Made by a program: the position numbers and the translations under genes | In this document: piece by piece, positions 1-64,000 of the stretch | How positions within the stretch are numbered: position 1 is the first letter of the stretch | Layout: the number at the start of each line of letters is the position of its first letter | NCBI RefSeq assembly: GCF_964194025.1 | Contig: NC_134476.1 | Coordinates: 23,064,001 to 23,128,000, forward strand | Source of the DNA: Convolutriloba macropyga | Taxonomy: Eukaryota | Direction of reading: 5' to 3' | Length of the DNA stretch: 64,000 nucleotides | Notes under the pieces: model-generated | The model's input: the letters and a program-made list of their open reading frames with translations, nothing else | The model's database searches: none | What the model was told of the DNA's origin: nothing

Positions 1-564
1 GTTGTTAATTTCACAGTCCGCTTTATAAATTTTCTGATTTCATATTCAATGATGCATCAATAAAAGTAAAAAAAAATAAATAAACGTATTTTGCCATTTT
101 TTTCCTTAGTTTTCAGTGGGTTTTTTTTTAGCGAAATAGGACACGAAGTGACCCAAAAATGTCACTCTGGAAAATATACGATAAATTTTATCGATTTTCA
201 CCCATTTTGCATAAAAGGCATTGGAGTCCACTTTTCTTCATACTGCAACCAATTCCCGTACAAAAAATTGTGAGAAAATTTTCTCAGAAGCTATTACACA
301 TGATCTGCGCGAGAACAGTGTTCAAGCAATAGCAAAAATCAGGAGTTCAATTTCAGTTTTTAATAATTCCCGCTCAACTATTAAAACAATATGAACAATC
401 TTGGTCGTGTTTTGCAGCCATTCAGCTGCAAAAGCAGAAGCAAACTTATTCTATTCTGTAAATGGCGTTTTTTTTCTTTCAGACGTTGTGAAAAATCGGC
501 CGCGAAACATACGGTTGTTTTGACGTTTTAGTGACTGGTACGTTTCGCGTTTCTACTTGTTAAA

Positions 565-1322
565 TGTTAAAAATTGTAGATTTTTAGTGCTTCAATATGT
601 ACATTGAACTCCATTAGGAACGGGTAAACTCTCCATAAATATTTTGCATATGTTACAATATGTTAAAAATTGTAGATTTTGAGTGCTTCAATATGTACAT
701 TGAACTCCATTAGGAACGGGTAAACTCTCCATAAATATTTTGCATATGTTACAATATGTTAAAAATTGTAGATTTTGAGTGCTTCAATATGTACATTGAA
801 CTCCATTAGGAACGGGTAAACTCTCCATAAATATTTTGCATATGTTACAATATGTTGAAAATTGTAGATTTTGACTGCTTCAACATGTACATTGAACTCC
901 ATTAGGAACGGGTAAACTCTCCATAAATATTTTGCATATGTAACAATATGTTAAAAATTGTATGTTTTGAGTGCTTCAATATGTACATTGAACTCCATTA
1001 GGAACGGGTAAACTCTCCATAAATATTTTGCATATGTTACAATATGTTAAAAATTGTAGATTTTGAGTGCTTCAATATGTACATTGAACTCCATTAGGAA
1101 CGGTTAAACTCTCCATAAATATTTTGCATATGTTACAATATGTTAAAAATTGTAGATTTTGAGTGCTTCAATATGTACATTGAACTCCATTAGGAACGGG
1201 TAAACTCTCCATAAATATTTTGCATATGTTACAATATGTTAAAAATTGTAGATTTTGAGTGCTTCAATATGTACATTGAGCTCCATTAGGAACGGGTAAA
1301 CTCTCCATAAATATTTTGCATA
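565..1322. repeat. Tandem array, 96-bp unit x ~8, near-identical copies
   Basis: TGTT(A/G)AAAATTGTA recurs at 565, 661, 757, 853, 949, 1045, 1141, 1237 (period 96); one diverged copy of the unit lies at ~2480-2570. Confidence 0.95.
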
Positions 1323-3723
1323 GGTTTTTCAGAGTTTCGGGGGTTCAATTTTTGGTCTGCAGTTGACCCTCCCAATCCCAAGAAAATAATTCTCAAATTA
1401 AGAAAACGTGTGGGAAATTGTAAAAATTGCATTGCTGAATTTGAGTATCCGCATAACAAACCCGGGTCCCATTTATGGGGAGGAAACTTCCAATATGTAC
1501 ATTTTTTGAAGTTTTATTCGTCGAGTTCTTGACAAGTTGAACAGATTTTGATAGAGAGCAGGGCTTAGCAGGCCACAGGCTCGCAATTTTCCTCTCCTGT
1601 GCCCAGTGCTTTCTCAAGTACTTGAATTTTTAGTCTAACATCAAAATTTGAGAACCTCAAGAAAAAGGGACATTAGAAAACAAAAATACGTTCACAATAT
1701 TTTTAGCAATAGAGGAGATCTAATTTCTATCTACAGCTATTTTAGCGTGTCGTTTAGCAAATTGTCAGTCACTGTGGGTCAATTTTGGGCGTTGGTACCG
1801 CACTTAGTTTTGCTAATAACTCGATGAAATAGCCGTCGTAGAAATAACCTGTTTGTTTGTTGGGTTGAGCTCAGCTTGAGCCGTACTTGAATTCCTGAAA
1901 TACCATAGTTTTGTCTGTTTTGTGACTGGTACGTTTCAGGTTTCTAGTTTTGAAACAGTGAAAAGTAATGTTATGGGCTCAGATGCAGTTCCCATACACC
2001 CATAATGTCTCCCTAGTTGTTACGGGTGATTTTGCTATGCTGATTGGAAATGTGTCCCGAAACATAACTCAAAAGTATGTCAAAGCGACCCGAAAATGCG
2101 TCCTGGTACCGTACTTTAGCTAATATCTCTTTGTAGAGTTAGCCGATTTTGGATTTGCTGTTCTTTTTAAACTTAACTTGAGCCCTACTTGAATCACTGG
2201 AAAATGGGTTTTTTCTTGCAGCCCTTAATGAGAAATAAGTGTGTATTTAGCGAAACGTCAGTCCCAGTAGGTCAATTTTGGGCTTTGGTACCGTGCATTT
2301 TCCCCTAATTTCTCATCGTAAAGTTGACCGGTTCTGATCTTTTTTGTTGCATTCAACTCACCCTGAGCCTTATTTTAAGCCCCGTGAATTGGTTTTTTTT
2401 CTTTAAGAAATTGGCCGAGAAACATACGGTCGTTTTGACGTTTTTGTGACTGGTACGTTTTGCGTTTCTACATGTTAAATGTTGACCAATTTTAGATTTT
2501 TATTGCATGAATAGTTGCATTGAACTCCATTTGTAAGGAGTAAACTCCCCATAAAAATTTTGTATAGGGTTTTTGAGGGTTTTTGGGGTTAATTTTTAGT
2601 ATGCAGATGCCCCTCCCACTAGTCCCATGGAAATATGTCTCAAATTAGGATAAAAGAGTTGAGAAATTGTAAAAATTGTTCAATTTGGGTATCACCACAA
2701 CAAACCCCGGTCATATTAATGTGGAGGAAACTTCTCATATGTACTTTGTTCAACATTTTTGGAGTTTCAATGGTCAATTTCGGCTCACCAGATCACCCAC
2801 AACCGCCACGCCCGTTACACCTCATCAAATTGGCTACGTAACCATGCTAATATATATCTTATTCAATTGTTCAGTTGTAGCAAGAACCTGCTCTGAAGCC
2901 CCGATAAACATAAAGTGGAGTGGGTTGTGACTTTATATCGCACACTGCTTTTAACTGTACTATATTTTTGATACTGTTATTCTAAGGTGAGGGCCTCGGA
3001 GCCCCATCAGATGCACAACCCCCCCCCACGCCCCGTCAAGACGCCGGTTGGTCGGCTTCCACCACTGGGTTTATGTGCATCTCATGATGGGCATGTAGTT
3101 GCTGTGCGGTCGAGTTTTACGGGCCTCTTCTTTGGTGTTTCTGAGTGTTTCTGTGTGTTTCTTGTTTCTTTTCATGATAGCCTTCGGTTCTGATTTTTAA
3201 GAGCTTTGCTTGTTTTCCTGTTGGCTCCTTTGGGTGTAGCTGACTTCACTGCTGTCTTCGCCGCTGCTTTTTGTGAGTAACCCTGCGCTTCTGTTGTTTT
3301 TTTCTGAGCTGACCCTGAGTCAGAAGCTGAGTCCTGTTGGTCTAATCTGCTTCACAGAGTTTTGATTAGGTTGCCTTTTTCTACCTTTTTTTTCCTCTTG
3401 TGCCCTGGGCTCTTTCAACTACTTGAGTTCTGTTGCTGATTTTGGTAGTCTAACATCAATATTTGAGTACCTGAAGAAAATTAGATATTGAAACAGAAAA
3501 TATTTTTATAATATGTTTACAATTTTTGAGATCTAATTTATATCTACAGCAATTCTGATGTCAGATCTACCAGTTATGGCTACTGTATAGGTCGTGAATT
3601 GTTAAAAACTTTTGTCAGAATTCAAGAATTATGTAAAAAAAACTTATGGTTTTTAAAGCAATCGGTTTTTGAGAACTGTTAATCTTTGTTACTTGTTTAA
3701 GATAACATACAATAAAAAAAGTT

Positions 3724-5745
3724 TATATCTGACTGTTAAATTGTATTCCCTGCGTTCATAATGTATACCAGGAGGAACGTTTTGTTATAAAAGAAGTATT
3801 GTTTCTTTTTTCGTGATGTCATACTTTGCAGAGTTAGCTATACCTTTTCTTCAAAATTATAGACTCTTTTTTATGAATTTCTCTTTTAATTGACTTTTTT
3901 TGCCTTCTGACGTTCGGGATCAGTTATTTATTGTTAGAATACGTCTTTTATTGCAAAGGAACCTGATTTTTGGTATACTTGGGTCCTCTAGCAGATCACG
4001 TTTCTTTCGGTCTCAAAAAATTTGTAAAAAATTTTTCAATTTTTCAAGGTGTTGGTGTGTTTTATATTTCCCTTGACTGTACCAGTAGCTCCATTAGCAA
4101 ATTATTTAAAAATGGTATCGGAATGAGAAAATTGCAAAAAACATTGGCATTTTCAAACGAAAATTGTTTTTTGAAAAACTTTGAGCTCGATTCTATGTTT
4201 TTTTGACATCTAGGGAAGAATAGGTTCTTATATCTGAATAATAAATGGTATAATCTGCGTTGACAGTGGATACCATGTCAGCCGTTTTGTTATAAAAGAT
4301 GGATTGTTTTTTTTATGATATCGTAGTTTGGAGAGTTAGGTCAACGTTTTCTTTGAGAAAATTTTTTTAAGTTAAAGTTTTTCGGACTTCTGACTTTGAG
4401 GGCCAGTTTTTTATCACTAGTAGACGTCTTTTTTTGCAAAAAGGACTATATCCTTGGTATACTGGGTTCTGTAGCAGATGAATTTTCTTTCGGTTTCAAA
4501 AAAAATCTATAAATCCTTCATTCTTTGAGGTGCGGTAGATGCTCTGTCTTTACATTATTTCCTGATTTTTGTACTTCCCTGGACCGTACGAGTAGCATCA
4601 ATAGCAAATCGTTTAAGAAATTTACCAGAATTTAAAAATTGCAAAAAAAGGTTAGATTTTTTAAGAGAAAACCGTTTTAAGAGAAATGTTGAATTCGATT
4701 CTACTTTTTGGACATCTAGAGGAAAATAAATATATATCTGGCTATTAACTTGTATAATCTGCGTTCACAATGTTTACCAGGACGGCCGTTTTTGTCATAA
4801 AAGAAAGATTGTTTTTTTTTTCGTTATATTGTAGTTTGGATAGATAGGTCTATTTTTCCTTCCAAATTATGGAATTTTTGTGAATTTTTCTTTAGGTTGA
4901 CTTTTTGTTGCTTCCTGACGTTTGAGACCAGCTGGTTATCATTATTTGACTTAGGCTATTGCAAATAAAACCAAATTTTTGATATACTTGAGTCCTGTAG
5001 CAGATAACTTTTCTTTTGGTCTCAAAAAAATCTGTAAAAAGTCTTCAATTTTTCGAGGTGCTGTAGAAGCTCTATTTTTTTCATATTTTCGAAGATTTTT
5101 CTACATCCATGGACTCTACTATTAAAACAAATAGCAAATTGTTTAAAATTCTATTGGAATGAGAAAATTACAAAAAGTTTGACATTTAAAGAGGAACTCC
5201 TTTTTTGAAAAATTTCTAACTACATTCTACTTTTTTGGATATATATAGAAAAAAAGCTTAAATCTGACTATTGAATGGTATAATTTGCGTTCAAAATGTT
5301 TAACAGGACGGAAGTCATTGTTATAAAAGAAGGAATTATTTCTTTTTTCGTGATATTGTAGTTTGGAGAGTTAGGTCTACTTGTTCTTGCAATTTATAGA
5401 CTCGTTTATTGTGAATGACTCTTTAAGTTGACTTTCACTGGCCATCTGGCGTTTCAGACCAGCTGGTTATCACTAGTAATGGTAATCTTTTGCAAAAGGA
5501 ACCAATTTTTTGGTGTACTTGGGTCCTGTAGCAGATAATTTTTCTTTCGGTCCCAAAAAAATTTGTTAAAAGTCTTCAATTTTTCGAGGTGCTGTAGATG
5601 CATTATTTTTTCTTTTTTTCCAAGATTTTTGTACTTCCCTGGACTTTACTATTAATACCAATAGCAAATTATTTGAAATTCTATCGGAATGAGAAAATTG
5701 CAAGAAAAAGTTGTTTCTAACTTCATTCTACTTTTTTGGACATCA
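3724..5745. repeat. Diverged tandem repeat, ~505-530-bp unit x4
   Basis: Unit start TATATCTGAC...TATAATCTGCGTTCA recurs at ~3724, 4229, 4733, 5260; shared GGTATACTTGGGTCCTGTAGCAGAT-like block and TTTTGGACATC end. Confidence 0.85.
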
Positions 5746-8622
5746 TGTTCCACAAACCAAAATTTTCCTAAGCAATTCAGATTTTATATTCCATAATTTT
5801 CTTCTTTTGTTGTAGGTAGACGCAATTTAAATAAAATATTTTTTCTGCGAAACTAATACTGCGCGAGACGCAACGTATGTGATACGCATTTTGATATTTG
5901 ATTCAAAATCATAATTTTGGTTGCAGATGCTATACGTTGCCTTATTGCATGAATATGAGCTTCATGTTAGTTTCGAGGGAAAAAATTTTTGGTTTCCCTT
6001 GAGGTGGTAGCAACGTAGCTTCTAACTAAGTCAGAGTTGAAATTCAAGTCCTTCTTTGGAAAATTGATCCAAGGGAACAGCGTTGTTGTTTCAAAGCTTT
6101 GAGTGATTCTAATGCAACTACTGCTAAAGAAATTGATGAGCGAAGTTGAAATTCTGCATCGTTATTTTTTATTTCAACCGTTTCTTTTTATTTTGAAAAA
6201 TAACTTTTTTCGAACTTCAGGGCGTTATCTTTAGGCAATGTCATACGGGTTGGATATTTGTCATTAAAATATCCATTACCATATTTAATTCTTGTCTTAG
6301 TTTCCCCCATTTCAAGGGCAGTTAATTTAGTTCATTTTCATTAATCTAACTTCATCAGTTATTTGTGTTGCATCACTTATTTGTGTTGCTTCATCAATCA
6401 TTTGTTCAGGTTGCAAACAGGAAACTCTGTTTCTTTAATCTTAATTTTGTTTAAATTTCGATTCATTCTCTCATTTGCACTCAAACAAACCAGTTGTCGT
6501 TCAATTTAGTTAACTGCTTTTCAAAACTAAGCTCAAGAAGCAAAGTAGTCATTCGCATCGCGAATAACCAATTTAAAAAGTGAAATTCTGAATCAATCTC
6601 GAAAGTTTGGCAATCGCACCTCAATGCCCAATTCAAACAAGCAGTGGTATTTTGGCTCAATTGACTAAAGATTCAGCTAAGCAGTATAAAAGGCAACTAG
6701 ATTTCTATACCAATTTATACTAATTTTTGGTGTTCCTTCCAATCAGTCTATCCTTCAAATTCGATCCAACAGAAATTGTATACCTCAGGAAATAGTGTTT
6801 TCCATTTAAGCGGAATGAAGCTTAGTCCATTGCTCTCTGGAATACACAAGGCATATCAGCTAATCCTTATCAATCAAAATTTCAAGTGATAATTACTGGT
6901 CATATGTTAACTAAAAACTATTACAGTGGCTTGTTGTATCCAGGCAAAACTAAATTGACTGTACGTGTACGTTTACATTCATTGCTGCTAAAGGCTCTGT
7001 TTTTGCTAAGCGTTTAAATGGATGAACCAGAGTATTATAGAATAAATTTATGTATACTCTAAATCTTATTATTGATTTTTGTTCAAATTTTAGAAACAAC
7101 GCTTAACTATTTGAATGGTCAGTTTTATTCGTTGTGAAAAAGAAATTTTTTGGTCTGAAGATTCCGATACTTTCTTTCGAAGCTTCTGAAGATTTGTTTT
7201 TGTACTTTCGAATTGATAGATGCTTGTCGATATGTACTTTCGGGTAAATTGCTATGCTTTATGGCACAACAATTTTGTTTTCTTGATACAGCTGGTAAGC
7301 CCCGGGTATTTGTTTCTTCTATCCAATTTTGACAAAAATCTAATTATGCAAAAACTAATACTGTTAATTTTTGAAAAACCAAAGGAAACTCGATATACTT
7401 AGACTTTTCCTGGTTAAAAAACTTAACATCTAAAGGACATCAGAATTACTAGCATAATCATGCAAAAGCCGTTTTTGACTCTTAAGCTTCTTGAAAAAAT
7501 TTCAAATTTTACCGCAGATTGAATATCGGATCATAATCTTGCAAGAATCTTGGAAGATCTTGCAGGTTTAACATGGTCTTGCAAGATAAGTAAGATTAAC
7601 GTCTTTTTGCAAGAATCGGCCGGGGATACATAATATTGATCTTCAATTTGGATTTGCAGATTTTTGTACTAGCCTTCGACCTTCGTTTTGCACGTGTATT
7701 TAGAGAAGAGACACACAGGTGTGAGCAAAAGATTTCCACGGTTGATCGTGAAAAAAAATTTCTACCTCTGTTGTCCTATGACATCTATTTTCAACCTTGA
7801 AATTTCAGTTGAGCCTTCTTCAATTATCTTTTACCCTATGTGTTATCTGATAATTTCAGTATTTGTACTTCGTACATTGATTCTGGTGAAGCCTGACTGC
7901 GGCAAGTTGGTTTCTCAGCAGCGCTTACGTCTTGATAGATATTTTTTAGGTTTGTTTGATTGATTTTCATACGCATTTTTGGTTGCATTTGGTCAAGTTG
8001 TCGGATTTCGATTTTCTTAGATTGAAAGTTTTTAATTGTAGTTTTGATATCATAAAATGGATAGCTTAAAATGCGCAATTTTTGTCTTAGATTTGCTTTG
8101 GATTAAATTTGTAATACAGCACTGTTAGGTCCGGATGAACCAACACAGAGTAGCCCGTGACACTTGATGAGTTCCTGATGTAAAGAGATCGAACCGGGTT
8201 GAGGTTCCAGGCGGAATTACCTCTAATAAGAATATTGCAGAAAAACGTGACCTTTGATTAGACTTTTGTGCGCTCGAAGCAGGCTCCGATCAGCCGAATT
8301 CATCCGGGAGTGACCCTCTTTTTAGACTCAAATCAGACTCAAATCATAGTATGACTGGAGAACCTGACTTAATAGAGAAAAATAGCACATCATAAAAATT
8401 ATTGGACTTTGATTACACAAAGCTGTCTGAAGCATAGACAATAAAAGGTCTGCTATCTATATATACAAACGTCTAACTCTGTATTGAAAAGTCAGTTTTT
8501 GCTATTTCGTCGAATATGTGCATTATTCTTCTTGGTTCGGTTTTTTATTCCAAAGCCTGTTTGTTTACAAATTTGATTTGCTTTCTTCATCCTTTGGTTT
8601 CTTCACAGCCGTCTTTTTTTGT

Positions 8623-9419
8623 TCAAAATTTAGTTGACTCAATTTTTTGCCCGTCATCATCGCCACCCGCAAAGTCCTCTTCCTTAGTGTACATTGGGGT
8701 GAGAAACACTACGATGAAACTGAGAAGTGAGAATGGGAACTGGATCCAGTGAAGGAACATCGAGTACCCCCAGTCGAGGTCTTCCATCTCATCATTGAGA
8801 CACCAGGTGCAGCAGAGGGGACCAAAGAAGCCACAGGACATCTGGATGTAGCTCAGAACAATCACTACGTTGTAGATGTGGTGATGCATCTGAAACAACA
8901 AACCGCTTCTATTCAGTTTCGTAGCCAGTTATGAACTTCTGGCTTTTTGAGCTTGCAATTGCATGTTTCAAACAAAGTAACGTGACTCTGCAGAAGTCTC
9001 TTCCAAATTTTAGTTGAGTGGTTTGTGATTAATACCAGAAGTTTTCATAGGCTTCAAGCCAAATCACAATCATTTTAAAAACTCACCGCGGGTGATAAGT
9101 AAATGGCGGCATGTTTTGTCAGAACCAGAATGCCAAACTCGATCAAGTACGAAATGAGACCCACAGCAATCACATACTGGATCGCAGACGCCACCTTGGA
9201 CACCTCCAACATCACCAAGTCCGGCATATTCTCACACCCGGGAGGTCCCGCGGCAGGGCACTTCATGAACTGGCCATGGTGCGTGACGTCATTGGTTTTA
9301 TATTCCACAGTTGAGATAGAAGCGGAAAGAAATGCGAGGCAAACGAGTTGAAGGGTTCCAGCTCCAATCATCCACCACCCTTTGCTCGCTTTTCCGTAAA
9401 GTTGGTCGCGAAAAAACAT
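8623..9419 (-). CDS. Claudin/PMP-22/EMP/MP20-superfamily four-TM protein, 2 exons (9419-9087, 8889-8623), 199 aa
   Basis: Phase-0 intron GCG|GTGAGT ... TTTCAG|ATG joins the two ORF-track pieces; four hydrophobic segments; first loop HHGQFMKC-x7-C (GLW-x2-C-xn-C-like); WGYS before TM4. Confidence 0.8.
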
Positions 9420-10744
9420 TTTTATTGATGTATTTTATTTTTTATCACAAGAAAACGACTTTTATTCAATCTCAGCAAATCGTAAGAAAACAGTTTTTAT
9501 TCAACTTTGATGAAAATATTTGTTGGAACTCGTTTTGAGACAAAAATTTTACGGGCAAAATTCTACTACTATCTATTCAACCTGTCAGCGAGCTCAAAAT
9601 ATAAAAGTATTCTCTCAAACTCTGTTTTCTAACTAATAAATATTTATTCATTCGCTAAAACTTCGTTTCAACGGCGTTTTCAACTTTAAAATGCATTTCT
9701 AATCGCAAAATTAAATTCTTGAAAAAAACAAGTTGATGCTCGACTTGTTCTTTTATGCAGGCTTAGCTTGAATCAAAGAGCGCACGAGTTCAATTTTAAT
9801 TGCGTATATTTATATATTTACCTTTCTTTGATTCGGCAGATGTATCTCTACAGGCATTTAAATCATGCAATTATCGAACATGTCAAAAATTGCTCTTTAC
9901 TAATGATTAGCATGGGGCGTTATGACGCAGTTTTAAAGACCACCATAAAATTCAAAGTACGCGCTAGCAAGCAAACACGTGATTTTAGATGGCCGATCAA
10001 AACCGAAGTGTAATTAGTGCGAACGAAGAAACTATTTAATAGCATCGTTTTCAAAAGGTTTGAAGGCCAGCTGTACAATAAATTTGCCAAAGTAGTTCCA
10101 AATTTGTCAGATTTCAGAGCTCTTTCATCTTTTGCGCAGAGTTTCTGCCAAGCTTAAAAGATCTAGAACATTCTAAAGAAAACTAGAAGAATTAAATCTA
10201 TGATAGTACGCACAGCACTTTTGGGTCTTTCTGACTAAAGTCATGTGTTAATACAATCTATGACACTAGGTCGTGGGGGAATATAAAACATTTTAGCAGT
10301 GGTCAGAATTTGATGTTCTGCCGTGGATGATCCCAAATGAGAGACTCCATCTTGAGGATTGTGTTTTCTGTTTTTATGAATCATTATCTTTTGAATAATC
10401 CTTAAAAAAATTCAAAGTGTGAATTTCCCTAAAGATCGATTAATCAATAAATTTGCGAGTCATCCAAGGCAATCTTATTGTATAAGTAATTTCGCCAGAA
10501 AAAATCTTGCAAAGATTCTTGCAAGATTTTTGAACCACTTGCAAGACAACGCCCAAGTTTTTCGGTTCGACTTTCTTTTAATTGACAGTATTTTTGTTTA
10601 TGCATGAGACCAATTATTTTTCAACACTAAATACTCAGGTAAAGATGAAGAACGTTCATTCAAGTACACAATCAGACCTTGTTTTTTGTTCCAAAGTAAT
10701 TGTTTCAAGGTAATTGGCAGGAATCAGAAATTTGAAAAATACTT

Positions 10745-10892
10745 GGGTCTTTCCCAATTAGCCCCCATGAATTTATAGCCCCCCATTATGGTATAAATTC
10801 CATGATTAGGGGTGGGGGGCTATACGTTATCTGACCACTGAGCTGGGGGGGGGGGGGGGGGGGGGGTTTGGGGACTATAATGAGAAAGACCC
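10745..10892. mobile_element. MITE with GG termini and 8-bp TSD (Merlin-like)
   Basis: Ends GGGTCTTTC...GAAAGACCC; AAATACTT duplicated at 10737-10744 and 10893-10900; internal poly-G. Confidence 0.8.
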
Positions 10893-11899
10893 AAATACTT
10901 AAACTCATTTGCAAGCTCTCGATATTCCGATGCTGCCTGCCAATTTCCTAAAACTGTTTATTGTATTCCAATTTTTTAAATCAGATTTGATAGTGTTTGT
11001 TCCATTCATAGAGTTTTTGTCTGTTCTTAACATCGTATTTTTCCAATTTTATGATTTTTCAAAACCTTACACGATTTTGATTCTTGGCTTTAAATCTTTC
11101 TCCTCGTAAGTACGTAGGCAAGCTACGCTTAAAATTGGAGCTCATTATTACTTTTTGTACAAAATTTATTGTTCCGACCCCACTTGTGGGGGGGGGGGGA
11201 GGAACTATATACTCAAATGGGTTTTTTTGTTCAGTCAATTTTGGCCGATCCATATATTCATCGCAGAGAAATTTGAGTGGTATCATCAAAATGCTGGTTC
11301 AGCGTAGAATTCAAAAATAAAAAGATTTTTTTCATTTTTCGTTTTTTTCGAGGAGTTATCGAGGATTGAAGTTTTGTGTGAACACGGGACATTTGATCAC
11401 TTTTAGTGTGATTTTTCTTCAAATTAAGATATTTTCTATAAAAATAGTATTTCAAACTTAAATATCTTGCCAAAAAATGAACCAATTTCGTGTTCCTAAT
11501 AGGCTAAAAGCGTTAAAAAAGATTAGTTCTGGTCTCATAGGGAGCTTCAGTATCAAAAAAATTTCGAAATCTATCTGAGAGCTCTTTTTTTTAAAACTTT
11601 TCTACTTTTTTTTGTTTTTTTAAGTCACCTATAGACAATTCATTTTTCATATCGAGCTTCCGTTAATGACAAACTTTTTCAAAGAACTGCTCATGTTTTT
11701 TTTAAATTCGACTCTGAGTTTTCGTAATTTTAAATGACACTTTGAATTTCTTTTTGATGTTTTACTAATTTTTTGAAATCTTATGGCATGAACTCGTTGA
11801 CTAGCAGTGTAATATGTTCCGTAATGAGATTTAAATGAGCATATCTTTTGCTTTGAGTGGACAGCTAATGGCTGTTAAGACTTTAAGATTTTAAAAGTA

Positions 11900-13170
11900 A
11901 ATTTTCGAAAACTTTTTTGAACATTAACCAATCATAAACTTATTATCGTGAACTGTATGTCATTCTCTGTGATGAAAGCACCCTCTTCCGTCCTACTGTA
12001 ACCAAATGTGATCTAGTTGGCAGTTTTATCTTCTAACTTTTAGTAATATGACTTCAATGACACAAGATTTCGAAAAGTTGTGTATATTTTTTTGAATATT
12101 TCCGTAATAGTGGTTACTTTTTAAATCTTATCACATTATCATAAAATTTACAGCTCCTTTTGGCTTAACGAAGACGTTCAGTGGATTACAGATAAGTTTT
12201 TCGGAGAAAAACTTATGGTTTCAAATGGCTTCGACCTTTTCTTCTCGCACTTCCCTAGTGAATTTTTGGTTTTTGCCTGTTTTTGTTGTTGTTTTCATAG
12301 TCTTAGGACTTATTGTGATCTCTTATTGATTATCTATCCCTGACAAACGTCTTTTTCCTGCGATCGTTTTATTTCTCAGCGTAGTTTTTGGCCTCCGTTA
12401 AAAGCTTTTTGTTTTTAATGGCTGTTATGTTTGGAAAAAAAGTTTTTCGAATTTTTTTTGAACACTAACCGATCCTAACCTTTTTTCTTTGACTGTTAGT
12501 CAGTCATAGTACTTTCAAGATCCATTTTTTTCTAATGCAGCCAAATTTAATCTGGTTAGCGTTTTCATCTTCTAGCTATTAGTTTTAGAACTTCAATGCT
12601 ACTAGTTTTCATATTTTTTAAACTTTCGGTTACTTTTTCATACATTTGGATCCTTTTGAAATCTTATACAACTAATGATGGTTCCCATTGTTTTAGGAAA
12701 GACGTTCAAAAGATCATATATAAAATTTTCAGAGAAGAACTTATGATTTAAAAAGCTTCGACACTTTCTTCTGGCACATTTCTAATGAAGTTTTGGTTGT
12801 TGCATGTCTTTGCTCTTGTTTTCATCTTCAATTACTTGTTGTAAGCTCCTTTTGACGAAATATGATTGGCAAACAAACTTGTTGTCTCATGGAGGCATAA
12901 TTTAGCGTATTTAAAGGATTCTGTTGAAAGCTATTGAAATTATTGGCGTTGATACTACGAGTTTTCTCAAAAATTTCATGGTTCTAATGTATTTGTTCAT
13001 ATTTGATTTTTTGAAACTGTATTGATAAAAAAGAAGAGTCCCGTTGCTGTTAAAAAATTAATTGACATATAAAAGTTTTTAGTGAAAAGTTCATTTTCTA
13101 ATGCCTTCGGCACTTCTCTCGCTCAATTTTTTTTCTTGAAAATGCTGTTTTTGCCTGTTTTTGTTCTTTA
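11900..13170. repeat. Old, strongly diverged direct repeats (2-3 copies, ~550-bp spacing)
   Basis: TTTTTTGAACA(T/C)TAACC at ~11912 and ~12454; GCTTCGAC...TTCT motif at ~12228, 12755, 13103. Confidence 0.55.
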
Positions 13171-14499
13171 GGTAGCCGTAAATTGCTGACAAGTCTCTTA
13201 AGCTTGTAATTGAGGATTGAATAAATGATGTTACCCAAATCATTTAGTCAGTTTATAGCCTTTAGTCTTAAAGTTTAGGATATACATTTTCAAACATTTT
13301 CATTTTTTGTTGTTCTTTTCGTCAAATTGTAATTTATTTCCATCAATGAGAGGTCACATCAGATTTCTTGTATTCCAAAAAATAACATATCTACTGATAT
13401 TATTTGTCACCGATGCTTTGTTTTTTGGACAATAAGCGTTTTTATAAACGTTTTTTGAATGGTCATTTTTGCGCTTCTTTTTCTCTTCTTCCAGAACAAT
13501 CGCGTAGTAACAGATCTCAATGGTTTACAAATGTTCCCCAAATAAACATATTTAATCTCTCAGTATAATTCCTGCAGCTGAAATTGTAGAAATAAGAATT
13601 GAAATAAAAATATAATTTTCAGATAATAGCTAATGATTTTAATGGTAGCAATAGTTTGTGTTTTCGCAAATCGCTTCTATTTTTTTTTTAAGTTTTTCTT
13701 TGGTTCGTTTCTAAGTCTTAAACTACCCAAAGACAAGGCCATTTGGTTTTGTAGTAACTTCTTAGTAATTTATTTTTGATTTTAAGTTAAAAGCTAATAA
13801 TTTTTAAGACTTTTGAAATTTCTTGGTTTAAAAAATGTTGATTAATTTTTGATATTCGCCTCCTTGATCGTTCTCTTTGTTGACTTGTAACTTAGACTCA
13901 TTAATAAAACTTTCCATCCGTTGTATAAATAGATGAAATTAAGTTTGAGTAGTTAAGGTTTTATCTGATTTCATTTTGACGTTGTTACTATGTGCTTTTA
14001 AAGTTAGATATTCAGTTTTTGCCGTGAAATTTTCGTTTTTGCTTTGTCTGTTTGGTTGTTTTTTTGTCTCGTTGTCTCTTTAAGGTCAGATCTCAATAAC
14101 GATGCAATAAGGCATGGCATTATGTAATTCAATTAGTAGATGGGCTGTGTAGCGATTGTTTTAAGCTCAAACATCCATTTTTGTTATATCTTCTTTTGGT
14201 TGACAATTAAGTCAAAAGTGTAGATGAGGTCGGGTCGGAACATCATGTGCGACCCCACATTAACGAGCCGCCTTGTTAACTTAAAAAGTAATATGCGAGA
14301 TGTTTTGCAAAAAAAGTCAAATTTTGAGAAGAAAATTGTCAACAACAAGTAAAGCACTACTAATACCTATTTTTTAAGATCCAAAACTCCCATTTTCTCT
14401 AAACTAACAATAAGTCGACATATTTTTATCAACGTATATCGTATTAACGTATATCATAAGCTAGTAAGATAATTAAAATTTTAATGCTTTCTTTTTCAA

Positions 14500-14720
14500 T
14501 TGTAATGGTGTAGCAATTAGTATTTGCACGTTTGTATTTTGCCCTAAAATCATTATGAAACACACCATTATCTCGCAGCTTTGCAAAACTAAAAAAGATC
14601 TTCAATTCTACCATTGGGATCGTCTTCATACCATTGTATGATTCCAGAAAACTTATTACTCTCCAAAGCAACCCAGATGTTTGAGTGATCGGTTTTTGAT
14701 AGCCATGAAAGAAGTTCTCA
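14500..14720 (-). pseudogene. Decayed C-terminal fragment of the lectin family
   Basis: DNA aligns to 16838-16960 (CCATTGGG.TC.TCTTCATACCA...ATGATTCCAGAAA); translates KLRDNGVFHND vs MARYNGVFFHD; frame disrupted. Confidence 0.7.
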
Positions 14721-15349
14721 TAAATTGATGCGATTTTCCCAAAAACACTTATTATTTTCCTAGTTTGTTTGTCGGAAGTGATAGTCTTAGTTCCATTTGT
14801 TTTCATTTTGTTTTTTTTTCTGATCTTTTTATGCTAAAATTGGTTTCTAAGTTTTTGAATTATCAAAATCTTACACGATGTTGTCTCTTGCGTTTTTATC
14901 CTTCTTCTTTCAAGTAAGAAAACAAGCTAACCTTGAAACTATTGATAATTTTCACCACTTTGTATTAAAAATTTATAAATTTCACAATTCTTCCCAGTAA
15001 GAAGCCAGCCGTTTCGAAAAAAATGTCAGATTTTTGAGGAGAATTCTAAGAGTCTTTAAAGAAGATCCCTAAAATTGGAATTTCAAGATATTCTAAATTA
15101 AGGATATTCGACAACCGATCCCATTGAATCATACAGTCGTATAGTTTTGTGCCAGCGGTTGGTTGCGTTGTTAAAGTTGTCTATATTAAGTTTTTTATAG
15201 GTTTTTTAAGTGAAACTTCTTTCAATTTCCTAATCTAAATTTATGTAAGTGTCAAAAATTAGAGAAATGTACACCATGAGCTAAACAGATTATTAAACTT
15301 TTAATGTTTTGCTTTCGGTTCACATGGCGCAGCAATAAACGTTGGCAAG

Positions 15350-15520
15350 CTAATAACTTGCCCTTAAACTGTGACAGAACACGTTATTATCTCGCGTCAT
15401 CGCTGAACAAAACAAAAAGGTCCTTAGGTTCGTCTCCATTTAGGGTATGATTCGAGAAACGTTTTTACCCTCTAAAACAACCGAGGTCTTTTTCCTTCAT
15501 CGGTTTTCGGTAGCCGTGTT
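15350..15520 (-). pseudogene. Second decayed lectin C-terminal fragment
   Basis: AACACGTTATTATCTCG...GGTTCGTCTCCAT...ATGATTCGAGAAACGTT matches 14560-14700 and 16837-16935. Confidence 0.55.
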
Positions 15521-16778
15521 CTAGCAACTAACGTTTTTACATAATTTTTATGAGAAATGATTTCATCAATTGGTGCAGAAAAATCAAAATCTTATGTTGC
15601 CTTGTTTGGTGATTTACTTCTTGATTACTAATTGAAGTTCTAAAATTGTTGAAACCTAAATGATTTGAAAAAATTTGGCATAATCATTCAGTTTTTTGGC
15701 GTTTTTTAAGTGGGAATTGCAATTGCTGCATGTTCTGTTCAGAGCTTAGCGGATTTTTTGACGAACAATTTATCTGCCCAAAAGCTGTGATTACGTTTTT
15801 ATAGTGTTTGAAAATTTAAATGGTCTGGTTGCAAAACTATCGAGCTTATGTTATATTGGTATTACATCCCGTGATAACTTTTTGACAAATTTGTCACTGC
15901 ATACCACAAAATCTGTGGAAACAAACATATTAGATTAGGCATAAATTTTAAGAACTTTAATTAAAGAAAAGACTTTTTTTAGAACAAAAAAACTCAAAAA
16001 GACCCTCACATTGCCAATTTTAGATAATTTAGACGAATTGCAATTAGCACTTGTCAAGGAGATGGCTCGTGATAGAATTCTCTAGCTGTCTATTTAACCC
16101 ATACCAGCTCAGAAGCACTCTTATGAGGCTTGGCTGCAACCATTTCCAATCTCTTGTGCAATCATGTCACAAATCAATATTAATGTTAGCGGGGTGATTT
16201 TAAAGTTGTCAAATTTTCATTACCTCGATCTTTAAAATTAATATTTAATTCGGATTTCCCCTTTCATAACACATACGGGCGACATTCCTTCTTCCCTTAT
16301 ATAGGAAAAATTATTCAAAGGTGTAGATAAAAATGTCAAAGTAGAACATTTGTACAGATCCGAGTTAGTTTTCTCTTAAATGTGCCAATTCGCACCTGTT
16401 AGCGTTACGCAATGAAACACAGAAGTTTGACTATTGGAAGCAGATAAAATTATAACGACAAAATTTGAGTTGAATTACTGTAATTGTACCTTCAGTGGCG
16501 GGTTATAACGCCTCGCAGTGGTATACTTCGCTATCGTTACAGAAGAACCATATTGTCCCTATAGTGATCAGCGAATTCAATTCAAATAATGCAAGATATG
16601 AATGTTAGCTCAAAAAATAGTTTGTGTTCAATGTGTTTAAAAAAAACTACTTTTGCTAATGCAGTTCCCTTATGTGCACACACATTATTAATGACTGAAA
16701 AGTGGGCCAATGTTAAGGTTATTTGTCAATCTTTTGATATACATGTTTCAGTTCCTCAGTCAGTTTCAAGTTTCAGTT

Positions 16779-17637
16779 TTAGGTCCAAGACTCGCATGCA
16801 AATTGAAGTTCATAATTTGCACTTAAATCATGAAAGAACACGCCATTATACCGTGCCATTGCTGACGCAAAAGGTTCCGTAGCGCCACCATTGGGTTCAT
16901 CTTCATACCAGGGGATGATTCCAGAAACGTTATTACCGTGCATATCGACCCAAGTGTTTTCCGGGATTGAGTACTTCACACCAACCCAAAATGCAGTTTC
17001 GGGGCTTAAGTTGTCCGCAACAAGTTTGAGCAGAAACTGGTCGCCTTGTCCGAAAAAAAGATGAAAGTTTTGAGAAAAAAGCACTTTGCAAAAAGTGTCT
17101 GCACCATCCCGCTTTAGTCGCTCAGAAGGCACGTAGTATATTGTTTCCGATCTTAGGCCACCAGGACATTCAATTTTGCCACCATGTCCATTTCCGATAC
17201 AATCTCGTAACAAATGAACACCGCTGTAAGGCCCGCTAATAACATGCTCATTTTCTCTCCATTCGGTCCAGTGAGCATCCGTGCGCTTTAGGTTAATTGC
17301 ACACTTTCCGGGATTATTATCATCTTGAATATTTTTGAACACTCGCTTTTCGTAACATAAAGGTTGAACAAGTTTCGACATGGCAACATACACGCAACCA
17401 ATTACGTCTTTCAAATTATCAACAGATTTGATTGTAATCGAACGATTGAAAGCAGATTCATGGAAATCTGTTGAAATGAACTCACATGTTTGACGGTTGG
17501 TGCAAAAATTGAATGATTTGCAGCGAGGCAGTTGCATGCACAGTTTTGCACAACGGATATAATGACTCGAGTCAATGCTACAAATTACCGATTCACCCAA
17601 ACGTTTTCCCTGATAAATTTCGTTGAAGAGGGTAAAC
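16779..17637 (-). CDS. PAN/apple + TSP1-like + C-type lectin domain protein (terminal exon)
   Basis: CAKLCMQLPRCKSFNFC (PAN), WTEW..R.C (TSP1-like), FWVG..W..W..EPNG..FHD..FACE (CTLD with EPN motif); probable acceptor TTTTTGAACAG| at 17638, conserved in the paralog; 5' exon not identified. Confidence 0.85.
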
Positions 17638-17883
17638 CTGTTCAAAAACAAGTCACTGAATCTACTCAACAATTCCTACATACTTTGTTTTCTGTAAAAT
17701 TTTTGTTCAATAATGAATAGTAGAAATTTTCTATTCAGATATAAAATACTAAAAAAAGCTACGTAAAACAGATTACAACCTATTCATTACACTTGTTGCT
17801 CTTCCTGTCTACTAGTGCTTTGCGAAATGTCTAATTGTCATGCAAGTTTCTAACGATAGCTGCGTCAATTTAGTTGCAAATTA

Positions 17884-18736
17884 CCCAAGCCGGATCCGAA
17901 TGGTTATCTTGCAAGATTTTGCCAGAATCTGGCAGAATCTTGCAAGACGATACATCGTCTTGCAAGAATTTCTGCCAGAATCTTGCAAGATCTTGCAAAA
18001 TAACCATTTTTTGCAAGAATCTTGCAAGATAGCCATTCGTTCTGCCAGAATCTTACAAGATAACCGTTCATTTTGCAAGAATCTTGCAAGATGGCCGTTG
18101 GCAAAAAAACTTTCTTACACTTGAAAAGACCTTACAATTGGAAAGAAAACGCTAAAACGGTTGCAATATTCGAATGCACACATATTTTGCGCATCGACAA
18201 AAAAGCGAAAGACAATTATTAAAAAACATAAGAAAAGTATTAATCTAAGCATCAAATTTTTTGGGCATTGGCAAGCAAAATTAAGCGTAAGGAGCTAAAT
18301 TAAACGAAATAAAGCTGTTTAAGATGCAAAGAATAATAACACATAATTTTTTCATCAGAAAAGGTAATATAGACGCGTAGTTTTGTAAATCTTGATAAAG
18401 TTGACGGAAAATAATTTTTGATAGTAATTTATTTTGTCTTAACAGTTCTCAAAGGCAGATTTTAATTTGTTTTCTTCAGATAATTCATATTTCCAGATTT
18501 AAAATCTATTCAAATTTATTTTTTTTCTTAAAAAACACGCAACTGATTCTTAAGTAAATTTCTGGTCGAAATTAAATGTGTTGCATGAATGAGAGCCAAT
18601 AAGAGGACAGCTCGACCGGAACGAACTTGCAAGAATCTTGCAAGATAACCATTTTTCTGCCAGATCTTGCAAGATAGGCAGTTTTTGCAAGATTCTGGCA
18701 GAATCTCGCAAGATAACCATCTGGTCTCGACTGGGG
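17884..18736. mobile_element. Non-autonomous DNA transposon, CCC...GGG termini, TA flanks, palindromic ATCTTGCAAGAT subterminal repeats (CMC/EnSpm-like)
   Basis: Left TA|CCCAAGCCG...ATGGTTATCTTGCAAGATTTTGCCAGAATC is the inverse of right GATTCTGGCAGAATCTCGCAAGATAACCAT...CTGGGG|TA; related fragments at ~7537-7625 and ~10503-10546. Confidence 0.75.
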
Positions 18737-19441
18737 TAACGCTAATTTTCTTCTAAAATTTCCCAGAAAACTTTTGTTTTTGTAATCACACTACTGTAGA
18801 AATAGAGCTATCCAGCCCCCTTCTAACCAAAAGACGTCTGGATAGCTCTATTTATCCACTACTACTTTATTAATTGAAAAACACGTAAAATACACGTTTT
18901 TCAACCAATAAGAAGTCACAATTAAACTCATTTTCAAGTGATTTTTATCAACAATTTGTATCAACTAACATTAATATTTGAAGATTCAGGAATAACAAAA
19001 ACACCGCCAACTTAATAAAAACAAACACTTGTTGGTTTAAGAAAGATAAAGTAAACAAAGTTCAAAGTAAACACATACAAAAAAGTTGCCTGATAAAAAG
19101 CAAACTGTGACGCACACATGCTAAACAATGATAACAAGCTAATATCAAAATCTAAAAATGAGTCTGAATCAATTGCGAAAAACATTTGTGTGACACATAA
19201 CAGGTCCACTCAAATTCTTCTAGAAAACTCTTGTTGCAACTATATATTATAGTACAGATAAATTTTTGTTTGATTAATAATTTCATTTCATAATTTTTAA
19301 AATTAATAAAATATTAGTACACAAGAAACACTAATCGAATTAAACAAACAGGAAAAAAAACACAAGAGAAATTAAAACAAAAGAAAACAATGGCAACATA
19401 GCAGAACTATATGATACCTTGACAAAAACACTTTTGTTTTC

Positions 19442-20620
19442 CTACGAGACAATATCAACCATCTTATTTTTTTAGCTGAAAATAATGCATGAAATCAGCA
19501 AAAACCACACAACATTTAAAACAAAGATGTATTGGTTGTGGGCCGGTATGATCTTTTTGATAACTGGTATCAAAATGATCTGTAACTTATTTTAGGTAAC
19601 CCATTATTTTCTTTATTGAGGTTTATTATATCTTTGAATGCTTCACTCTAATTATTAGTCTTCTAATTAATTTTCATTCTGTCTTCATGATAGAACTCTC
19701 CATCATTTTTTCAATAACATTCAGTAATGTTCACTAAACTAAATATGCATGCATCAATATTTACATGCAACAAGCATCAGTAAATAACTGTTGGTTTCGA
19801 GAGTGACCAACTGTTATTTACTGTTGTCTCTCCATGCCATGTTCCATACCAAGATCAAAGAATAAATTAGAACCACTGGTTAAATTCTTATAGAATGTCT
19901 TTCTTTCATAACAACCAAATATCAGAATCTATTTTCAATTAATCATTTTTTTTACAATTTTTCTCCTATCACCTCTAGAGTCTGTTGGAGGTACACGCGA
20001 AGATATTTTTTTGATTTCTATAGTTTCATAATTTACAACAGCACCAGTACCAGCGTTAGCTGTATGTAACGGTCTATCACTAGTATTTTTCTTTTAATTA
20101 AAAATTTTATCCCAGAACCAATTATAACCTTTTTTAAATCATTAACAAAACCGAAAAGATCACCCAACCTAACCACCATATGCATATGGTTACGCTCAGC
20201 ATCATGGTTGCTCTTAGTTCGACTCTTTTTTGCCTTGATCTCTAACAAAGCCATTCTGATATTTTTCATCAGTACTAGTAAGTATTTTATACACCATTAG
20301 GTTAGGTTAATACTGTTCTATTCGTTCAATGGTTATATAACTACTAGTTTCAAACATATCTCAACTAAACAATTCCATCATACCATAAATAACCCTTCTA
20401 ATATTAGCACCATTTCCAAATTTAGTTCCAGCAATATCAGTAGTAACATTGAACTTACTCTCAATATAAGATTAATGTGAATTCAAAAAGTTTTCTTCTC
20501 TAGTGAGACTGAAATTATTATTAACAGTATTTAAAGTTGCTAGATCTTTTGCTTTATATGTTATAATTTGACTCTGGTAAGTATCATTAGTATAAACAGA
20601 AATTGTATCTAAATTAACGT
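19442..20620 (-). pseudogene. Double-jelly-roll major capsid protein (Polinton-type), multiply disrupted
   Basis: Manual translation: REENFLN..SY.E, GANIRRVIYGMMELFS, RLGDLFGFVNDLKKVIIG (cf. PL..IFGF..DY.K), FDLGMEHG, EDRMKIN..EAFKDI, FDTSYQKDHTGPQPI; many stops and frameshifts. Confidence 0.65.
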
Positions 20621-20657
20621 TGATCTCTAAAAGATAAAAAAGAATAACTTTTCGAAG

Positions 20658-21380
20658 ATGACAGACAACCTAAATTAATTGGAGCTACAAAAGATCAGTA
20701 AAGAGTCATCTACAACTAAAGATGAACATACTTTTAATGCTAGAATGATAAATCAAAAAGAAATATTTATTTTAGAGCTTCTATTTTCAATACTTGACAG
20801 TTAGGGTTTATTAGATTATATGTTCAATAGAACTGAAATGAGTAAAAGAATTATTAAGTAGTAACCCACCTATACAATTAGAAAATGAATTAGGAAGAAT
20901 CACCAGCTATGCTTCAAAGTTAATTATATTAGCACCTGGTGAAAAAGAATTATCTGATGTAGCAGATACAATGAAAGAAGAGACTGACGACAATATTATA
21001 ATCGACATTAACAAGAAAACAAAAAATATAAGAAAAGGTTGGTGGTTCTGTTTACTTTGATATTGACAATTCAAACGCAGCAATACTAGGCTTTAGGAAG
21101 CGAAATTATTCAGTAGGTAAAATAAAGTTGATAAAATAGTTGATCTTAGGAAGTTTAATACACTTAATATTCACTGTATTATAATATCTGAAATTAAAAA
21201 AAGTACAGACTCTGATTTATAATACACATTCTATCGAACTGAACCACCAGGTTGAATGAAAAATTTTGCATCAACAAAACGAAGAATAGAATACATTTAA
21301 TTAAGTGTTAAAACTGGACATGAAAGATCAGTTATTTCGAATGGTAAAGTATCGAGTTTTACTCTGCACTTAATTTTTTA
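20658..21380 (+). pseudogene. Polinton-type minor capsid (penton) protein, disrupted
   Basis: Manual translation of the 3' half: ILGFRKRNYSVG..IVDLRKFNTLNIHCIII..YTF...EPPG...IEYI...NGKVSSFTLHL, matching the penton C-terminal pattern LGF..I.IHC..F...PPG..LHL. Confidence 0.65.
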
Positions 21381-21604
21381 TAATTTTAATAATAATACTT
21401 AATACAAGTTTAAGTACTAATAACAATCGTACCTATAATATTGAATAAAAAATTAATTATATTATTAAATATTTGTTGTAACAATAAGTATAAGATTAAT
21501 TTTAAAATTAATTATAAAATTGGTTACAGAGCAAAATATAAACTTTTCCCTGTTACTAGTCGTAAAATTAATTATAAAAATAACTATAGTTTTAATCATG
21601 CTCA

Positions 21605-22020
21605 TGAATTAGTCTTTTCATCCCAACTAACTCCGAATTTTCCATTATTTTTCTTATCATTAGAGGTCTATACCAATATAGTTTTGAGGTTTTTCTCCAA
21701 CATCATTATATAGATAAGCAAAATAAACTTTTTTTATTTCGCGATCATTAAAGCAATCACTATATACAGATTTTATGTTCTTTCTTCTCTGCTCAAACAA
21801 TATAAACAGATTGCATTTATCTCTAATTTTTTGTCTTTCTAATTAGAATAGATTTTGGTTAGGATATGCAGAATTACATTAATGAGGTCTACCTCTACAG
21901 AAGTACTCAAAAACAACTGGTTCTTCAACTTATGCATCACCAAATATCTCAAATTTATTTAACTCACCAGGTAATTGGTCAGATAAAGGTAAACCGTTTA
22001 TATCTTTATTAAAAATCAAT
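21605..22020 (-). pseudogene. A32/FtsK-type genome packaging ATPase, C-terminal half, disrupted
   Basis: Manual translation IFGD..EYFCRGRPH...NQ..F.L..QKIRDKCNLFILFEQ...YIGIDL..GKF...WD (Walker B, RGRH arginine finger, IR.N.N); no Walker A seen. Confidence 0.75.
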
Positions 22021-22096
22021 AGCAGCATTATCGTTAATCAAAAAACATGTGCGACATGTGTTCGCAATTTTTTGCTGTTTCTCAAAGAACATATGT

Positions 22097-22100
22097 TGTG

Positions 22101-22165
<65 letters not shown>
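22097..22165. repeat. (TG)n microsatellite within the right inverted repeat
   Basis: ~34 TG dinucleotides with one CG interruption. Confidence 0.97.
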
Positions 22166-22167
<2 letters not shown>

Positions 22168-23107
22168 ACTTGTTTTTTAACCCCAACATGTGTTTGGTTT
22201 AGTTAACTTGGTGTTGTTCTTGTTACCGCTGAATCTTCGAATAATAGAGGTAAGTGATATTCATTGTTGATACAAATCACTCGAAAATCGTGTTCTTTAT
22301 GTGTTTTTAAAATGATGAAGCAGTGGCGTATAATGTGATTTAATGTAATGTTTCTTTATTTGTTTTAGAGTGGTTGAATAGTAATTGAAATATAATTTTT
22401 ACTGGTTGAAAAACGCGTTTTTTATGTTTTTTTTAATAATACATTCGTAGTGTATAAATAGTGCTATCCAGATTTCTTTCGGTTAGGAAGTCTTTAATGC
22501 TTCAAAATCGCCCAAAAAGTTTCAGTTGAATTTAGATTCGTACTATCTATTGGCCTATGCATTTCCTCCCACTCTTTGATGATAAAACTGAAACTGAAAA
22601 ACTGTGATTAATGCACCGTGATATCATCTTGTTGAAAAATGAAAAATTATGTCCAAAAAATTTCTTTTTTTGCTTACAGATTTTTAATTAATTTCAAACA
22701 GCCTTTAGCTTCTTCCGACACTAACAGGCAATCTGGTCCACTTGACGATATCTCATCTCAAAACCTAATTGGTTGCTTTTCTCGACTCTTTTTACGTTTA
22801 CCTTGCTGTGCCAGTGGGCTCAGTTCATGCTTAAAGAGTTAAATTCTTTTAAAGAATATGTTGACATAGATGGATGGGTCTAGGAAAAGACTCCCATGGA
22901 AAAAAACGCACATAATTTTTAGATAGGATATATACCCCCAAGGAAACAAACCAAAAATCATACAAAAAATGTATCTGGTCTGATGCCCTATTGGGCCTAA
23001 TACCCCCCCCCCTTGCAACTCATGTGAGTCTCATCAGAATCAATTTCCTTCTGGAGGGTCCCGTACCACAGAGTCTTATCAATGTTTGGTACGCTGGAGG
23101 GGGATTA

Positions 23108-24293
23108 TGAACATATACTTAACGTAGTATTCAATGGTACGTTGAAGTGGGTTTTCGAATGTTAATTATTATTCCCGGTGTTAGGTGGGATGCTTTGAAT
23201 TGCTTTGTGCAAGCCGGTCTGATTAGAGCTGGGTAGGGTTGCATAACTCGTCTTGAGATGTCCATTCCAAGATTCAAGTTCGACCATCTGTAGGTTTTCA
23301 AATAAGATGAAATGTGAAAAATTGCTTAAAACCGTATTTTTTGCTATCTTAAAAATCAACAAGTAGTTTACCTTTCAGCAAGCACTGATTGCACCACTAT
23401 TACTTCAAAGAGCATAAAAATAATCCGAGTGACAAACAGTATCTGCTCCATTAATATTAGGTTAAATTTATGATTTACGTTATACAAAATAATATGAATG
23501 TGGCCTTTGATTTAAACAAGGTAAACGGTTCAAAGCTTAGAGATGATACGAGCTGATTTTTTTTTTACAAAACTGTATACCACTATTTCACTCTTTTTCT
23601 TTTGATCCAATCGATAGTCCTCAAAAAATTTGTAAAATAGTTTTCAAATACACAAAAAATTGTTCAACACTTATGTTGGAGTAATAAAATATGCATTGAC
23701 CATTCGCATATGAAACTACATTTTCCCATTAAAAAACGGGAAAAAAATGGACAACTAAAAGCATAAAAGTAACGCCTCTGATTGCTTCTGACGTCCGCAA
23801 AAAATGAATAATTTAGTATTCAATTAATTGTTTCCATTAAAATAAACCACATAACATACCTAATTTTAAAATTTTTCAAGCTCAGATTTCTTCACGATCA
23901 GTACAAAATTTCGCCCCTTTTCAAATATTCCAAAATTTCGGACCTTTTCCGTTGGCGTTCCCCATTCAAGTTCGTTATGCACCCCCCCCCCCCCCCCCCA
24001 CTCACTACAGAGCACGAGCCATTGCATAATACATCATTACGTGGGGGACTGTCCAAAAAGGACATAATTGCCACGTGGCAAATGAACAAAAACCGGAAAC
24101 CAATAGAATCTTAAATTATGTTCTTAGTCAGTCAGTTTGAGTAGCTTAGAATAGAATTCTGCGCGGAGCACCGATAGCATCATGGTAGAGAAGACAAAGC
24201 AATTCAAAGTACCCACCTAAAACCGAGAATAAAAAATAACATTCGAAACCCATTTTTAACGTACCATTGAATACTACGTTGAGTATAGGTTCA
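23108..24293. mobile_element. Non-autonomous DNA element with ~55-bp TIRs, containing a partial Merlin-like MITE (~23940-24060)
   Basis: TGAAC.TATACT.AACGTAGTATTCAATGGTACGTT...TTCGAATGTTA at 23108 is inverted at 24237-24293; no clear TSD. Confidence 0.7.
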
Positions 24294-24329
24294 AGTCTCA
24301 CTTAACGTCTCACTTAACTCAATGCTTAT

Positions 24330-24896
24330 TGTTGTGAATACAAATGTAAGCGAGCAATAAATGTGAGCGAGAAATGTGAACGAGTTTATATTTAAATTGT
24401 ATGCGTAACAAAACAAGTAACCATAGCGCAGTTAGTATAGCACTGTACTCTCAATCTAAAGACCGGTGGTTCGAGCCCCAACCATGTCAAACCTTACGAA
24501 GCAAAATCCGTATTCTAATACATGTGCCTTGAGCAACGAACCGTTTGAGAGCGGTTTTAAGCTAAACTAGCCCGATTTAGACAAAGATGACTTGGATATA
24601 AAATTATTAGAGTAACAAAACGCATTGAATGGTTTAACTTTAAGGCCAAAGCAAGGCCAAATTACGTCACACATGAACTGAATTGACCTTTATTGGTCCA
24701 CAAAAGGCTAACAGGTCCTGTCTAGCCTTTTCGCCGCCAGTGTTACTTTAGATATCTTATGTGTACGACCAAGAGGATTGTTATGTGTGATCGAATAAGC
24801 GCTTATCGTTGAAAATACGTATTGTAATCTTGAACAAAGATTGTTCTTTTTACCGTTTTCTGTAGTTCGAGTCTTAGACGTTATCTAGCTCGAATA
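24330..24896 (+). repeat. 5' LTR of BEL/Pao element (567 bp)
   Basis: Direct repeat of 35357-35936 with ~12 substitutions and ~4 indels by eye; TG...TA ends. Confidence 0.95.
24417..24489 (+). promoter_or_regulatory. tRNA-derived sequence with Pol III A and B boxes inside the LTR (second copy 35454-35526)
   Basis: A box TAGCGCAGTTAG (24424-24435), B box GGTTCGAGCCC (24468-24478), tRNA-like spacing; acceptor and anticodon stems do not pair. Confidence 0.75.
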
Positions 24897-24899
24897 TTT

Positions 24900-24917
24900 T
24901 GGTCCACCGACTGAACG
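24900..24917 (+). promoter_or_regulatory. Primer-binding site
   Basis: TGGTCCACCGACTGAACG 3 nt after the 5' LTR; TGGTCC start resembles tRNA-Tyr-type PBSs of BEL elements; cognate tRNA not confirmed. Confidence 0.7.
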
Positions 24918-24953
24918 TAATCGGGTTAAGGATTACATCGTCCGCTTTACGTC

Positions 24954-25675
24954 AACTTCTGGCGCACAGAGGCTGGGTCAGTGACCGCTATCGGAACTTT
25001 TAAGACACAGAGGCTGGGTCAGTGACTACTATTGGAACTTTTGGCGCACAGAGGCTGGGTCAGTGATTCCTATTGGAACTTTTGGCGTAAAGAGGCTGGG
25101 TCAGTGATTCCTATCGGAACTTTTGGCGCACAGAGGCTGGGTCAGTGACTACTATTGGTACTTTTGGCGCACAGAGGCTGGGTCAGTGACTACCATTGGA
25201 ACTTTTGGCGCACAGAGGCTGGGTCAGTGACTACTATTGGAACTTTGGCGCACAGAGGCTCGGTCAGTGACTACTATTGGAAATTTTGGCGCACAGAGGC
25301 TGGGTCAGTGACTACTATTGGAACTTCTGGTGCACAGAGGCTGGGTCAGTGACTACCATTGGTACTTTTGGCGCACAGAGGCTGGGTCAGTGACTACCAC
25401 TGGAACTTCTGGCACACAGAGGCTGGGTCGGTGACTACTATTGGCACTTCTGGCGCAGACAGGCTGGGTCAGTGACTACTATTGGAACCTCTAGTGCACA
25501 GCGGCTGGGTCAGTGATTACTATTGGAACTTCTGGCACACAGAGGCTGGGTCAGTGACTACTATTGGTACTTCTGGTGCACAGAGCCCGGTTGAGTGACT
25601 GCTATTGGTCTTGTGGCGAACAGAGGCTGGGTCAGTGACAGTTTTTGGTCTTCTGGCACACAGAGGATTGGTCAT
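24954..25675 (+). repeat. Tandem array, 41-bp unit x ~18, in the retrotransposon leader
   Basis: Consensus AACTTTTGGCGCACAGAGGCTGGGTCAGTGACTACTATTGG; contiguous copies, no spacers. Confidence 0.95.
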
Positions 25676-25828
25676 TCGTTTAGACAGTGTCATCTGGGGC
25701 AGGGAAGTGTTGAAAATTTGTAAGACAAAACTTTATTCTTCAAAGTAAACTCTATCTCTATTTGGTGCTTCTTATATTCACACTGGCGGCAGACCTCAAC
25801 TTAGACACAAGTAACTGAAAAAATTTTT

Positions 25829-26650
25829 GAGTGCTCAATTAGCCGAATAACTTGGGTGCTCAATTAGCCGAATAACTTGAGTGCTCAATTAGCCGAATAG
25901 CTTGGGTGCTCAATTAGCCGAATAACTTTGGGTGCTCAATTAGCCGAATAACTTTGGGTGCTCAATTAGCCGAATAACTTTGGGTGCTCAATTAGCCGAA
26001 TAACTTGGGTGCTCAATTAGCCGAATAACTTTGGGTGCTCAATTAGCCGAATAACTTTGGGTGCTGAATTATCCGAATAACTTGGGTGCTCAATTAGCCG
26101 AATAACTTTGGGTGCTCAATTAGCCGAATAACTTGGGTGCTCAATTAGCCGAATAACTTTGGGTGCTCAATTAGCCGAATAACTTTGGGTGTTCAATTAG
26201 CCGAAAATTTTTGGAGTGTTCAATTAGCCGAAAAATTTCCTAGTGTTCATTTAGCCGAAAAATTTCTAGTGTTCAATAAGCCGAAAATTTTTTTTAAGTG
26301 TTCATTTAGCCAAAAATTTCCTAGTGTTTAATTAGCCAAAAAATTCCCTAGTGTTCAATTAGCCGAAAAATTTCCTAGGGTTCATTTAGCCGAAAATTTT
26401 CCCAGTGTTCAATTAGCCGAAAAATTTCCTAGTGTTCAATTAGCCGAAAATTTTTCGAATGTTCATTTAGCCGAAAATTTCCTGGTGTTCAATTAGCCGA
26501 AAAATTTCCTAGTGTTTAATTAGCCGAAAATTTTTCGGGTGTTCATTTAGCCGAAACATTTCCTAGAGTTCAATTAGCCGAAAAGTTTTCGAGTGTTCAA
26601 TTAGCGTAAAAATCTTTGTGTGTCCATAAGGCCGAAAATTTCCTAGTGAT
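25829..26650 (+). repeat. Tandem array, 26-28-bp unit x ~30, two sub-types
   Basis: Core TCAATTAGCCGAA; GGGTGCTCAATTAGCCGAATAACTT(T) to ~26190, then AGTGTTCA(A/T)TTAGCCGAAAAATTTCCT. Confidence 0.95.
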
Positions 26651-26710
26651 TACTTAACCGAAAACAAAGTGATCATCAATAACTTTGTATGACGGCGAAA
26701 ATAAAAGCAA

Positions 26711-27334
26711 ATGCTGTTTATTGTTGGTGCTAGCTCCCTTAGTCGAACAATAAGCAAATTGCGTGAACCTCAGTATTCTCGTCACGTAAAATCCTCCATA
26801 GCTGAGCCTGGGTTGAGCTTCAAAGCTTTCAAGCAAAGGAAAACTGTGCAGTATAAATTAAGCGTTCAGTACCCACACGCAGACAAAGTTATCATTTGGC
26901 ACGACGCCATAAATAATAGTTTAACGCCTCATCACAACAACAATCATAACCCATTATCCGCAAAAGAGTTAATTGAGGAGCTTAATCTTGTTAAGAACAA
27001 AATAAGTGCAGTAGTCTACTGCCCCCGGCAAGGAGCTCCTGATATCTTTGCAGCACTTAAACAGACAGATTTTGTTGTAGTCCACGTTTTAAAAGATTTG
27101 CTTTCAAAACGCAAAGCAAAGAACCCGGCTGTTGTTAACGACTACACCCAATTGCATCCACCTTTCTCTTGTGAGATCAAGTCCCTAACAATTGTAAGGT
27201 TCTATAGCTTCGACCTTAATTGTCTTATTAAGAAAACGCGTCCGAAGAGACTGAACCAGCGACGTCGAAAAGCTCGCCCTAACAGGGCTGCTGCTCTCTT
27301 GGAGGATTCCGCTCTCGAGCCGTGGCTAGCTTAA
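26711..27334 (+). CDS. Extra ORF upstream of gag, SGNH/GDSL hydrolase-like fold with basic tail (207 aa)
   Basis: ATG start, intact; IVGASS (block I), AEPGLS (II), VIIWHDAINNS (III), YTQLHP (V) in the expected order; tail RPKRLNQRRRKAR. Confidence 0.65.
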   Translation: MLFIVGASSLSRTISKLREPQYSRHVKSSIAEPGLSFKAFKQRKTVQYKLSVQYPHADKVIIWHDAINNSLTPHHNNNHNPLSAKELIEELNLVKNKISAVVYCPRQGAPDIFAALKQTDFVVVHVLKDLLSKRKAKNPAVVNDYTQLHPPFSCEIKSLTIVRFYSFDLNCLIKKTRPKRLNQRRRKARPNRAAALLEDSALEPWLA

Positions 27335-27585
27335 GTGCAAGGCTATAGCTTGGCAGTGGTTTCCTCCTGGCTAGTGACGGTGCTGTTAAATTGAGCTCGT
27401 CGGCCATCCCCGTTAATCTTAAAATTTTATCTCACGAACGGAACACATCGATTACGTCCCTGATTGCTTAGATAAACCAATAACCCTTTAATTGTATTCC
27501 CATAACTTAATATTGTAATATAAAATTGTTGAGTGCATAAAGAAATCATTCTAATTGAAGTTCAATTTTTACAACTGTTCTAAGG

Positions 27586-29610
27586 ATGGAAGCCCGAGTA
27601 ACAAAATTGATTGAAGCAAGATCTAAGGCCGAACTAAACGTAAACGAAGTTTACAGAGGCATAGATGAAGCCATTGAAGGCGCTGCACGAAAAGCACGAG
27701 TCGAAACCATGGTAGGCAAGGCCAAAGACCTTTTGTCTACAGCAATGTCCAAAAATAACCAGTTAATAAAGTTAGCCGCCCGACACCCTAACAAAGCACA
27801 AATCACCGAGGACCTGGAACTCTGGTTGAACGAGGCAAGCGAAACACATGATAAGTATGTGATAAGGGCGCGCCAATACATCGAGTCACTCACAGAACCT
27901 CAAAGTACCAGCAAAACTCAGAGGAAAACGTCGAGTAGAGGTACAAAGACGAATTCGATGGCCTCAAGTCAAAAACGCCTAATAGCAAAACTCAAGCGAG
28001 AAGAGATAGAAAGAGAAAACGAAAATAAGTTAAAACTGGCTCAACAAAAGCATCAACTAGAGCTGAACACAATCAGCGAAGAAAACAGAAAAAGGCTTTT
28101 TGAAGCCAAAGTGAACGAGCTCGAGGCGATGGAGTCCTCGGATGAAAGCCTAGGTAATGAGTTTGACGATCAACTGACGTCAAACCATATCGATACTGTT
28201 GAACGTGTAACTGATTGGGTAAACAATGCCAACCCCAATAACACAATGCCTGCCGCGATCGAAACAATGCCTTCAGAAGTACCACGAAACTCAGGAGCTG
28301 CTAATCCAGGAATTGCTGCTCCGCAGATGGAGATCAATCCACTACTTGGTAGATCACGAGATCATGTACCAGTTGAAAATTTGCAACGTAATGACGCGCA
28401 GATAGGTCCATCCCTAACAGACATTACTCAAGTCCCGCAAGCCTCATTAGGAGGTTTCCACGATCAATCACTATTTGCTAACACTAATAGCAGCTTCACC
28501 CGAACACCCAGAGGGCTATCGTACTTCCTTTCTTTGGGAAATAATGATGCGCAGCTACCTGATGAAAATCTGCAAACAGATAGTCAGAACATTCAAGTGG
28601 CTGTTAACTTATCGGACAATGTCGTTAGACCTAATCATCCTTTTTCCCAGGGTGAAGCGTTGAATCTGACGTCAAATTATGCCAATCCCAATAACTCTGA
28701 ACAACGGCAGAGCCAAGCAGCGAACGTAAACAACAGTATGATGCTAAGTACACACACAAACCTTCCAATTTTTGTGAATCAGAGCACAAACAATCAAAAC
28801 GTCGTTGCTAATACAAACAACACGAATGTTGTCTTAAGCCAACTGTTCACTCAGAATCAAAATGCAAACGTTCAGAGTAGACATAACCCACTTCCGAACC
28901 ATCGTCAAAATTATTATCCAATGGCAAGCCACCTCTTACCGAATTTAACTCTTTGGCATATGCCAACTTTAGATACTGTAGCCCAGTCAGTTTCCCAAGT
29001 GAACGCACAACAAATGGCAAACTCAAGTATGAGCCAACCTTTGGTATCGTTTTCGAGTGGTGGTACAACTTTTTATCATCAAAACCCCTTCTCAACAGCT
29101 ACCCTGGTAAATCAGCCAAATAAACCAGTGTCAGCACCTTTGCATCAACCTGCAGCTCCAACGCCTCTTTATCAACAACCCACGATGCCCATATACCCGT
29201 CAAGCTCTTTCACGCCTCTCCCCGCAGCACAAATATCTCAAACAAATCAGTCATTCAATGTGAAAGACTTGGCCGACGCTATAACTTCTAGTCATCTCAA
29301 TCCCTTGCCTAAATGGAACCTTTTCAATTACAATGGAGACCCACTTTTGTGGCACGAAAAGATAGGACAATTCAGAAGTGCAATAGATTCCCAGAAACTC
29401 TCAGATGCTGCCAAATTGACCTATCTGAAAGGACTTTTAACTGGAAAAGCGAAGAAATCCATAGAACAGTTCGCGTATTCAGGAGCTGTATACAATGACG
29501 CAATGAAAGTGTTGGAAAGAAAATTCGGCCAACCACGATGTCCAAAATTTACAAATGAGAGCCCAACACAAAGAACAAGAATTGTCGCTGAGAATAGGCT
29601 GTGCTTATAG
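27586..29610 (+). CDS. gag: BEL/Pao Gag N-terminal part, truncated by an internal duplication
   Basis: Coiled-coil N-terminus, N/Q/P-rich linker, DUF1759-type YNGDPLLW..F...KLTYLKGLL.G.A...L..KFG. Confidence 0.85.
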   Translation: MEARVTKLIEARSKAELNVNEVYRGIDEAIEGAARKARVETMVGKAKDLLSTAMSKNNQLIKLAARHPNKAQITEDLELWLNEASETHDKYVIRARQYIESLTEPQSTSKTQRKTSSRGTKTNSMASSQKRLIAKLKREEIERENENKLKLAQQKHQLELNTISEENRKRLFEAKVNELEAMESSDESLGNEFDDQLTSNHIDTVERVTDWVNNANPNNTMPAAIETMPSEVPRNSGAANPGIAAPQMEINPLLGRSRDHVPVENLQRNDAQIGPSLTDITQVPQASLGGFHDQSLFANTNSSFTRTPRGLSYFLSLGNNDAQLPDENLQTDSQNIQVAVNLSDNVVRPNHPFSQGEALNLTSNYANPNNSEQRQSQAANVNNSMMLSTHTNLPIFVNQSTNNQNVVANTNNTNVVLSQLFTQNQNANVQSRHNPLPNHRQNYYPMASHLLPNLTLWHMPTLDTVAQSVSQVNAQQMANSSMSQPLVSFSSGGTTFYHQNPFSTATLVNQPNKPVSAPLHQPAAPTPLYQQPTMPIYPSSSFTPLPAAQISQTNQSFNVKDLADAITSSHLNPLPKWNLFNYNGDPLLWHEKIGQFRSAIDSQKLSDAAKLTYLKGLLTGKAKKSIEQFAYSGAVYNDAMKVLERKFGQPRCPKFTNESPTQRTRIVAENRLCL

Positions 29611-30636
29611 GCGGGGTATCGTACTTCCTTTCTTTGGGAAATAATGATGCGCAGCTACCTGATGAAAATCTGCAAACAGATAGTCAGAACATTCAAGTGG
29701 CTGTTAACTTATCGGACAATGTCGTTAGACCTAATCATCCTTTTTCCCAGGGTGAAGCGTTGAATCTGACGTCAAATTATGCCAATCCCAATAACTCTGA
29801 ACAACGGCAGAGCCAAGCAGCGAACGTAAACAACAGTATGATGCTAAGTACACACACAAACCTTCCAATTTTTGTGAATCAGAGCACAAACAATCAAAAC
29901 GTCGTTGCTAATACAAACAACACGAATGTTGTCTTAAGCCAACTGTTCAATCAGAATCAAAATGCAAACGTTCAGAGTAGACATAACCCACTTCCGAACC
30001 ATCGTCAAAATTATTATCCAATGGCAAGCCACCTCTTACCGAATTTAACTCTTTGGCATATGCCAACTTTAGATACTGTAGCCCAGTCAGTTTCCCAAGT
30101 GAACGCACAACAAAAGGCAAACTCAAGTATGAGCCAACCTGTGGTATCGTTTTCGAGTGGTGGTACAACTTTTTATCATCAAAACCCCTTCTCAACAGCT
30201 ACCCTGGTAAATCAGCCAAATAAACCAGTGTCAGCACCTTTGCATCAACCTGCAGCTCCAACGCCTCTTTATCAACAACCCACGATGCCCATATACCCGT
30301 CAAGCTCTTTCACGCCTCTCCCCGCAGCACAAATATCTCAAACAAATCAGTCATTCAATGTGAAAGACTTGGCCGACGCTATAACTTCTAGTCATCTCAA
30401 TCCCTTGCCTAAATGGAACCTTTCCAATTACAATGGAGACCCACTTTTGTGGCACGAAAAGATAGGACAATTCAGAAGTGCAATAGATTCCCAGAATCTC
30501 TCAGATGCTGCCAAATTGACCTATCTGAAAGGACTTTTAACTGGAAAAGCGAAGAAATCCATAGAACAGTTCGCGTATTCAGGAGCTGTATACAATGACG
30601 CAATGAAAGTGTTGGAAAGAAAATTCGGCCAACCAC
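28517..30636 (+). repeat. 1020-bp internal direct duplication of gag (28517-29536 = 29617-30636)
   Basis: Offset 1100 bp, ~5 substitutions seen; the 80-bp junction contains a copy of 31113-31183. Confidence 0.95.
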
Positions 30637-33600
30637 ACGCCATTGTTGGTGCTCATCTGGATAAGCTGAAAAACTACCCCCCACTAAAGATGCATAACTC
30701 CGAAAACATTATTGCCTATGCGTCCGTAATTTCTAGTCTGGTTGGCGTGTTTCGATCATTATCGTATGAGGCCGATCTTCAAAGTTCGTCGTTAGTAAAT
30801 CAAGCCGTGGATAAGCTACCGCCAAATCTTAAAGAATTTTGGTGCTCACACATTGTGAGGAACCAATGGGACCGTCCAACGTTGCTGGATTTCAATGATT
30901 GGCTGCAAACGAAATCTGACACTCATGACCGCATGAAAACAGCCAAGTTTAAAACGAAACCTGAAGAGCCGTCTTTTCCGTCGAAAACAAAAACTACATC
31001 GAAGGTTTTTGCATCTAGTTCAAAAATAACTGACGCGAAAACGAAAACCCAAACTCCAAGACCCATTAAGGATGAACCTTGCCCTCATTGTAAGGCTAAC
31101 CATCCTTTGTGGCGATCTCCAAAATTTACAAGTGAGAGCCCAACACAAAGAACAAGAATTTTCGCTGAGAATAGGCTGTGCTTCTCTTGCTTGAAAGGGT
31201 CACATCAGTTTAGAAATTGCCCCAATCCCAGAAAATGTAAACATTCTGGTTGCACTAGTTCACACAATTCATTGCTACACGGAGCGGATCGTATCTTCCC
31301 TAAAAACAATCTTAAGAAAGGAAGTAAAGCTAACAATGCTCCAACTATACAGCCGTCCTCATCAGTAACAATTGGTGGTAAGAATGAACTACCGATTCAG
31401 AGTAGCTCGTCCTCTTTTCCCTCAGTATCGGACGTAAAAGGTCTTCTGCAAGTGAAACAGGTTGAATTAATTAGCCCCACTGATGAGAAAACAAAAGTTT
31501 TTGCGCTATGTGATCCCGCATGTAGTCATTCATGGATTTCAAGTGCTGCAGCTGAACGTCTTAAGCTTAAGGGTAAAAGTCTCAAATTAACGGTTTGCGG
31601 GATAAACACTCAGCAAACAATTGATACACTTGTGACAGATGTCACCGTAAAACCTATAGCAGAAAACACTTGTGAAAGTTTCCAGGTTAGTCCATATATT
31701 AGGGAGAACTTAATGATTGGTTCTGATATAGTGGACGTCCCCCATTTGCAAGAAACCTACCCGTACTTGAGTGTTCTGGATCCCGTTCGGTATAGCTATT
31801 CGAATATCGAAATGATTCTAGGCCAGGACGTGTACCACGCCATCCGCCCGATTGAGTATTTTGAAAGCGAATCAAAATGCGCCCCCGTTGCCGTCCGTCT
31901 ACCAATAGGATGGGTGTTGAGTGGTCCACTGCCTTCAAGCTCTAGTTTCGTTTCGTCCTGCTTCAAAGCTATTGTTGAGCCAGAACAGGATTTAGTAGAA
32001 CAGTTAAGAACCTGGTACGAATTGGAGTCTTACGGTGCAATGAAAGAAGTTGATCCAAGGTCATCAGCAGACCGCAGAGCAGTCGAAATCTTTAAAAAAG
32101 CCACGACGCACGACGGTCAAAGATATCAAGTTGGAATGCTTTGGGCTAATGACGACCTCGACTTACCTAACAACTCTTACTCAGCGCTCGTGCAGCTAAA
32201 GTCCCTCGAGAAAAGGCTTTCTAAGGACGAAGAACTTCGGTCTAAATTTTCAAAGAACATAAATGATGATGTCGAGAAAGGCTACGTTTTTCGAGTAGAA
32301 AACCCAAAAGATCCCAGTCAGCGATCCAGACGTGAGTGGTACTTACCACACCAACCTGTAATAAATCCAAATAAACCTGGAAAAATTAGAAGGGTATTAA
32401 ATGGTGCCGCAAAATTCCACGGAACTTCTTTAAATAGATCGTTACTGACAGGCCCTGACCTACTTCAGCGTCTCATTCATACCCTCATCCGTTTTAGGCA
32501 GCATAAGTATGCCGTCTCCGCCGGTATTGAGGGTATGTTCCTTCAAGTGGGCGTCCCACTCGCCGACCAGCCCTGTCTCAGATTTTTGTGGCCGGAGGAC
32601 CCATCATCAGAAGTGATGGTATACCAATACAGCCGACATATATTCGGTGCGAAGGATTCGCCAACTTGCGCGAACTTTGCGCTTCGGAAAACAGCAAAAG
32701 ACAACATTCGTAAGTTCCCCGATGCTGCGCAAGCTGTATTAGATAAATTCTATATGGACGACTATTTGGATTCTCTAGAAACACCACACGAAGCACTAAG
32801 TAGTTCCAAGAAGTTAGTTGAGTTATTGAATTTAGGACGATTCAAGCTAACAAAATTTATAAGTAACACGCCGTACTTACTGGATGAAATCGAAAACAAT
32901 GATCATTTATGCCAACCTAAAGTGATCTTAGTTTCTGATGAAGAAGCTTCTTCACATGTTCTGGGTATAAAATGGGACCATCGAAAGGATACCTTAGTCG
33001 TTAGTCGAGGCACGAAGTGCGACGAAAGCAACAAAGTCACGCAACGCTTAGTCCTCAGCTTAGTAGCAAAAGTCTTCGACCCCATTGGGTTGGTCGCGCC
33101 ATTCACGGTTACTGCTCGACTATTGTTGAAGGACATTTGGAGACTGAGTGGCCAAAACTGGGACAACACCCTGCCCATTGAAATGATGAATAGGTTCAAA
33201 GTCTGGAGTTCAGATCTGCCTAAATTATGCAATTTAACTATCCCTAGAAGTTTCTTCTCCGGGGCTTTCGATCAGTTGGAGCTCCACGTTTTCGGAGACA
33301 GCTCTCAGGATGTTTTTAGCTCAGTTGCCTTCCTCAGGGCCAGAGTAAAATCAGGAAGTATTGGACGCACTGAAATTGCGTTTGTTCTAGGGAAAGCGAG
33401 GGTTGCCCCCATGAAGTGCTTAACAGTTCCTAAACTAGAGTTACAGGCCGCCCTCTTGGCGACACGATTGAAAGTTGACATAATTAAAGCCCTAACAATT
33501 CCTTTGAGCAGAGTCTTTATGTGGACTGATAGTACCACTGTCCTGCAGTGGCTGGGTTCACTTGACAAGCAACCTATATTTGTTGCTAACAGAGTTTCTG

Positions 33601-35384
33601 AAATTCTAGAGTCAACAACTGTTGATCAGTGGTTCCATGTGCCAACCGCAGACAACCCAGCAGATGCTGGAACAAGAGGCATGTCAGCTGAAAACTTAAG
33701 AACAAGCAGTTGGTTAACAGGGGCAAGCTTTTTGTTTACTTCTCACTTCCCTTTTCAACCCAGCACAAGCATCAGAGATAGCCTTCAAACAAAACCATCC
33801 TTGCACAATTCACAAAAGGATGTAACGGAGCCACAAATGGCGTTTGCCGGCAATACAATGCAACCTGAGAAAATATTTGATTTTGATAGGTACAGTTCTT
33901 TCAACAAACTAGTTCGAATTACAGCCTATCTCCTCCGTATACTCCCCAAACATGCTTCATATCTTACACCAGACCGCAATATTTGCAATCCTGATGAACT
34001 TCAAGTAGCTGAGGCTAAGCTTCAGTTTCTCATGCAGTTGGAATCATTCCCAGTTGAACAAAAACTTCACTTTGATGGTAAACAAATTAACAAGAAGAGT
34101 CGCATCGCACCATTCTCGCCCTTCATTGGCCCAAATGCCTTGATTAGATCAACCGGCCGATTGAAACGTTTGGTCGAGGCGGACTATGACCTCAAACCCC
34201 CCATTATTTTAGATGGCCGTCATCCTGCAGTAAAATTGTTTCTTTTGAAGGCACACCTAGAAAACCACCGCGAAAGTGTTGAATTCTTACGAGCTTTCAT
34301 CCAGCGCCGTTTTGCTATCATCAGGCTTCGTCCCGCTTTGAGGTCAATCAAGCACAATTGTATCTTGTGTCGTAAGCGTAGTGCAGACACAGTGAAGCCA
34401 ATTATGGCGGATCTACCAGTCGAGCGTCTGTCCTATGGTAACCCACCTTTCTCCAACTCAGGGATAGACTAATTCGGACCGTTCTATGTCGCCGTCAAGC
34501 GTTCAACTGAGAAGCGCTGGGGGTTCCTTTTCACGTGCCTTATAACTCGAGCGCTCCACATTGAAGTCGTAAATTCTATGGATACCAGCTCTTGTGTTAT
34601 GGGCATAGAAAGATTCATCGCACGAAGAGGGACACCGCAAGTTCTATGGTCAGACAATGGAACAAACTTTACTGGTGCGGAGAAAGAGTTGTCAGCTTGC
34701 TTTAAAGCTTTGAACCAACGTGCGATTGCAAGTAAAATGTCACAGAAAGGTATTAAGTGGCACTTTAACCCTCCATCTTCCCCCCATCATGGTGGTTCGT
34801 GGGAACGCATGGTACGGAGTGTCAAACGGACATTCTACGCTGTACTCGGTAACCACCGATTGACTGACGAGGTGCTCCAAACAACATTCTGTCTAGTTGA
34901 AATGACGCTCAACAACCGGCCGCTCACTTCTGTAAGCAATGATCCATCAGAAATGGACGCAATTACTCCAAATCATTTTCTCCTCGGGTTCCGTCCTAGT
35001 ATGCTCTCTTCATTAGTTGAAAAGGAAGATTTTAATCACAGAAAGCGTTACGTCCGGGCGCAATCATATGACGACTCAATTTGGAAACGATGGTTGGATG
35101 AGTACGTACCGGCTTTGAATCGTCGCAGTAAATGGTCAAAATCCGCTTCAGATGAGCTAAAAACAGGAGATCTGGTATGGCTCGCCGAAGACTCATCTCC
35201 CCGAGGCCATTTTCCTCTAGGACGTATCGAAAAACTTCGCTTTGGTGACGACGGCTTTGCCCGTTCCGCCGAAATAAGAACTAAGTCTGGTAACTATGTC
35301 AGACCCGTAATTAAATTAATTCCAGTTTTTGGTACACCACTTTTGGGGCCGGAGGATGTGAATACAAATGTAAGCGAGCAATAA
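29617..35384 (+). pseudogene. pol: BEL/Pao Gag-Pol remainder (zinc knuckles, PR, RT, RNase H, IN) with an in-frame TAA at 34470-34472
   Basis: Triple CCHC cluster, ALCDPACS (PR, D-T/S altered), WYLPH..KPGKIR, SAGIEGMF (RT Asp to Gly), YMDD, HVFGDSS/PKLEL/NPAD, GID*FGP, SDNGTNF, GGSWE; frame continues into the 34578 ORF and the 3' LTR. Confidence 0.93.
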
Positions 35385-35936
35385 ATGTGAGCGAGAAATG
35401 TGAACTGCAAATGTGAACGAGTTTATATTTAAATTGTATGCGTAACAAAACAAGTAACCATAGCGCAGTTAGTATAGCACTGTACTCTCAATCTAAAGAC
35501 CGGTGTTTCGAGCCCCAACCATGTCAAACCTTACGAAGCAAAATCCGTATTCTAATACATGTGCCTTGAGCAAAGAGCCGTTTGAGAGCGAGCGGTTTTA
35601 AGCTAAACTACCAGATTTAGACAAAGATGACTTGGATATAAAATTATTAGAGTAACAAAACGCATTGAATGGTTTAACTTTAAGGCCAAAGCAAGGCCAA
35701 ATTACGTCACACATGAACTGAATTGACCTTTATTGGCCCACAAAAGGCTAAGAGGTCCTGTCTAGCCTTTTCGCCGCCAGTGTTACTTTAGATATCTTAT
35801 GTGTACGACCAAGAGGATTGTTATGCGTGATCGAATAAGTGCTTATCGTTGAAAATACGTATTGTTATCTTGAACAAAAATTGTTCTTTTAACCGTTTTC
35901 TGTAGTTCGAGTCTTAGACGTTATCCAGCTCGAATA
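35357..35936 (+). repeat. 3' LTR of BEL/Pao element (580 bp)
   Basis: Preceded by PPT 35345-35356, followed by TSD CTTAT. Confidence 0.95.
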
Positions 35937-36049
35937 CTTATATCGTAATCTAATCACCTACAAAAATGTTTTCCATATTACGATAATGCAACATTGCGAG
36001 GAAAATTTGATAGAAAGCAAATTAACAAAATGTTTTCGTTTCTTTATCC

Positions 36050-36221
36050 GGATCTATTATGTTTCGCCCCCCCCCCCCCAGTGTTTTTTATGACACCCAG
36101 TTACAAATTATATGTTGTTATATAGCACGTTACTATGTACGAAAATAGCAGGTGCACCTGGGGGTCATAAAAAATTTATGCTCACTAAGCTGGGGGGGGG
36201 GGGGGGGAACAGAATAGATCC
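36050..36221. mobile_element. MITE with GGATC termini and 8-bp TSD (Merlin-like)
   Basis: GGATCTATT.TGTT..CCCC / GGGGAACAGAATAGATCC; CTTTATCC at 36042-36049 and 36222-36229. Confidence 0.85.
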
Positions 36222-37939
36222 CTTTATCCAAAAACATCACATAAAAGTCTACACATGAAAAGATATTGAAGTTGAGAGAAGAATTGGTTGATTGAATGAG
36301 TGAAGAAGAGGGTCTGTTTTCTCTTTTGTATAGCTGATATTAGCTTGGATTAGTCAGTACAGAATTTCAATCTTTAATCAGCAAATGTAGAAGATAATAT
36401 TGAAACACTCACGTCTGCAATGCAACAACTTAGCTAGAAGTTACTAAGTTCCTACTTAGCCAGAAGTTGACTTCCATTGACTTTCGTCATTTTAGAACGG
36501 GCGCGTTTTGAGTTTTAAGCATTTGTTACGTAACTATGCAGAAGTAACTTCGAAATTTTTGTCCTGAATATCTAGAGCCACTTCGCAGTTCCCGATAAAC
36601 AGCAGAAGTTCTCATTGACTTCCAGCATAATCACGTAACCATTACGTAAAACTTCCCCTGCAAATGAATAATCGCTCGAGTGTTTTGTGCTCCACATTTA
36701 CATCATACTGTTTGACCAAGCTGATCAAAACTCGAGCATTTGCAGCTTTCCTGAATATATTTGTCTCAATCAATTGCAAACAATTGGAATTTCTCTGATT
36801 CTGTAAGTTTTGAGTTAAGATCGGAAAGCAAAGTGACCTTCACGAAACTGCTTGTTCGCAAAATTTTTAACGACCTCTCAATTGGTTTGTTCGAAATAAA
36901 TTGAACAGCTCATATGAAGTACTCTTGTGTCTTGTCTGCCCGATTTTTTTTTGAAAGTTAGCTCCTGCATTTATGTAGATAAGATGGCTCTTATTATCAC
37001 TACAAGGAGTTAATTAATAAATTCGTTCATTCACTTATTATTTGCACAATGTATCATTAGATCAACGACACACCACCTTGTGTACACAATTACTCTCCTG
37101 CCAATTTACTACTTGCGCTGTGATCGATTGCAACGTTCATATTTTCGCATCATTGACCAACAACATCCTTTTCGAAATTGATTTTATGATTTGAGCAGAA
37201 AAAAATCTATCAAATCTTTTGTATTTATATCTTTTATATCGCAGTTAGAACTTCCGATCACATTTTCTTTGCAAAAAAACTGAACGATCTTAACTTCTGG
37301 TAGAAATTGAACATATTAGCTTCAAGGCCTTACCTTTGAGAACGAGAACAAAACCATATTATAAATAGCCAAAATTCGTTCCACGCTTGAAACGGTGTTT
37401 GAATGCTTTTTCATTAAAACTAGCTTCTTGTTTTCAGACTTTTGGGATGCTACACGCATACAGTCCTCTTCTATAAATATCTATACGCTTTTGCAAAATG
37501 TCTGTTGATCATTTGAAGAAACAATCAGTAGTGTGTTGAATTAATTTTGACTTGGTGAAAACGGCTTCACAATTTTGTAAAAAATAACAGATCTTAAAAT
37601 AAGTGATTTATATGCAAAAAGTCTAAACCTTTAAATTTGAAGAACTTTAAGGGAAACTTTTGGGATAACAAGTAACTGATTGATTTAATTCTAGCATTCA
37701 TTTTCGTCTTTTTGTTTTAATTAAGGATCCAAAAGTAATAACAAAAATTTTGTTCGGCAGTTTTTGGCAATTGAGCTGGCACCTAGTTTCATGTGAGCCC
37801 TGGTCATGGTCTAACAGAAGCTATTCAATCATCAAATGCAAAACCATTTAATTGCTAGTTTGTTGAGGTCTTCATAGCATCTCATTGATATAATTCGCAT
37901 CATTATAGTGTCCGTGAAGCGGAGATTAATTCGGAAAAT

Positions 37940-38765
37940 CTTTATGCTGTGTTCTCTAGGGTAATGTTGGGGTACTCACCTTGAACACTCGGAAATGTAT
38001 ATTGATGTCTTGTTTGAACGAGGAAAAAAACTGTTGAGAAAAAGATCGAAACGAAATAGTTGCCATTTTTGAGTCTTGTGGTCTTGTTTGAGTCACAAGG
38101 AAGAAAAATGACTCCCATAACAAGGTAAACTTATGCAATTTAGAATGTGAATGTGAAGTTTTTAATCATCCATTTTTGTTTATGCGGATAATCGTGCAAT
38201 AATCAACTAGAAGTGATAAGTGTACAGTTAGTTGCTCTGATGTCCTCAAAAACCAAAATGGCGCTTTTACTTCAGTTACACATCATTTAAGCAAAACACA
38301 GATTGTAGAAAAACACCATTCCCATGAAATCGGATTGAACCAGAACAACTAACAATTGTCTAACATATTACCAAATTACAGATATTCACTGCTAAACATT
38401 CGGCTAAATTGAACACTTTTTTCATTCGCAATTGAACGTATTACTTTTGGTCAATAATAAAGCAATAATTAATTTTTATCTGATCTTTGCTTGAGACACC
38501 ATATGCGCTGATTGTCACCAAATTCGATATTGTTGTCCAAAAGACAAATTTCGCTGATGTATGATTTTATATAAATTTAAAGAAATGCGCAAGGATTGCA
38601 AAAATCAAAATTTCAACCCAAGCCGTGTTAAAATCTAATGTGCCATGAAAATGTTCTTTATGCTGTGTTCTCTAGGGTGATATTCGGGTACTGACTTCGA
38701 ACTTTCGGATATGTATATTGATGTCTTCTTCGAATTACGAAGAAAAAAACTGTTGAGAAGAAGGA
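37940..38765. repeat. Two ~105-bp direct repeats (~37940-38046, ~38657-38765), possibly a duplicated minus-strand exon end
   Basis: CTTTATGCTGTGTTCTCTAGGGT...ATGTATATTGATGTCTT...AAAAAAACTGTTGAGAA in both; first copy has minus-strand AAG|GTGAGT. Confidence 0.7.
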
Positions 38766-40498
38766 TAGAGACAATTATGGTAAAATTCAATGAGCCATCG
38801 TTCAGGCTTTTTCCAGCAATTTCTACAACAGTTTATCCAGGCTATGAAATTTTTTTTCTTTTTAGCTTTTTTGTAATGTAAATTAACAAAAAAGGCATCT
38901 GTTATGACCAATTTTAATGACTATTTTTGGGGAAGTTTTCAGCAGTTTTGTTTTATGAAACTTTAGAGCTTTGATAATGGAAAAAAATTCATGGACTAGC
39001 TGTATCTCATTTACGCATTATTTCCGAACAAAAGTTTGTGATATGTTCAAAAAAACTAGAAGTTTCATTTTTTCCCATGTCCTGTTGAAGAGCGAGTCTG
39101 TCAGAAATCAAAACAAATTTAATGGAATATGATGTACAGAAAATTGTAACAATTAGCAAAAAAACAAAAAAGGAACAAAAGCCAATTTTGAAACAACTTT
39201 TCTATCGTTTCTACTGTTACTGATAACCACAGATAAGATTAATCAAAACATTCTCCTATTGCAAATTCCTATTACCAGAAAGGGATCGGACTGTGAAATC
39301 AGATTTGATTTCAGCGAATTCAGCTCAATAGTTTGAAAGGAAAAATTCAATAAAAAACGAAAGTTTAGTTCCTTTTCATTTTTATTGATCATTCCTTGCT
39401 GATCTGGTAGTTTTTCTTTTGCACTATTTGAAGCTCTCACAACCTTTTTTGTTTGTGATTGAATAATATATTTTTTAATAGGTCTCTACAGGTCCCGCCA
39501 ATAAATATTCTGCTCCTTTATACACATTTATTTTTCGCGAAAGATAATATTGTTGTGCAAAATAAATTGTCGGATTCTCTTATTTCTTACGCAGGTAGCA
39601 AAACTATATAGCATCAAATTTAGCATGATGACAACAATAAGATTGAAGCTTCTGGTTTCTTTTCTTTCGAAAAAATTATGCATAATCTCTGACGAAATTT
39701 TTTTTTGCCTTGATTTTTTCATGGTAAGTGGTTTTCAGAAAAATTTATGTCGAAGTTAGTCTTCTGATTTGGAAAACTACCACATGGTTATTAATTTTGT
39801 AAAGGCACAACAGTTGTTGATTTTTGATTTCAAATCAAGCAGTGAAAGCGCATGGATGCGAATCAAATGAATGTTAAGATTATAACCCTTATACTGTAAA
39901 GCAAGAGTACCGAACATATGAATACCGTATCAGTAAAAGTTATTCGTTTTTTCTAACAAAACAAGTTGCCCAATAAAAACATCTCGGGACAATTAGTTGC
40001 TTTCTAATGTCTATCGCATGGAGAAGACAAGTTCTTAGGCTGATATTTCATACGATTAACTTTGTTTTTGTATTAGTTCGGTGAGACGACACAAAGATAA
40101 TAATAGCCAATTTTTTAATACGCTGTGTCTGTCAATTTTACTGGTATGTGAGCGCTGAAAACAGACTATGGACTCTTGAGTTAGTTTTCCGCTTCCAAAT
40201 AATACAGTCACTCAATATCAAGTTCTTCGTTAACTTTCAATTTTTTATTCGAGGCAGTTTCTTTGACAACGCAGCTAAAAAAACATTTTTTTTTAGTTTG
40301 AAGCTGTTTGTTTCTCTTTCTTTGTTCTTATTTTGAGCTGAGATCATTTAAGAAAAGTGACCCATAATTTATTTAGAAGAAATAGCTTTATCGATACGTT
40401 TGTTCTGGAGCGCAGCTCTAATTGCTGCCCATTTCAATTTGAGGTTTATCCTCAATTTCCCTCAATATTTTGTATTTGTTAGTAAAACATAGCTATCT

Positions 40499-41087
40499 CC
40501 CTCCCGGACAAAACAGTCCCAGACAAAGCAGTCCCAAATTGCAAAATATTCCCAGACATAACAGTCCCAGACAAAATAATCCCGAAAAAACAGACAAAAT
40601 AGTCCCAGATAAAATAGTCCTAAACAAAATACTGAAACAATTGTACATATAATCTGCAAACAATTAACAAACATAATCTACGAGTTAAGCTTCTGAATGC
40701 ATTATTTTGAATTGATGTGAGTTAAAATTAAACCCGAAATTTTTGTTTCAAAGTTCATTATTTGACAAAAACTATGTTGTTATCAGCTTAATATTTGTAC
40801 AAAGAAATATGATCACATGAATAACCTAAGGGTTTTTTCCTTTAATTGATGTTCATATGTTTGACATTTAGTTCGAAGTGTTTTGCCTGGGACCGTTTTC
40901 TCTATTTTTTTCAGACTATTTTGTCTGGGACTGTTTTGTCTGGGAATATTTTGCGAATTGGGACTGTTTTTTCCGGGACAGTTTTGTCTGGGACTGTTTT
41001 GTCTGGGACTGATTTTTCTGGGACTGTTTTGTATGGGACTGTTTTGTCTGGGACTGTTTTGTATGCGACTGTTTTGTCTGGTCATCG
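40499..41087. mobile_element. Foldback-type MITE with inverted arrays of a 15-bp unit
   Basis: GACAAAACAGTCCCA repeats at 40507-40625 and the reverse complement at 40888-41082; GCTATCT on both flanks; another partial arm at ~41650-41716. Confidence 0.8.
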
Positions 41088-42878
41088 GCTATCTTGAACC
41101 TGGGTAAAAAATTTTTTCAGTTCAGCTCATTTTCTACTCATTTCCTGCAAAAATTCAACATTAAAAAATTTAAGTTTTTGGCTCAATTTGGCAGACTGGG
41201 GTGCTATATACATCGGCGAGCATCAAAAAAATGCATTGATGAAACGGCAAATCTTTTGATTGATACTTTTTGTTGATTCCTTAATGATTTTTAGTACATT
41301 CTTTGGTCTTGGATATAAGATTTCATCACGCTAATTCTGTTGCGAAATTCAAATCGGTTTCCATTTTTTTACAACCCTCTTTTGCACACCATTTAACAAA
41401 GAAACATTTTAATTTATTCCTAGATTGTGTTTTATTGAACAAATATTAAGCTCACTACAACATAGATTTTGCCAATTAATGTATATTGGAACAAGTTTTG
41501 GTTTAATCCTGATTCATATCAATTAAAAACAATGCATTCAGAAGCATAATTCACAGGGTATGCTAGATAGTTGTTCGTAGATGATGCTTACAATTGTTTC
41601 TACAATTATTTGGGACCAAATTGTTTGATTTTATTGGACCCTTTTCACTAAGACTGTTTTGTCTGGGAATATTTTGCAATTTGGGACTGTTTTGCTTGGG
41701 ACTGTTTTTTCTGGACTCGGTTCAACAACAGTGTGTTAAAACTTAAAAACTTTCCAAATCGTTCAAATGAAACAAATTTCAAATACCCGAAGAAATAGAG
41801 AAAATCTGTTTGCTCAAAAAATCTTTTCCTTCTTAATATGTTTATCATTACGTTATAATATTTTCGAACGCAATTTTTTTGGGACCAGTAAGCTCATGTT
41901 GCAGCAAATTGATAACAAAAGTCAATTGAACACAATTTTGAATTTCAAGGCTTGTTTTGCCAGTTTTCTTAGCTTAACATTCAAATTTTGAAAAAAAAAA
42001 TCTTTCCGGACTTTCCTTAGTTTTGCTTTTAAATTGCTATCGAGCCAGAAAATAGGCACAAATTAAACAGAAAAAAATTACAATCAAGCATTGATTTAAA
42101 AGTTTCCTCTTTGACAAAAATAAAAATTAAACTCTTCAAGTAATTTTGAAGCAGAAATTTAATTTTTGCTCATTTCATTGCTTTTTGTATAAGAATTTCA
42201 TTCAAAAACTGTCATCACTATTATTGCAGAATTTCTTGGCGTATGAGATAACAACTTTCATAAGCTGCTGAGACCTTATATTTAAGTTTTAAGTCAAATG
42301 TTGTTTTTGATAGTTGCCAACAGGTTGGCAAAATCTTCAAATTTTTCTTCTTGTGTCTATGAGAACGAATTTATTTTAAGACTATCACCTCCATTTCCTT
42401 AAAATGCCGACGATCGATCAAAAAATTTGAAGTAAAATAATAATGTAAATTGAATAGACCAAGATGGGCTTTATTCAAGCTGTTTTAACTTCTCAATTAT
42501 AGCTTCCTTATGGATGAGTTGGTACACGAAGAGGGACCATCGATCCTCCTCGTCTCATTAATATTGATTGGTAGCACGCTATTTTATAGGTAAGTTAATA
42601 GAATGTCATAAATGGCTCCAGTGCGCTCGCGTCAGTATTTCATTCCTTTCTTTGCAAAAAAACTTTCTGACAAATTTTTAGGTTAAGTGGTTCCAGTATA
42701 ATTCATTAAAATTTTCAAAATTAGAGTTATTTTGCGATTTTAAAATATTTTAAAGTTTATAAGTTGGCGTGGGTCTCAAATTACAGATATCCTTCGTGTT
42801 ATGGAGAGACGAGCAGATAACTATCTTGAATTCATGATGAAGACAAATACAAATTGATAATATATTTTTTAAAATATC

Positions 42879-43091
42879 GGATCTTTTCCGTTTGTGCCCC
42901 CCAGATTAGTGGGCGCATATTATTTGCACCCCCCCCCCCCCCCCCCGACGCACGTGCAATATTTTTACATAATGATTTACTATGTAATGGCTCGTGCTCT
43001 GTAACTGGGGGGGCGCATAACGTACTGGGGGGGGGGGGGGCGCATAACGTACTGGGGGGGGGGGGGGGGGGGGCACAAACGGAAAAGATCC
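42879..43091. mobile_element. MITE with 24-bp perfect TIR and 8-bp TSD (Merlin-like)
   Basis: GGATCTTTTCCGTTTGTGCCCCCC / GGGGGGCACAAACGGAAAAGATCC; AAAATATC at 42871-42878 and 43092-43099. Confidence 0.92.
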
Positions 43092-43616
43092 AAAATATCA
43101 ATCATAATCAATTTACGCGGGAACAGGTTTCACGGAGAAAAACTGTAAGATATGCAGTCTTGGGTCGAAATGTCAGCGCCGTTTCTGCACATAATTTTTG
43201 TTGAGAAATGAGCTGAATGTGCCAGAATTATGCAGGAAATTTGCTGAATGCACTGAAATGTTGAGAAGGCGCTAAAATTTTAAAATTTCAGCTCATCTTC
43301 ATCGCATTTCTTTCATAATTTCAGTGCATTTTCAGCGCATTTCTTACAACGTTTTAGCGCAAATTCAGCGCATCCGAATAATAGTTTATTTTTCACTGCT
43401 CTCACAGCAAATCTTCCAAAAATAATAGCGGTAAAGTTTCTTTCACCGCTTAAGCGGTCAAAAAGTTTTAGCGGTTAGCTTTGGTTAGTCTTATAATTTT
43501 CTTAGTAGCTTTTGCAGTCACCGCTGATCGAACGCTAAAAGCGCATTTTTTCAACCATTCACCACAATTAACATTTTTGTTATTTTTAGCGTTAGCACCT
43601 CGACCCTTGTAGGAAT

Positions 43617-44487
43617 CTATCTCCAACTCTCACATGCAAAAGCGAGATCACCCTGGTCTTTATAGTCATGTAAAAACACACCATTATATCGTCTAATTGC
43701 TATCACACAGGGCTCGTGGCCATCCACCCCGTTGGGTTCATTGTGGTCCCAAGGGATCATTCCATTCACGTTATTGCCCTCCATATCTTGCCAAAACCCG
43801 TTTGAATAGTTGCTAACACCAACCCAAAAATTATGCCCGCCAAAATGATTGGAAACAATGGTCATCAGTAACTGATCAGCTTGCCCGAAGAAAAGATGAT
43901 ATTTATCGCTCGCCGTGAAAACCATTTCATCACAGAATATAGCGGCGGCGGCTCGGTTCGCGTGGTGAAGTCCAAAAACTACTGTTTCTGATTTTCGGCC
44001 AATGGAGCAATCGTCTGTTTTGCCGCCATGGGTATCGCCAATGCATTCTCTTAGCCGGTTGATTCCACTAAATTCACCGCTAGAGATAGATTCAGGATCG
44101 CTCCACTCGGTCCAGTGAGCATCGGTTCGCTTTGGGTTAATTGCACACTTACCGGGACTGAGATCATTTTGAATACTTTTGATCATTCCGTTTTCGTAAC
44201 ATATAGGTTGAACAAATTTTGTCATTCCGACATAAACGCATCTTGGTGCGTTTTTCAAACGGTCAGTCGGGTCTGTAAAGCTGTTTGTTCCTTTTGTGTG
44301 ATAAACATTGTGAATATCTCGAGAGTTCAGCTCGCATATTTGAACAACACTACAATAATTAAAAGATTTGCAAGCTGGAATTAGTAGACATACTTTTGCA
44401 CAGTCCAGAAACCGATATTGATATCTTTTCGAAATTATTGTTGTCACCAATCTTTTGTTGTTGTGAATTTCGTCGAAGATAGTAAAT
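43617..44487 (-). CDS. PAN/apple + TSP1-like + C-type lectin protein, paralog of 16779-17637 (terminal exon)
   Basis: Shares CKSFN.C, PGKCAIN.KRTDAHWTEW, HLFFGQ.DQ, FWVGV, EPNG, RYNGVF.HD, FACESW; probable acceptor TTTTAAAACAG| at 44488. Confidence 0.85.
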
Positions 44488-47400
44488 CTGTTTTAAAAGG
44501 TTTAGAAATTGACATGCGGGCTAATGTTCATCAAATAAGCAGATTTTTAGCTTTGACTTTAAAAAACTCATCTTACGTGGTCAGCATCTTAGTAAAAGTC
44601 AAGCTTAAATTCTTTTGATGGACTATTTGAGTCAAGCACAGTCTGTTCATGCCATTTTATGGACGCTCGATGTCTTTTTTATGAAGAATTTTGTATTTTC
44701 GCCGTTAGAAGGTTTTCTGGCTGTGGGCTGGCTAGCGCCCAAAACTTTATCAACATTCCGAAAGATAGGTATGGTGGTTCGTCTAGTTGTTGTGAGCGTT
44801 CTGTTCTGCCCCCAAAAGGGTTACTCTCTCGACTTCAAAAAAGCACTCTGGATAATTGATTAGGTATTTATCAATAATTGTCATACCAGCGACCGGTAAG
44901 GTCATAGCCAGAAACATATAATTGAATAACTTCATCAATCCAAGAGCAAATTTAATATAAAAACTAATTAAAGATTCACTCCAGCTCAAACCAATTCAAT
45001 CTATCTATCTGCAAGTCTCCAAAATTTAGTTAATTAACTTCTCAGGTCAGAAACCTCTAACAAATGCTGCCTTCCAGTTGCTCCATCCTCTCAACTAACA
45101 ATTTCGGCTACGTTTGCAGTTTCAGTCACCGCAATTAAGCAAAGATGTTCTTAAACAAAGAACTCACTATGTCCCTCAAATGTTCTCCTCCTGAGAACTA
45201 ACTACTCCGCTCGAGCGTGTGTTTCCTTTATTTTATTCGATCCTGCTTGTTCTCGATCTCTTCCGCGTTCTTCCCCCGAATGATGAGTTTTCTTGTGCTT
45301 AGAGATACTCACCCTTTTCAGATTTTATGAGCGAAAATTAGCGTGTCGTATAAATTAGAACATTTTGAGCTCAGGAATATGTGCTATGATGGGTGTAGAA
45401 GGTCAATCACGTGATGCAATTTATCCTGTATGTGTTTGCTCAAGTCCACCGGAGTTTCGTTGTCCAATTATTTTCTTTTTTTTCAGGATTCAAAGACCAC
45501 GTTTTATGTTTCACCATCCCAGTGCAAGCACATCCATGCTTGCCTATACCCGCTTCTTCCCAAGTTGTGGACACTTGTCCAATTCTTCCAGTGAGTACCC
45601 CGCCTCCACTTAGTAGGTAGCAGAGTTTGCCATTCAAAAAACCCAGCTTTTCCCCTGATGATCACATTAACCAAAGTTGCAAAAACTCAGTACTTCCGAC
45701 TTCTTCTTCTTTGTGGGATATTGCCAGCAATGATACATTGAAATTGAAAGGTTGTCAGGTTGAATGTTATACGTTTGGGCGGGTTTTTTTTAAAAAAATA
45801 CTATGATTGTTGTAGAAAGGTTGTTTCTTACACGAAAGTCAAAAAAACTTTTAGTTAAGTTTTCTTTTCTTTTGGTTAAAAAAACAATCTTTGGTTACCG
45901 GAAATACCCTCTGTTTCTTTAATTGCGTGCGCAAATATCATTAAAGTCACCAGTTAAAATATCAAGCCAATTGGGCGAGAGGAAGTAACGTTTTAAAGAT
46001 TTGAGGCTGGGGTCATGAAATTTCAGACACCTAGATTTTTAACGAATAAATTTATCCCTGCCAAAAATTCTTCTAAACCACCTTTATATTCTTCTCCACG
46101 TTTCAATCTAGTTGCAAGAAGACTTCTAAGCAAAAATTAGTCCTGCCTCAAACATCAAATTTGATTCGTGAATGGTTAACTCCACGCAAACCGTGACTCC
46201 AGAACTTTTAGATTTTACAAAGTTTCTACCATTGTGCAACCAAAATGAAGCCTTTTCTTCAAAAATAGATTTTCTTTACTCTAGGGTTAGAAAAACATTA
46301 ATAAAATTCCTTTGCTTTGACTAAGTTTGTAAGTAGACACTTTGTTTTTCCCACGAACTACCTCATATATTTAACTGACTGACCCATATTGAATATAAGG
46401 ACTCCAAAAATAAATTGTCACAAGATTTTTACCGCATTTATTCCGCAATCCAAAATCCCTCCAAAATAATCACTATAAAAGTTTAAACGAAATTTGCTAG
46501 CAATTTTGATCCAAAACTATCACTATATAAACGAACAAACAATATTTTTATTCTCTTTATTTTTAACATCAATTCTTCAAGCACTTCTTTGAACAGACTT
46601 TTAGCCTTGTCGTGGAGCCACGCATGCTTGACTCTTCTATATAAAACCCAGCATCCTGTCAAGATACCCCATGAAAAAATCATTTTTTCAATGACTACCA
46701 AAAATCTTTGCTGCAACAATGTCCGGTACAAATTCATTTGTTAAACATTTTTCAAAGGTTTAGTTTGCTTTCTTTCTCACCGAATAAAGATTTTCACGAA
46801 AAACCTTCTCATTTCTAGTTCAATTTAAATCGTTCTCTTTGGTGTTCATTAGTTGCCAGTAAATAGTTTTCTTTTTTCTTGTACAAAACCAAAATTGGCC
46901 AACAAGTTCCTAAACACGCAATTTTAATGTATCTATTTTTTGCCGTCCTTTTTTGTCTACTAGATAACCCATCATATTTTTCTTTAAAACTTCATTTAGT
47001 CTCACCCAATAAACCCTTATTTAAGGGGAACAAACAATTAAATTTTCAAATCTATTGGGTTTTTAGATTTTCAGTTTAAATGTTTTCGTGAAGATTTCCC
47101 AACTGAAACTACCTTGGTTTTTGCAAAGTTTTTTTTTGTGTCTGCGGTAATTAATATGGTTTTTGTGCATACAATAATCTCTGTAGTTCATTCTTTGTCT
47201 TTCTGCCAATCTAATGATTTCGCAAAACAAATTTGTTTTTTTGTTTGTTTGGCAAATAAGAACTGGTTTTCACTCCAACTTATACTGCTCAAGTTCGTTC
47301 AATTTGTTTACTTAGTAAGTATGTTCAATATTAGCTCCAAAGTTAAGCAAACTAATCAATCACTCATAATCAAAATTTCTAACAATTATTGGTTCATATG

Positions 47401-50400
47401 CTTAGAATTTAACTATTCAAACCCAATTCCACTTTATAAATCGAAGCCTAACGGGTAGCTCTGCTAGTCTATTATCAATTATCAGGAATTGATTCAAACG
47501 CCAAAATCAAATAGCAGTAAGGAGTTTCAATAGAATCAAATTTTGTTCTCGGCCAAGTTTCTATTGGAAAACTCAAAAGATTTTTTAAAGAAAGGAAGTT
47601 TTGGGAATTCATCGAGAAGCTAAAAAATTGAAATATAAATTGGAAGAGTTTTTCGCGACTCGTTTTTTAGGAGTTGTCCAAGAATTGCTTCAGAAATTCA
47701 AAAAAAAACGATATAAAATACATTCGGAGAGTTGAATGAAAATTTTTACCAATAAAACACCTGTTTCTTTTTTTTTGAGGATGAACAATCGGTAGAAACG
47801 TTTTTACCTTTAATTTTTCTGAAACGAAGAAAAGGATTTTAAGGTGTAAAAAAATCGTCAAAAAAAATTGTTTCGAAAAAATTTATTTTGTTGTCATCTG
47901 TTTTCATTGGTTGCGTGCTCTCTAACTGATTCAGAGTTTTCTTTGTTTGAAATTTTTTTTATCTGATTTAATACTTGAATTTTGTTTGATTTCTTAAGTT
48001 CTTAACTTTTTACCTCTTTTTTCAGTTTCTGTAATTATGGTTTTCAACAAGAGTTAAGCTTTCTGTCACTGTTTTGCTCACCATTGTTTGTATTGAGGAA
48101 ACAAATTTGTCACGAACAATTTTCTTGAATTAAAGACCATGAGTTAAATTATGTGGCATGCAACCGCTCTACTTAACCATTTTTAACTTATCTTGCCTTT
48201 TAATGTTTGTATTATGAAATGCCTGGAGATATAATTGAAGATTTTTGGCTTTTAAAGAGAGTAGAAATAAAGCTAAGCAATTGATGGATGCGGCGTTTTA
48301 CGTAGCATGGGCTGCTTAACGTGCGTTTTCACCAAAAAAAACTCTTAATTAACAATTGTTTTTTAAAATTAATTTGTGAAGAGTCGGGCTCTCTTAAGAT
48401 TTCAACGCCTTGTGTCCTCTGATCCAGTTTTAACTGTTACAGTTGAGGAAAGCAGGCCTAATTACGTTTGAATATGGCAACTTTTGGATTGAAATCTGTA
48501 TTTTTCAACTTGCAAGTCTAATGATATTGGCTTTGTTTGCGCTCGACAAAAATTGACCAGATGACCAGAGCTTCTGCTCATGCTATGTCTAATTATTTTA
48601 TGCACTATTTGTTCTGAAATTTAAATCTAACATAAACAATATTTCGTTTTGTTGTACATTTTTTTGCCATCCTTTGATTTTTTTAGTACTGAATTTCCCG
48701 TAGAGTTTATATACGTGCTCCTCAGATGCACGCGCCTTTACAAATTCACGTTAGTTACCCAGGTTGAGGTGCACGACCCTTAAATCAGCTCTGATCAGGC
48801 CCACTTGGGTCACAAACAGGGGGGTAAAGCGTGACCCGGCAACAGTCCGACAGCAAGTATACGGTCTGGGAAGTCTGATCATGGCCGCATCCAAACTCTG
48901 AACGATCTGATCGGAGCGCCGTCAAGAATCTGGTAAAATGGTCATCAGGATAGTATTAACAGAGCACATTCCAGAGTAGCTAAGTCTGGCGCCTCCTATG
49001 CGCGACGCAAGTTGGTCTAATCAGATCCAGTTTCCATCTGGTATGATCAGATATGATGGCTTGGGATGCGCGCCTTGGTTTGGATAGTTCAATTTAATTA
49101 ACATAAAAAAGCTTCGCTCAGAAATAGCAGTTTTGAGTAACCTACCTGTTCGCTAACATCGGCAGAACGATTGAATTAAGTATCCCCGACAACAAAATCA
49201 TAAAAATTAAGATGTGCATGGCGATTTGAAGCATTTCAATGCTTCTTTTAGATTTTAGGTTTCCAAATTTTGGTAGATTTTTCAACAAAGTTACCGCTGA
49301 ACTCAATATTTAAATATATTATATAAGCTTCATAGCTCGTAAGAGTTTGAAAGCAAAACTGTAGATCAAAGTATATCGATTGAAAGTCTGATGAAATGCT
49401 CAATGGCATCAAAATTTCCTGTAGCCGAATAATTGCTGATTAATATTTCAGTTTGCTTCATCAATTTATATTATACTATAATAACAGACTTAAATGCCAG
49501 GTACGCCCGCATTGGAACAATTGAGATAAAAATTGATTTTATAGCGGTTTTCATTTTAAAAATGTTATCAACAAAATCCCTTCTACGGCCTCAATCTGGG
49601 ACCATTTTAACGATTTAAATCCTCTTAAATCCATTTACTTATGTTGAAAAAAATGGATTATAGTCGTTTAGAGAACATTTGAAATGGATTTAAATTGAGC
49701 TACGAAAACTCCCTTAAATAGATTATTATCTCCGCTCAGTGAAAACCGATATATTTTTAATTTTAAATTAACATTTCAATTATTTTTAAAGTTTTAATTT
49801 AGAGTTTCAAGTCCATCAGTTTTCCATCAGTTTCAGTCCTTCCGCTCCATGTGATATCTTCGCAACAGCAAGTCCATCGGCTCAACAGGTGCCCAGATGA
49901 AGAAACTGAAGATCTGCATCCAAAAGAGAGAACAAAATGCTGTGAAACGTTGAAAATTTTTCAAATAGTGTAAAATTAGCAAATTTTTTGATCAAATAAT
50001 GGATTTTCGACAATTTTTCGGCTATTTGTTCGTTTTTCGGACCTATTTTTGAATAATTTTCGTATATTTTTGAAGGGGTTGACTTACTTTTGTCCCGTTT
50101 TTTTGGAGATCGTTTGCCTGAAATCAAGGGATAACTGAATTAGTTGAATTGAAACTCAAAAATCCAATTTGAGCTAACCGATTTTTGGTCTTTGGGAGAT
50201 GAATATTTGGGCTGTGATGTTGTAAATCTCCAATTTGAATCTTGAAAGAAAACATTTTGCGAAGCCAAAAAATAATGTAAAAAATTTGTTGAATTGACAT
50301 TTTAAACTATCAAATTTGGCTGGGCTGCTACAGATCACACAATACGGGATCTCTTTATGTATGCCAGTCAAACTTGACAAAAGATATAACAAATCGAAGG

Positions 50401-50521
50401 CAAAGATATATGCCTAAGACCTGTCTGTGCTATAAGTCTCAATTTAAAATAGTTGGGGGGCTGAAAGTATTAAATTTATAAAAGAGTAAATATAAAATTA
50501 CAGCTTACTAATTACCAGTTG

Positions 50522-51410
50522 TGTAGTGAAGAATTGGAGGTGAGCTGTTGGGCGATCGTTCACTTGGGTGTTTCTTCAGTTATGTTATTTGTCGAAAAAG
50601 AAAGTTATAAAATTAAATCTGGAATTATTAGTCTAAGTTATTAAACAATTTTGTTCGACTATTTTATTGTTAAAGTGAAGTTAAATTTTGAGAAAAATGA
50701 AAGCAGTTGTCTGCTGCTTGTTTCTGGGAGTGATTTCTGGTTCTCTAATTTTATTCCGTCCCACTTCGCTGAGAGAAACAATTAATTCCTCTCAGCTCCG
50801 TTTGGGCCGATAGGGAGCGAATCACAAACTCACGTTCATAGTGAGGTGCTTCTTAATTTTCCTATTGGCCGAGAAGGCAAGAGAATTAACTCTTTTTTAT
50901 CTCACGGAAAAAATATTGAAACTCCAAAAAATAATAAAAATCTAAAAAGCTGAGAGCATCAATTATTGATTTCGTAGGCGCCTGTTTTCTGCTTTTCCCC
51001 TCTTCTAAAACCGCAACAATTATGGTTTTCTTGGGGGCTTTTTATGAGACTCTATTGTCTTTTCCCCTGAAGCAATCTGCTTCATCTTTATTGAAATTGG
51101 GGGAAAAGATCTGCATTGCAACTGTCAAAAGCAGAAGTAATTTAAATCAAAAGAAACTGTGGTTTTACAGGCCGCCTACGTTCAACAATGTACATTTTCT
51201 ATCCTGGATATAAGCGAGGAGATCCAGGCCTAAAGTTGTGTTATTTAAATAAGTCGAACTGAGTTGTTTAAATACTCGTGTACTGGTAGTCTTAACAAGC
51301 GTTAGTTTGTTTAGCGCGCGGCGAAAGAATGGTTAATTAGCGCCTAAATACGTTCGCTCTAATGCGGGATTAATTGTCCGCTCATTTGTAACGGCTCTCT
51401 TAATACTACA
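50522..51410 (-). repeat. Putative 3' LTR (889 bp)
   Basis: Starts TGTAGT immediately after the purine tract on the minus strand and ends ACTACA (6-bp terminal inverted repeat); partner LTR not in window, so the far end is inferred. Confidence 0.8.
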
Positions 51411-51427
51411 CCTCACCCCGATTTTTA
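51411..51427 (-). promoter_or_regulatory. Polypurine tract
   Basis: Minus strand TAAAAATCGGGGTGAGG abutting TGTAGT. Confidence 0.8.
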
Positions 51428-51602
51428 AGATAGAAAAGAAAATGATTAAAAAAAAAGAAATATATTGCATCGTATATAATTTTATTGCGTTTGGAACATA
51501 TAAATGAGTTACTACAAGTTCAGATAGTTATGAAATTAATCGCAAAGGGCGATAATGGTATGCTATAAAATTAATCGCAAAGGGCGATAATGTTGTGCTG
51601 TA

Positions 51603-52736
51603 TTATTCAAAAAATTCTGGGGGCAAAATGACTGGGCTTGGCACTGGACTGTTTCCATCGTCCATGATATCAACCACTTCCACTACTTCATCTCCGTCTT
51701 CATGCTTTTCGGTATTTGATAGTTCCTTGATTATCCTTTTTTGTTTTCGGTTCTTCTTCTTGAGTTTCGTCAATTCAGAGTTGAGTTGTTGTACTTTTTC
51801 AATCAGTTTTTTGTTCTCCACTCCTAAATTCTGATTGGCTGTAGTAATTTCTAAATGCTTTCTTGCATACACTTTGTTAATTTCTTTAACATTACTTTCC
51901 TCCGTTTTTTTTACTTGCTGGGAGACGATGTACTGCCTCCGCCAATAGTCATCGCTTGTTATTTTCTCCTTTTCACTGTTCTGCATTTGTAATCTTTCAA
52001 ATCTAATTCGTAGCTCCTGCAATTCGGTTTCTTTAACAAATAACTCCTGTCGGAACTTGGAATTCTCCGAAATTAGTGAAGCTTGGGTGACTTCTTCGAT
52101 GGCGTCCGCAGGCGTCGGGAAGGCAGTTAAGTGGGCATAAGGGAAGTTGACATACGAGTCCAGCTGATTGTTTCTGGCGAGGTAAGTGTTCTTTTGGGTA
52201 TCTCTGTCTTTTATTCTCCAGACGCTTGTTGTTTCTGGTAATGAGAACTCTTTCAAAATAGGCAGGTTTTCAGTTTTCGCAAGAAATTCTTCGCCGGTTG
52301 AAATGTTCTGAACCTTAACTTTGTCAGAGATTCTGAACTTATTGGCTTGCATTTTCAAAGTGTACTTCAAGTTCGTCACAAATCTGGGGCTCATGGGATT
52401 TACAACGTTTTCCCTAATTTTCTGAATTTTCAAGCAATAGGGGATGTCCTTTCGCTCTTTGTCACTAATGAGGTCATCTATATTTGCCATTTTTCTTATC
52501 TTCTCTGCGTGACTGCTTTGTTGATTTCCTGGTGCTGGTCTCTTTCGATTGACTATCCAATTGTTTTGCGGATCATATTGACTCGAAGTTGATGGAGGTG
52601 CAATGGTTGTAGTAAATGGAGGCTTTGAGAAAATAGGAGGCTGGGAAGAATGGGTTTGTGTTTGTTCTTGTTGTGTTGTTACTTGTTGATGTTGATTGGG
52701 GATTACTACGCTTGCGAGTGTGGGTCTGGTAGTCAT
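51603..52736 (-). CDS. 377-aa accessory protein: T/Q/P/S-rich N-terminus, coiled coil, basic NLS-like motifs, acidic tail
   Basis: Long intact ATG ORF; RKRP and KKKNRKQKR; heptad-like ELQELRIRFERLQ and LIEKVQQLNSELTKL; no family recognised. Confidence 0.8.
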   Translation of the reverse strand: MTTRPTLASVVIPNQHQQVTTQQEQTQTHSSQPPIFSKPPFTTTIAPPSTSSQYDPQNNWIVNRKRPAPGNQQSSHAEKIRKMANIDDLISDKERKDIPYCLKIQKIRENVVNPMSPRFVTNLKYTLKMQANKFRISDKVKVQNISTGEEFLAKTENLPILKEFSLPETTSVWRIKDRDTQKNTYLARNNQLDSYVNFPYAHLTAFPTPADAIEEVTQASLISENSKFRQELFVKETELQELRIRFERLQMQNSEKEKITSDDYWRRQYIVSQQVKKTEESNVKEINKVYARKHLEITTANQNLGVENKKLIEKVQQLNSELTKLKKKNRKQKRIIKELSNTEKHEDGDEVVEVVDIMDDGNSPVPSPVILPPEFFE

Positions 52737-53020
52737 TGTGAATGTTTCCTTGTGGGGGATCTAAAATATTTTGATCTTGGTTAGCCTGTGTCATCAATAT
52801 CACACATTATGGCTTCTTTTCAAGTTTGCAATTGTATTGCTAACATAAAATGTATTCTATTGTAAAAATGTTTTTGTAAGGTTTTGTTGCTAACTGCTTT
52901 ACTTAAAAATTATAATACTAAATGCATTTGTTATTAAAGTTTGGTATAAAAGTTTTTGTTTTGCTAAATGCAAAGTTAACTTTAATAAAGGAGGGGGGGC
53001 AATAATAAAAAAATTTTTAT

Positions 53021-53208
53021 ACTTATGCCAGGCGGGCAGCCCTGGCACAAGTACGTCTTTCTCCGCTGCCCGGAGGTGTGAGTCTTGGGGCGTGCGTCAC
53101 ACTAACACGGCTGCAACGACCCGTGCAGCTGGGGAGACAACCTTGCTTTAGCTGAAAGAAGGAAACTTTTCGGGTCGTTTTTGGGAATTTCAGTTATCGT
53201 GTTAGTGT
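53021..53208 (-). ncRNA. Predicted structured cis-acting RNA (pseudoknot plus kissing-loop junction)
   Basis: Six complementary segment pairs of 6-12 bp in a GC-rich intergenic island (see finding). Confidence 0.6.
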
Positions 53209-53344
53209 TCTGAATTATTTAGGTTCAAAAGCCAGGGGGGCAGGCTGGAGAAAGCTGAGATAACCCCTTCCCGAGGAAAAGTTAAAAGAGAGAAAAAAAG
53301 ATCGTTTGTACTTGAGTTGTTTCTGGTTTATTAGACAACGTCGT

Positions 53345-53725
53345 CTAAAGAAAATTTTTGCAAATGGGACATCTTGTCAGCTTATTTATGCACACTCGAC
53401 AGAATCGGTGTTTGTCATGTTGGGAAAAATGTGGGTGTTTTGTTACTCCTAATTCTGTTTTCATTTTTTTGCATAAATTGCAATGAAAGTAGGATGTGAT
53501 CAGGACGGGAAGACAAGGTCGAAGACAAATGGGACATTTAGGGTTTGGGTATCTTTTAAAAAGTGCTTTTCTGCAAGGAATACATACATAGTGGGGATTT
53601 TCTTTGGGGAATTGCTTGTGTAGTTTTTCTACAATAACGGTTTTTCGTGAACATATAGGGCAGATAATGTCCTTATGGGGATAGAACCAACGGAAACCGT
53701 CGAATAGGGATTGTGAAAGACCCAT
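53345..53725 (-). CDS. Double RING-like (C2H2C4) zinc-finger protein 1, possible N-myristoylation
   Basis: CPIC-x10-H-x8-H-x2-CIPC-x12-CPIC then CNLC..H..H-x2-CRVC-x6-CPIC; starts MGLSQS. Confidence 0.85.
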   Translation of the reverse strand: MGLSQSLFDGFRWFYPHKDIICPICSRKTVIVEKLHKQFPKENPHYVCIPCRKALFKRYPNPKCPICLRPCLPVLITSYFHCNLCKKMKTELGVTKHPHFSQHDKHRFCRVCINKLTRCPICKNFL

Positions 53726-53795
53726 CGAGTGACTGTTCTCTTATTTCCCTTAGATAGAAACAGGAAAACCTTTGAGAAACTGCAGTAGGATGAGA

Positions 53796-53990
53796 TTAAT
53801 GAGGAACGATATGGCGAGCAAGGTAATTAGGATTAGGATAAATATTTTTGTGGATAGGTCTAGATTGGTCATTTTTAGTATCTGGAGAAAATTTGGCGAA
53901 TTGCGGAAAGGAGGTAGTTATTAATAAAGAGGGATATTGCCAATGCGCATAAGAGAACAAATAGAAGAATAACAATGTTATGGGTTGCAT
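53796..53990 (-). CDS. 64-aa hypothetical peptide with hydrophobic N-terminus
   Basis: AAAAAATG start, co-oriented in the accessory block; no homolog in window. Confidence 0.4.
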   Translation of the reverse strand: MQPITLLFFYLFSYAHWQYPSLLITTSFPQFAKFSPDTKNDQSRPIHKNIYPNPNYLARHIVPH

Positions 53991-54138
53991 TTTTTCAATT
54001 CAATGAGTAGTGCAGAACTAGGGTGAAGGAGGTGACTTGTTCCTGGTAAAAACTGAGTTGAATTAGGGATATCGGTTGGATTAAAAATAAAACTAGGGAA
54101 AGAAGTAAAATTTTGGATGTTCTTGGACTTATTTTAGA

Positions 54139-54516
54139 TTATGTGGTTGTTTTTTTGCAACGAGGGCATAATTTATAATCTTCTACGCAAAATTTACAAA
54201 AGTTGACGGGCTTATGATCACTGTGATGAAACGTTTTTGCAACAGAGTATTGAAATCTTGTTTGTTTGCAAATATCACATTGAAACCAGTTAAAGATTGA
54301 AAAGATAACATTAAATTTAGAGCATTTAGGACAAAAATCGTAGCCCATATCTTTTATAACATATTGGTAACAGAGCAGACACATTACGTGGGGTAGTTCG
54401 TCAGGGGGGTTCTCGTGTAATTTCTTGAAAACAATTGTTTCACGTCTGCAGCATAAACAAATTAATGAGACCGGTTTGGATTCTATAGTATTGGTTTCTT
54501 TGTCAGTTGTATTCAT
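54139..54516 (-). CDS. Double RING-like zinc-finger protein 2
   Basis: CLCC-x10-H-x8-H-x2-CLLC-x12-CPKC; WFQCDIC..HH..H..CKFC-x6-CPRC. Confidence 0.85.
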   Translation of the reverse strand: MNTTDKETNTIESKPVSLICLCCRRETIVFKKLHENPPDELPHVMCLLCYQYVIKDMGYDFCPKCSKFNVIFSIFNWFQCDICKQTRFQYSVAKTFHHSDHKPVNFCKFCVEDYKLCPRCKKTTT

Positions 54517-54542
54517 TTTTGGAAGATTGTTATTGGAGGGGA

Positions 54543-54746
54543 TTATGGGACTGGTATGGTTGGAGGATTTGGTTGTAGATTATTTTGGGATTTTATTGCT
54601 TGGTCTATTACTAATATAACTACTAACATCAAAAAATTGAAAGGAATACTTACAACAACGAGGAAAACGGTTAAAATGAAGGAGAAGGCTGCTGCAATAA
54701 TCATAAGGGCCATTAATAAAAAATCAAGTACTTTGGGGATAAACAT
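54543..54746 (-). CDS. 67-aa hydrophobic membrane peptide with Pro-rich tail
   Basis: First ATG at 54746; ~37 uncharged residues FLLMALMIIAAAFSFILTVFLVVVSIPFNFLMLVVILVI. Confidence 0.6.
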   Translation of the reverse strand: MFIPKVLDFLLMALMIIAAAFSFILTVFLVVVSIPFNFLMLVVILVIDQAIKSQNNLQPNPPTIPVP

Positions 54747-54784
54747 TTTGGATAATTTGTGAAGGTTGTTTCGAACCAAGGATT

Positions 54785-55183
54785 TTACCACGGGTTGTTT
54801 GGGTCAATTGTTTGTTTGCATAAGGGGCATTTAGTAGTGGTGAAGGTCATACACTGCAAACAAATTGATTGTTTTGGGTGAAAATCTCCGAAGTGACTGT
54901 GGCAGGTGGATAACTTTTTGACTTCTTGACAAGAATCACACTGGAAATAATGGCAATGACTGATTGTATAAATGGGAGTTACGCAAATGGGGCATTTAGG
55001 TTGGTTCCAATATTTAAATAATTCGTTTCTACAAGGAATGCAAGCAAAATGGGGGGGCTGACCATTTGGTTTTTTGTGCATTTTTTTGAATTGACGGCAA
55101 GGGAGATAACAAACAGGGCATTCAACTTTAGGGGTTGTATCAATTTGAGGTTGCTGAGACGATATTTTCAGAATGTTTCCCAT
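54785..55183 (-). CDS. Double RING-like zinc-finger protein 3
   Basis: CPVC-x10-H-x8-H-x2-CIPC-x12-CPIC; YFQCDSC..H.H...H..CLQC-x7-CPLC; starts MGN; ATG overlaps upstream stop (TAATG). Confidence 0.85.
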   Translation of the reverse strand: MGNILKISSQQPQIDTTPKVECPVCYLPCRQFKKMHKKPNGQPPHFACIPCRNELFKYWNQPKCPICVTPIYTISHCHYFQCDSCQEVKKLSTCHSHFGDFHPKQSICLQCMTFTTTKCPLCKQTIDPNNPW

Positions 55184-55449
55184 TATAAGGACAAATTAGA
55201 AAGATCCGGGTATACGAGTTCTAATCCATGGTGTTCAAGTTCGTTGGGGATAGTTACATTTAAATCTGCAATAGCAAAAAAGAAATTCCAGTGTTTCTCG
55301 TTTGGATAAATGTAATAATGATTAATGGTACCGGTGCTTAAAAACATATAAGTTATCTTGATACATGCTTTATACTGTGTGAAACAAATATTGAACCATC
55401 TTTCTACTTTAACAATTTTAATTTTTTCCTTACCAATAAACAAAATCAT
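55183..55449 (-). CDS. Unknown small-protein family, paralog A (88 aa)
   Basis: ERWF...P.EKHWNFF...PNEL; C-terminal YPDL. Confidence 0.78.
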   Translation of the reverse strand: MILFIGKEKIKIVKVERWFNICFTQYKACIKITYMFLSTGTINHYYIYPNEKHWNFFFAIADLNVTIPNELEHHGLELVYPDLSNLSL

Positions 55450-55583
55450 TTTAGTTTTAACAATTTGGAAAGAAATGAGGGGAAAAGAACAAATTGATCA
55501 GAAAAAAAGGATAGAATAAAATGAAGAAGAGGAAAGGAGAAAAAAAATTTTTGTGGAGAGCAAGTTATGTAGAACAAATTACT

Positions 55584-55814
55584 TTACTGAAGAGCGCCCA
55601 AGTTGACTGGGAAGTGCTCTTCGATATCGATGAGTGCGAGAAAGAATTCCCAGTGCATCATTCCCATGGTGACTCGAGTAGAACCCTCACATCCACGTTC
55701 GTAGTCAGTATAATGTATGATTATACAGGGCTTTATTTCTGCAGTGGGAGTTTCAATGAAAGATTTCTCGAGGGATTCTACTTTGACTAGTCGCTCACCA
55801 AAGTGGAACAGCAT
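55584..55814 (-). CDS. Unknown small-protein family, paralog B (76 aa)
   Basis: EKSF...PCIIIHY...HWEFF...PVNL; TAATG overlap with C. Confidence 0.78.
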   Translation of the reverse strand: MLFHFGERLVKVESLEKSFIETPTAEIKPCIIIHYTDYERGCEGSTRVTMGMMHWEFFLALIDIEEHFPVNLGALQ

Positions 55815-56047
55815 TATAGGAGATCTAAATTAAAAGGGATTTTGGAACCATTTAAAGCTTGGGATACATTTATGAAGAATGTCCAATAGGGGGAAGATGG
55901 TGTTAAGATGATGGTTCCATCAGTCCAAGTGTTTAAATATTCAAAATGGAGTATTAGTTGTGGTATAACTCTGTTACTTTTTGTTGTCACAAATGATTTT
56001 TCAAAAAATTGATTTTGTATAAGGCAATTTTGGTATGAGAATACCAT
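55814..56047 (-). CDS. Unknown small-protein family, paralog C (77 aa)
   Basis: EKSF...PQLILHFE..TW...ILTPSSPYWTFF...PFNL. Confidence 0.78.
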   Translation of the reverse strand: MVFSYQNCLIQNQFFEKSFVTTKSNRVIPQLILHFEYLNTWTDGTIILTPSSPYWTFFINVSQALNGSKIPFNLDLL

Positions 56048-56056
56048 TGCTGTTTT

Positions 56057-56341
56057 TTAATTGGTAATTGTTTCAAATTCTTTAGTAATTAAATCGTTTT
56101 GAGAAGAGTCACTTTTCGGCAATTCAAAATAAAGATTGTGAGGTACACAGTTTGGGTTTTCTAGAATAAAGAGGAAGAATTTCCAATGAACTGAGAGAGG
56201 ATTAATACTTATTAAACAAATTTTTTCACTTTGGATTTCTTTGAGCGTTACTAGCATAGTAGGTACAGGAGTTGGGTATGCATCAAAAGATCGTTGAATT
56301 TTTTGTAACTCTACAAATTTATTGTTAACTGCAAATATCAT
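56057..56341 (-). CDS. Unknown small-protein family, paralog D (94 aa)
   Basis: QRSF...PTMLV...INPLSVHWKFF...PHNL. Confidence 0.78.
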   Translation of the reverse strand: MIFAVNNKFVELQKIQRSFDAYPTPVPTMLVTLKEIQSEKICLISINPLSVHWKFFLFILENPNCVPHNLYFELPKSDSSQNDLITKEFETITN

Positions 56342-56356
56342 AGTTTAGAATGATAC

Positions 56357-56596
56357 CTATGCAATGTAGATTGGATGTTGTACTTGAAATACCGAGTTCT
56401 CTTTGAATGCTAGAAAAATGGTGAATTCGGCGAACTGAGGATGAGTAATGAAAATAGTTAAAAGTCTGTAAATATTTGTCATGGGTTTTTTTGCGAAAGT
56501 CATTATACTTATAGCGGAAACATAGTATACGGCTAATAGCTCAAAATTTTGGTTTCCGATTCTGATTTGTAAGTTTCTATTAGTTAAATGGATCAT
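56357..56596 (-). CDS. Small protein F (79 aa), possible distant member of the family
   Basis: LQIRIG..HPQFAEF resembles G (LFIRFG..HSNFQYF); overlaps end of E by 17 nt. Confidence 0.6.
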   Translation of the reverse strand: MIHLTNRNLQIRIGNQNFELLAVYYVSAISIMTFAKKPMTNIYRLLTIFITHPQFAEFTIFLAFKENSVFQVQHPIYIA

Positions 56597-56822
56597 GTTG
56601 TTGATCTAGCTCATTTGGCAGACTATTAGGGTCGAATTGTGCTAAATACACGAAATAATTCCAATACAACGAATGAGGGGTTAAAATCACAGTATTGTTT
56701 TCCCAAGTGTCCCAAAACTCAAAATTTATAACGATTTGAGGGAAAATGTCTCCGTGATTTTCTTCAAAAGTTTTCTTTATTTGATAAATTGTAACGAGTC
56801 TATCTTGAAACAAAAAGTACAT
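56580..56822 (-). CDS. Unknown small-protein family, paralog E (80 aa)
   Basis: KKTF...PQIVINFE..DTW...ILTPHSLYWNYF...PNEL; closest to C. Confidence 0.78.
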   Translation of the reverse strand: MYFLFQDRLVTIYQIKKTFEENHGDIFPQIVINFEFWDTWENNTVILTPHSLYWNYFVYLAQFDPNSLPNELDQQHDPFN

Positions 56823-57123
56823 TAATGGAAGCGTTTTAGTTGTTAATTAACTTATTGTTCTTCATTTCAAAACTATGTATAAAAGTATGTAAATGTAAAA
56901 AAAAGGATAAAAAAGGGTGTGTCAATTATTTCTGAAAAGAGGATTATTGACAACGATTGATATTTATAGATAATATATCAATCGGATTCACTGCAGCAAA
57001 ATCGAAGTAGGGGAAGAGTGCAGGCAATAGCTAGATAGACATAGTTGCGATTACATAGTTGAAAATGGATTATAAGAATTAAAAAGCAAGGAAGGAATCC
57101 ACACATGTCTCTTAGAGGAAAAG

Positions 57124-57408
57124 TCAAAGTCTAATAATATTTTTCTTCAGACGCTTTGAAACAATTTTGTATTCGACTCCAATGTTTACAAAAGTAATTG
57201 TGTCATCAATCAGGGCTCTTAACAATGAGAAGTATTGAAAATTTGAATGCGGTACGTCCAAGTCTATAATGTCACTGAAGTAGAAAGATGCAACTCTAAT
57301 AGTTACAGTAGTTTTTAAATCGGAAAGACTTGAGGATAATATCTGTCCGGTGTATTGTCCAAATCGAATGAATAAAGCGTTAGGCTGTTTTATGAATTTG
57401 GGTTGCAT
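57124..57408 (-). CDS. Small protein G (94 aa), first ORF after env
   Basis: ATG ORF, similar to F; basic C-terminus. Confidence 0.6.
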   Translation of the reverse strand: MQPKFIKQPNALFIRFGQYTGQILSSSLSDLKTTVTIRVASFYFSDIIDLDVPHSNFQYFSLLRALIDDTITFVNIGVEYKIVSKRLKKNIIRL

Positions 57409-57532
57409 AGCATAGCATCCTTGAGGTGTATCTAAACAAGATAATAATTAACTTATAGAGTCTAATACAAATAATTTTTTTATTTTTGAGACAAATTATT
57501 TTATTAAGAAAAAGATGATTTTTTTAACAGCT

Positions 57533-59876
57533 TTAAGGAGGTGCCACCACACTTCGAATGGTTGCATCGTTTTGCGGTTGTGGTTGATGTGACGCCAGAT
57601 TTGGGTATTCTACTTTATTATTTTCTGTATGACAATGCTCGTCAATTTTATTTTCTCTTGGTTGATCCTCAACGCATTTGTAAGTTTTTTCTATTGTGCT
57701 GTAAGGTTGATAATTACTGAGCGGTAAAAAATGATTATTGTTCTGTGGGGCCGACGGTTTGGTTTCGTTAGAGAATACCGGTGTAAAGAACGATAAGATA
57801 CAAAGATTATATGTTGCTCCTAATAGAATTTTCCAAAAACCCATTGTTGGATATTTTGTGGATTTCGAACGCTCTTATGATTGTTACGATTACATCAGTT
57901 AAGAATTTTATGCACAAGAAACAAGCAAAATAAACTCCAATTTTTTCCAGATAAAAACTGATGATTCCAAAAGTGCCTTTGAACTGGTCTGTAAAAAATG
58001 TTGGTGAAAGAAGAGAATCTAGATAAATTTGTCTGTTAATTCCCATTGCTGACGCATAGATATCTTTTTGAGAATAGTCTATGCTTCTTCCTTCTAGAAC
58101 TTCTCTTGAAATTTTTGTCAAAACAGATTTTGAAGCTTCCGAATGCAAGATATTGTCCCAAAACGATTTAAGTTGATTTGGTGTGTAAATTCCGGCACGT
58201 TGCGATTCGTAACCGGTAAATTTTGGAATAGAACTAATAACTCTTGAAGAGAATATTTTTGGCGGTTGTAAAGGAACAGGTGCTGGCATCAAATGGTACC
58301 ATGAATTTTCATTATCAATATCTAATTGGTAGGCATTTTTGTAGCCTCCAACACAATCTACTTCGTTTGCAAAAGGGTAGTTTTGTCGAGTAATTGGGTC
58401 GACGAACATTGTCCTACCATCATAATGAATAGGAATCCTATCATAACACTGTTCAAGAACCTGAAGTGGTGAGTTTCGTTTTGGACAGTGGTACAGCCAA
58501 CCTATGCTACCATCTGTGTCTAAGAACATCGAGCGGTTGCCGGTTAACATATATCCAGCTAAACGATTGTTTTGGATAGCCTGCATTAGTATCATTTGTT
58601 TTTGAGTTCGGTCAAGTTCGCATTGTTCTATGACCAAACCTTTCCATGCTTGTTTTATTTGCATGTAATTATGATATATGACAAAATCCATTTTTACCGC
58701 AAGGTTAAGATCATAGTCTAACTTGTCTTTGTCTAAGTGTTCCCATGCAACAAAACCATTGTCGGATGTTCGGATCTGTTCATCTGAAGGCTTCCTATTA
58801 AACCCATTTACACTTAGGCTATTGTCAGGTTCAACACGAAGTTTATGAAAAAATTGTTGAGTTTTTGTTTTATAAGGTTTGCCAGTCTTCATAATAAATC
58901 AGCCTTTATAAGAAACATATAAAGAATCTAAATTTGTTCTGTAAATAAATTCTGGTTTTCCACACACCTTTTCTTTTTCATCAATTACTCTAATTTTTAT
59001 GTCCATTTCAGCAGGAGAATACGTTCCTGGTCCTTCATAGGGCGTCTCCGGTTTTTCATCACTCACTATGAAATACTGTACGTTACCAAGTTCGTTTTCA
59101 TGTTTTAGCATTTTTGCGTTTTGTGAAAATCTTTTAGTAACTATACAATTTTCCGGTGCCTCCCAATTGTATGCAAAGGGGTCGAGTGATGTCGAATGAC
59201 AACCTCCTTCTGAGAGGGCACAAGGAAGTTTTAGTCCTTGACTGTTATAGACAGTTCTGTCATTAAGATCAATATCGAGTACAGTTTCTTGCATCAGGGT
59301 TTCAAAAGAGAAATGTTTAATTTGACCACGATTATCAAAAGATGTTGATGATTCACCTTCAAGATCAACTCCCTGGTTTTTATAGGAGACAGTTTTTATT
59401 CCATGTTTTATGTCAATTTCCATGTCATCATCGTCAAATTCAGTAACAGTAATTTTTCCAGTTTTATTAGCATTTAGGCATTGTTCGGGTGAAACAATAA
59501 TATCGTATGTTATTATTGGAGCGTTGTGTACAATTGATGAATGGGAAAACATACAACAATTATAACGAATGAGCATTGCAGTGACTTTGCACATAAGAGC
59601 TTTAACAAAGGTCCGATAAGACCGTTGATAAAGTGTTACATGTGTATCAACCATCTGAATGTTTTCGGGTGTAATTTTGCAAGGAGAAACTTGTGTTAAA
59701 GCATACATTTTATTTTCTTTCATTTTAGAACAGTCATAGTGAATGACCCTAAGTTTGTTAGATACGTCATTAATATCCTCAGTAGCGTTAATAACTATAG
59801 AAAGAGTACAAAAGTAGAAAAGGCTTATAAGTAAATAAGAAAAATAAAGTTTTTCAAAACAAGGATATCTTTTCAT
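57533..59876 (-). pseudogene. env: Envelope glycoprotein, chuvirus-G / class III (gB-related) type, ~780 aa, one in-frame TGA (58899-58901) and one frameshift (~57845)
   Basis: Signal peptide; HYDC, CKV..YNCCMFSHSS, LPC...GGC...YNW...NC, KMDFV..CELDR, AGYM..C, CYDRIPI..FVDPITR; C-terminal TM segments. Confidence 0.82.
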
Positions 59877-59978
59877 CCTGTTTTTTTTAGCGCTTCAAGT
59901 CGGGAATTAAGGCTATGAGTTGTAGTAATAGGCACTGCCAGTAAATGTTGACTGGATTTATTGCTACCTAAAACAAAG

Positions 59979-62900
59979 TTAAGTAAATCCGGCTTGATAG
60001 CGTGATGGCGGCTTGGCCGAGCGACTAGAAGTTCGCCTATTATTATTATTATTTTCTAAAGTTTGTAAATTAGAAGGTCCTTGTTCCGATGTATTAGGGC
60101 GGAGAGGACTTAAATTAGGGTCTAGAGGTATTCTAGAATTGTGCTGTGGGCAAGGAGTTGAACTTCTTGTTCGACTACCGCTAGGTAGGTGTGTTTGGAC
60201 TGGAGGTGGGTTATTACGACCACCTGAACTTGCTTCGTTGAATCCAGAATCGAAATTGGTAGGGGTTCGGTCAGGGTCGAAGTTCTGCACAGGGGAGTCT
60301 CTTCGTATGAAATTATCCACGGGGAAATATTCGGTGTTAGTGGGGCTTTGGAAGGAGAATTTAGTCAAAGGACTATTGAGTTTATTCATCTGACTTGTCA
60401 TTAGATTATTATAAAATGTGTCACAATTATTTTTATCTATACCATACTCTAGGGTTAACTCTGGTATAGTTTCAGTAGCTGGGTAGTACTCGACTAGGTG
60501 ATTTCTATGAGCGACCTTCCTGGTGGCCGGGTTGCTATCTAAAGTTAATTCATAGTTAACATTGGTTAGTTTTTTTCTACAGTATAAGGACCTGATCTTA
60601 GTTCATGTAGTTTTTTTGACTTTCCTAACTCAATTTGATGGTTTTCCATTAGAACTTTTTGTCCAACCTCAAGTGGCTTGCCTAATTTGTGTTTGTTTCT
60701 ATGTTTATGTGCGCGGTTATTGTTTTCTAAGCTCTTTTTATAAGCGTTATTGTATATTTGTTTGAATTGGTTTTCTCGCATAAGCAACGAATTGTTAATA
60801 GTTGGTTTTAGAAGTTTGTCAATTTCGGTGTTTTTTGAAGTTTGCAAGGTATGCCTGTGAAGAGGCAGGTCTTAGCAAAACTCGGAAGAGCATGTGAGTT
60901 GTGAATTTCTTAGGAGTCCTAACTTAAGTGACAGAGGTATCTCTGGTTTTTGTCCGAACACAATTTCATAAGGTGAAATTCCAGTACTAGCATTTGGAAC
61001 CGTGTTATGAGAAAAGGCAAATTTTGATGCCAGTTCGTCCCATTTACCTCGAGCTTGTTCTAGAAAAATTCGGAAATGTGCTCCTAGATGTTTGTTTTGG
61101 ATCTCGACTTTACCATTAGTCCAAGGCGCATAAGCAGTTCGAGGTGCGGGTGTTATACCTAATTCATGAATGTAACTCGCAAAATCTTGGTTCATGAATG
61201 CCGAACCCTTATCATAAACAAGTTTTTGTGGTATTCCAAAAGACAAGATGAACTTTTCTAAAGCTTTTATGGTGTCTACTGCGTCTGTGGAACGTACGGG
61301 GTATACTTGAATGAAACGTGAAAATGAATCGACAATAACTAAACAATGGTGTTTACCGTTCGATGGAGGATTTAAAGGTCCTTTGTGATCAATATGGACC
61401 GTATGAAAGGGGAATGGGACTGTATCAGTCCACTTTTCGAGAGGTGCTTCGTGGATATCTCTCCGTTTTTGTTTATTTTTTTGGCATTCAAGGCAATCAG
61501 CAATTAGGTTTTCAATCCATTTATACATTCCGGGCCAATAAAAAAATCGTTTTACATTAGCAAGTGTTTTATCTAAATCTACATGACCTGACAGTTCACA
61601 ATGAGCTAGCTCAAAAACTTTAAAGAACAATGACAGTGGTACACAAATTTTTAAGTATTCAATATCTGGTTCGTCTGTTTGTTGTTGAATACATAAGATG
61701 TTACCTACAAAACTCAGTTTCTCAAAGTTATTAATGTACGACCTTATGGCTTTAGATTGTCGGAATTCAATTTTCTTTTCATCTTTGTTATTGTTCGTCC
61801 TTAATTGGCGAATTTGTTGTATCACTGGGTCTTTTAATTGTTCTTGACAAATTACCGATGTATTTAAATCAACTTCTTTAGAGAAGATTGTCAGTTTATC
61901 GATGAGTTCTCTTGCATCTTTTATTTTTGGATTTTCGGGAAGTTTTTTTGCTAATTCGGTTTTATCTATACAAGTGCTATTTTTCACGAGAAAAACTTTA
62001 TCGTATTCTAGAGGGAATCTGTACTCCGAGTCTTTGGTATTAGTTTGATCAATGTAGAGTTTGTCAAAATCTAATTCCGGTGACTGGTTCTCATTGAACA
62101 ATTCAAATTCCGAAATTGGGTCAAAATTTTGTTCGGTTATCCCTTCATCAGGGTTAGGAATCACTTTCTGTATAATGATCAGACGTTTCGTCTTCCTCCT
62201 GTTCTGACACAGGGGTTATTTCATGTTTGCGGTGACGCCTATAGTGGTTAATTGATGAACCATACGAGAAATCTTCCGAAATATTGTTTATTGAGCAAAG
62301 TCTGTTTTGATTATTGTCGTACTTTTGCTTTACCATTTTGTCATTTTTGAAAATGAATTTGTCGATACCCGTTATGCTTTGTTTTAGGATTGGAAAGAAG
62401 TCATCTGCTGGTCCCTTTTCATTATCACGCAAAATGAAGTATTTTTCCTCGTTACCATGCTCGTCGTAAAAACTAATGTCTTTTGGTATCTTTTTTGTGT
62501 TTAAGTTGATACTTGTCCAGATCTTTAAGTTTCACATTGCGACTTAGGATGTCAGGAAAAGCTAAGTTTTTTCCTTCAGTCCAAATAATTTTCAAGTTCT
62601 GAAATTGAGATATTACTAACTGGTATCTAAAAAACCTGTGAGAGAGTTTTCCTCTTCTACCCCATAGATACATTAAAGGCTTATGGTCGGTGTACACATA
62701 TACTGGATGGGGAGAACCAATTAGGTAATGCTCATAAGTTTGTAGTGCAGATATTACACCGCAAAGTTCGCGTGCTGTGGTGCTCATTTTTTGTTCCTCT
62801 TTAGTGTAAATTCTAGAATTAAAAGACACTATTCGTTTCCCTTCTGGAAATTCTTGAATGAGAATTGAGCCTACTCCTATGGAAGAAGCGTCTACATGCA

Positions 62901-64000
62901 CGTGGAAAGGGTATTTAGTATCAGGTATTGCTAAGATAGTATCTTCGCTAATCCTGTTTTTAATGTCGTTAAACAGTTTTTCGTGTTCTGTTGTCCAGAC
63001 AAATTTAGTTTCTGTGCGGGTTAGGTCATAAAATGGTTTGCAGTCAACATGCAAATTTTTGATGTACATGCTGTAGAATCCTAAGCAACCTAGAACTCTC
63101 ATGACATCACGTTTGTTTTCAGGCGACTTAAGTGCTTTTAAATCTGCTACTCGCTTCTTGACTGGTTGTATCCCATCTTTACCTACTACATGTCCCAAGA
63201 ACTGTACTTCCCTAAGGAAAAATTTAGTCTTTTCAGGTTGAGCTTTTAATCCTGATTTCCTTAAAAGTTCATGGTACTTGTCAATTATTTCAAACATTTC
63301 GGTTTCATCTTGTGCTTGCATGATGGTGTCATCAATGTAGGTTATAGCTTGTTTTTTTCTAATTAATGGTGCAAAATGGATAGTCATTATACGACTGAAG
63401 AAATTAGGTAGACCGCATAGGCCGTAAAATCCGCGTTCAAATGTGTATTGCTTTGGACCAATTACAAAACTTACCAGCTGTTTGGTTTCCTCAGTTAGAG
63501 GGACTTGGTTATAGGCTGAACAAAGATCACTGGTTGTGAAGAAATTACCTTTTAATCTAGTTAATAGACTTCCAATTGGTTCGAGTGGCCATGAATATCG
63601 ACTAAGGTCTGTTATTGAATTCAGGTATCGGGCATCTATAACCAGTTTTACTGTGTTCCCCTTGGGTAGGATTATGATTGGATTAATAAATTCTGATCCC
63701 ATTTCTTTATCATTACCCATTTCCCGGATTATACCTGTTTTACACAGTTGTTCCAAAAGGTTTTCTAGTTTTTCCTGATAATGTAATGGTACTTTGGATG
63801 GTCTTTGTTTTGTCAAAGTTGATTTAGGTAAAAGTTTAACATGAAACTTTTGTTTTATCTTTCCAACATCGTATTTTTGTTGAGAGTAAACGTCTTTATT
63901 TTTAGTTAAAGTCCTCAGTAACTTGTCTAAGTTTTCGTCATTAATATCAGCTTGACTGAAATCAAATTTTTTGAGAAACGCTTGATCGGTTTTGTCAAAT
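59979..64000 (-). pseudogene. pol: Ty3/Gypsy Pol (RT, RNase H, integrase with GPY/F), 3 frameshifts (~62490, ~62160, ~60570) and one stop (60872-60874); open at window edge
   Basis: KLVIDARYLN, SDLCSAYNQ, YIDD, FLGH; VDASSIG, REL, TDHKPL; H-x5-H..CLEC; IDHKGP, DKGSAF, GKVE; SGPY; HRNHL; terminal RTSSRSAKPPSRY. Confidence 0.95.

What the first reader, a model, noticed from the sequence alone, without database searches (positions are those of the whole stretch)
53345..55183. Three retroviral double-RING-like proteins with MDM2-style C2H2C4 ligand order; two start with MG
Seen: the first finger has identical spacing in all three (C-x2-C-x10-H-x8-H-x2-C-x2-C-x12-CP-x-C), followed by a second [YW]F[HQ]CxxC..H..H..CxxC-x6/7-CPxC finger at the C-terminus. 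Established: the MDM2/MDMX RING is C2H2C4 with C-x2-C-x10-H; MGxxxS is the N-myristoylation consensus (MGLSQS fits); arenavirus Z is a small myristoylated RING protein. Inference: element-encoded E3 ligases, E3 mimics or matrix-like budding factors.
Basis: partly seen in the sequence, partly recalled or inferred. Interest (0 to 1): 0.78.

Follow-up and report, generated by a model that had tools for sequence, protein, structure and literature searches.

The report
Retrotransposon's own double-RING accessory genes
A large, recently active virus-like jumping gene in an animal genome carries three related small genes for an undescribed double zinc-finger protein that looks like a membrane-anchored ubiquitin ligase, a host-manipulating tool not reported for this kind of element in the papers searched.

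Summary
The three ORFs are real and have the stated spacing. They are accessory genes of a 19.95 kb Ty3/gypsy-type LTR element with a chuvirus/gB-like env (LTRs 99.1% identical, 4-bp target duplication, at least 150 matches per ORF in the genome). They lie behind env and a tandem array of unknown ~80-aa paralogues. Two sister families in the genome carry two and one such gene. ORFs A and C are under purifying selection (dN/dS about 0.2); B less clearly. Finger 1 models as a RING and keeps the hydrophobic E2-binding residues, but mostly lacks the basic linchpin. Finger 2 is probably a duplicate RING, though RING versus PHD stayed unresolved. 'MDM2-style' holds for ligand order only: His spacing differs and TRIM32/RNF4 score better. 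Gly2 is conserved among copies and in 7 of 12 protein clusters; B lacks it and has a degraded E2 surface. No late domains. Best reading: myristoylated, element-encoded RING E3 ligases, B a possible decoy (0.55); arenavirus-Z-like matrix factor 0.2. Expression and activity are untested.

The parts
54785..55183 (-). ORF C, 132 aa double C2H2C4 finger protein; Gly2; intact hydrophobic E2-type surface on finger 1; C-terminal Trp; start overlaps the upstream stop (TAATG)
   Evidence: dN/dS 0.20-0.26
54139..54516 (-). ORF B, 125 aa paralogue; no Gly2; Lys in place of the hydrophobic residue after the finger-1 proline; weaker constraint
53345..53725 (-). ORF A, 126 aa paralogue; MGxxxS start; no C-terminal Trp
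55183..57408 (-). Array of seven small ORFs (76-94 aa) between env and the RING genes; five align clearly as paralogues of one unknown family, two more loosely
   Evidence: counterparts in two sister families; no Pfam, PDB or Atlas match
51603..52736 (-). Last ORF of the element, 377 aa, coiled-coil-like C-terminal half, no family; counterparts in both sister families
50308..51410 (-). 3' LTR, 1,103 bp; 10 mismatches to the 5' LTR, which lies about 6.3 kb beyond the window's right end; 4-bp target-site duplication
57533..59876 (-). env, Monjiviricetes-type (class III) fusion glycoprotein, in three pieces in this copy; tail holds PSAP and YPNL
   Evidence: PF24664 E 1.2e-22 and 1.9e-14
59979..64000 (-). 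pol (RT, RNase H, integrase), in several pieces in this copy; continues beyond the window, where gag and three more small ORFs lie

Best explanation
The three genes are paralogous accessory genes of an env-carrying Ty3/gypsy element. Shown: they are part of the element, conserved at all 16 metal ligands, under purifying selection (A, C), and finger 1 models as a RING with the hydrophobic residues that RING E3s use to bind E2. Inferred: A and C are N-myristoylated at Gly2 and sit on a membrane; finger 1 recruits a host E2~ubiquitin; finger 2 and the C-terminal Trp stand in for the partner RING of dimeric E3s such as RNF4, MDM2/MDMX and IAPs, making up for the missing linchpin, or bind the substrate. 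The enzyme ubiquitylates host restriction or membrane proteins, or proteins at the budding site where the Env tail carries ESCRT-type motifs. B, without Gly2 and with a degraded E2 surface, is a soluble decoy or MDMX-like partner. Substrate and expression route (stop/start reinitiation for C, splicing or internal promoters for A and B) are guesses.
For: RING or U-box domains fill the top of the fold searches for finger 1, with no PHD, FYVE or LIM title among 50 rows (RNF146 Z 4.7, rmsd 2.3, 57 aligned). Profile hits: TRIM32 E 5.5e-4, RNF4 4e-3; zf-C3HC4_3 in 7 of 18 members, best 3.4e-6. The E2-contact residues described in PMC7010608 are kept in finger 1: invariant Pro and three hydrophobic positions in 10 of 12 clusters. 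Gly2 in 7 of 12 clusters, Ser6 in 4 of those 7; tail Trp in 8 of 12. Each of three element families has at least one Gly2 member. RING proteins of the families are 30-51% identical while RT-RNase H is 88-93%. Myristoylated RING E3s exist (MGRN1).
Against: Basic linchpin after the last Cys of finger 1 in only 2 of 12 clusters, though many RING E3s need it. All fold scores are weak (best Z 5.3; no Foldseek E under 0.001) and Pfam scores are below the curated cut-offs. Lassa Z, a myristoylated RING matrix protein, matches finger 1 as well as any E3 (TM 0.70 by target, rmsd 1.9). No substrate-binding domain is recognisable. Finger 2 alone is ambiguous (top row a PHD). 5 of 12 clusters lack Gly2.
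Confidence: 0.55

Rival explanations
1. Arenavirus-Z-like matrix or bridging protein: a myristoylated RING protein lines the membrane and links the Env tail to a Gag that has no lipid anchor of its own.
For: Size, Gly2 and RING as in Z; Lassa Z among fold rows and Atlas rows (0.86); Gag starts MA, without Gly2, in all three families; Env tails carry PSAP in 2 of 3 families, so late motifs could be supplied there; Tacaribe Z buds without classical late motifs.
Against: No PTAP/PSAP, PPxY or YPx(n)L in A, B, C; only 1 of 14 family proteins scanned had one, at a ligand position. Two fingers, not one; gene number varies 1-3 and sequences diverge much faster than pol. Many env-carrying Ty3/gypsy elements are described with gag, pol and env only (PMC13524379).
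Confidence: 0.2
2. Catalytically dead E3 mimics or RING adaptors: they bind E2s, host RING E3s or another host factor (as Z binds eIF4E) and block a host pathway without transferring ubiquitin.
For: Missing linchpin in 10 of 12 clusters; B-type proteins have lost part of the E2 surface yet keep all ligands; Z-eIF4E precedent.
Against: The hydrophobic E2 triad and tail Trp are kept across proteins only 25-40% identical, as expected of an active dimer-type E3.
Confidence: 0.15
3. Nucleic-acid or chromatin-binding regulators of the element (Rev/Tat- or CERV-like), with finger 2 a PHD-like reader.
For: Top Foldseek row for finger 2 alone is a PHD (E 0.4); conserved basic KK[LM]H patch in finger 1; a Cys-rich accessory protein of Cer1 exports viral RNA.
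Against: Conserved Gly2 points to membranes; VIA rows for finger 2 are mostly RING/U-box; finger 1 and finger 2 profiles align (probability 88%).
Confidence: 0.08
4. Passengers: captured, unexpressed ORFs copied with the element.
For: B's constraint is not significant (p 0.06-0.15).
Against: dN/dS about 0.2 for variants shared between copies of A and C; few frameshift-size indels in the ORFs (0, 4, 7) against the spacers (15, 36, 125); same position in three families.
Confidence: 0.02

Closest known systems
MDM2/MDMX C2H2C4 RING
   Same: Order of ligands C,C,H,H,C,C,C,C; RING-like model, MDM2 among Foldseek rows (probability 0.80, E 0.14); aromatic residue in the tail behind the last RING.
   Different: His-His gap 7-8 in finger 1 against 4 (H452-H457); two fingers in one chain; no p53-binding or acidic domain; sequence match E 0.13, weaker than TRIM32 and RNF4. 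Convergence is at least as likely as descent.
Arenavirus Z matrix protein
   Same: Small, Gly2, RING fold, encoded by an enveloped agent.
   Different: Two fingers; two His among the ligands of each; no late domains; 1-3 paralogues per genome; carrier is a retroelement.
Viral RING E3s of large DNA viruses (herpesvirus ICP0, baculovirus CG30/PE38/IE2, poxvirus p28, giant-virus RING proteins)
   Same: Virus-encoded RING; these are the nearest rows in BFVD and the Atlas.
   Different: All weak (E above 0.01); single RING in larger proteins; DNA viruses, not retroelements.
Env-carrying Ty3/gypsy elements ('ancient errantiviruses' with gB-type env, PMC13524379)
   Same: LTR-gag-pol-env order, class III fusogen, young multicopy insertions.
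   Different: About 20 kb with about 14 extra ORFs; that survey has no mention of RING, zinc finger or accessory genes in its text or supplements.
Myristoylated cellular RING E3s (MGRN1)
   Same: Lipid anchor plus RING acting on membrane proteins and ESCRT.
   Different: Much larger, C3HC4, with an adaptor-binding domain; no longer homologue of this family was found (weak evidence).

Membership tests
RING domain (finger 1) | Eight conserved zinc ligands in RING spacing with central helix and CPxC | tested here: met
   helix 49-58 in a model of pLDDT about 90 there
RING domain (finger 1) | RING fold by structural comparison | tested here: met
   RING/U-box rows throughout, but weak scores (best Z 5.3)
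RING domain (finger 1) | Cross-brace zinc coordination | not testable with these tools
RING domain (finger 2) | RING fold rather than PHD/LIM | tested here: inconclusive
   pLDDT 67.9; VIA top rows U-box/RING Z 3.9; Foldseek top row PHD E 0.4, RNF4 RING second; aligns with finger 1, probability 88%
RING E3 ligase | Hydrophobic E2-binding residues and Pro | tested here: met
   A and C, and 10 of 12 clusters; not B-type
RING E3 ligase | Basic linchpin after the last Cys | tested here: not met
   Finger 1: 2 of 12 clusters, none of A, B, C; finger 2: Lys in A, B, C, basic in 4 of 12
RING E3 ligase | E2-dependent ubiquitin transfer | not testable with these tools
   Needs a bench assay
MDM2/MDMX family | C2H2C4 ligand order | tested here: met
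MDM2/MDMX family | MDM2 His spacing, p53-binding domain, sequence homology | tested here: not met
   Gap 7-8 against 4; 125-132 aa proteins made of two fingers; E 0.13
Arenavirus Z | N-terminal Gly2 | tested here: met
   A and C, not B; lipid attachment itself not tested
Arenavirus Z | Single central RING with C-terminal late domains | tested here: not met
   Two fingers, no late motifs
Env-carrying Ty3/gypsy element | LTRs, target duplication, gag-pol(RT-RH-IN)-env | tested here: met
Env-carrying Ty3/gypsy element | Placement in Ty3/gypsy by RT phylogeny | not tested
   Assigned from domain order and Pfam only

The most novel reading that the evidence does not exclude
A lineage of 'complex' invertebrate errantivirus-like elements has a whole accessory region like that of a DNA virus: an expanding array of unknown 80-aa proteins plus its own single-chain pseudo-dimeric C2H2C4 RING ligases, myristoylated, with a decoy paralogue. 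Together they would form a retroelement-encoded ubiquitin system (small proteins as substrate adaptors) that degrades host defence factors or drives budding without borrowing a host E3, as lentiviral Vif/Vpx must.
Probability: 0.25. Interest if true: 0.88.

Novelty: new variant of a known kind. Interest (0 to 1): 0.68.

Why it matters
Complex retroviruses redirect host E3 ligases with adaptor proteins, and large DNA viruses encode their own RING E3s. An invertebrate Ty3/gypsy element that encodes its own RING ligases, in a fast-diverging gene cassette of variable copy number, would bridge the two and point to host defence factors through the substrates. It also gives a second, probably independent, C2H2C4 RING (called unique to Mdm proteins in PMC6372010) and a natural two-RING single chain for studying E2~Ub activation without a linchpin.

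Tried and rejected
Complex prediction of ORF C (residues 15-132) with the host's Ubc13-like E2 and zinc: no verdict (score 0.14, mark 0.34; my alignment was not used), not counted either way. RNA runs: no RNA holder listed, so expression and splicing are open; no reads were laid. Related loci: the alignment had no seed; single proteins found nothing in viral contigs and one false hit in metagenomes, a radical-SAM-like locus. Longer or fused homologues: none among 1,412 candidates (weak). PHROGs: 0 of 18 members. Finger 1 alone against PDB sequences: nothing useful. Gag against PDB sequences: none. P0027 (repeat) and P0040 (single RING-like domains, metagenome) among the 41 hits were dropped as non-members. 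The protein tree resolved only 3 of 11 inner branches, so orthology between families is not settled. Membership of the MDM2 family and of the Z family was rejected on the features listed. Host species was not determined.

Full report
OBSERVATION. The three ORFs exist on the minus strand at the stated place: C 54785-55183 (132 aa), B 54139-54516 (125 aa), A 53345-53725 (126 aa). The proteins are 30-39% identical and share all 16 ligand positions. The window holds 6 motifs of C2H2C4 order; 40 of 40 shuffled windows held none, and none of 20,000 residue shuffles per ORF gave two.

THE CARRIER. Upstream on the same strand lie RT, RNase H and integrase domains and a Monjiviricetes-type fusion glycoprotein. 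An LTR at 50308-51410 matches one about 6.3 kb beyond the window with 10 mismatches in 1,103 bp and a 4-bp target duplication, giving an element of 19,950 bp. Its order is LTR, three small ORFs, gag, pol, env, seven small ORFs, C, B, A, a 377-aa ORF, LTR. In this copy gag, pol and env are in pieces; some other copies read through, and two of four others examined have identical LTRs, so the family spread recently. Searches with A and with C each returned 150 matches, the number of candidates scored out of 974 and 996. I class it as an env-carrying Ty3/gypsy element from domain order; no RT tree was made. The host, an unnamed 1.18-Gb genome, was not identified.

SISTER FAMILIES. Two other families in the genome have the same layout with two and one double-finger gene, always between the small-ORF array and the last ORF. 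RT-RNase H is 93% and 88% identical to the window's over 410 aa, whereas the finger proteins are 30-51% identical. A profile search gave 41 hits; I dropped two as non-members. Three distant members were not found in this genome (thresholds 1e-12, 1e-25, 1e-20), so the family probably occurs in other organisms, but their context could not be retrieved. None of the cluster members read carries a name, apart from 'hypothetical protein' for a dropped hit.

SELECTION. I compared 29 loci, the best matches to A other than the window's own (of 150), with the window's copy. Variants shared by several copies gave dN/dS 0.18-0.22 for A (10 N, 18 S), 0.20-0.26 for C (21 N, 30 S; 28 loci aligned; p at most 2e-6) and 0.43-0.56 for B (12 N, 8 S; p 0.06-0.15). 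A's value is biased low because the loci were chosen for likeness to A, and variants are not independent events. Frameshift-size indels numbered 0, 4 and 7 in A, B, C against 15, 36 and 125 in the spacers. Changes at ligands were all single-copy. Gly2 stands in 29 of 29 A copies, 27 of 28 C copies and 0 of 29 B copies.

FOLD. AlphaFold2 on C with 26 sequences gave mean pLDDT 82.6, pTM 0.74. The VIA list for it is led by RING and U-box domains covering finger 1 (best Z 5.3; RNF146 Z 4.7, rmsd 2.3, 57 residues), with no PHD, FYVE or LIM title in 50 rows. Foldseek found nothing under E 0.001; its rows are RING1B, TRAF, RNF4, MDM2, TRIM and Lassa Z, and in BFVD viral RING proteins. These scores are weak. 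By sequence profile TRIM32 (E 5.5e-4) and RNF4 (4e-3) beat MDM2 (0.13); in the TRIM32 alignment the family's second His falls on the canonical RING His, so the novelty is a His replacing the third ligand at the start of a longer loop. Finger 2 folded alone (pLDDT 67.9, 5 sequences) gave U-box/RING rows at Z up to 3.9 but a PHD as top Foldseek row at E 0.4. Profiles of the two fingers align at 88% probability, which favours a duplication, though shared Cys pairs inflate this.

FUNCTIONAL RESIDUES. Of 193 proteins held, 105 have both fingers intact and fall into 12 clusters at 70% identity. PMC7010608 (passages) names the E2-contact residues of RING E3s and a basic residue after the last Cys. 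Finger 1 keeps three hydrophobic positions in 10 of 12 clusters and an invariant Pro; the two exceptions are B-type. The basic residue is present in only 2 of 12. Finger 2 mostly lacks the helix hydrophobic residue, but 8 of 12 clusters, including C, have a Trp in the tail, reminiscent of MDM2 Phe490 and XIAP Phe495. Seven of 12 clusters start MG, four of them with Ser6 (the MGxxxS consensus is recalled). None of A, B, C has a PTAP/PSAP, PPxY or YPx(n)L motif; such motifs are in the Env tails and near the Gag start, and Gag has no Gly2.

MECHANISM. Best reading (0.55): membrane-anchored, element-encoded RING E3s in which finger 1 binds E2~Ub and finger 2 with its tail replaces the partner RING or binds substrate; B is a soluble decoy or partner. 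Shown: membership in the element, constraint, RING-like finger 1, E2-type surface, Gly2. Inferred: myristoylation, catalysis, pseudo-dimer, substrates. Rivals: Z-like matrix bridge (0.2), dead mimic (0.15), nucleic-acid or chromatin regulator (0.08), passenger (0.02). The complex prediction returned no verdict and RNA data were not available; both are listed under tried and rejected only.

COMPARISON AND LITERATURE. It works like a viral RING E3 or, less likely, like arenavirus Z; it is a member of neither the MDM2 nor the Z family. PMC6372010 (passages) calls C2H2C4 unique to Mdm proteins; a search for C2H2C4 with RING and viral listed 9 papers, by title on Mdm2/MdmX, E3 or disorder reviews. 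PMC13524379 (abstract, first parts of two results sections, passages, seven supplementary files searched) describes gB-type env elements across animals and does not mention RING, zinc finger or accessory genes; its prefilter kept regions up to 10 kb. PMC5408684 (passages) and PMC12440569 (passages) have no RING; CERV in PMC10309623 (passages) has a Cys loop, not a RING. PMC3509680 (passages) was used for Z, PMC13161197 (passages) for MGRN1. Searches (listings only) showed no report of RING accessory genes in Ty3/gypsy elements; the library lacks most subscription papers and repeat databases were not searched.

VERDICT. Real, constrained, undescribed protein family in an unusually gene-rich env-carrying retrotransposon; a new variant of known kinds (viral RING proteins, extra ORFs of LTR elements). 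Interest 0.68; 0.88 if the cassette proves to be a self-contained ubiquitin system (probability 0.25).

Noticed in passing
window 55183-57408 (-); L049 8969-9976; L070 840-2253: Tandem array of 76-94 aa ORFs of one unknown family between env and the RING genes in all three element families; no database match.
   Followed up: partly
window 55814 and 55183: Stop and start overlap as TAATG at two junctions; other gaps are 9-45 nt in places, suggesting coupled translation.
   Followed up: partly
window 52918-52972 (-); L049 7801-7810: TGCATTTAG twice upstream of the last ORF and once at the same place in a sister family; in the window alone the count is not above chance.
   Followed up: partly
L031 about 2510-3660 (-): Three small ORFs (85, 78, 124 aa) between the 5' LTR and gag, present in all five copies read, and a ~105-nt tandem repeat in the leader.
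   Followed up: no
window 57533-57844 (-): Env cytoplasmic tail has PSAP (2 of 3 families) and YPNL; Gag has YPDxxL near its start.
   Followed up: partly
window 50308: LTR starts TG but ends TA, not CA, on the element strand.
   Followed up: no
window about 24340-35910 (+): A separate BEL/Pao-like LTR element (named from recalled motifs) with an internal 1.1-kb duplication in gag and tandem repeats in its leader.
   Followed up: no
window 16779-17675 and 43617-44492 (-): Two paralogous single-frame host-like genes with a Cys-rich N-terminal part and a C-type lectin-like domain (E 0.005).
   Followed up: no

What the first reader, a model, noticed from the sequence alone, without database searches (positions are those of the whole stretch)
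55183..57408. Tandem family of 5 (perhaps 7) divergent ~80-aa paralogs of unknown function
Seen: A-E share M-hydrophobic start, [EQK][KR][SWT]F, P-x-hydrophobic strand (B-E), [HY]W-x-[FY]F and P-x-[NE]L with similar spacing despite low identity; F and G share LxIRxG...HxxFxxF and may be a distant sub-family. Inference: old duplications kept open in AT-rich DNA imply selection. Diversified small paralogs recall viral immune-antagonist families or substrate adaptors for the adjacent RING proteins.
Basis: partly seen in the sequence, partly recalled or inferred. Interest (0 to 1): 0.78.

Follow-up and report, generated by a model that had tools for sequence, protein, structure and literature searches.

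The report
Accessory gene family of a giant retrovirus-like element
The five small paralogous genes are real and under selection. They form a previously undescribed accessory-gene family carried, with RING-like zinc-finger genes, behind the envelope gene of a 20-kb endogenous retrovirus-like element in an unidentified, probably marine, animal; their biochemical role is still unknown.

Summary
Five of the claimed paralogs (A-E, 76-94 aa, minus strand, 55183-56822) are confirmed. Pairwise scores lie 4-19 SD above shuffles. F19 and W54 are near-invariant across 35 family members.

F and G are real, conserved, selected genes in the same array. Their homology to A-E or to each other is not demonstrable (pairwise z below 1.3; profile-profile E 0.2-0.6).

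The array is not a host gene cluster. It lies between env and the 3' LTR of a 19,951-bp Ty3/gypsy-type endogenous retrovirus with 1,103-bp LTRs 99.1% identical, a GTTT target duplication, and a chuvirus-like class III env. The element has more than 100 copies in one metagenome-assembled animal genome.

Between copies, A-E have pN/pS 0.25, equal to pol+env, with off-frame controls of 0.99 and 1.52.

Four element subfamilies carry 3 to at least 4-5 members. Orthologue groups predate the subfamily splits. In every case examined the last member abuts a RING-like gene, and one such gene in each array starts MG.

ORFs are packed at -17 to +45 nt, several with UAAUG stop/start overlaps.

No Pfam, PDB or Foldseek match reached significance. 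The AlphaFold model (pLDDT 87) is a four-strand sheet plus helix.

Most likely role: intracellular host-interaction accessory proteins co-expressed with the RING-like proteins. This is inferred, with roughly 0.3 probability.

The parts
56580..56822 (-). Paralog A (80 aa)
   Evidence: ORF; family member with z 7.6-18.9 against B-E; HMM E 4e-31; AlphaFold pLDDT 87.
56057..56341 (-). Paralog B (94 aa, with a C-terminal tail)
   Evidence: The B orthologue group includes members from subfamilies II and III.
55814..56047 (-). Paralog C (77 aa); its stop overlaps the start of D (TAATG)
55584..55814 (-). Paralog D (76 aa)
55183..55449 (-). Paralog E (88 aa); its stop overlaps the start of RING1 (TAATG)
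56357..56596 (-). Gene F (79 aa). It overlaps the end of A by 17 nt. It is conserved and selected, but membership of the A-E family is not shown.
   Evidence: pN/pS 0.29. A 31%-identical orthologue sits in the same position in subfamily II. No significant similarity to A-E.
57124..57408 (-). Gene G (94 aa), the first gene after env. It is conserved and selected, but membership of the A-E family is not shown.
   Evidence: pN/pS 0.34. Orthologues occur in subfamilies II and III. hhalign against A-E gives E 0.24. The AlphaFold model has the same order of elements as A.
54785..55183 (-). RING-like zinc-finger protein 1 (132 aa, begins MGN), with two C2H2C4-type modules
   Evidence: pN/pS for the three RING-like genes is 0.27.
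54543..54791 (-). Small hydrophobic (transmembrane-like) ORF, 82 aa from GTG or 67 aa from ATG
   Evidence: pN/pS 0.66, not significant. Comparable small hydrophobic ORFs occur in subfamilies III and IV.
54139..54516 (-). RING-like zinc-finger protein 2 (125 aa)
53345..53725 (-). RING-like zinc-finger protein 3 (126 aa, begins MGLSQS)
51603..52736 (-). ORF377, a basic protein and the last gene before the 3' LTR; 35% identical to ORF293 of subfamily III
50308..51410 (-). 3' LTR (1,103 bp), preceded by a polypurine tract at 51411-51419 and followed by the target-site duplication GTTT at 50304-50307
   Evidence: 99.1% identical to the 5' LTR, which lies outside the window. Termini, PBS, PPT and TSD were checked.
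57533..59876 (-). env (class III, chuvirus-like), in three pieces in this copy: 58899-59876; 57807-58892 after an in-frame TGA at 58899-58901; and the TM/tail piece 57533-57844 in another frame
   Evidence: PF24664 at 1.9e-14 and 1.2e-22. Frame analysis. The uninterrupted 762-aa env of subfamily III includes the tail.
59979..64000 (-). pol region: RT/RNase H (62473-63816, running on beyond the window), integrase (60872-62164) and the integrase C-terminal region (59979-60401). Frame changes fall between the pieces.

Best explanation
Shown here: A-E are five anciently duplicated accessory genes of a roughly 20-kb env-bearing Ty3/gypsy-type endogenous retrovirus. They lie in a 6.1-kb post-env gene array between the end of env and the 3' LTR. 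The order is G, A, F, B, C, D, E, RING-like 1, a small TM ORF, RING-like 2, RING-like 3, ORF377. They encode small, mostly acidic, soluble proteins of about 75 aa with no signal peptide or TM segment. The predicted structure is a four-stranded antiparallel sheet followed by a helix. They were under purifying selection while the element lineage was active.

Inferred for expression: the array is read from a polycistronic (genomic or spliced subgenomic) RNA. Consecutive ORFs are coupled by termination-reinitiation or very short-range rescanning, because spacers are -17 to +45 nt and several junctions are UAAUG.

Inferred for function (about 0.3): each paralog binds a different intracellular partner and acts with the co-translated RING-like zinc-finger proteins, several of which start MG as N-myristoylated proteins do. 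That would mean they act as target-recognition or antagonist modules that manipulate host factors for the element.
For: Element identity:
- LTR pair of 1,103 bp at 99.1% identity, TSD GTTT, PBS and PPT.
- gag, RT-RNase H, IN and PF24664 env.
- A second copy at another locus is 97.2% identical over 15 kb with the same gene order, and homology stops at the LTR end.
- 90%-identity clusters of 114-147 member sequences for A, B, D and E (38 for C).

Family.

Selection:
- A-E pN/pS 0.25, p=5e-28.
- Off-frame controls 0.99 and 1.52.
- pol+IN+env 0.25.

Ancient duplication with retention: groups A, B, C, D and E each contain members from different subfamilies, and the order A-B-C-D is kept in subfamily III.

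Dynamic copy number:
- Subfamily II has 3 members, III has 4, I has 5, and the degraded IV copy has at least 4.
- One copy has the whole block duplicated.

Fast protein evolution between subfamilies I and III: A-D are 38-47% identical, against RT 82% and env 62-70%.

Linkage to the RING-like gene:
- The last member is followed by a RING-like gene at -1, +1, +16 and +31 nt within the main assembly.
- It is followed at +64 nt in a second, independent sample.

UAAUG overlaps at four junctions in three subfamilies.

Opposite charge: A-E have pI 4.2-6.9 and the RING-like proteins pI 8.2-9.6.

Related members follow directly after a related env on Tara Oceans contigs.
Against: - There is no direct evidence of transcription, translation, protein-protein contact or ubiquitin-ligase activity.
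- The zinc-finger proteins score below Pfam's RING thresholds, and their ligand spacing is not canonical.
- Recent pN/pS of A-E is no higher than that of pol/env, so there is no sign of an ongoing arms race within subfamily I.
- Stable orthologue groups in fixed order fit fixed subunits of one complex as well as they fit diversified antagonists.
- The fold gives no functional lead: the best Foldseek E is 0.085 against PDB and 0.035 against BFVD, with TM about 0.45.
- All family members come from unannotated metagenome assemblies, so the host is unidentified.
Confidence: 0.4

Rival explanations
1. A-E (possibly with F and G) are subunits of one hetero-oligomeric structural or assembly complex of the virus-like particle, for example a matrix- or tegument-like layer linking capsid to the env tail. 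They would not be host-directed adaptors.
For: Each orthologue group is retained in the same order across subfamilies. Neighbouring members occur fused in one ORF: C-D in P0097, P0098 and P0108 with a shared junction, and F-B in L007. This is what physically associated proteins sometimes do. The weak fold resemblance is to small SH3-like barrels. The array also encodes small TM proteins and MG-initial zinc-finger proteins, which would suit a budding module.
Against: The number of members differs between subfamilies (3, 4, 5, at least 4), which fits poorly with fixed stoichiometry. The position far downstream in a polycistronic array predicts low abundance. The one fused copy whose locus was fetched (P0097, L015) is degraded. 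No similarity to any known virion protein was found.
Confidence: 0.2
2. All seven small genes (G, A, F, B, C, D, E) are one family, with F and G as very divergent members.
For: All seven have similar size, lie in the same array and are under the same selection. G's AlphaFold model shows strand-strand-strand-strand-helix in the same order and with similar lengths as A. The best local profile alignment of G to A-E falls on the equivalent strand-4/helix segment.
Against: Pairwise z is at most 1.3. hhalign gives E 0.18-0.61 and probability below 1%. G has no shared Foldseek hits with A. F was not modelled.
Confidence: 0.25
3. The small proteins are regulators of the element's own expression (Tat/Rev/Tas-like), acting on its RNA or promoter.
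For: Complex retroviruses place such regulators after or around env (established knowledge). The element has a long leader with six 104-nt tandem repeats that could be a response element.
Against: A-E are mostly acidic (pI 4.2-6.9) and lack basic or zinc-binding nucleic-acid-binding features. Five retained paralogs are more than regulation usually needs.
Confidence: 0.07
4. The ORFs are chance or decaying reading frames, or a host gene cluster that merely lies next to a retroelement.
For: AT-rich DNA and small ORFs. The window copy of the element is itself damaged in gag, pol and env.
Against: Shuffles never give more than 2 such ORFs. In-frame pN/pS is 0.25 against about 1 or more off-frame. 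The array lies inside the TSD-flanked LTR pair and is present in every copy fetched, at different loci and in other samples.
Confidence: 0.02

Closest known systems
Env-carrying Ty3/gypsy elements of metazoans with class III (gB/chuvirus-like) env ('ancient errantiviruses', PMC13524379; chuvirus-G capture in mosquitoes, PMC7642597)
   Same: LTRs, gag, pol (RT-RNase H-IN) and a class III fusion glycoprotein downstream of pol.
   Different: Those elements are described with three ORFs. That paper's text does not mention accessory or RING genes. Here 6.1 kb with about 12 further ORFs follows env, giving a 20-kb element.
Accessory genes of complex vertebrate retroviruses, especially the lentiviral Vpr/Vpx paralog pair that recruits a host E3 ligase (established knowledge)
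   Same: Small paralogous accessory proteins that arose by duplication inside a retroviral genome and lie near or after env. Proposed link to ubiquitin ligation.
   Different: No sequence or fold relation: Vpr/Vpx are helical bundles, whereas A-E are predicted beta-rich. Here the ligase-like proteins would be virus-encoded. There are five or more paralogs. The backbone is Metaviridae-type, not Retroviridae.
Bdelloid rotifer LTR retrotransposons with captured additional ORF3s (PMC5408684)
   Same: Invertebrate LTR elements carrying extra ORFs beyond gag and pol.
   Different: Those carry single ORF3 types (env-like, GDSL esterase, DEDDy exonuclease). They do not carry a multi-gene array or this family.
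Stop/start-coupled polycistronic translation: Caulimoviridae ORF relay, and UAAUG coupling in the SART1 non-LTR retrotransposon, caliciviruses and influenza B (established knowledge)
   Same: Tightly packed consecutive ORFs with UAAUG/AUGA-type overlaps in a reverse-transcribing element.
   Different: Translation was not tested here. No transactivator or TURBS-like motif was sought. Spliced subgenomic mRNAs remain an alternative.
Arenavirus Z protein (small N-myristoylated RING matrix protein; established knowledge), as a comparison for the adjacent genes
   Same: Small proteins of about 125-140 aa, most starting MG, with RING-like zinc modules, encoded by an enveloped virus-like element.
   Different: There are two tandem C2H2C4-type modules with non-canonical spacing. 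They score below Pfam RING thresholds. No homology was shown.
eIF5A / EF-P N-terminal SH3-like barrel
   Same: Best, though weak, structural resemblance for A: 47 aligned residues, rmsd about 2.9 A.
   Different: E 0.085-0.5, TM 0.43-0.47, and 8-17% identity over most hits (up to 20%). A–E have no counterpart of the hypusine-bearing loop. This is not evidence of relationship.

Membership tests
Ty3/gypsy-type env-bearing endogenous retrovirus (Metaviridae-like) | Paired LTRs flanked by a target-site duplication, with PBS and PPT | tested here: met
   1,103-bp LTRs at 99.1% identity. 4-bp TSD GTTT. A TGG-initiated PBS lies 2 nt after the 5' LTR. The purine tract GGGGTGAGG lies before the 3' LTR.
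Ty3/gypsy-type env-bearing endogenous retrovirus (Metaviridae-like) | gag, then pol with domain order RT - RNase H - integrase | tested here: met
   Retrotrans_gag / PEG10 capsid, RVT_1, RT_RNaseH, Integrase_H2C2 and rve are found in that order. An aspartic protease is found in L007.
Ty3/gypsy-type env-bearing endogenous retrovirus (Metaviridae-like) | Envelope fusion glycoprotein gene downstream of pol | tested here: met
   PF24664 Monjiviricetes_fusion at 1e-42 on the uninterrupted 762-aa env of L009. The window copy matches in two pieces.
Any described protein family or domain (for A-E) | Significant profile match to Pfam-A, PHROGs or a PDB sequence | tested here: not met
   No Pfam hit at E up to 1. 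PHROGs best 0.019 for one member. PDB profile search best 0.038, to a designed protein.
Any known fold (for A-E) | Foldseek match with E at most 1e-3 or TM at least 0.5 to PDB or BFVD | tested here: not met
   The model has pLDDT 87. Best PDB E is 0.085 with TM 0.45 (eIF5A/EF-P domain I). Best BFVD E is 0.035 with TMq 0.49.
A-E family: membership of F and G | Significant pairwise, HMM or profile-profile similarity to A-E | tested here: not met
   z at most 1.3. hhalign E 0.24-0.61. No HMM hit at E up to 0.01.
A-E family: membership of F and G | Same fold | tested here: inconclusive
   The G model (pLDDT 80.5) has the same order of four strands plus a helix as A, with two extra strands. No superposition tool was available.
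RING-finger E3 ligases (for the adjacent proteins) | Match to a RING profile above the curated threshold | tested here: not met
   Best is zf-C3HC4_3 at 25.9 bits against a cut-off of 27 (L009 RING137). The window proteins score 16.5-21.7 bits against their best RING profiles.
RING-finger E3 ligases (for the adjacent proteins) | Eight cross-braced zinc ligands with canonical spacing | tested here: inconclusive
   Eight conserved Cys/His per module are present (C2H2C4, twice per protein). The spacing between ligands 3 and 4 is 8 residues in the first module and 4 in the second, instead of 1-3.
RING-finger E3 ligases (for the adjacent proteins) | E2-dependent ubiquitin transfer | not testable with these tools
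   Needs a biochemical assay.
Termination-reinitiation (UAAUG) coupled ORFs | Stop codon of the upstream ORF overlapping or abutting the AUG of the next | tested here: met
   UAAUG occurs at C/D and E/RING1 (window), at A/F (L007) and at TM100/A (L009). Most other spacers are 1-45 nt.
Termination-reinitiation (UAAUG) coupled ORFs | Demonstrated reinitiation on a polycistronic mRNA | not testable with these tools
   Needs transcript mapping and ribosome profiling or reporter assays.
Lentiviral Vpr/Vpx-type E3 adaptors | Three-helix bundle binding a cullin-RING ligase receptor | tested here: not met
   A is predicted beta-rich with one short helix. The comparison concerns how it might work, not membership.

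The most novel reading that the evidence does not exclude
An invertebrate Ty3/gypsy-type retrovirus carries its own self-contained ubiquitin-ligase toolkit. Membrane-anchored (myristoylated) RING-like ligases would use a set of five interchangeable small beta-sheet proteins (A-E) as substrate receptors. All would be translated from one polycistronic RNA by stop/start coupling, and would destroy host restriction or transposon-silencing factors. This would be a 'complex retrovirus' lifestyle that evolved independently of vertebrate lentiviruses.
Probability: 0.15. Interest if true: 0.85.

Novelty: new variant of a known kind. Interest (0 to 1): 0.64.

Why it matters
Env-carrying Ty3/gypsy elements of invertebrates are treated as simple three-gene retroviruses. 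Accessory-gene complexity is regarded as a vertebrate retrovirus trait.

This clade has about a dozen selected post-env genes. They include a five-member protein family with no detectable relatives, two or three RING-like zinc-finger proteins, and small membrane proteins.

The genes are packed like a prokaryotic operon. The clade therefore offers a system for two questions: how retroelements acquire and expand host-interaction genes, and how eukaryotic ribosomes read tightly coupled ORFs.

The near-identical copies with uninterrupted gag, pol and env (subfamily III) suggest the lineage was active recently, so the genes can probably be studied in a living host once it is identified.

Tried and rejected
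- LTR search inside the first 21-kb locus found nothing, because the 5' LTR lay further upstream. Fetching more of the contig solved this.
- Pfam, PHROGs and PDB sequence searches for A-G found nothing.
- Foldseek of the A and G models against PDB and BFVD gave nothing at E up to 1e-3.
- An iterated family search with the 35-sequence profile found no new members and no named proteins. Cluster look-up gave no accession or name.
- With a 3-sequence RING1 alignment it found no relatives in JGI metagenomes or IMG/VR.
- Rfam found nothing in the window.
- Host identification failed. A literature search for the assembly accession gave nothing. Host-side features only say 'animal': a Cys-loop receptor, PAN/C-type lectin genes and 5S rRNA genes.
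- Replicating the selection test in subfamily III had no power. The copies are about 99.4% identical, and even pol+env look neutral at 0.86, as expected for very young insertions.
- Intactness of the accessory ORFs in the window copy, while gag, pol and env are broken, was considered as evidence of host co-option. I rejected it: about 0 against 3 expected lesions is not significant, and other copies do carry lesions in A, B and E.
- The chromodomain and integrase SH3 ideas for the fold were dropped because neither appears among the Foldseek hits.
Full report
**1. What is at the coordinates**

On the minus strand, 55183-57408 holds seven ATG-initiated ORFs of 76-94 aa. In transcription order they are:
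- G, 57408-57124
- A, 56822-56580
- F, 56596-56357
- B, 56341-56057
- C, 56047-55814
- D, 55814-55584
- E, 55449-55183

They cover 79% of the stretch. In 2,000 shuffles of the same bases, the number of ORFs of at least 75 aa averaged 0.14 and never exceeded 2.

All ten pairwise local alignments among A-E score 4.1 to 18.9 SD above 1,000 shuffles. The Phe of [KR][ST]F and the Trp of [HY]W-x-[FY]F are at least 90% conserved, and the C-terminal P-x-x-L is at least 70% conserved. The five-member family is therefore real.

F and G are at chance level against each other (z 0.83) and against A-E (z -1.2 to 1.3). Profiles built from their orthologues give hhalign E-values of 0.18-0.61. An A-E HMM does not find them.

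**2. Where the genes sit**

Everything from at least 50308 to the window's end is one retrovirus-like element on the minus strand. Pfam finds:
- RT and RNase H at 62473-63816
- integrase at 60872-62164
- a Monjiviricetes (chuvirus-like, class III) fusion glycoprotein at 57807-59876, in two pieces

An exact-protein look-up placed the window on a 508-kb contig of ENA metagenome assembly ERZ25071359 and supplied the upstream sequence.

The element has 1,103-bp LTRs that are 99.1% identical. The 3' LTR is window 50308-51410. The other boundary signals, all, are:
- TG at the 5' end of each LTR
- a 4-bp target duplication, GTTT
- a TGG-initiated primer-binding site 2 nt after the 5' LTR
- a purine tract before the 3' LTR

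Total length is 19,951 bp.

A second copy on another contig is 97.2% identical over 15.1 kb with the same gene order. Its similarity ends exactly at the LTR end. That copy lies beside a Cys-loop receptor gene, and the window also holds PAN/C-type-lectin ORFs. The host is therefore an animal. I could not identify it further.

The 90%-identity clusters hold 114-147 member sequences for A, B, D and E (38 for C) and 72 + 41 for G. This points to more than 100 copies.

The window copy is lightly damaged:
- in-frame stops in gag
- frame changes in pol
- one in-frame TGA in env, at 58899-58901
- the env TM/tail in another frame (57533-57844, which the uninterrupted subfamily III env shows to be part of env)

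**3. The post-env array**

Between env and the 3' LTR lie G, A, F, B, C, D and E. After them come:
- a RING-like protein, 54785-55183
- a small hydrophobic ORF
- two more RING-like proteins, 54139-54516 and 53345-53725
- a 377-aa basic protein, 51603-52736

Spacing is extraordinarily tight for a eukaryotic setting. A and F overlap by 17 nt, and F→B and B→C are 15 and 9 nt apart. C/D and E/RING1 share the pentanucleotide TAATG, with the stop overlapping the start.

**4. Are the small ORFs genes?**

I compared the window copy with three other copies (97%, 93% and about 86% identical), counted synonymous and non-synonymous differences, and used the two wrong frames as controls.

| Gene set | pN/pS | Note |
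|---|---|---|
| A-E | 0.25 | binomial p = 5e-28; off-frame controls 0.99 and 1.52 |
| pol+IN+env | 0.25 | controls 0.91 and 1.74 |
| F | 0.29 | |
| G | 0.34 | |
| three RING-like genes | 0.27 | |
| env tail | 0.27 | |
| hydrophobic ORF | 0.66 | not significant |

The differences between copies therefore arose mostly while an active lineage was under purifying selection, and the small ORFs behaved like the core genes. The three comparisons share the window copy and are not independent, but the contrast with the off-frame controls is large.

The same test in subfamily III had no power. Those copies are about 99.4% identical, and even pol+env look neutral.

**5. Relatives elsewhere**

An exhaustive profile search of 1.84 billion representative proteins found 41 hits. 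Every one of those examined is a family member, and none carries a name or Pfam domain. Word-indexed searches gave only the five orthologue groups.

Fetching contexts revealed three further subfamilies of the element in the same assembly:

| Subfamily | Loci | State | Array after env |
|---|---|---|---|
| II | L007 | intact 660-aa env | G, A, F fused to B, one more member, RING-like |
| III | L009-L011 | uninterrupted gag 428 aa, pol 1,581 aa, env 762 aa | G, a 100-aa multi-TM protein, four members in the order A-B-C-D, two RING-like proteins, a TM ORF, ORF293 |
| IV | L012 | degraded | at least four members, then RING-like genes |

In one copy of subfamily III the whole G-to-D block is tandemly duplicated.

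The family also occurs in other samples. An 870-nt contig of ERZ17086273 has a member followed by an MG-initial RING-like gene. Two Tara Oceans marine metagenome contigs have two members directly after a related env. This suggests a marine host.

A maximum-likelihood tree puts members from different subfamilies together in groups A, B, C, D and E, with support 90-100 for the groups. The duplications therefore predate the subfamily splits.

Between subfamilies I and III the identities are:
- RT 82%
- integrase 71%
- env 62-70%
- G 53%
- RING-like 1 52%
- A-D only 38-47%

The accessory proteins thus evolve several times faster than the core.

**6. Structure**

With the 35-sequence alignment, AlphaFold gives a confident model for A: pLDDT 87.2 and pTM 0.71. 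It has strands at 2-5, 8-22, 25-36 and 42-47, and a helix at 54-60.

Foldseek finds nothing at E up to 1e-3 in PDB or BFVD. The best hits are the SH3-like N-domain of eIF5A/EF-P, at E 0.085-0.5 and TM about 0.45. I treat these as not significant.

G modelled with 24 orthologues (pLDDT 80.5) has strands at 13-16, 19-28, 34-41 and 47-53, a helix at 59-67, and two extra strands. This is the same order as A, but G has no informative Foldseek hits.

A-E are mostly acidic (pI 4.2-6.9). They have no hydrophobic N-terminal signal or TM segment. The RING-like proteins are basic.

**7. The neighbours**

The 'RING' proteins contain two tandem modules, each with eight conserved Cys/His (C2H2C4). Most start with MG, often MGN; this applies to two of the three in the window.

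Their best Pfam RING score is 25.9 bits against a cut-off of 27. They are therefore RING-like, not established RINGs.

In every array examined, the last A-E-type gene is followed by such a gene. The spacing is -1 to +31 nt within the main assembly and +64 nt in the independent sample.

**8. Interpretation**

Shown:
- A-E are a selected, anciently duplicated accessory-gene family.
- The family is specific to one clade of env-bearing Ty3/gypsy-type endogenous retroviruses.
- F and G are further selected genes of the same array.

Inferred for expression: stop/start overlaps and spacers of a few nucleotides, conserved in kind across subfamilies whose DNA no longer aligns here, point to polycistronic expression. 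Translational coupling would be as in caulimoviruses or the UAAUG-coupled SART1 retrotransposon (established knowledge). Spliced subgenomic RNAs are not excluded.

Inferred for function: the following features fit intracellular host-interaction modules working with the zinc-finger proteins best.
- soluble, acidic proteins
- fast protein evolution combined with purifying selection
- variable copy number and block duplication
- invariable linkage to basic, probably membrane-anchored RING-like proteins

I give that model about 0.3. A hetero-oligomeric assembly role gets about 0.2; fixed orthologue groups and occasional fusions of neighbours favour it. A regulatory role gets less than 0.1. Chance ORFs or a host gene cluster are excluded.

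**9. Novelty**

The backbone is a known kind: env-carrying Ty3/gypsy elements with class III env are widespread in metazoans (PMC13524379, PMC7642597). Extra single ORFs are known in rotifer elements (PMC5408684).

I found no description of a multi-gene post-env array, of RING-like genes in such elements, or of this protein family. No profile library or structure library recognises it.

I rate it a new variant of a known kind, of solid interest. The main weaknesses are the unknown host and the absence of any expression or biochemical data.

Breaks are only described.

Noticed in passing
window 24343-35910 (+): A separate Bel/Pao LTR retrotransposon (Peptidase_A17, DUF1759, DUF5641, rve), with LTRs at 24343-24870 and 35380-35910 (94-97% identical). 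It has an exact internal duplication of at least 300 nt (28513-28812 = 29613-29912).
   Followed up: partly
window 468-1439; 24872-25703; 25851-26665: Satellite-like tandem arrays with periods of 96 nt, 41 nt and 26-27 nt. The last two lie just inside the 5' LTR of the Bel/Pao element.
   Followed up: no
window 16779-17672 (-) and 43617-44450 (-): Two paralogous long ORFs with a PAN/apple domain; the first also has a weak C-type lectin match. They share a 78%-identical DNA segment. They are probably host genes or exons.
   Followed up: partly
L003 1156-1274, 2789-2907, 4046-4164 (same contig, upstream of the window): Three 5S rRNA genes lie 3-6 kb upstream of the element's 5' LTR. The DNA flanking the insertion on both sides is weakly similar (74% over about 100 nt), so the element may sit in a repeated spacer.
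   Followed up: no
L001 4-714 (element leader, outside the window): Six tandem copies of a 104-nt unit lie between the 5' LTR and gag. Several small ORFs (85, 78 and 124 aa) precede gag.
   Followed up: no
L010 9400-10963 and 11290-12853: In one subfamily III copy, the whole block G - TM100 - four family members is tandemly duplicated.
   Followed up: partly
window 54785-55183, 54139-54516, 53345-53725 (-): The three RING-like proteins are paralogs. Each has two C2H2C4-type zinc modules. Two of the three (and most orthologues) start with MG, as N-myristoylated proteins such as arenavirus Z do. All score below Pfam RING cut-offs.
   Followed up: partly
window 56978-57106 (-), in the 301-nt spacer between G and A: A 42-aa (from ATG) Cys-rich hydrophobic ORF, also present in copy L002. 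It occupies the position where subfamily III has a 100-aa multi-TM gene.
   Followed up: no
window 55183-55230 (tail of E) and 57590-57610 (env tail): YPDL (YPNI in most other copies) in the tail of E, and YPNL in the env tail, resemble YPxL late-budding motifs. Conservation is only partial.
   Followed up: no
L009-L011: Subfamily III copies are about 99.4% identical to each other. L010 has uninterrupted gag, pol and env, while pol is split in L009 and gag in L011. This suggests very recent activity of this lineage in the host.
   Followed up: partly
P0097, P0098, P0108; L007 10001-10477: Neighbouring genes are sometimes fused in one ORF. C-D fusions share the same junction in three diverged sequences. 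F-B is fused in subfamily II. The one C-D locus fetched (L015) is a degraded copy.
   Followed up: partly
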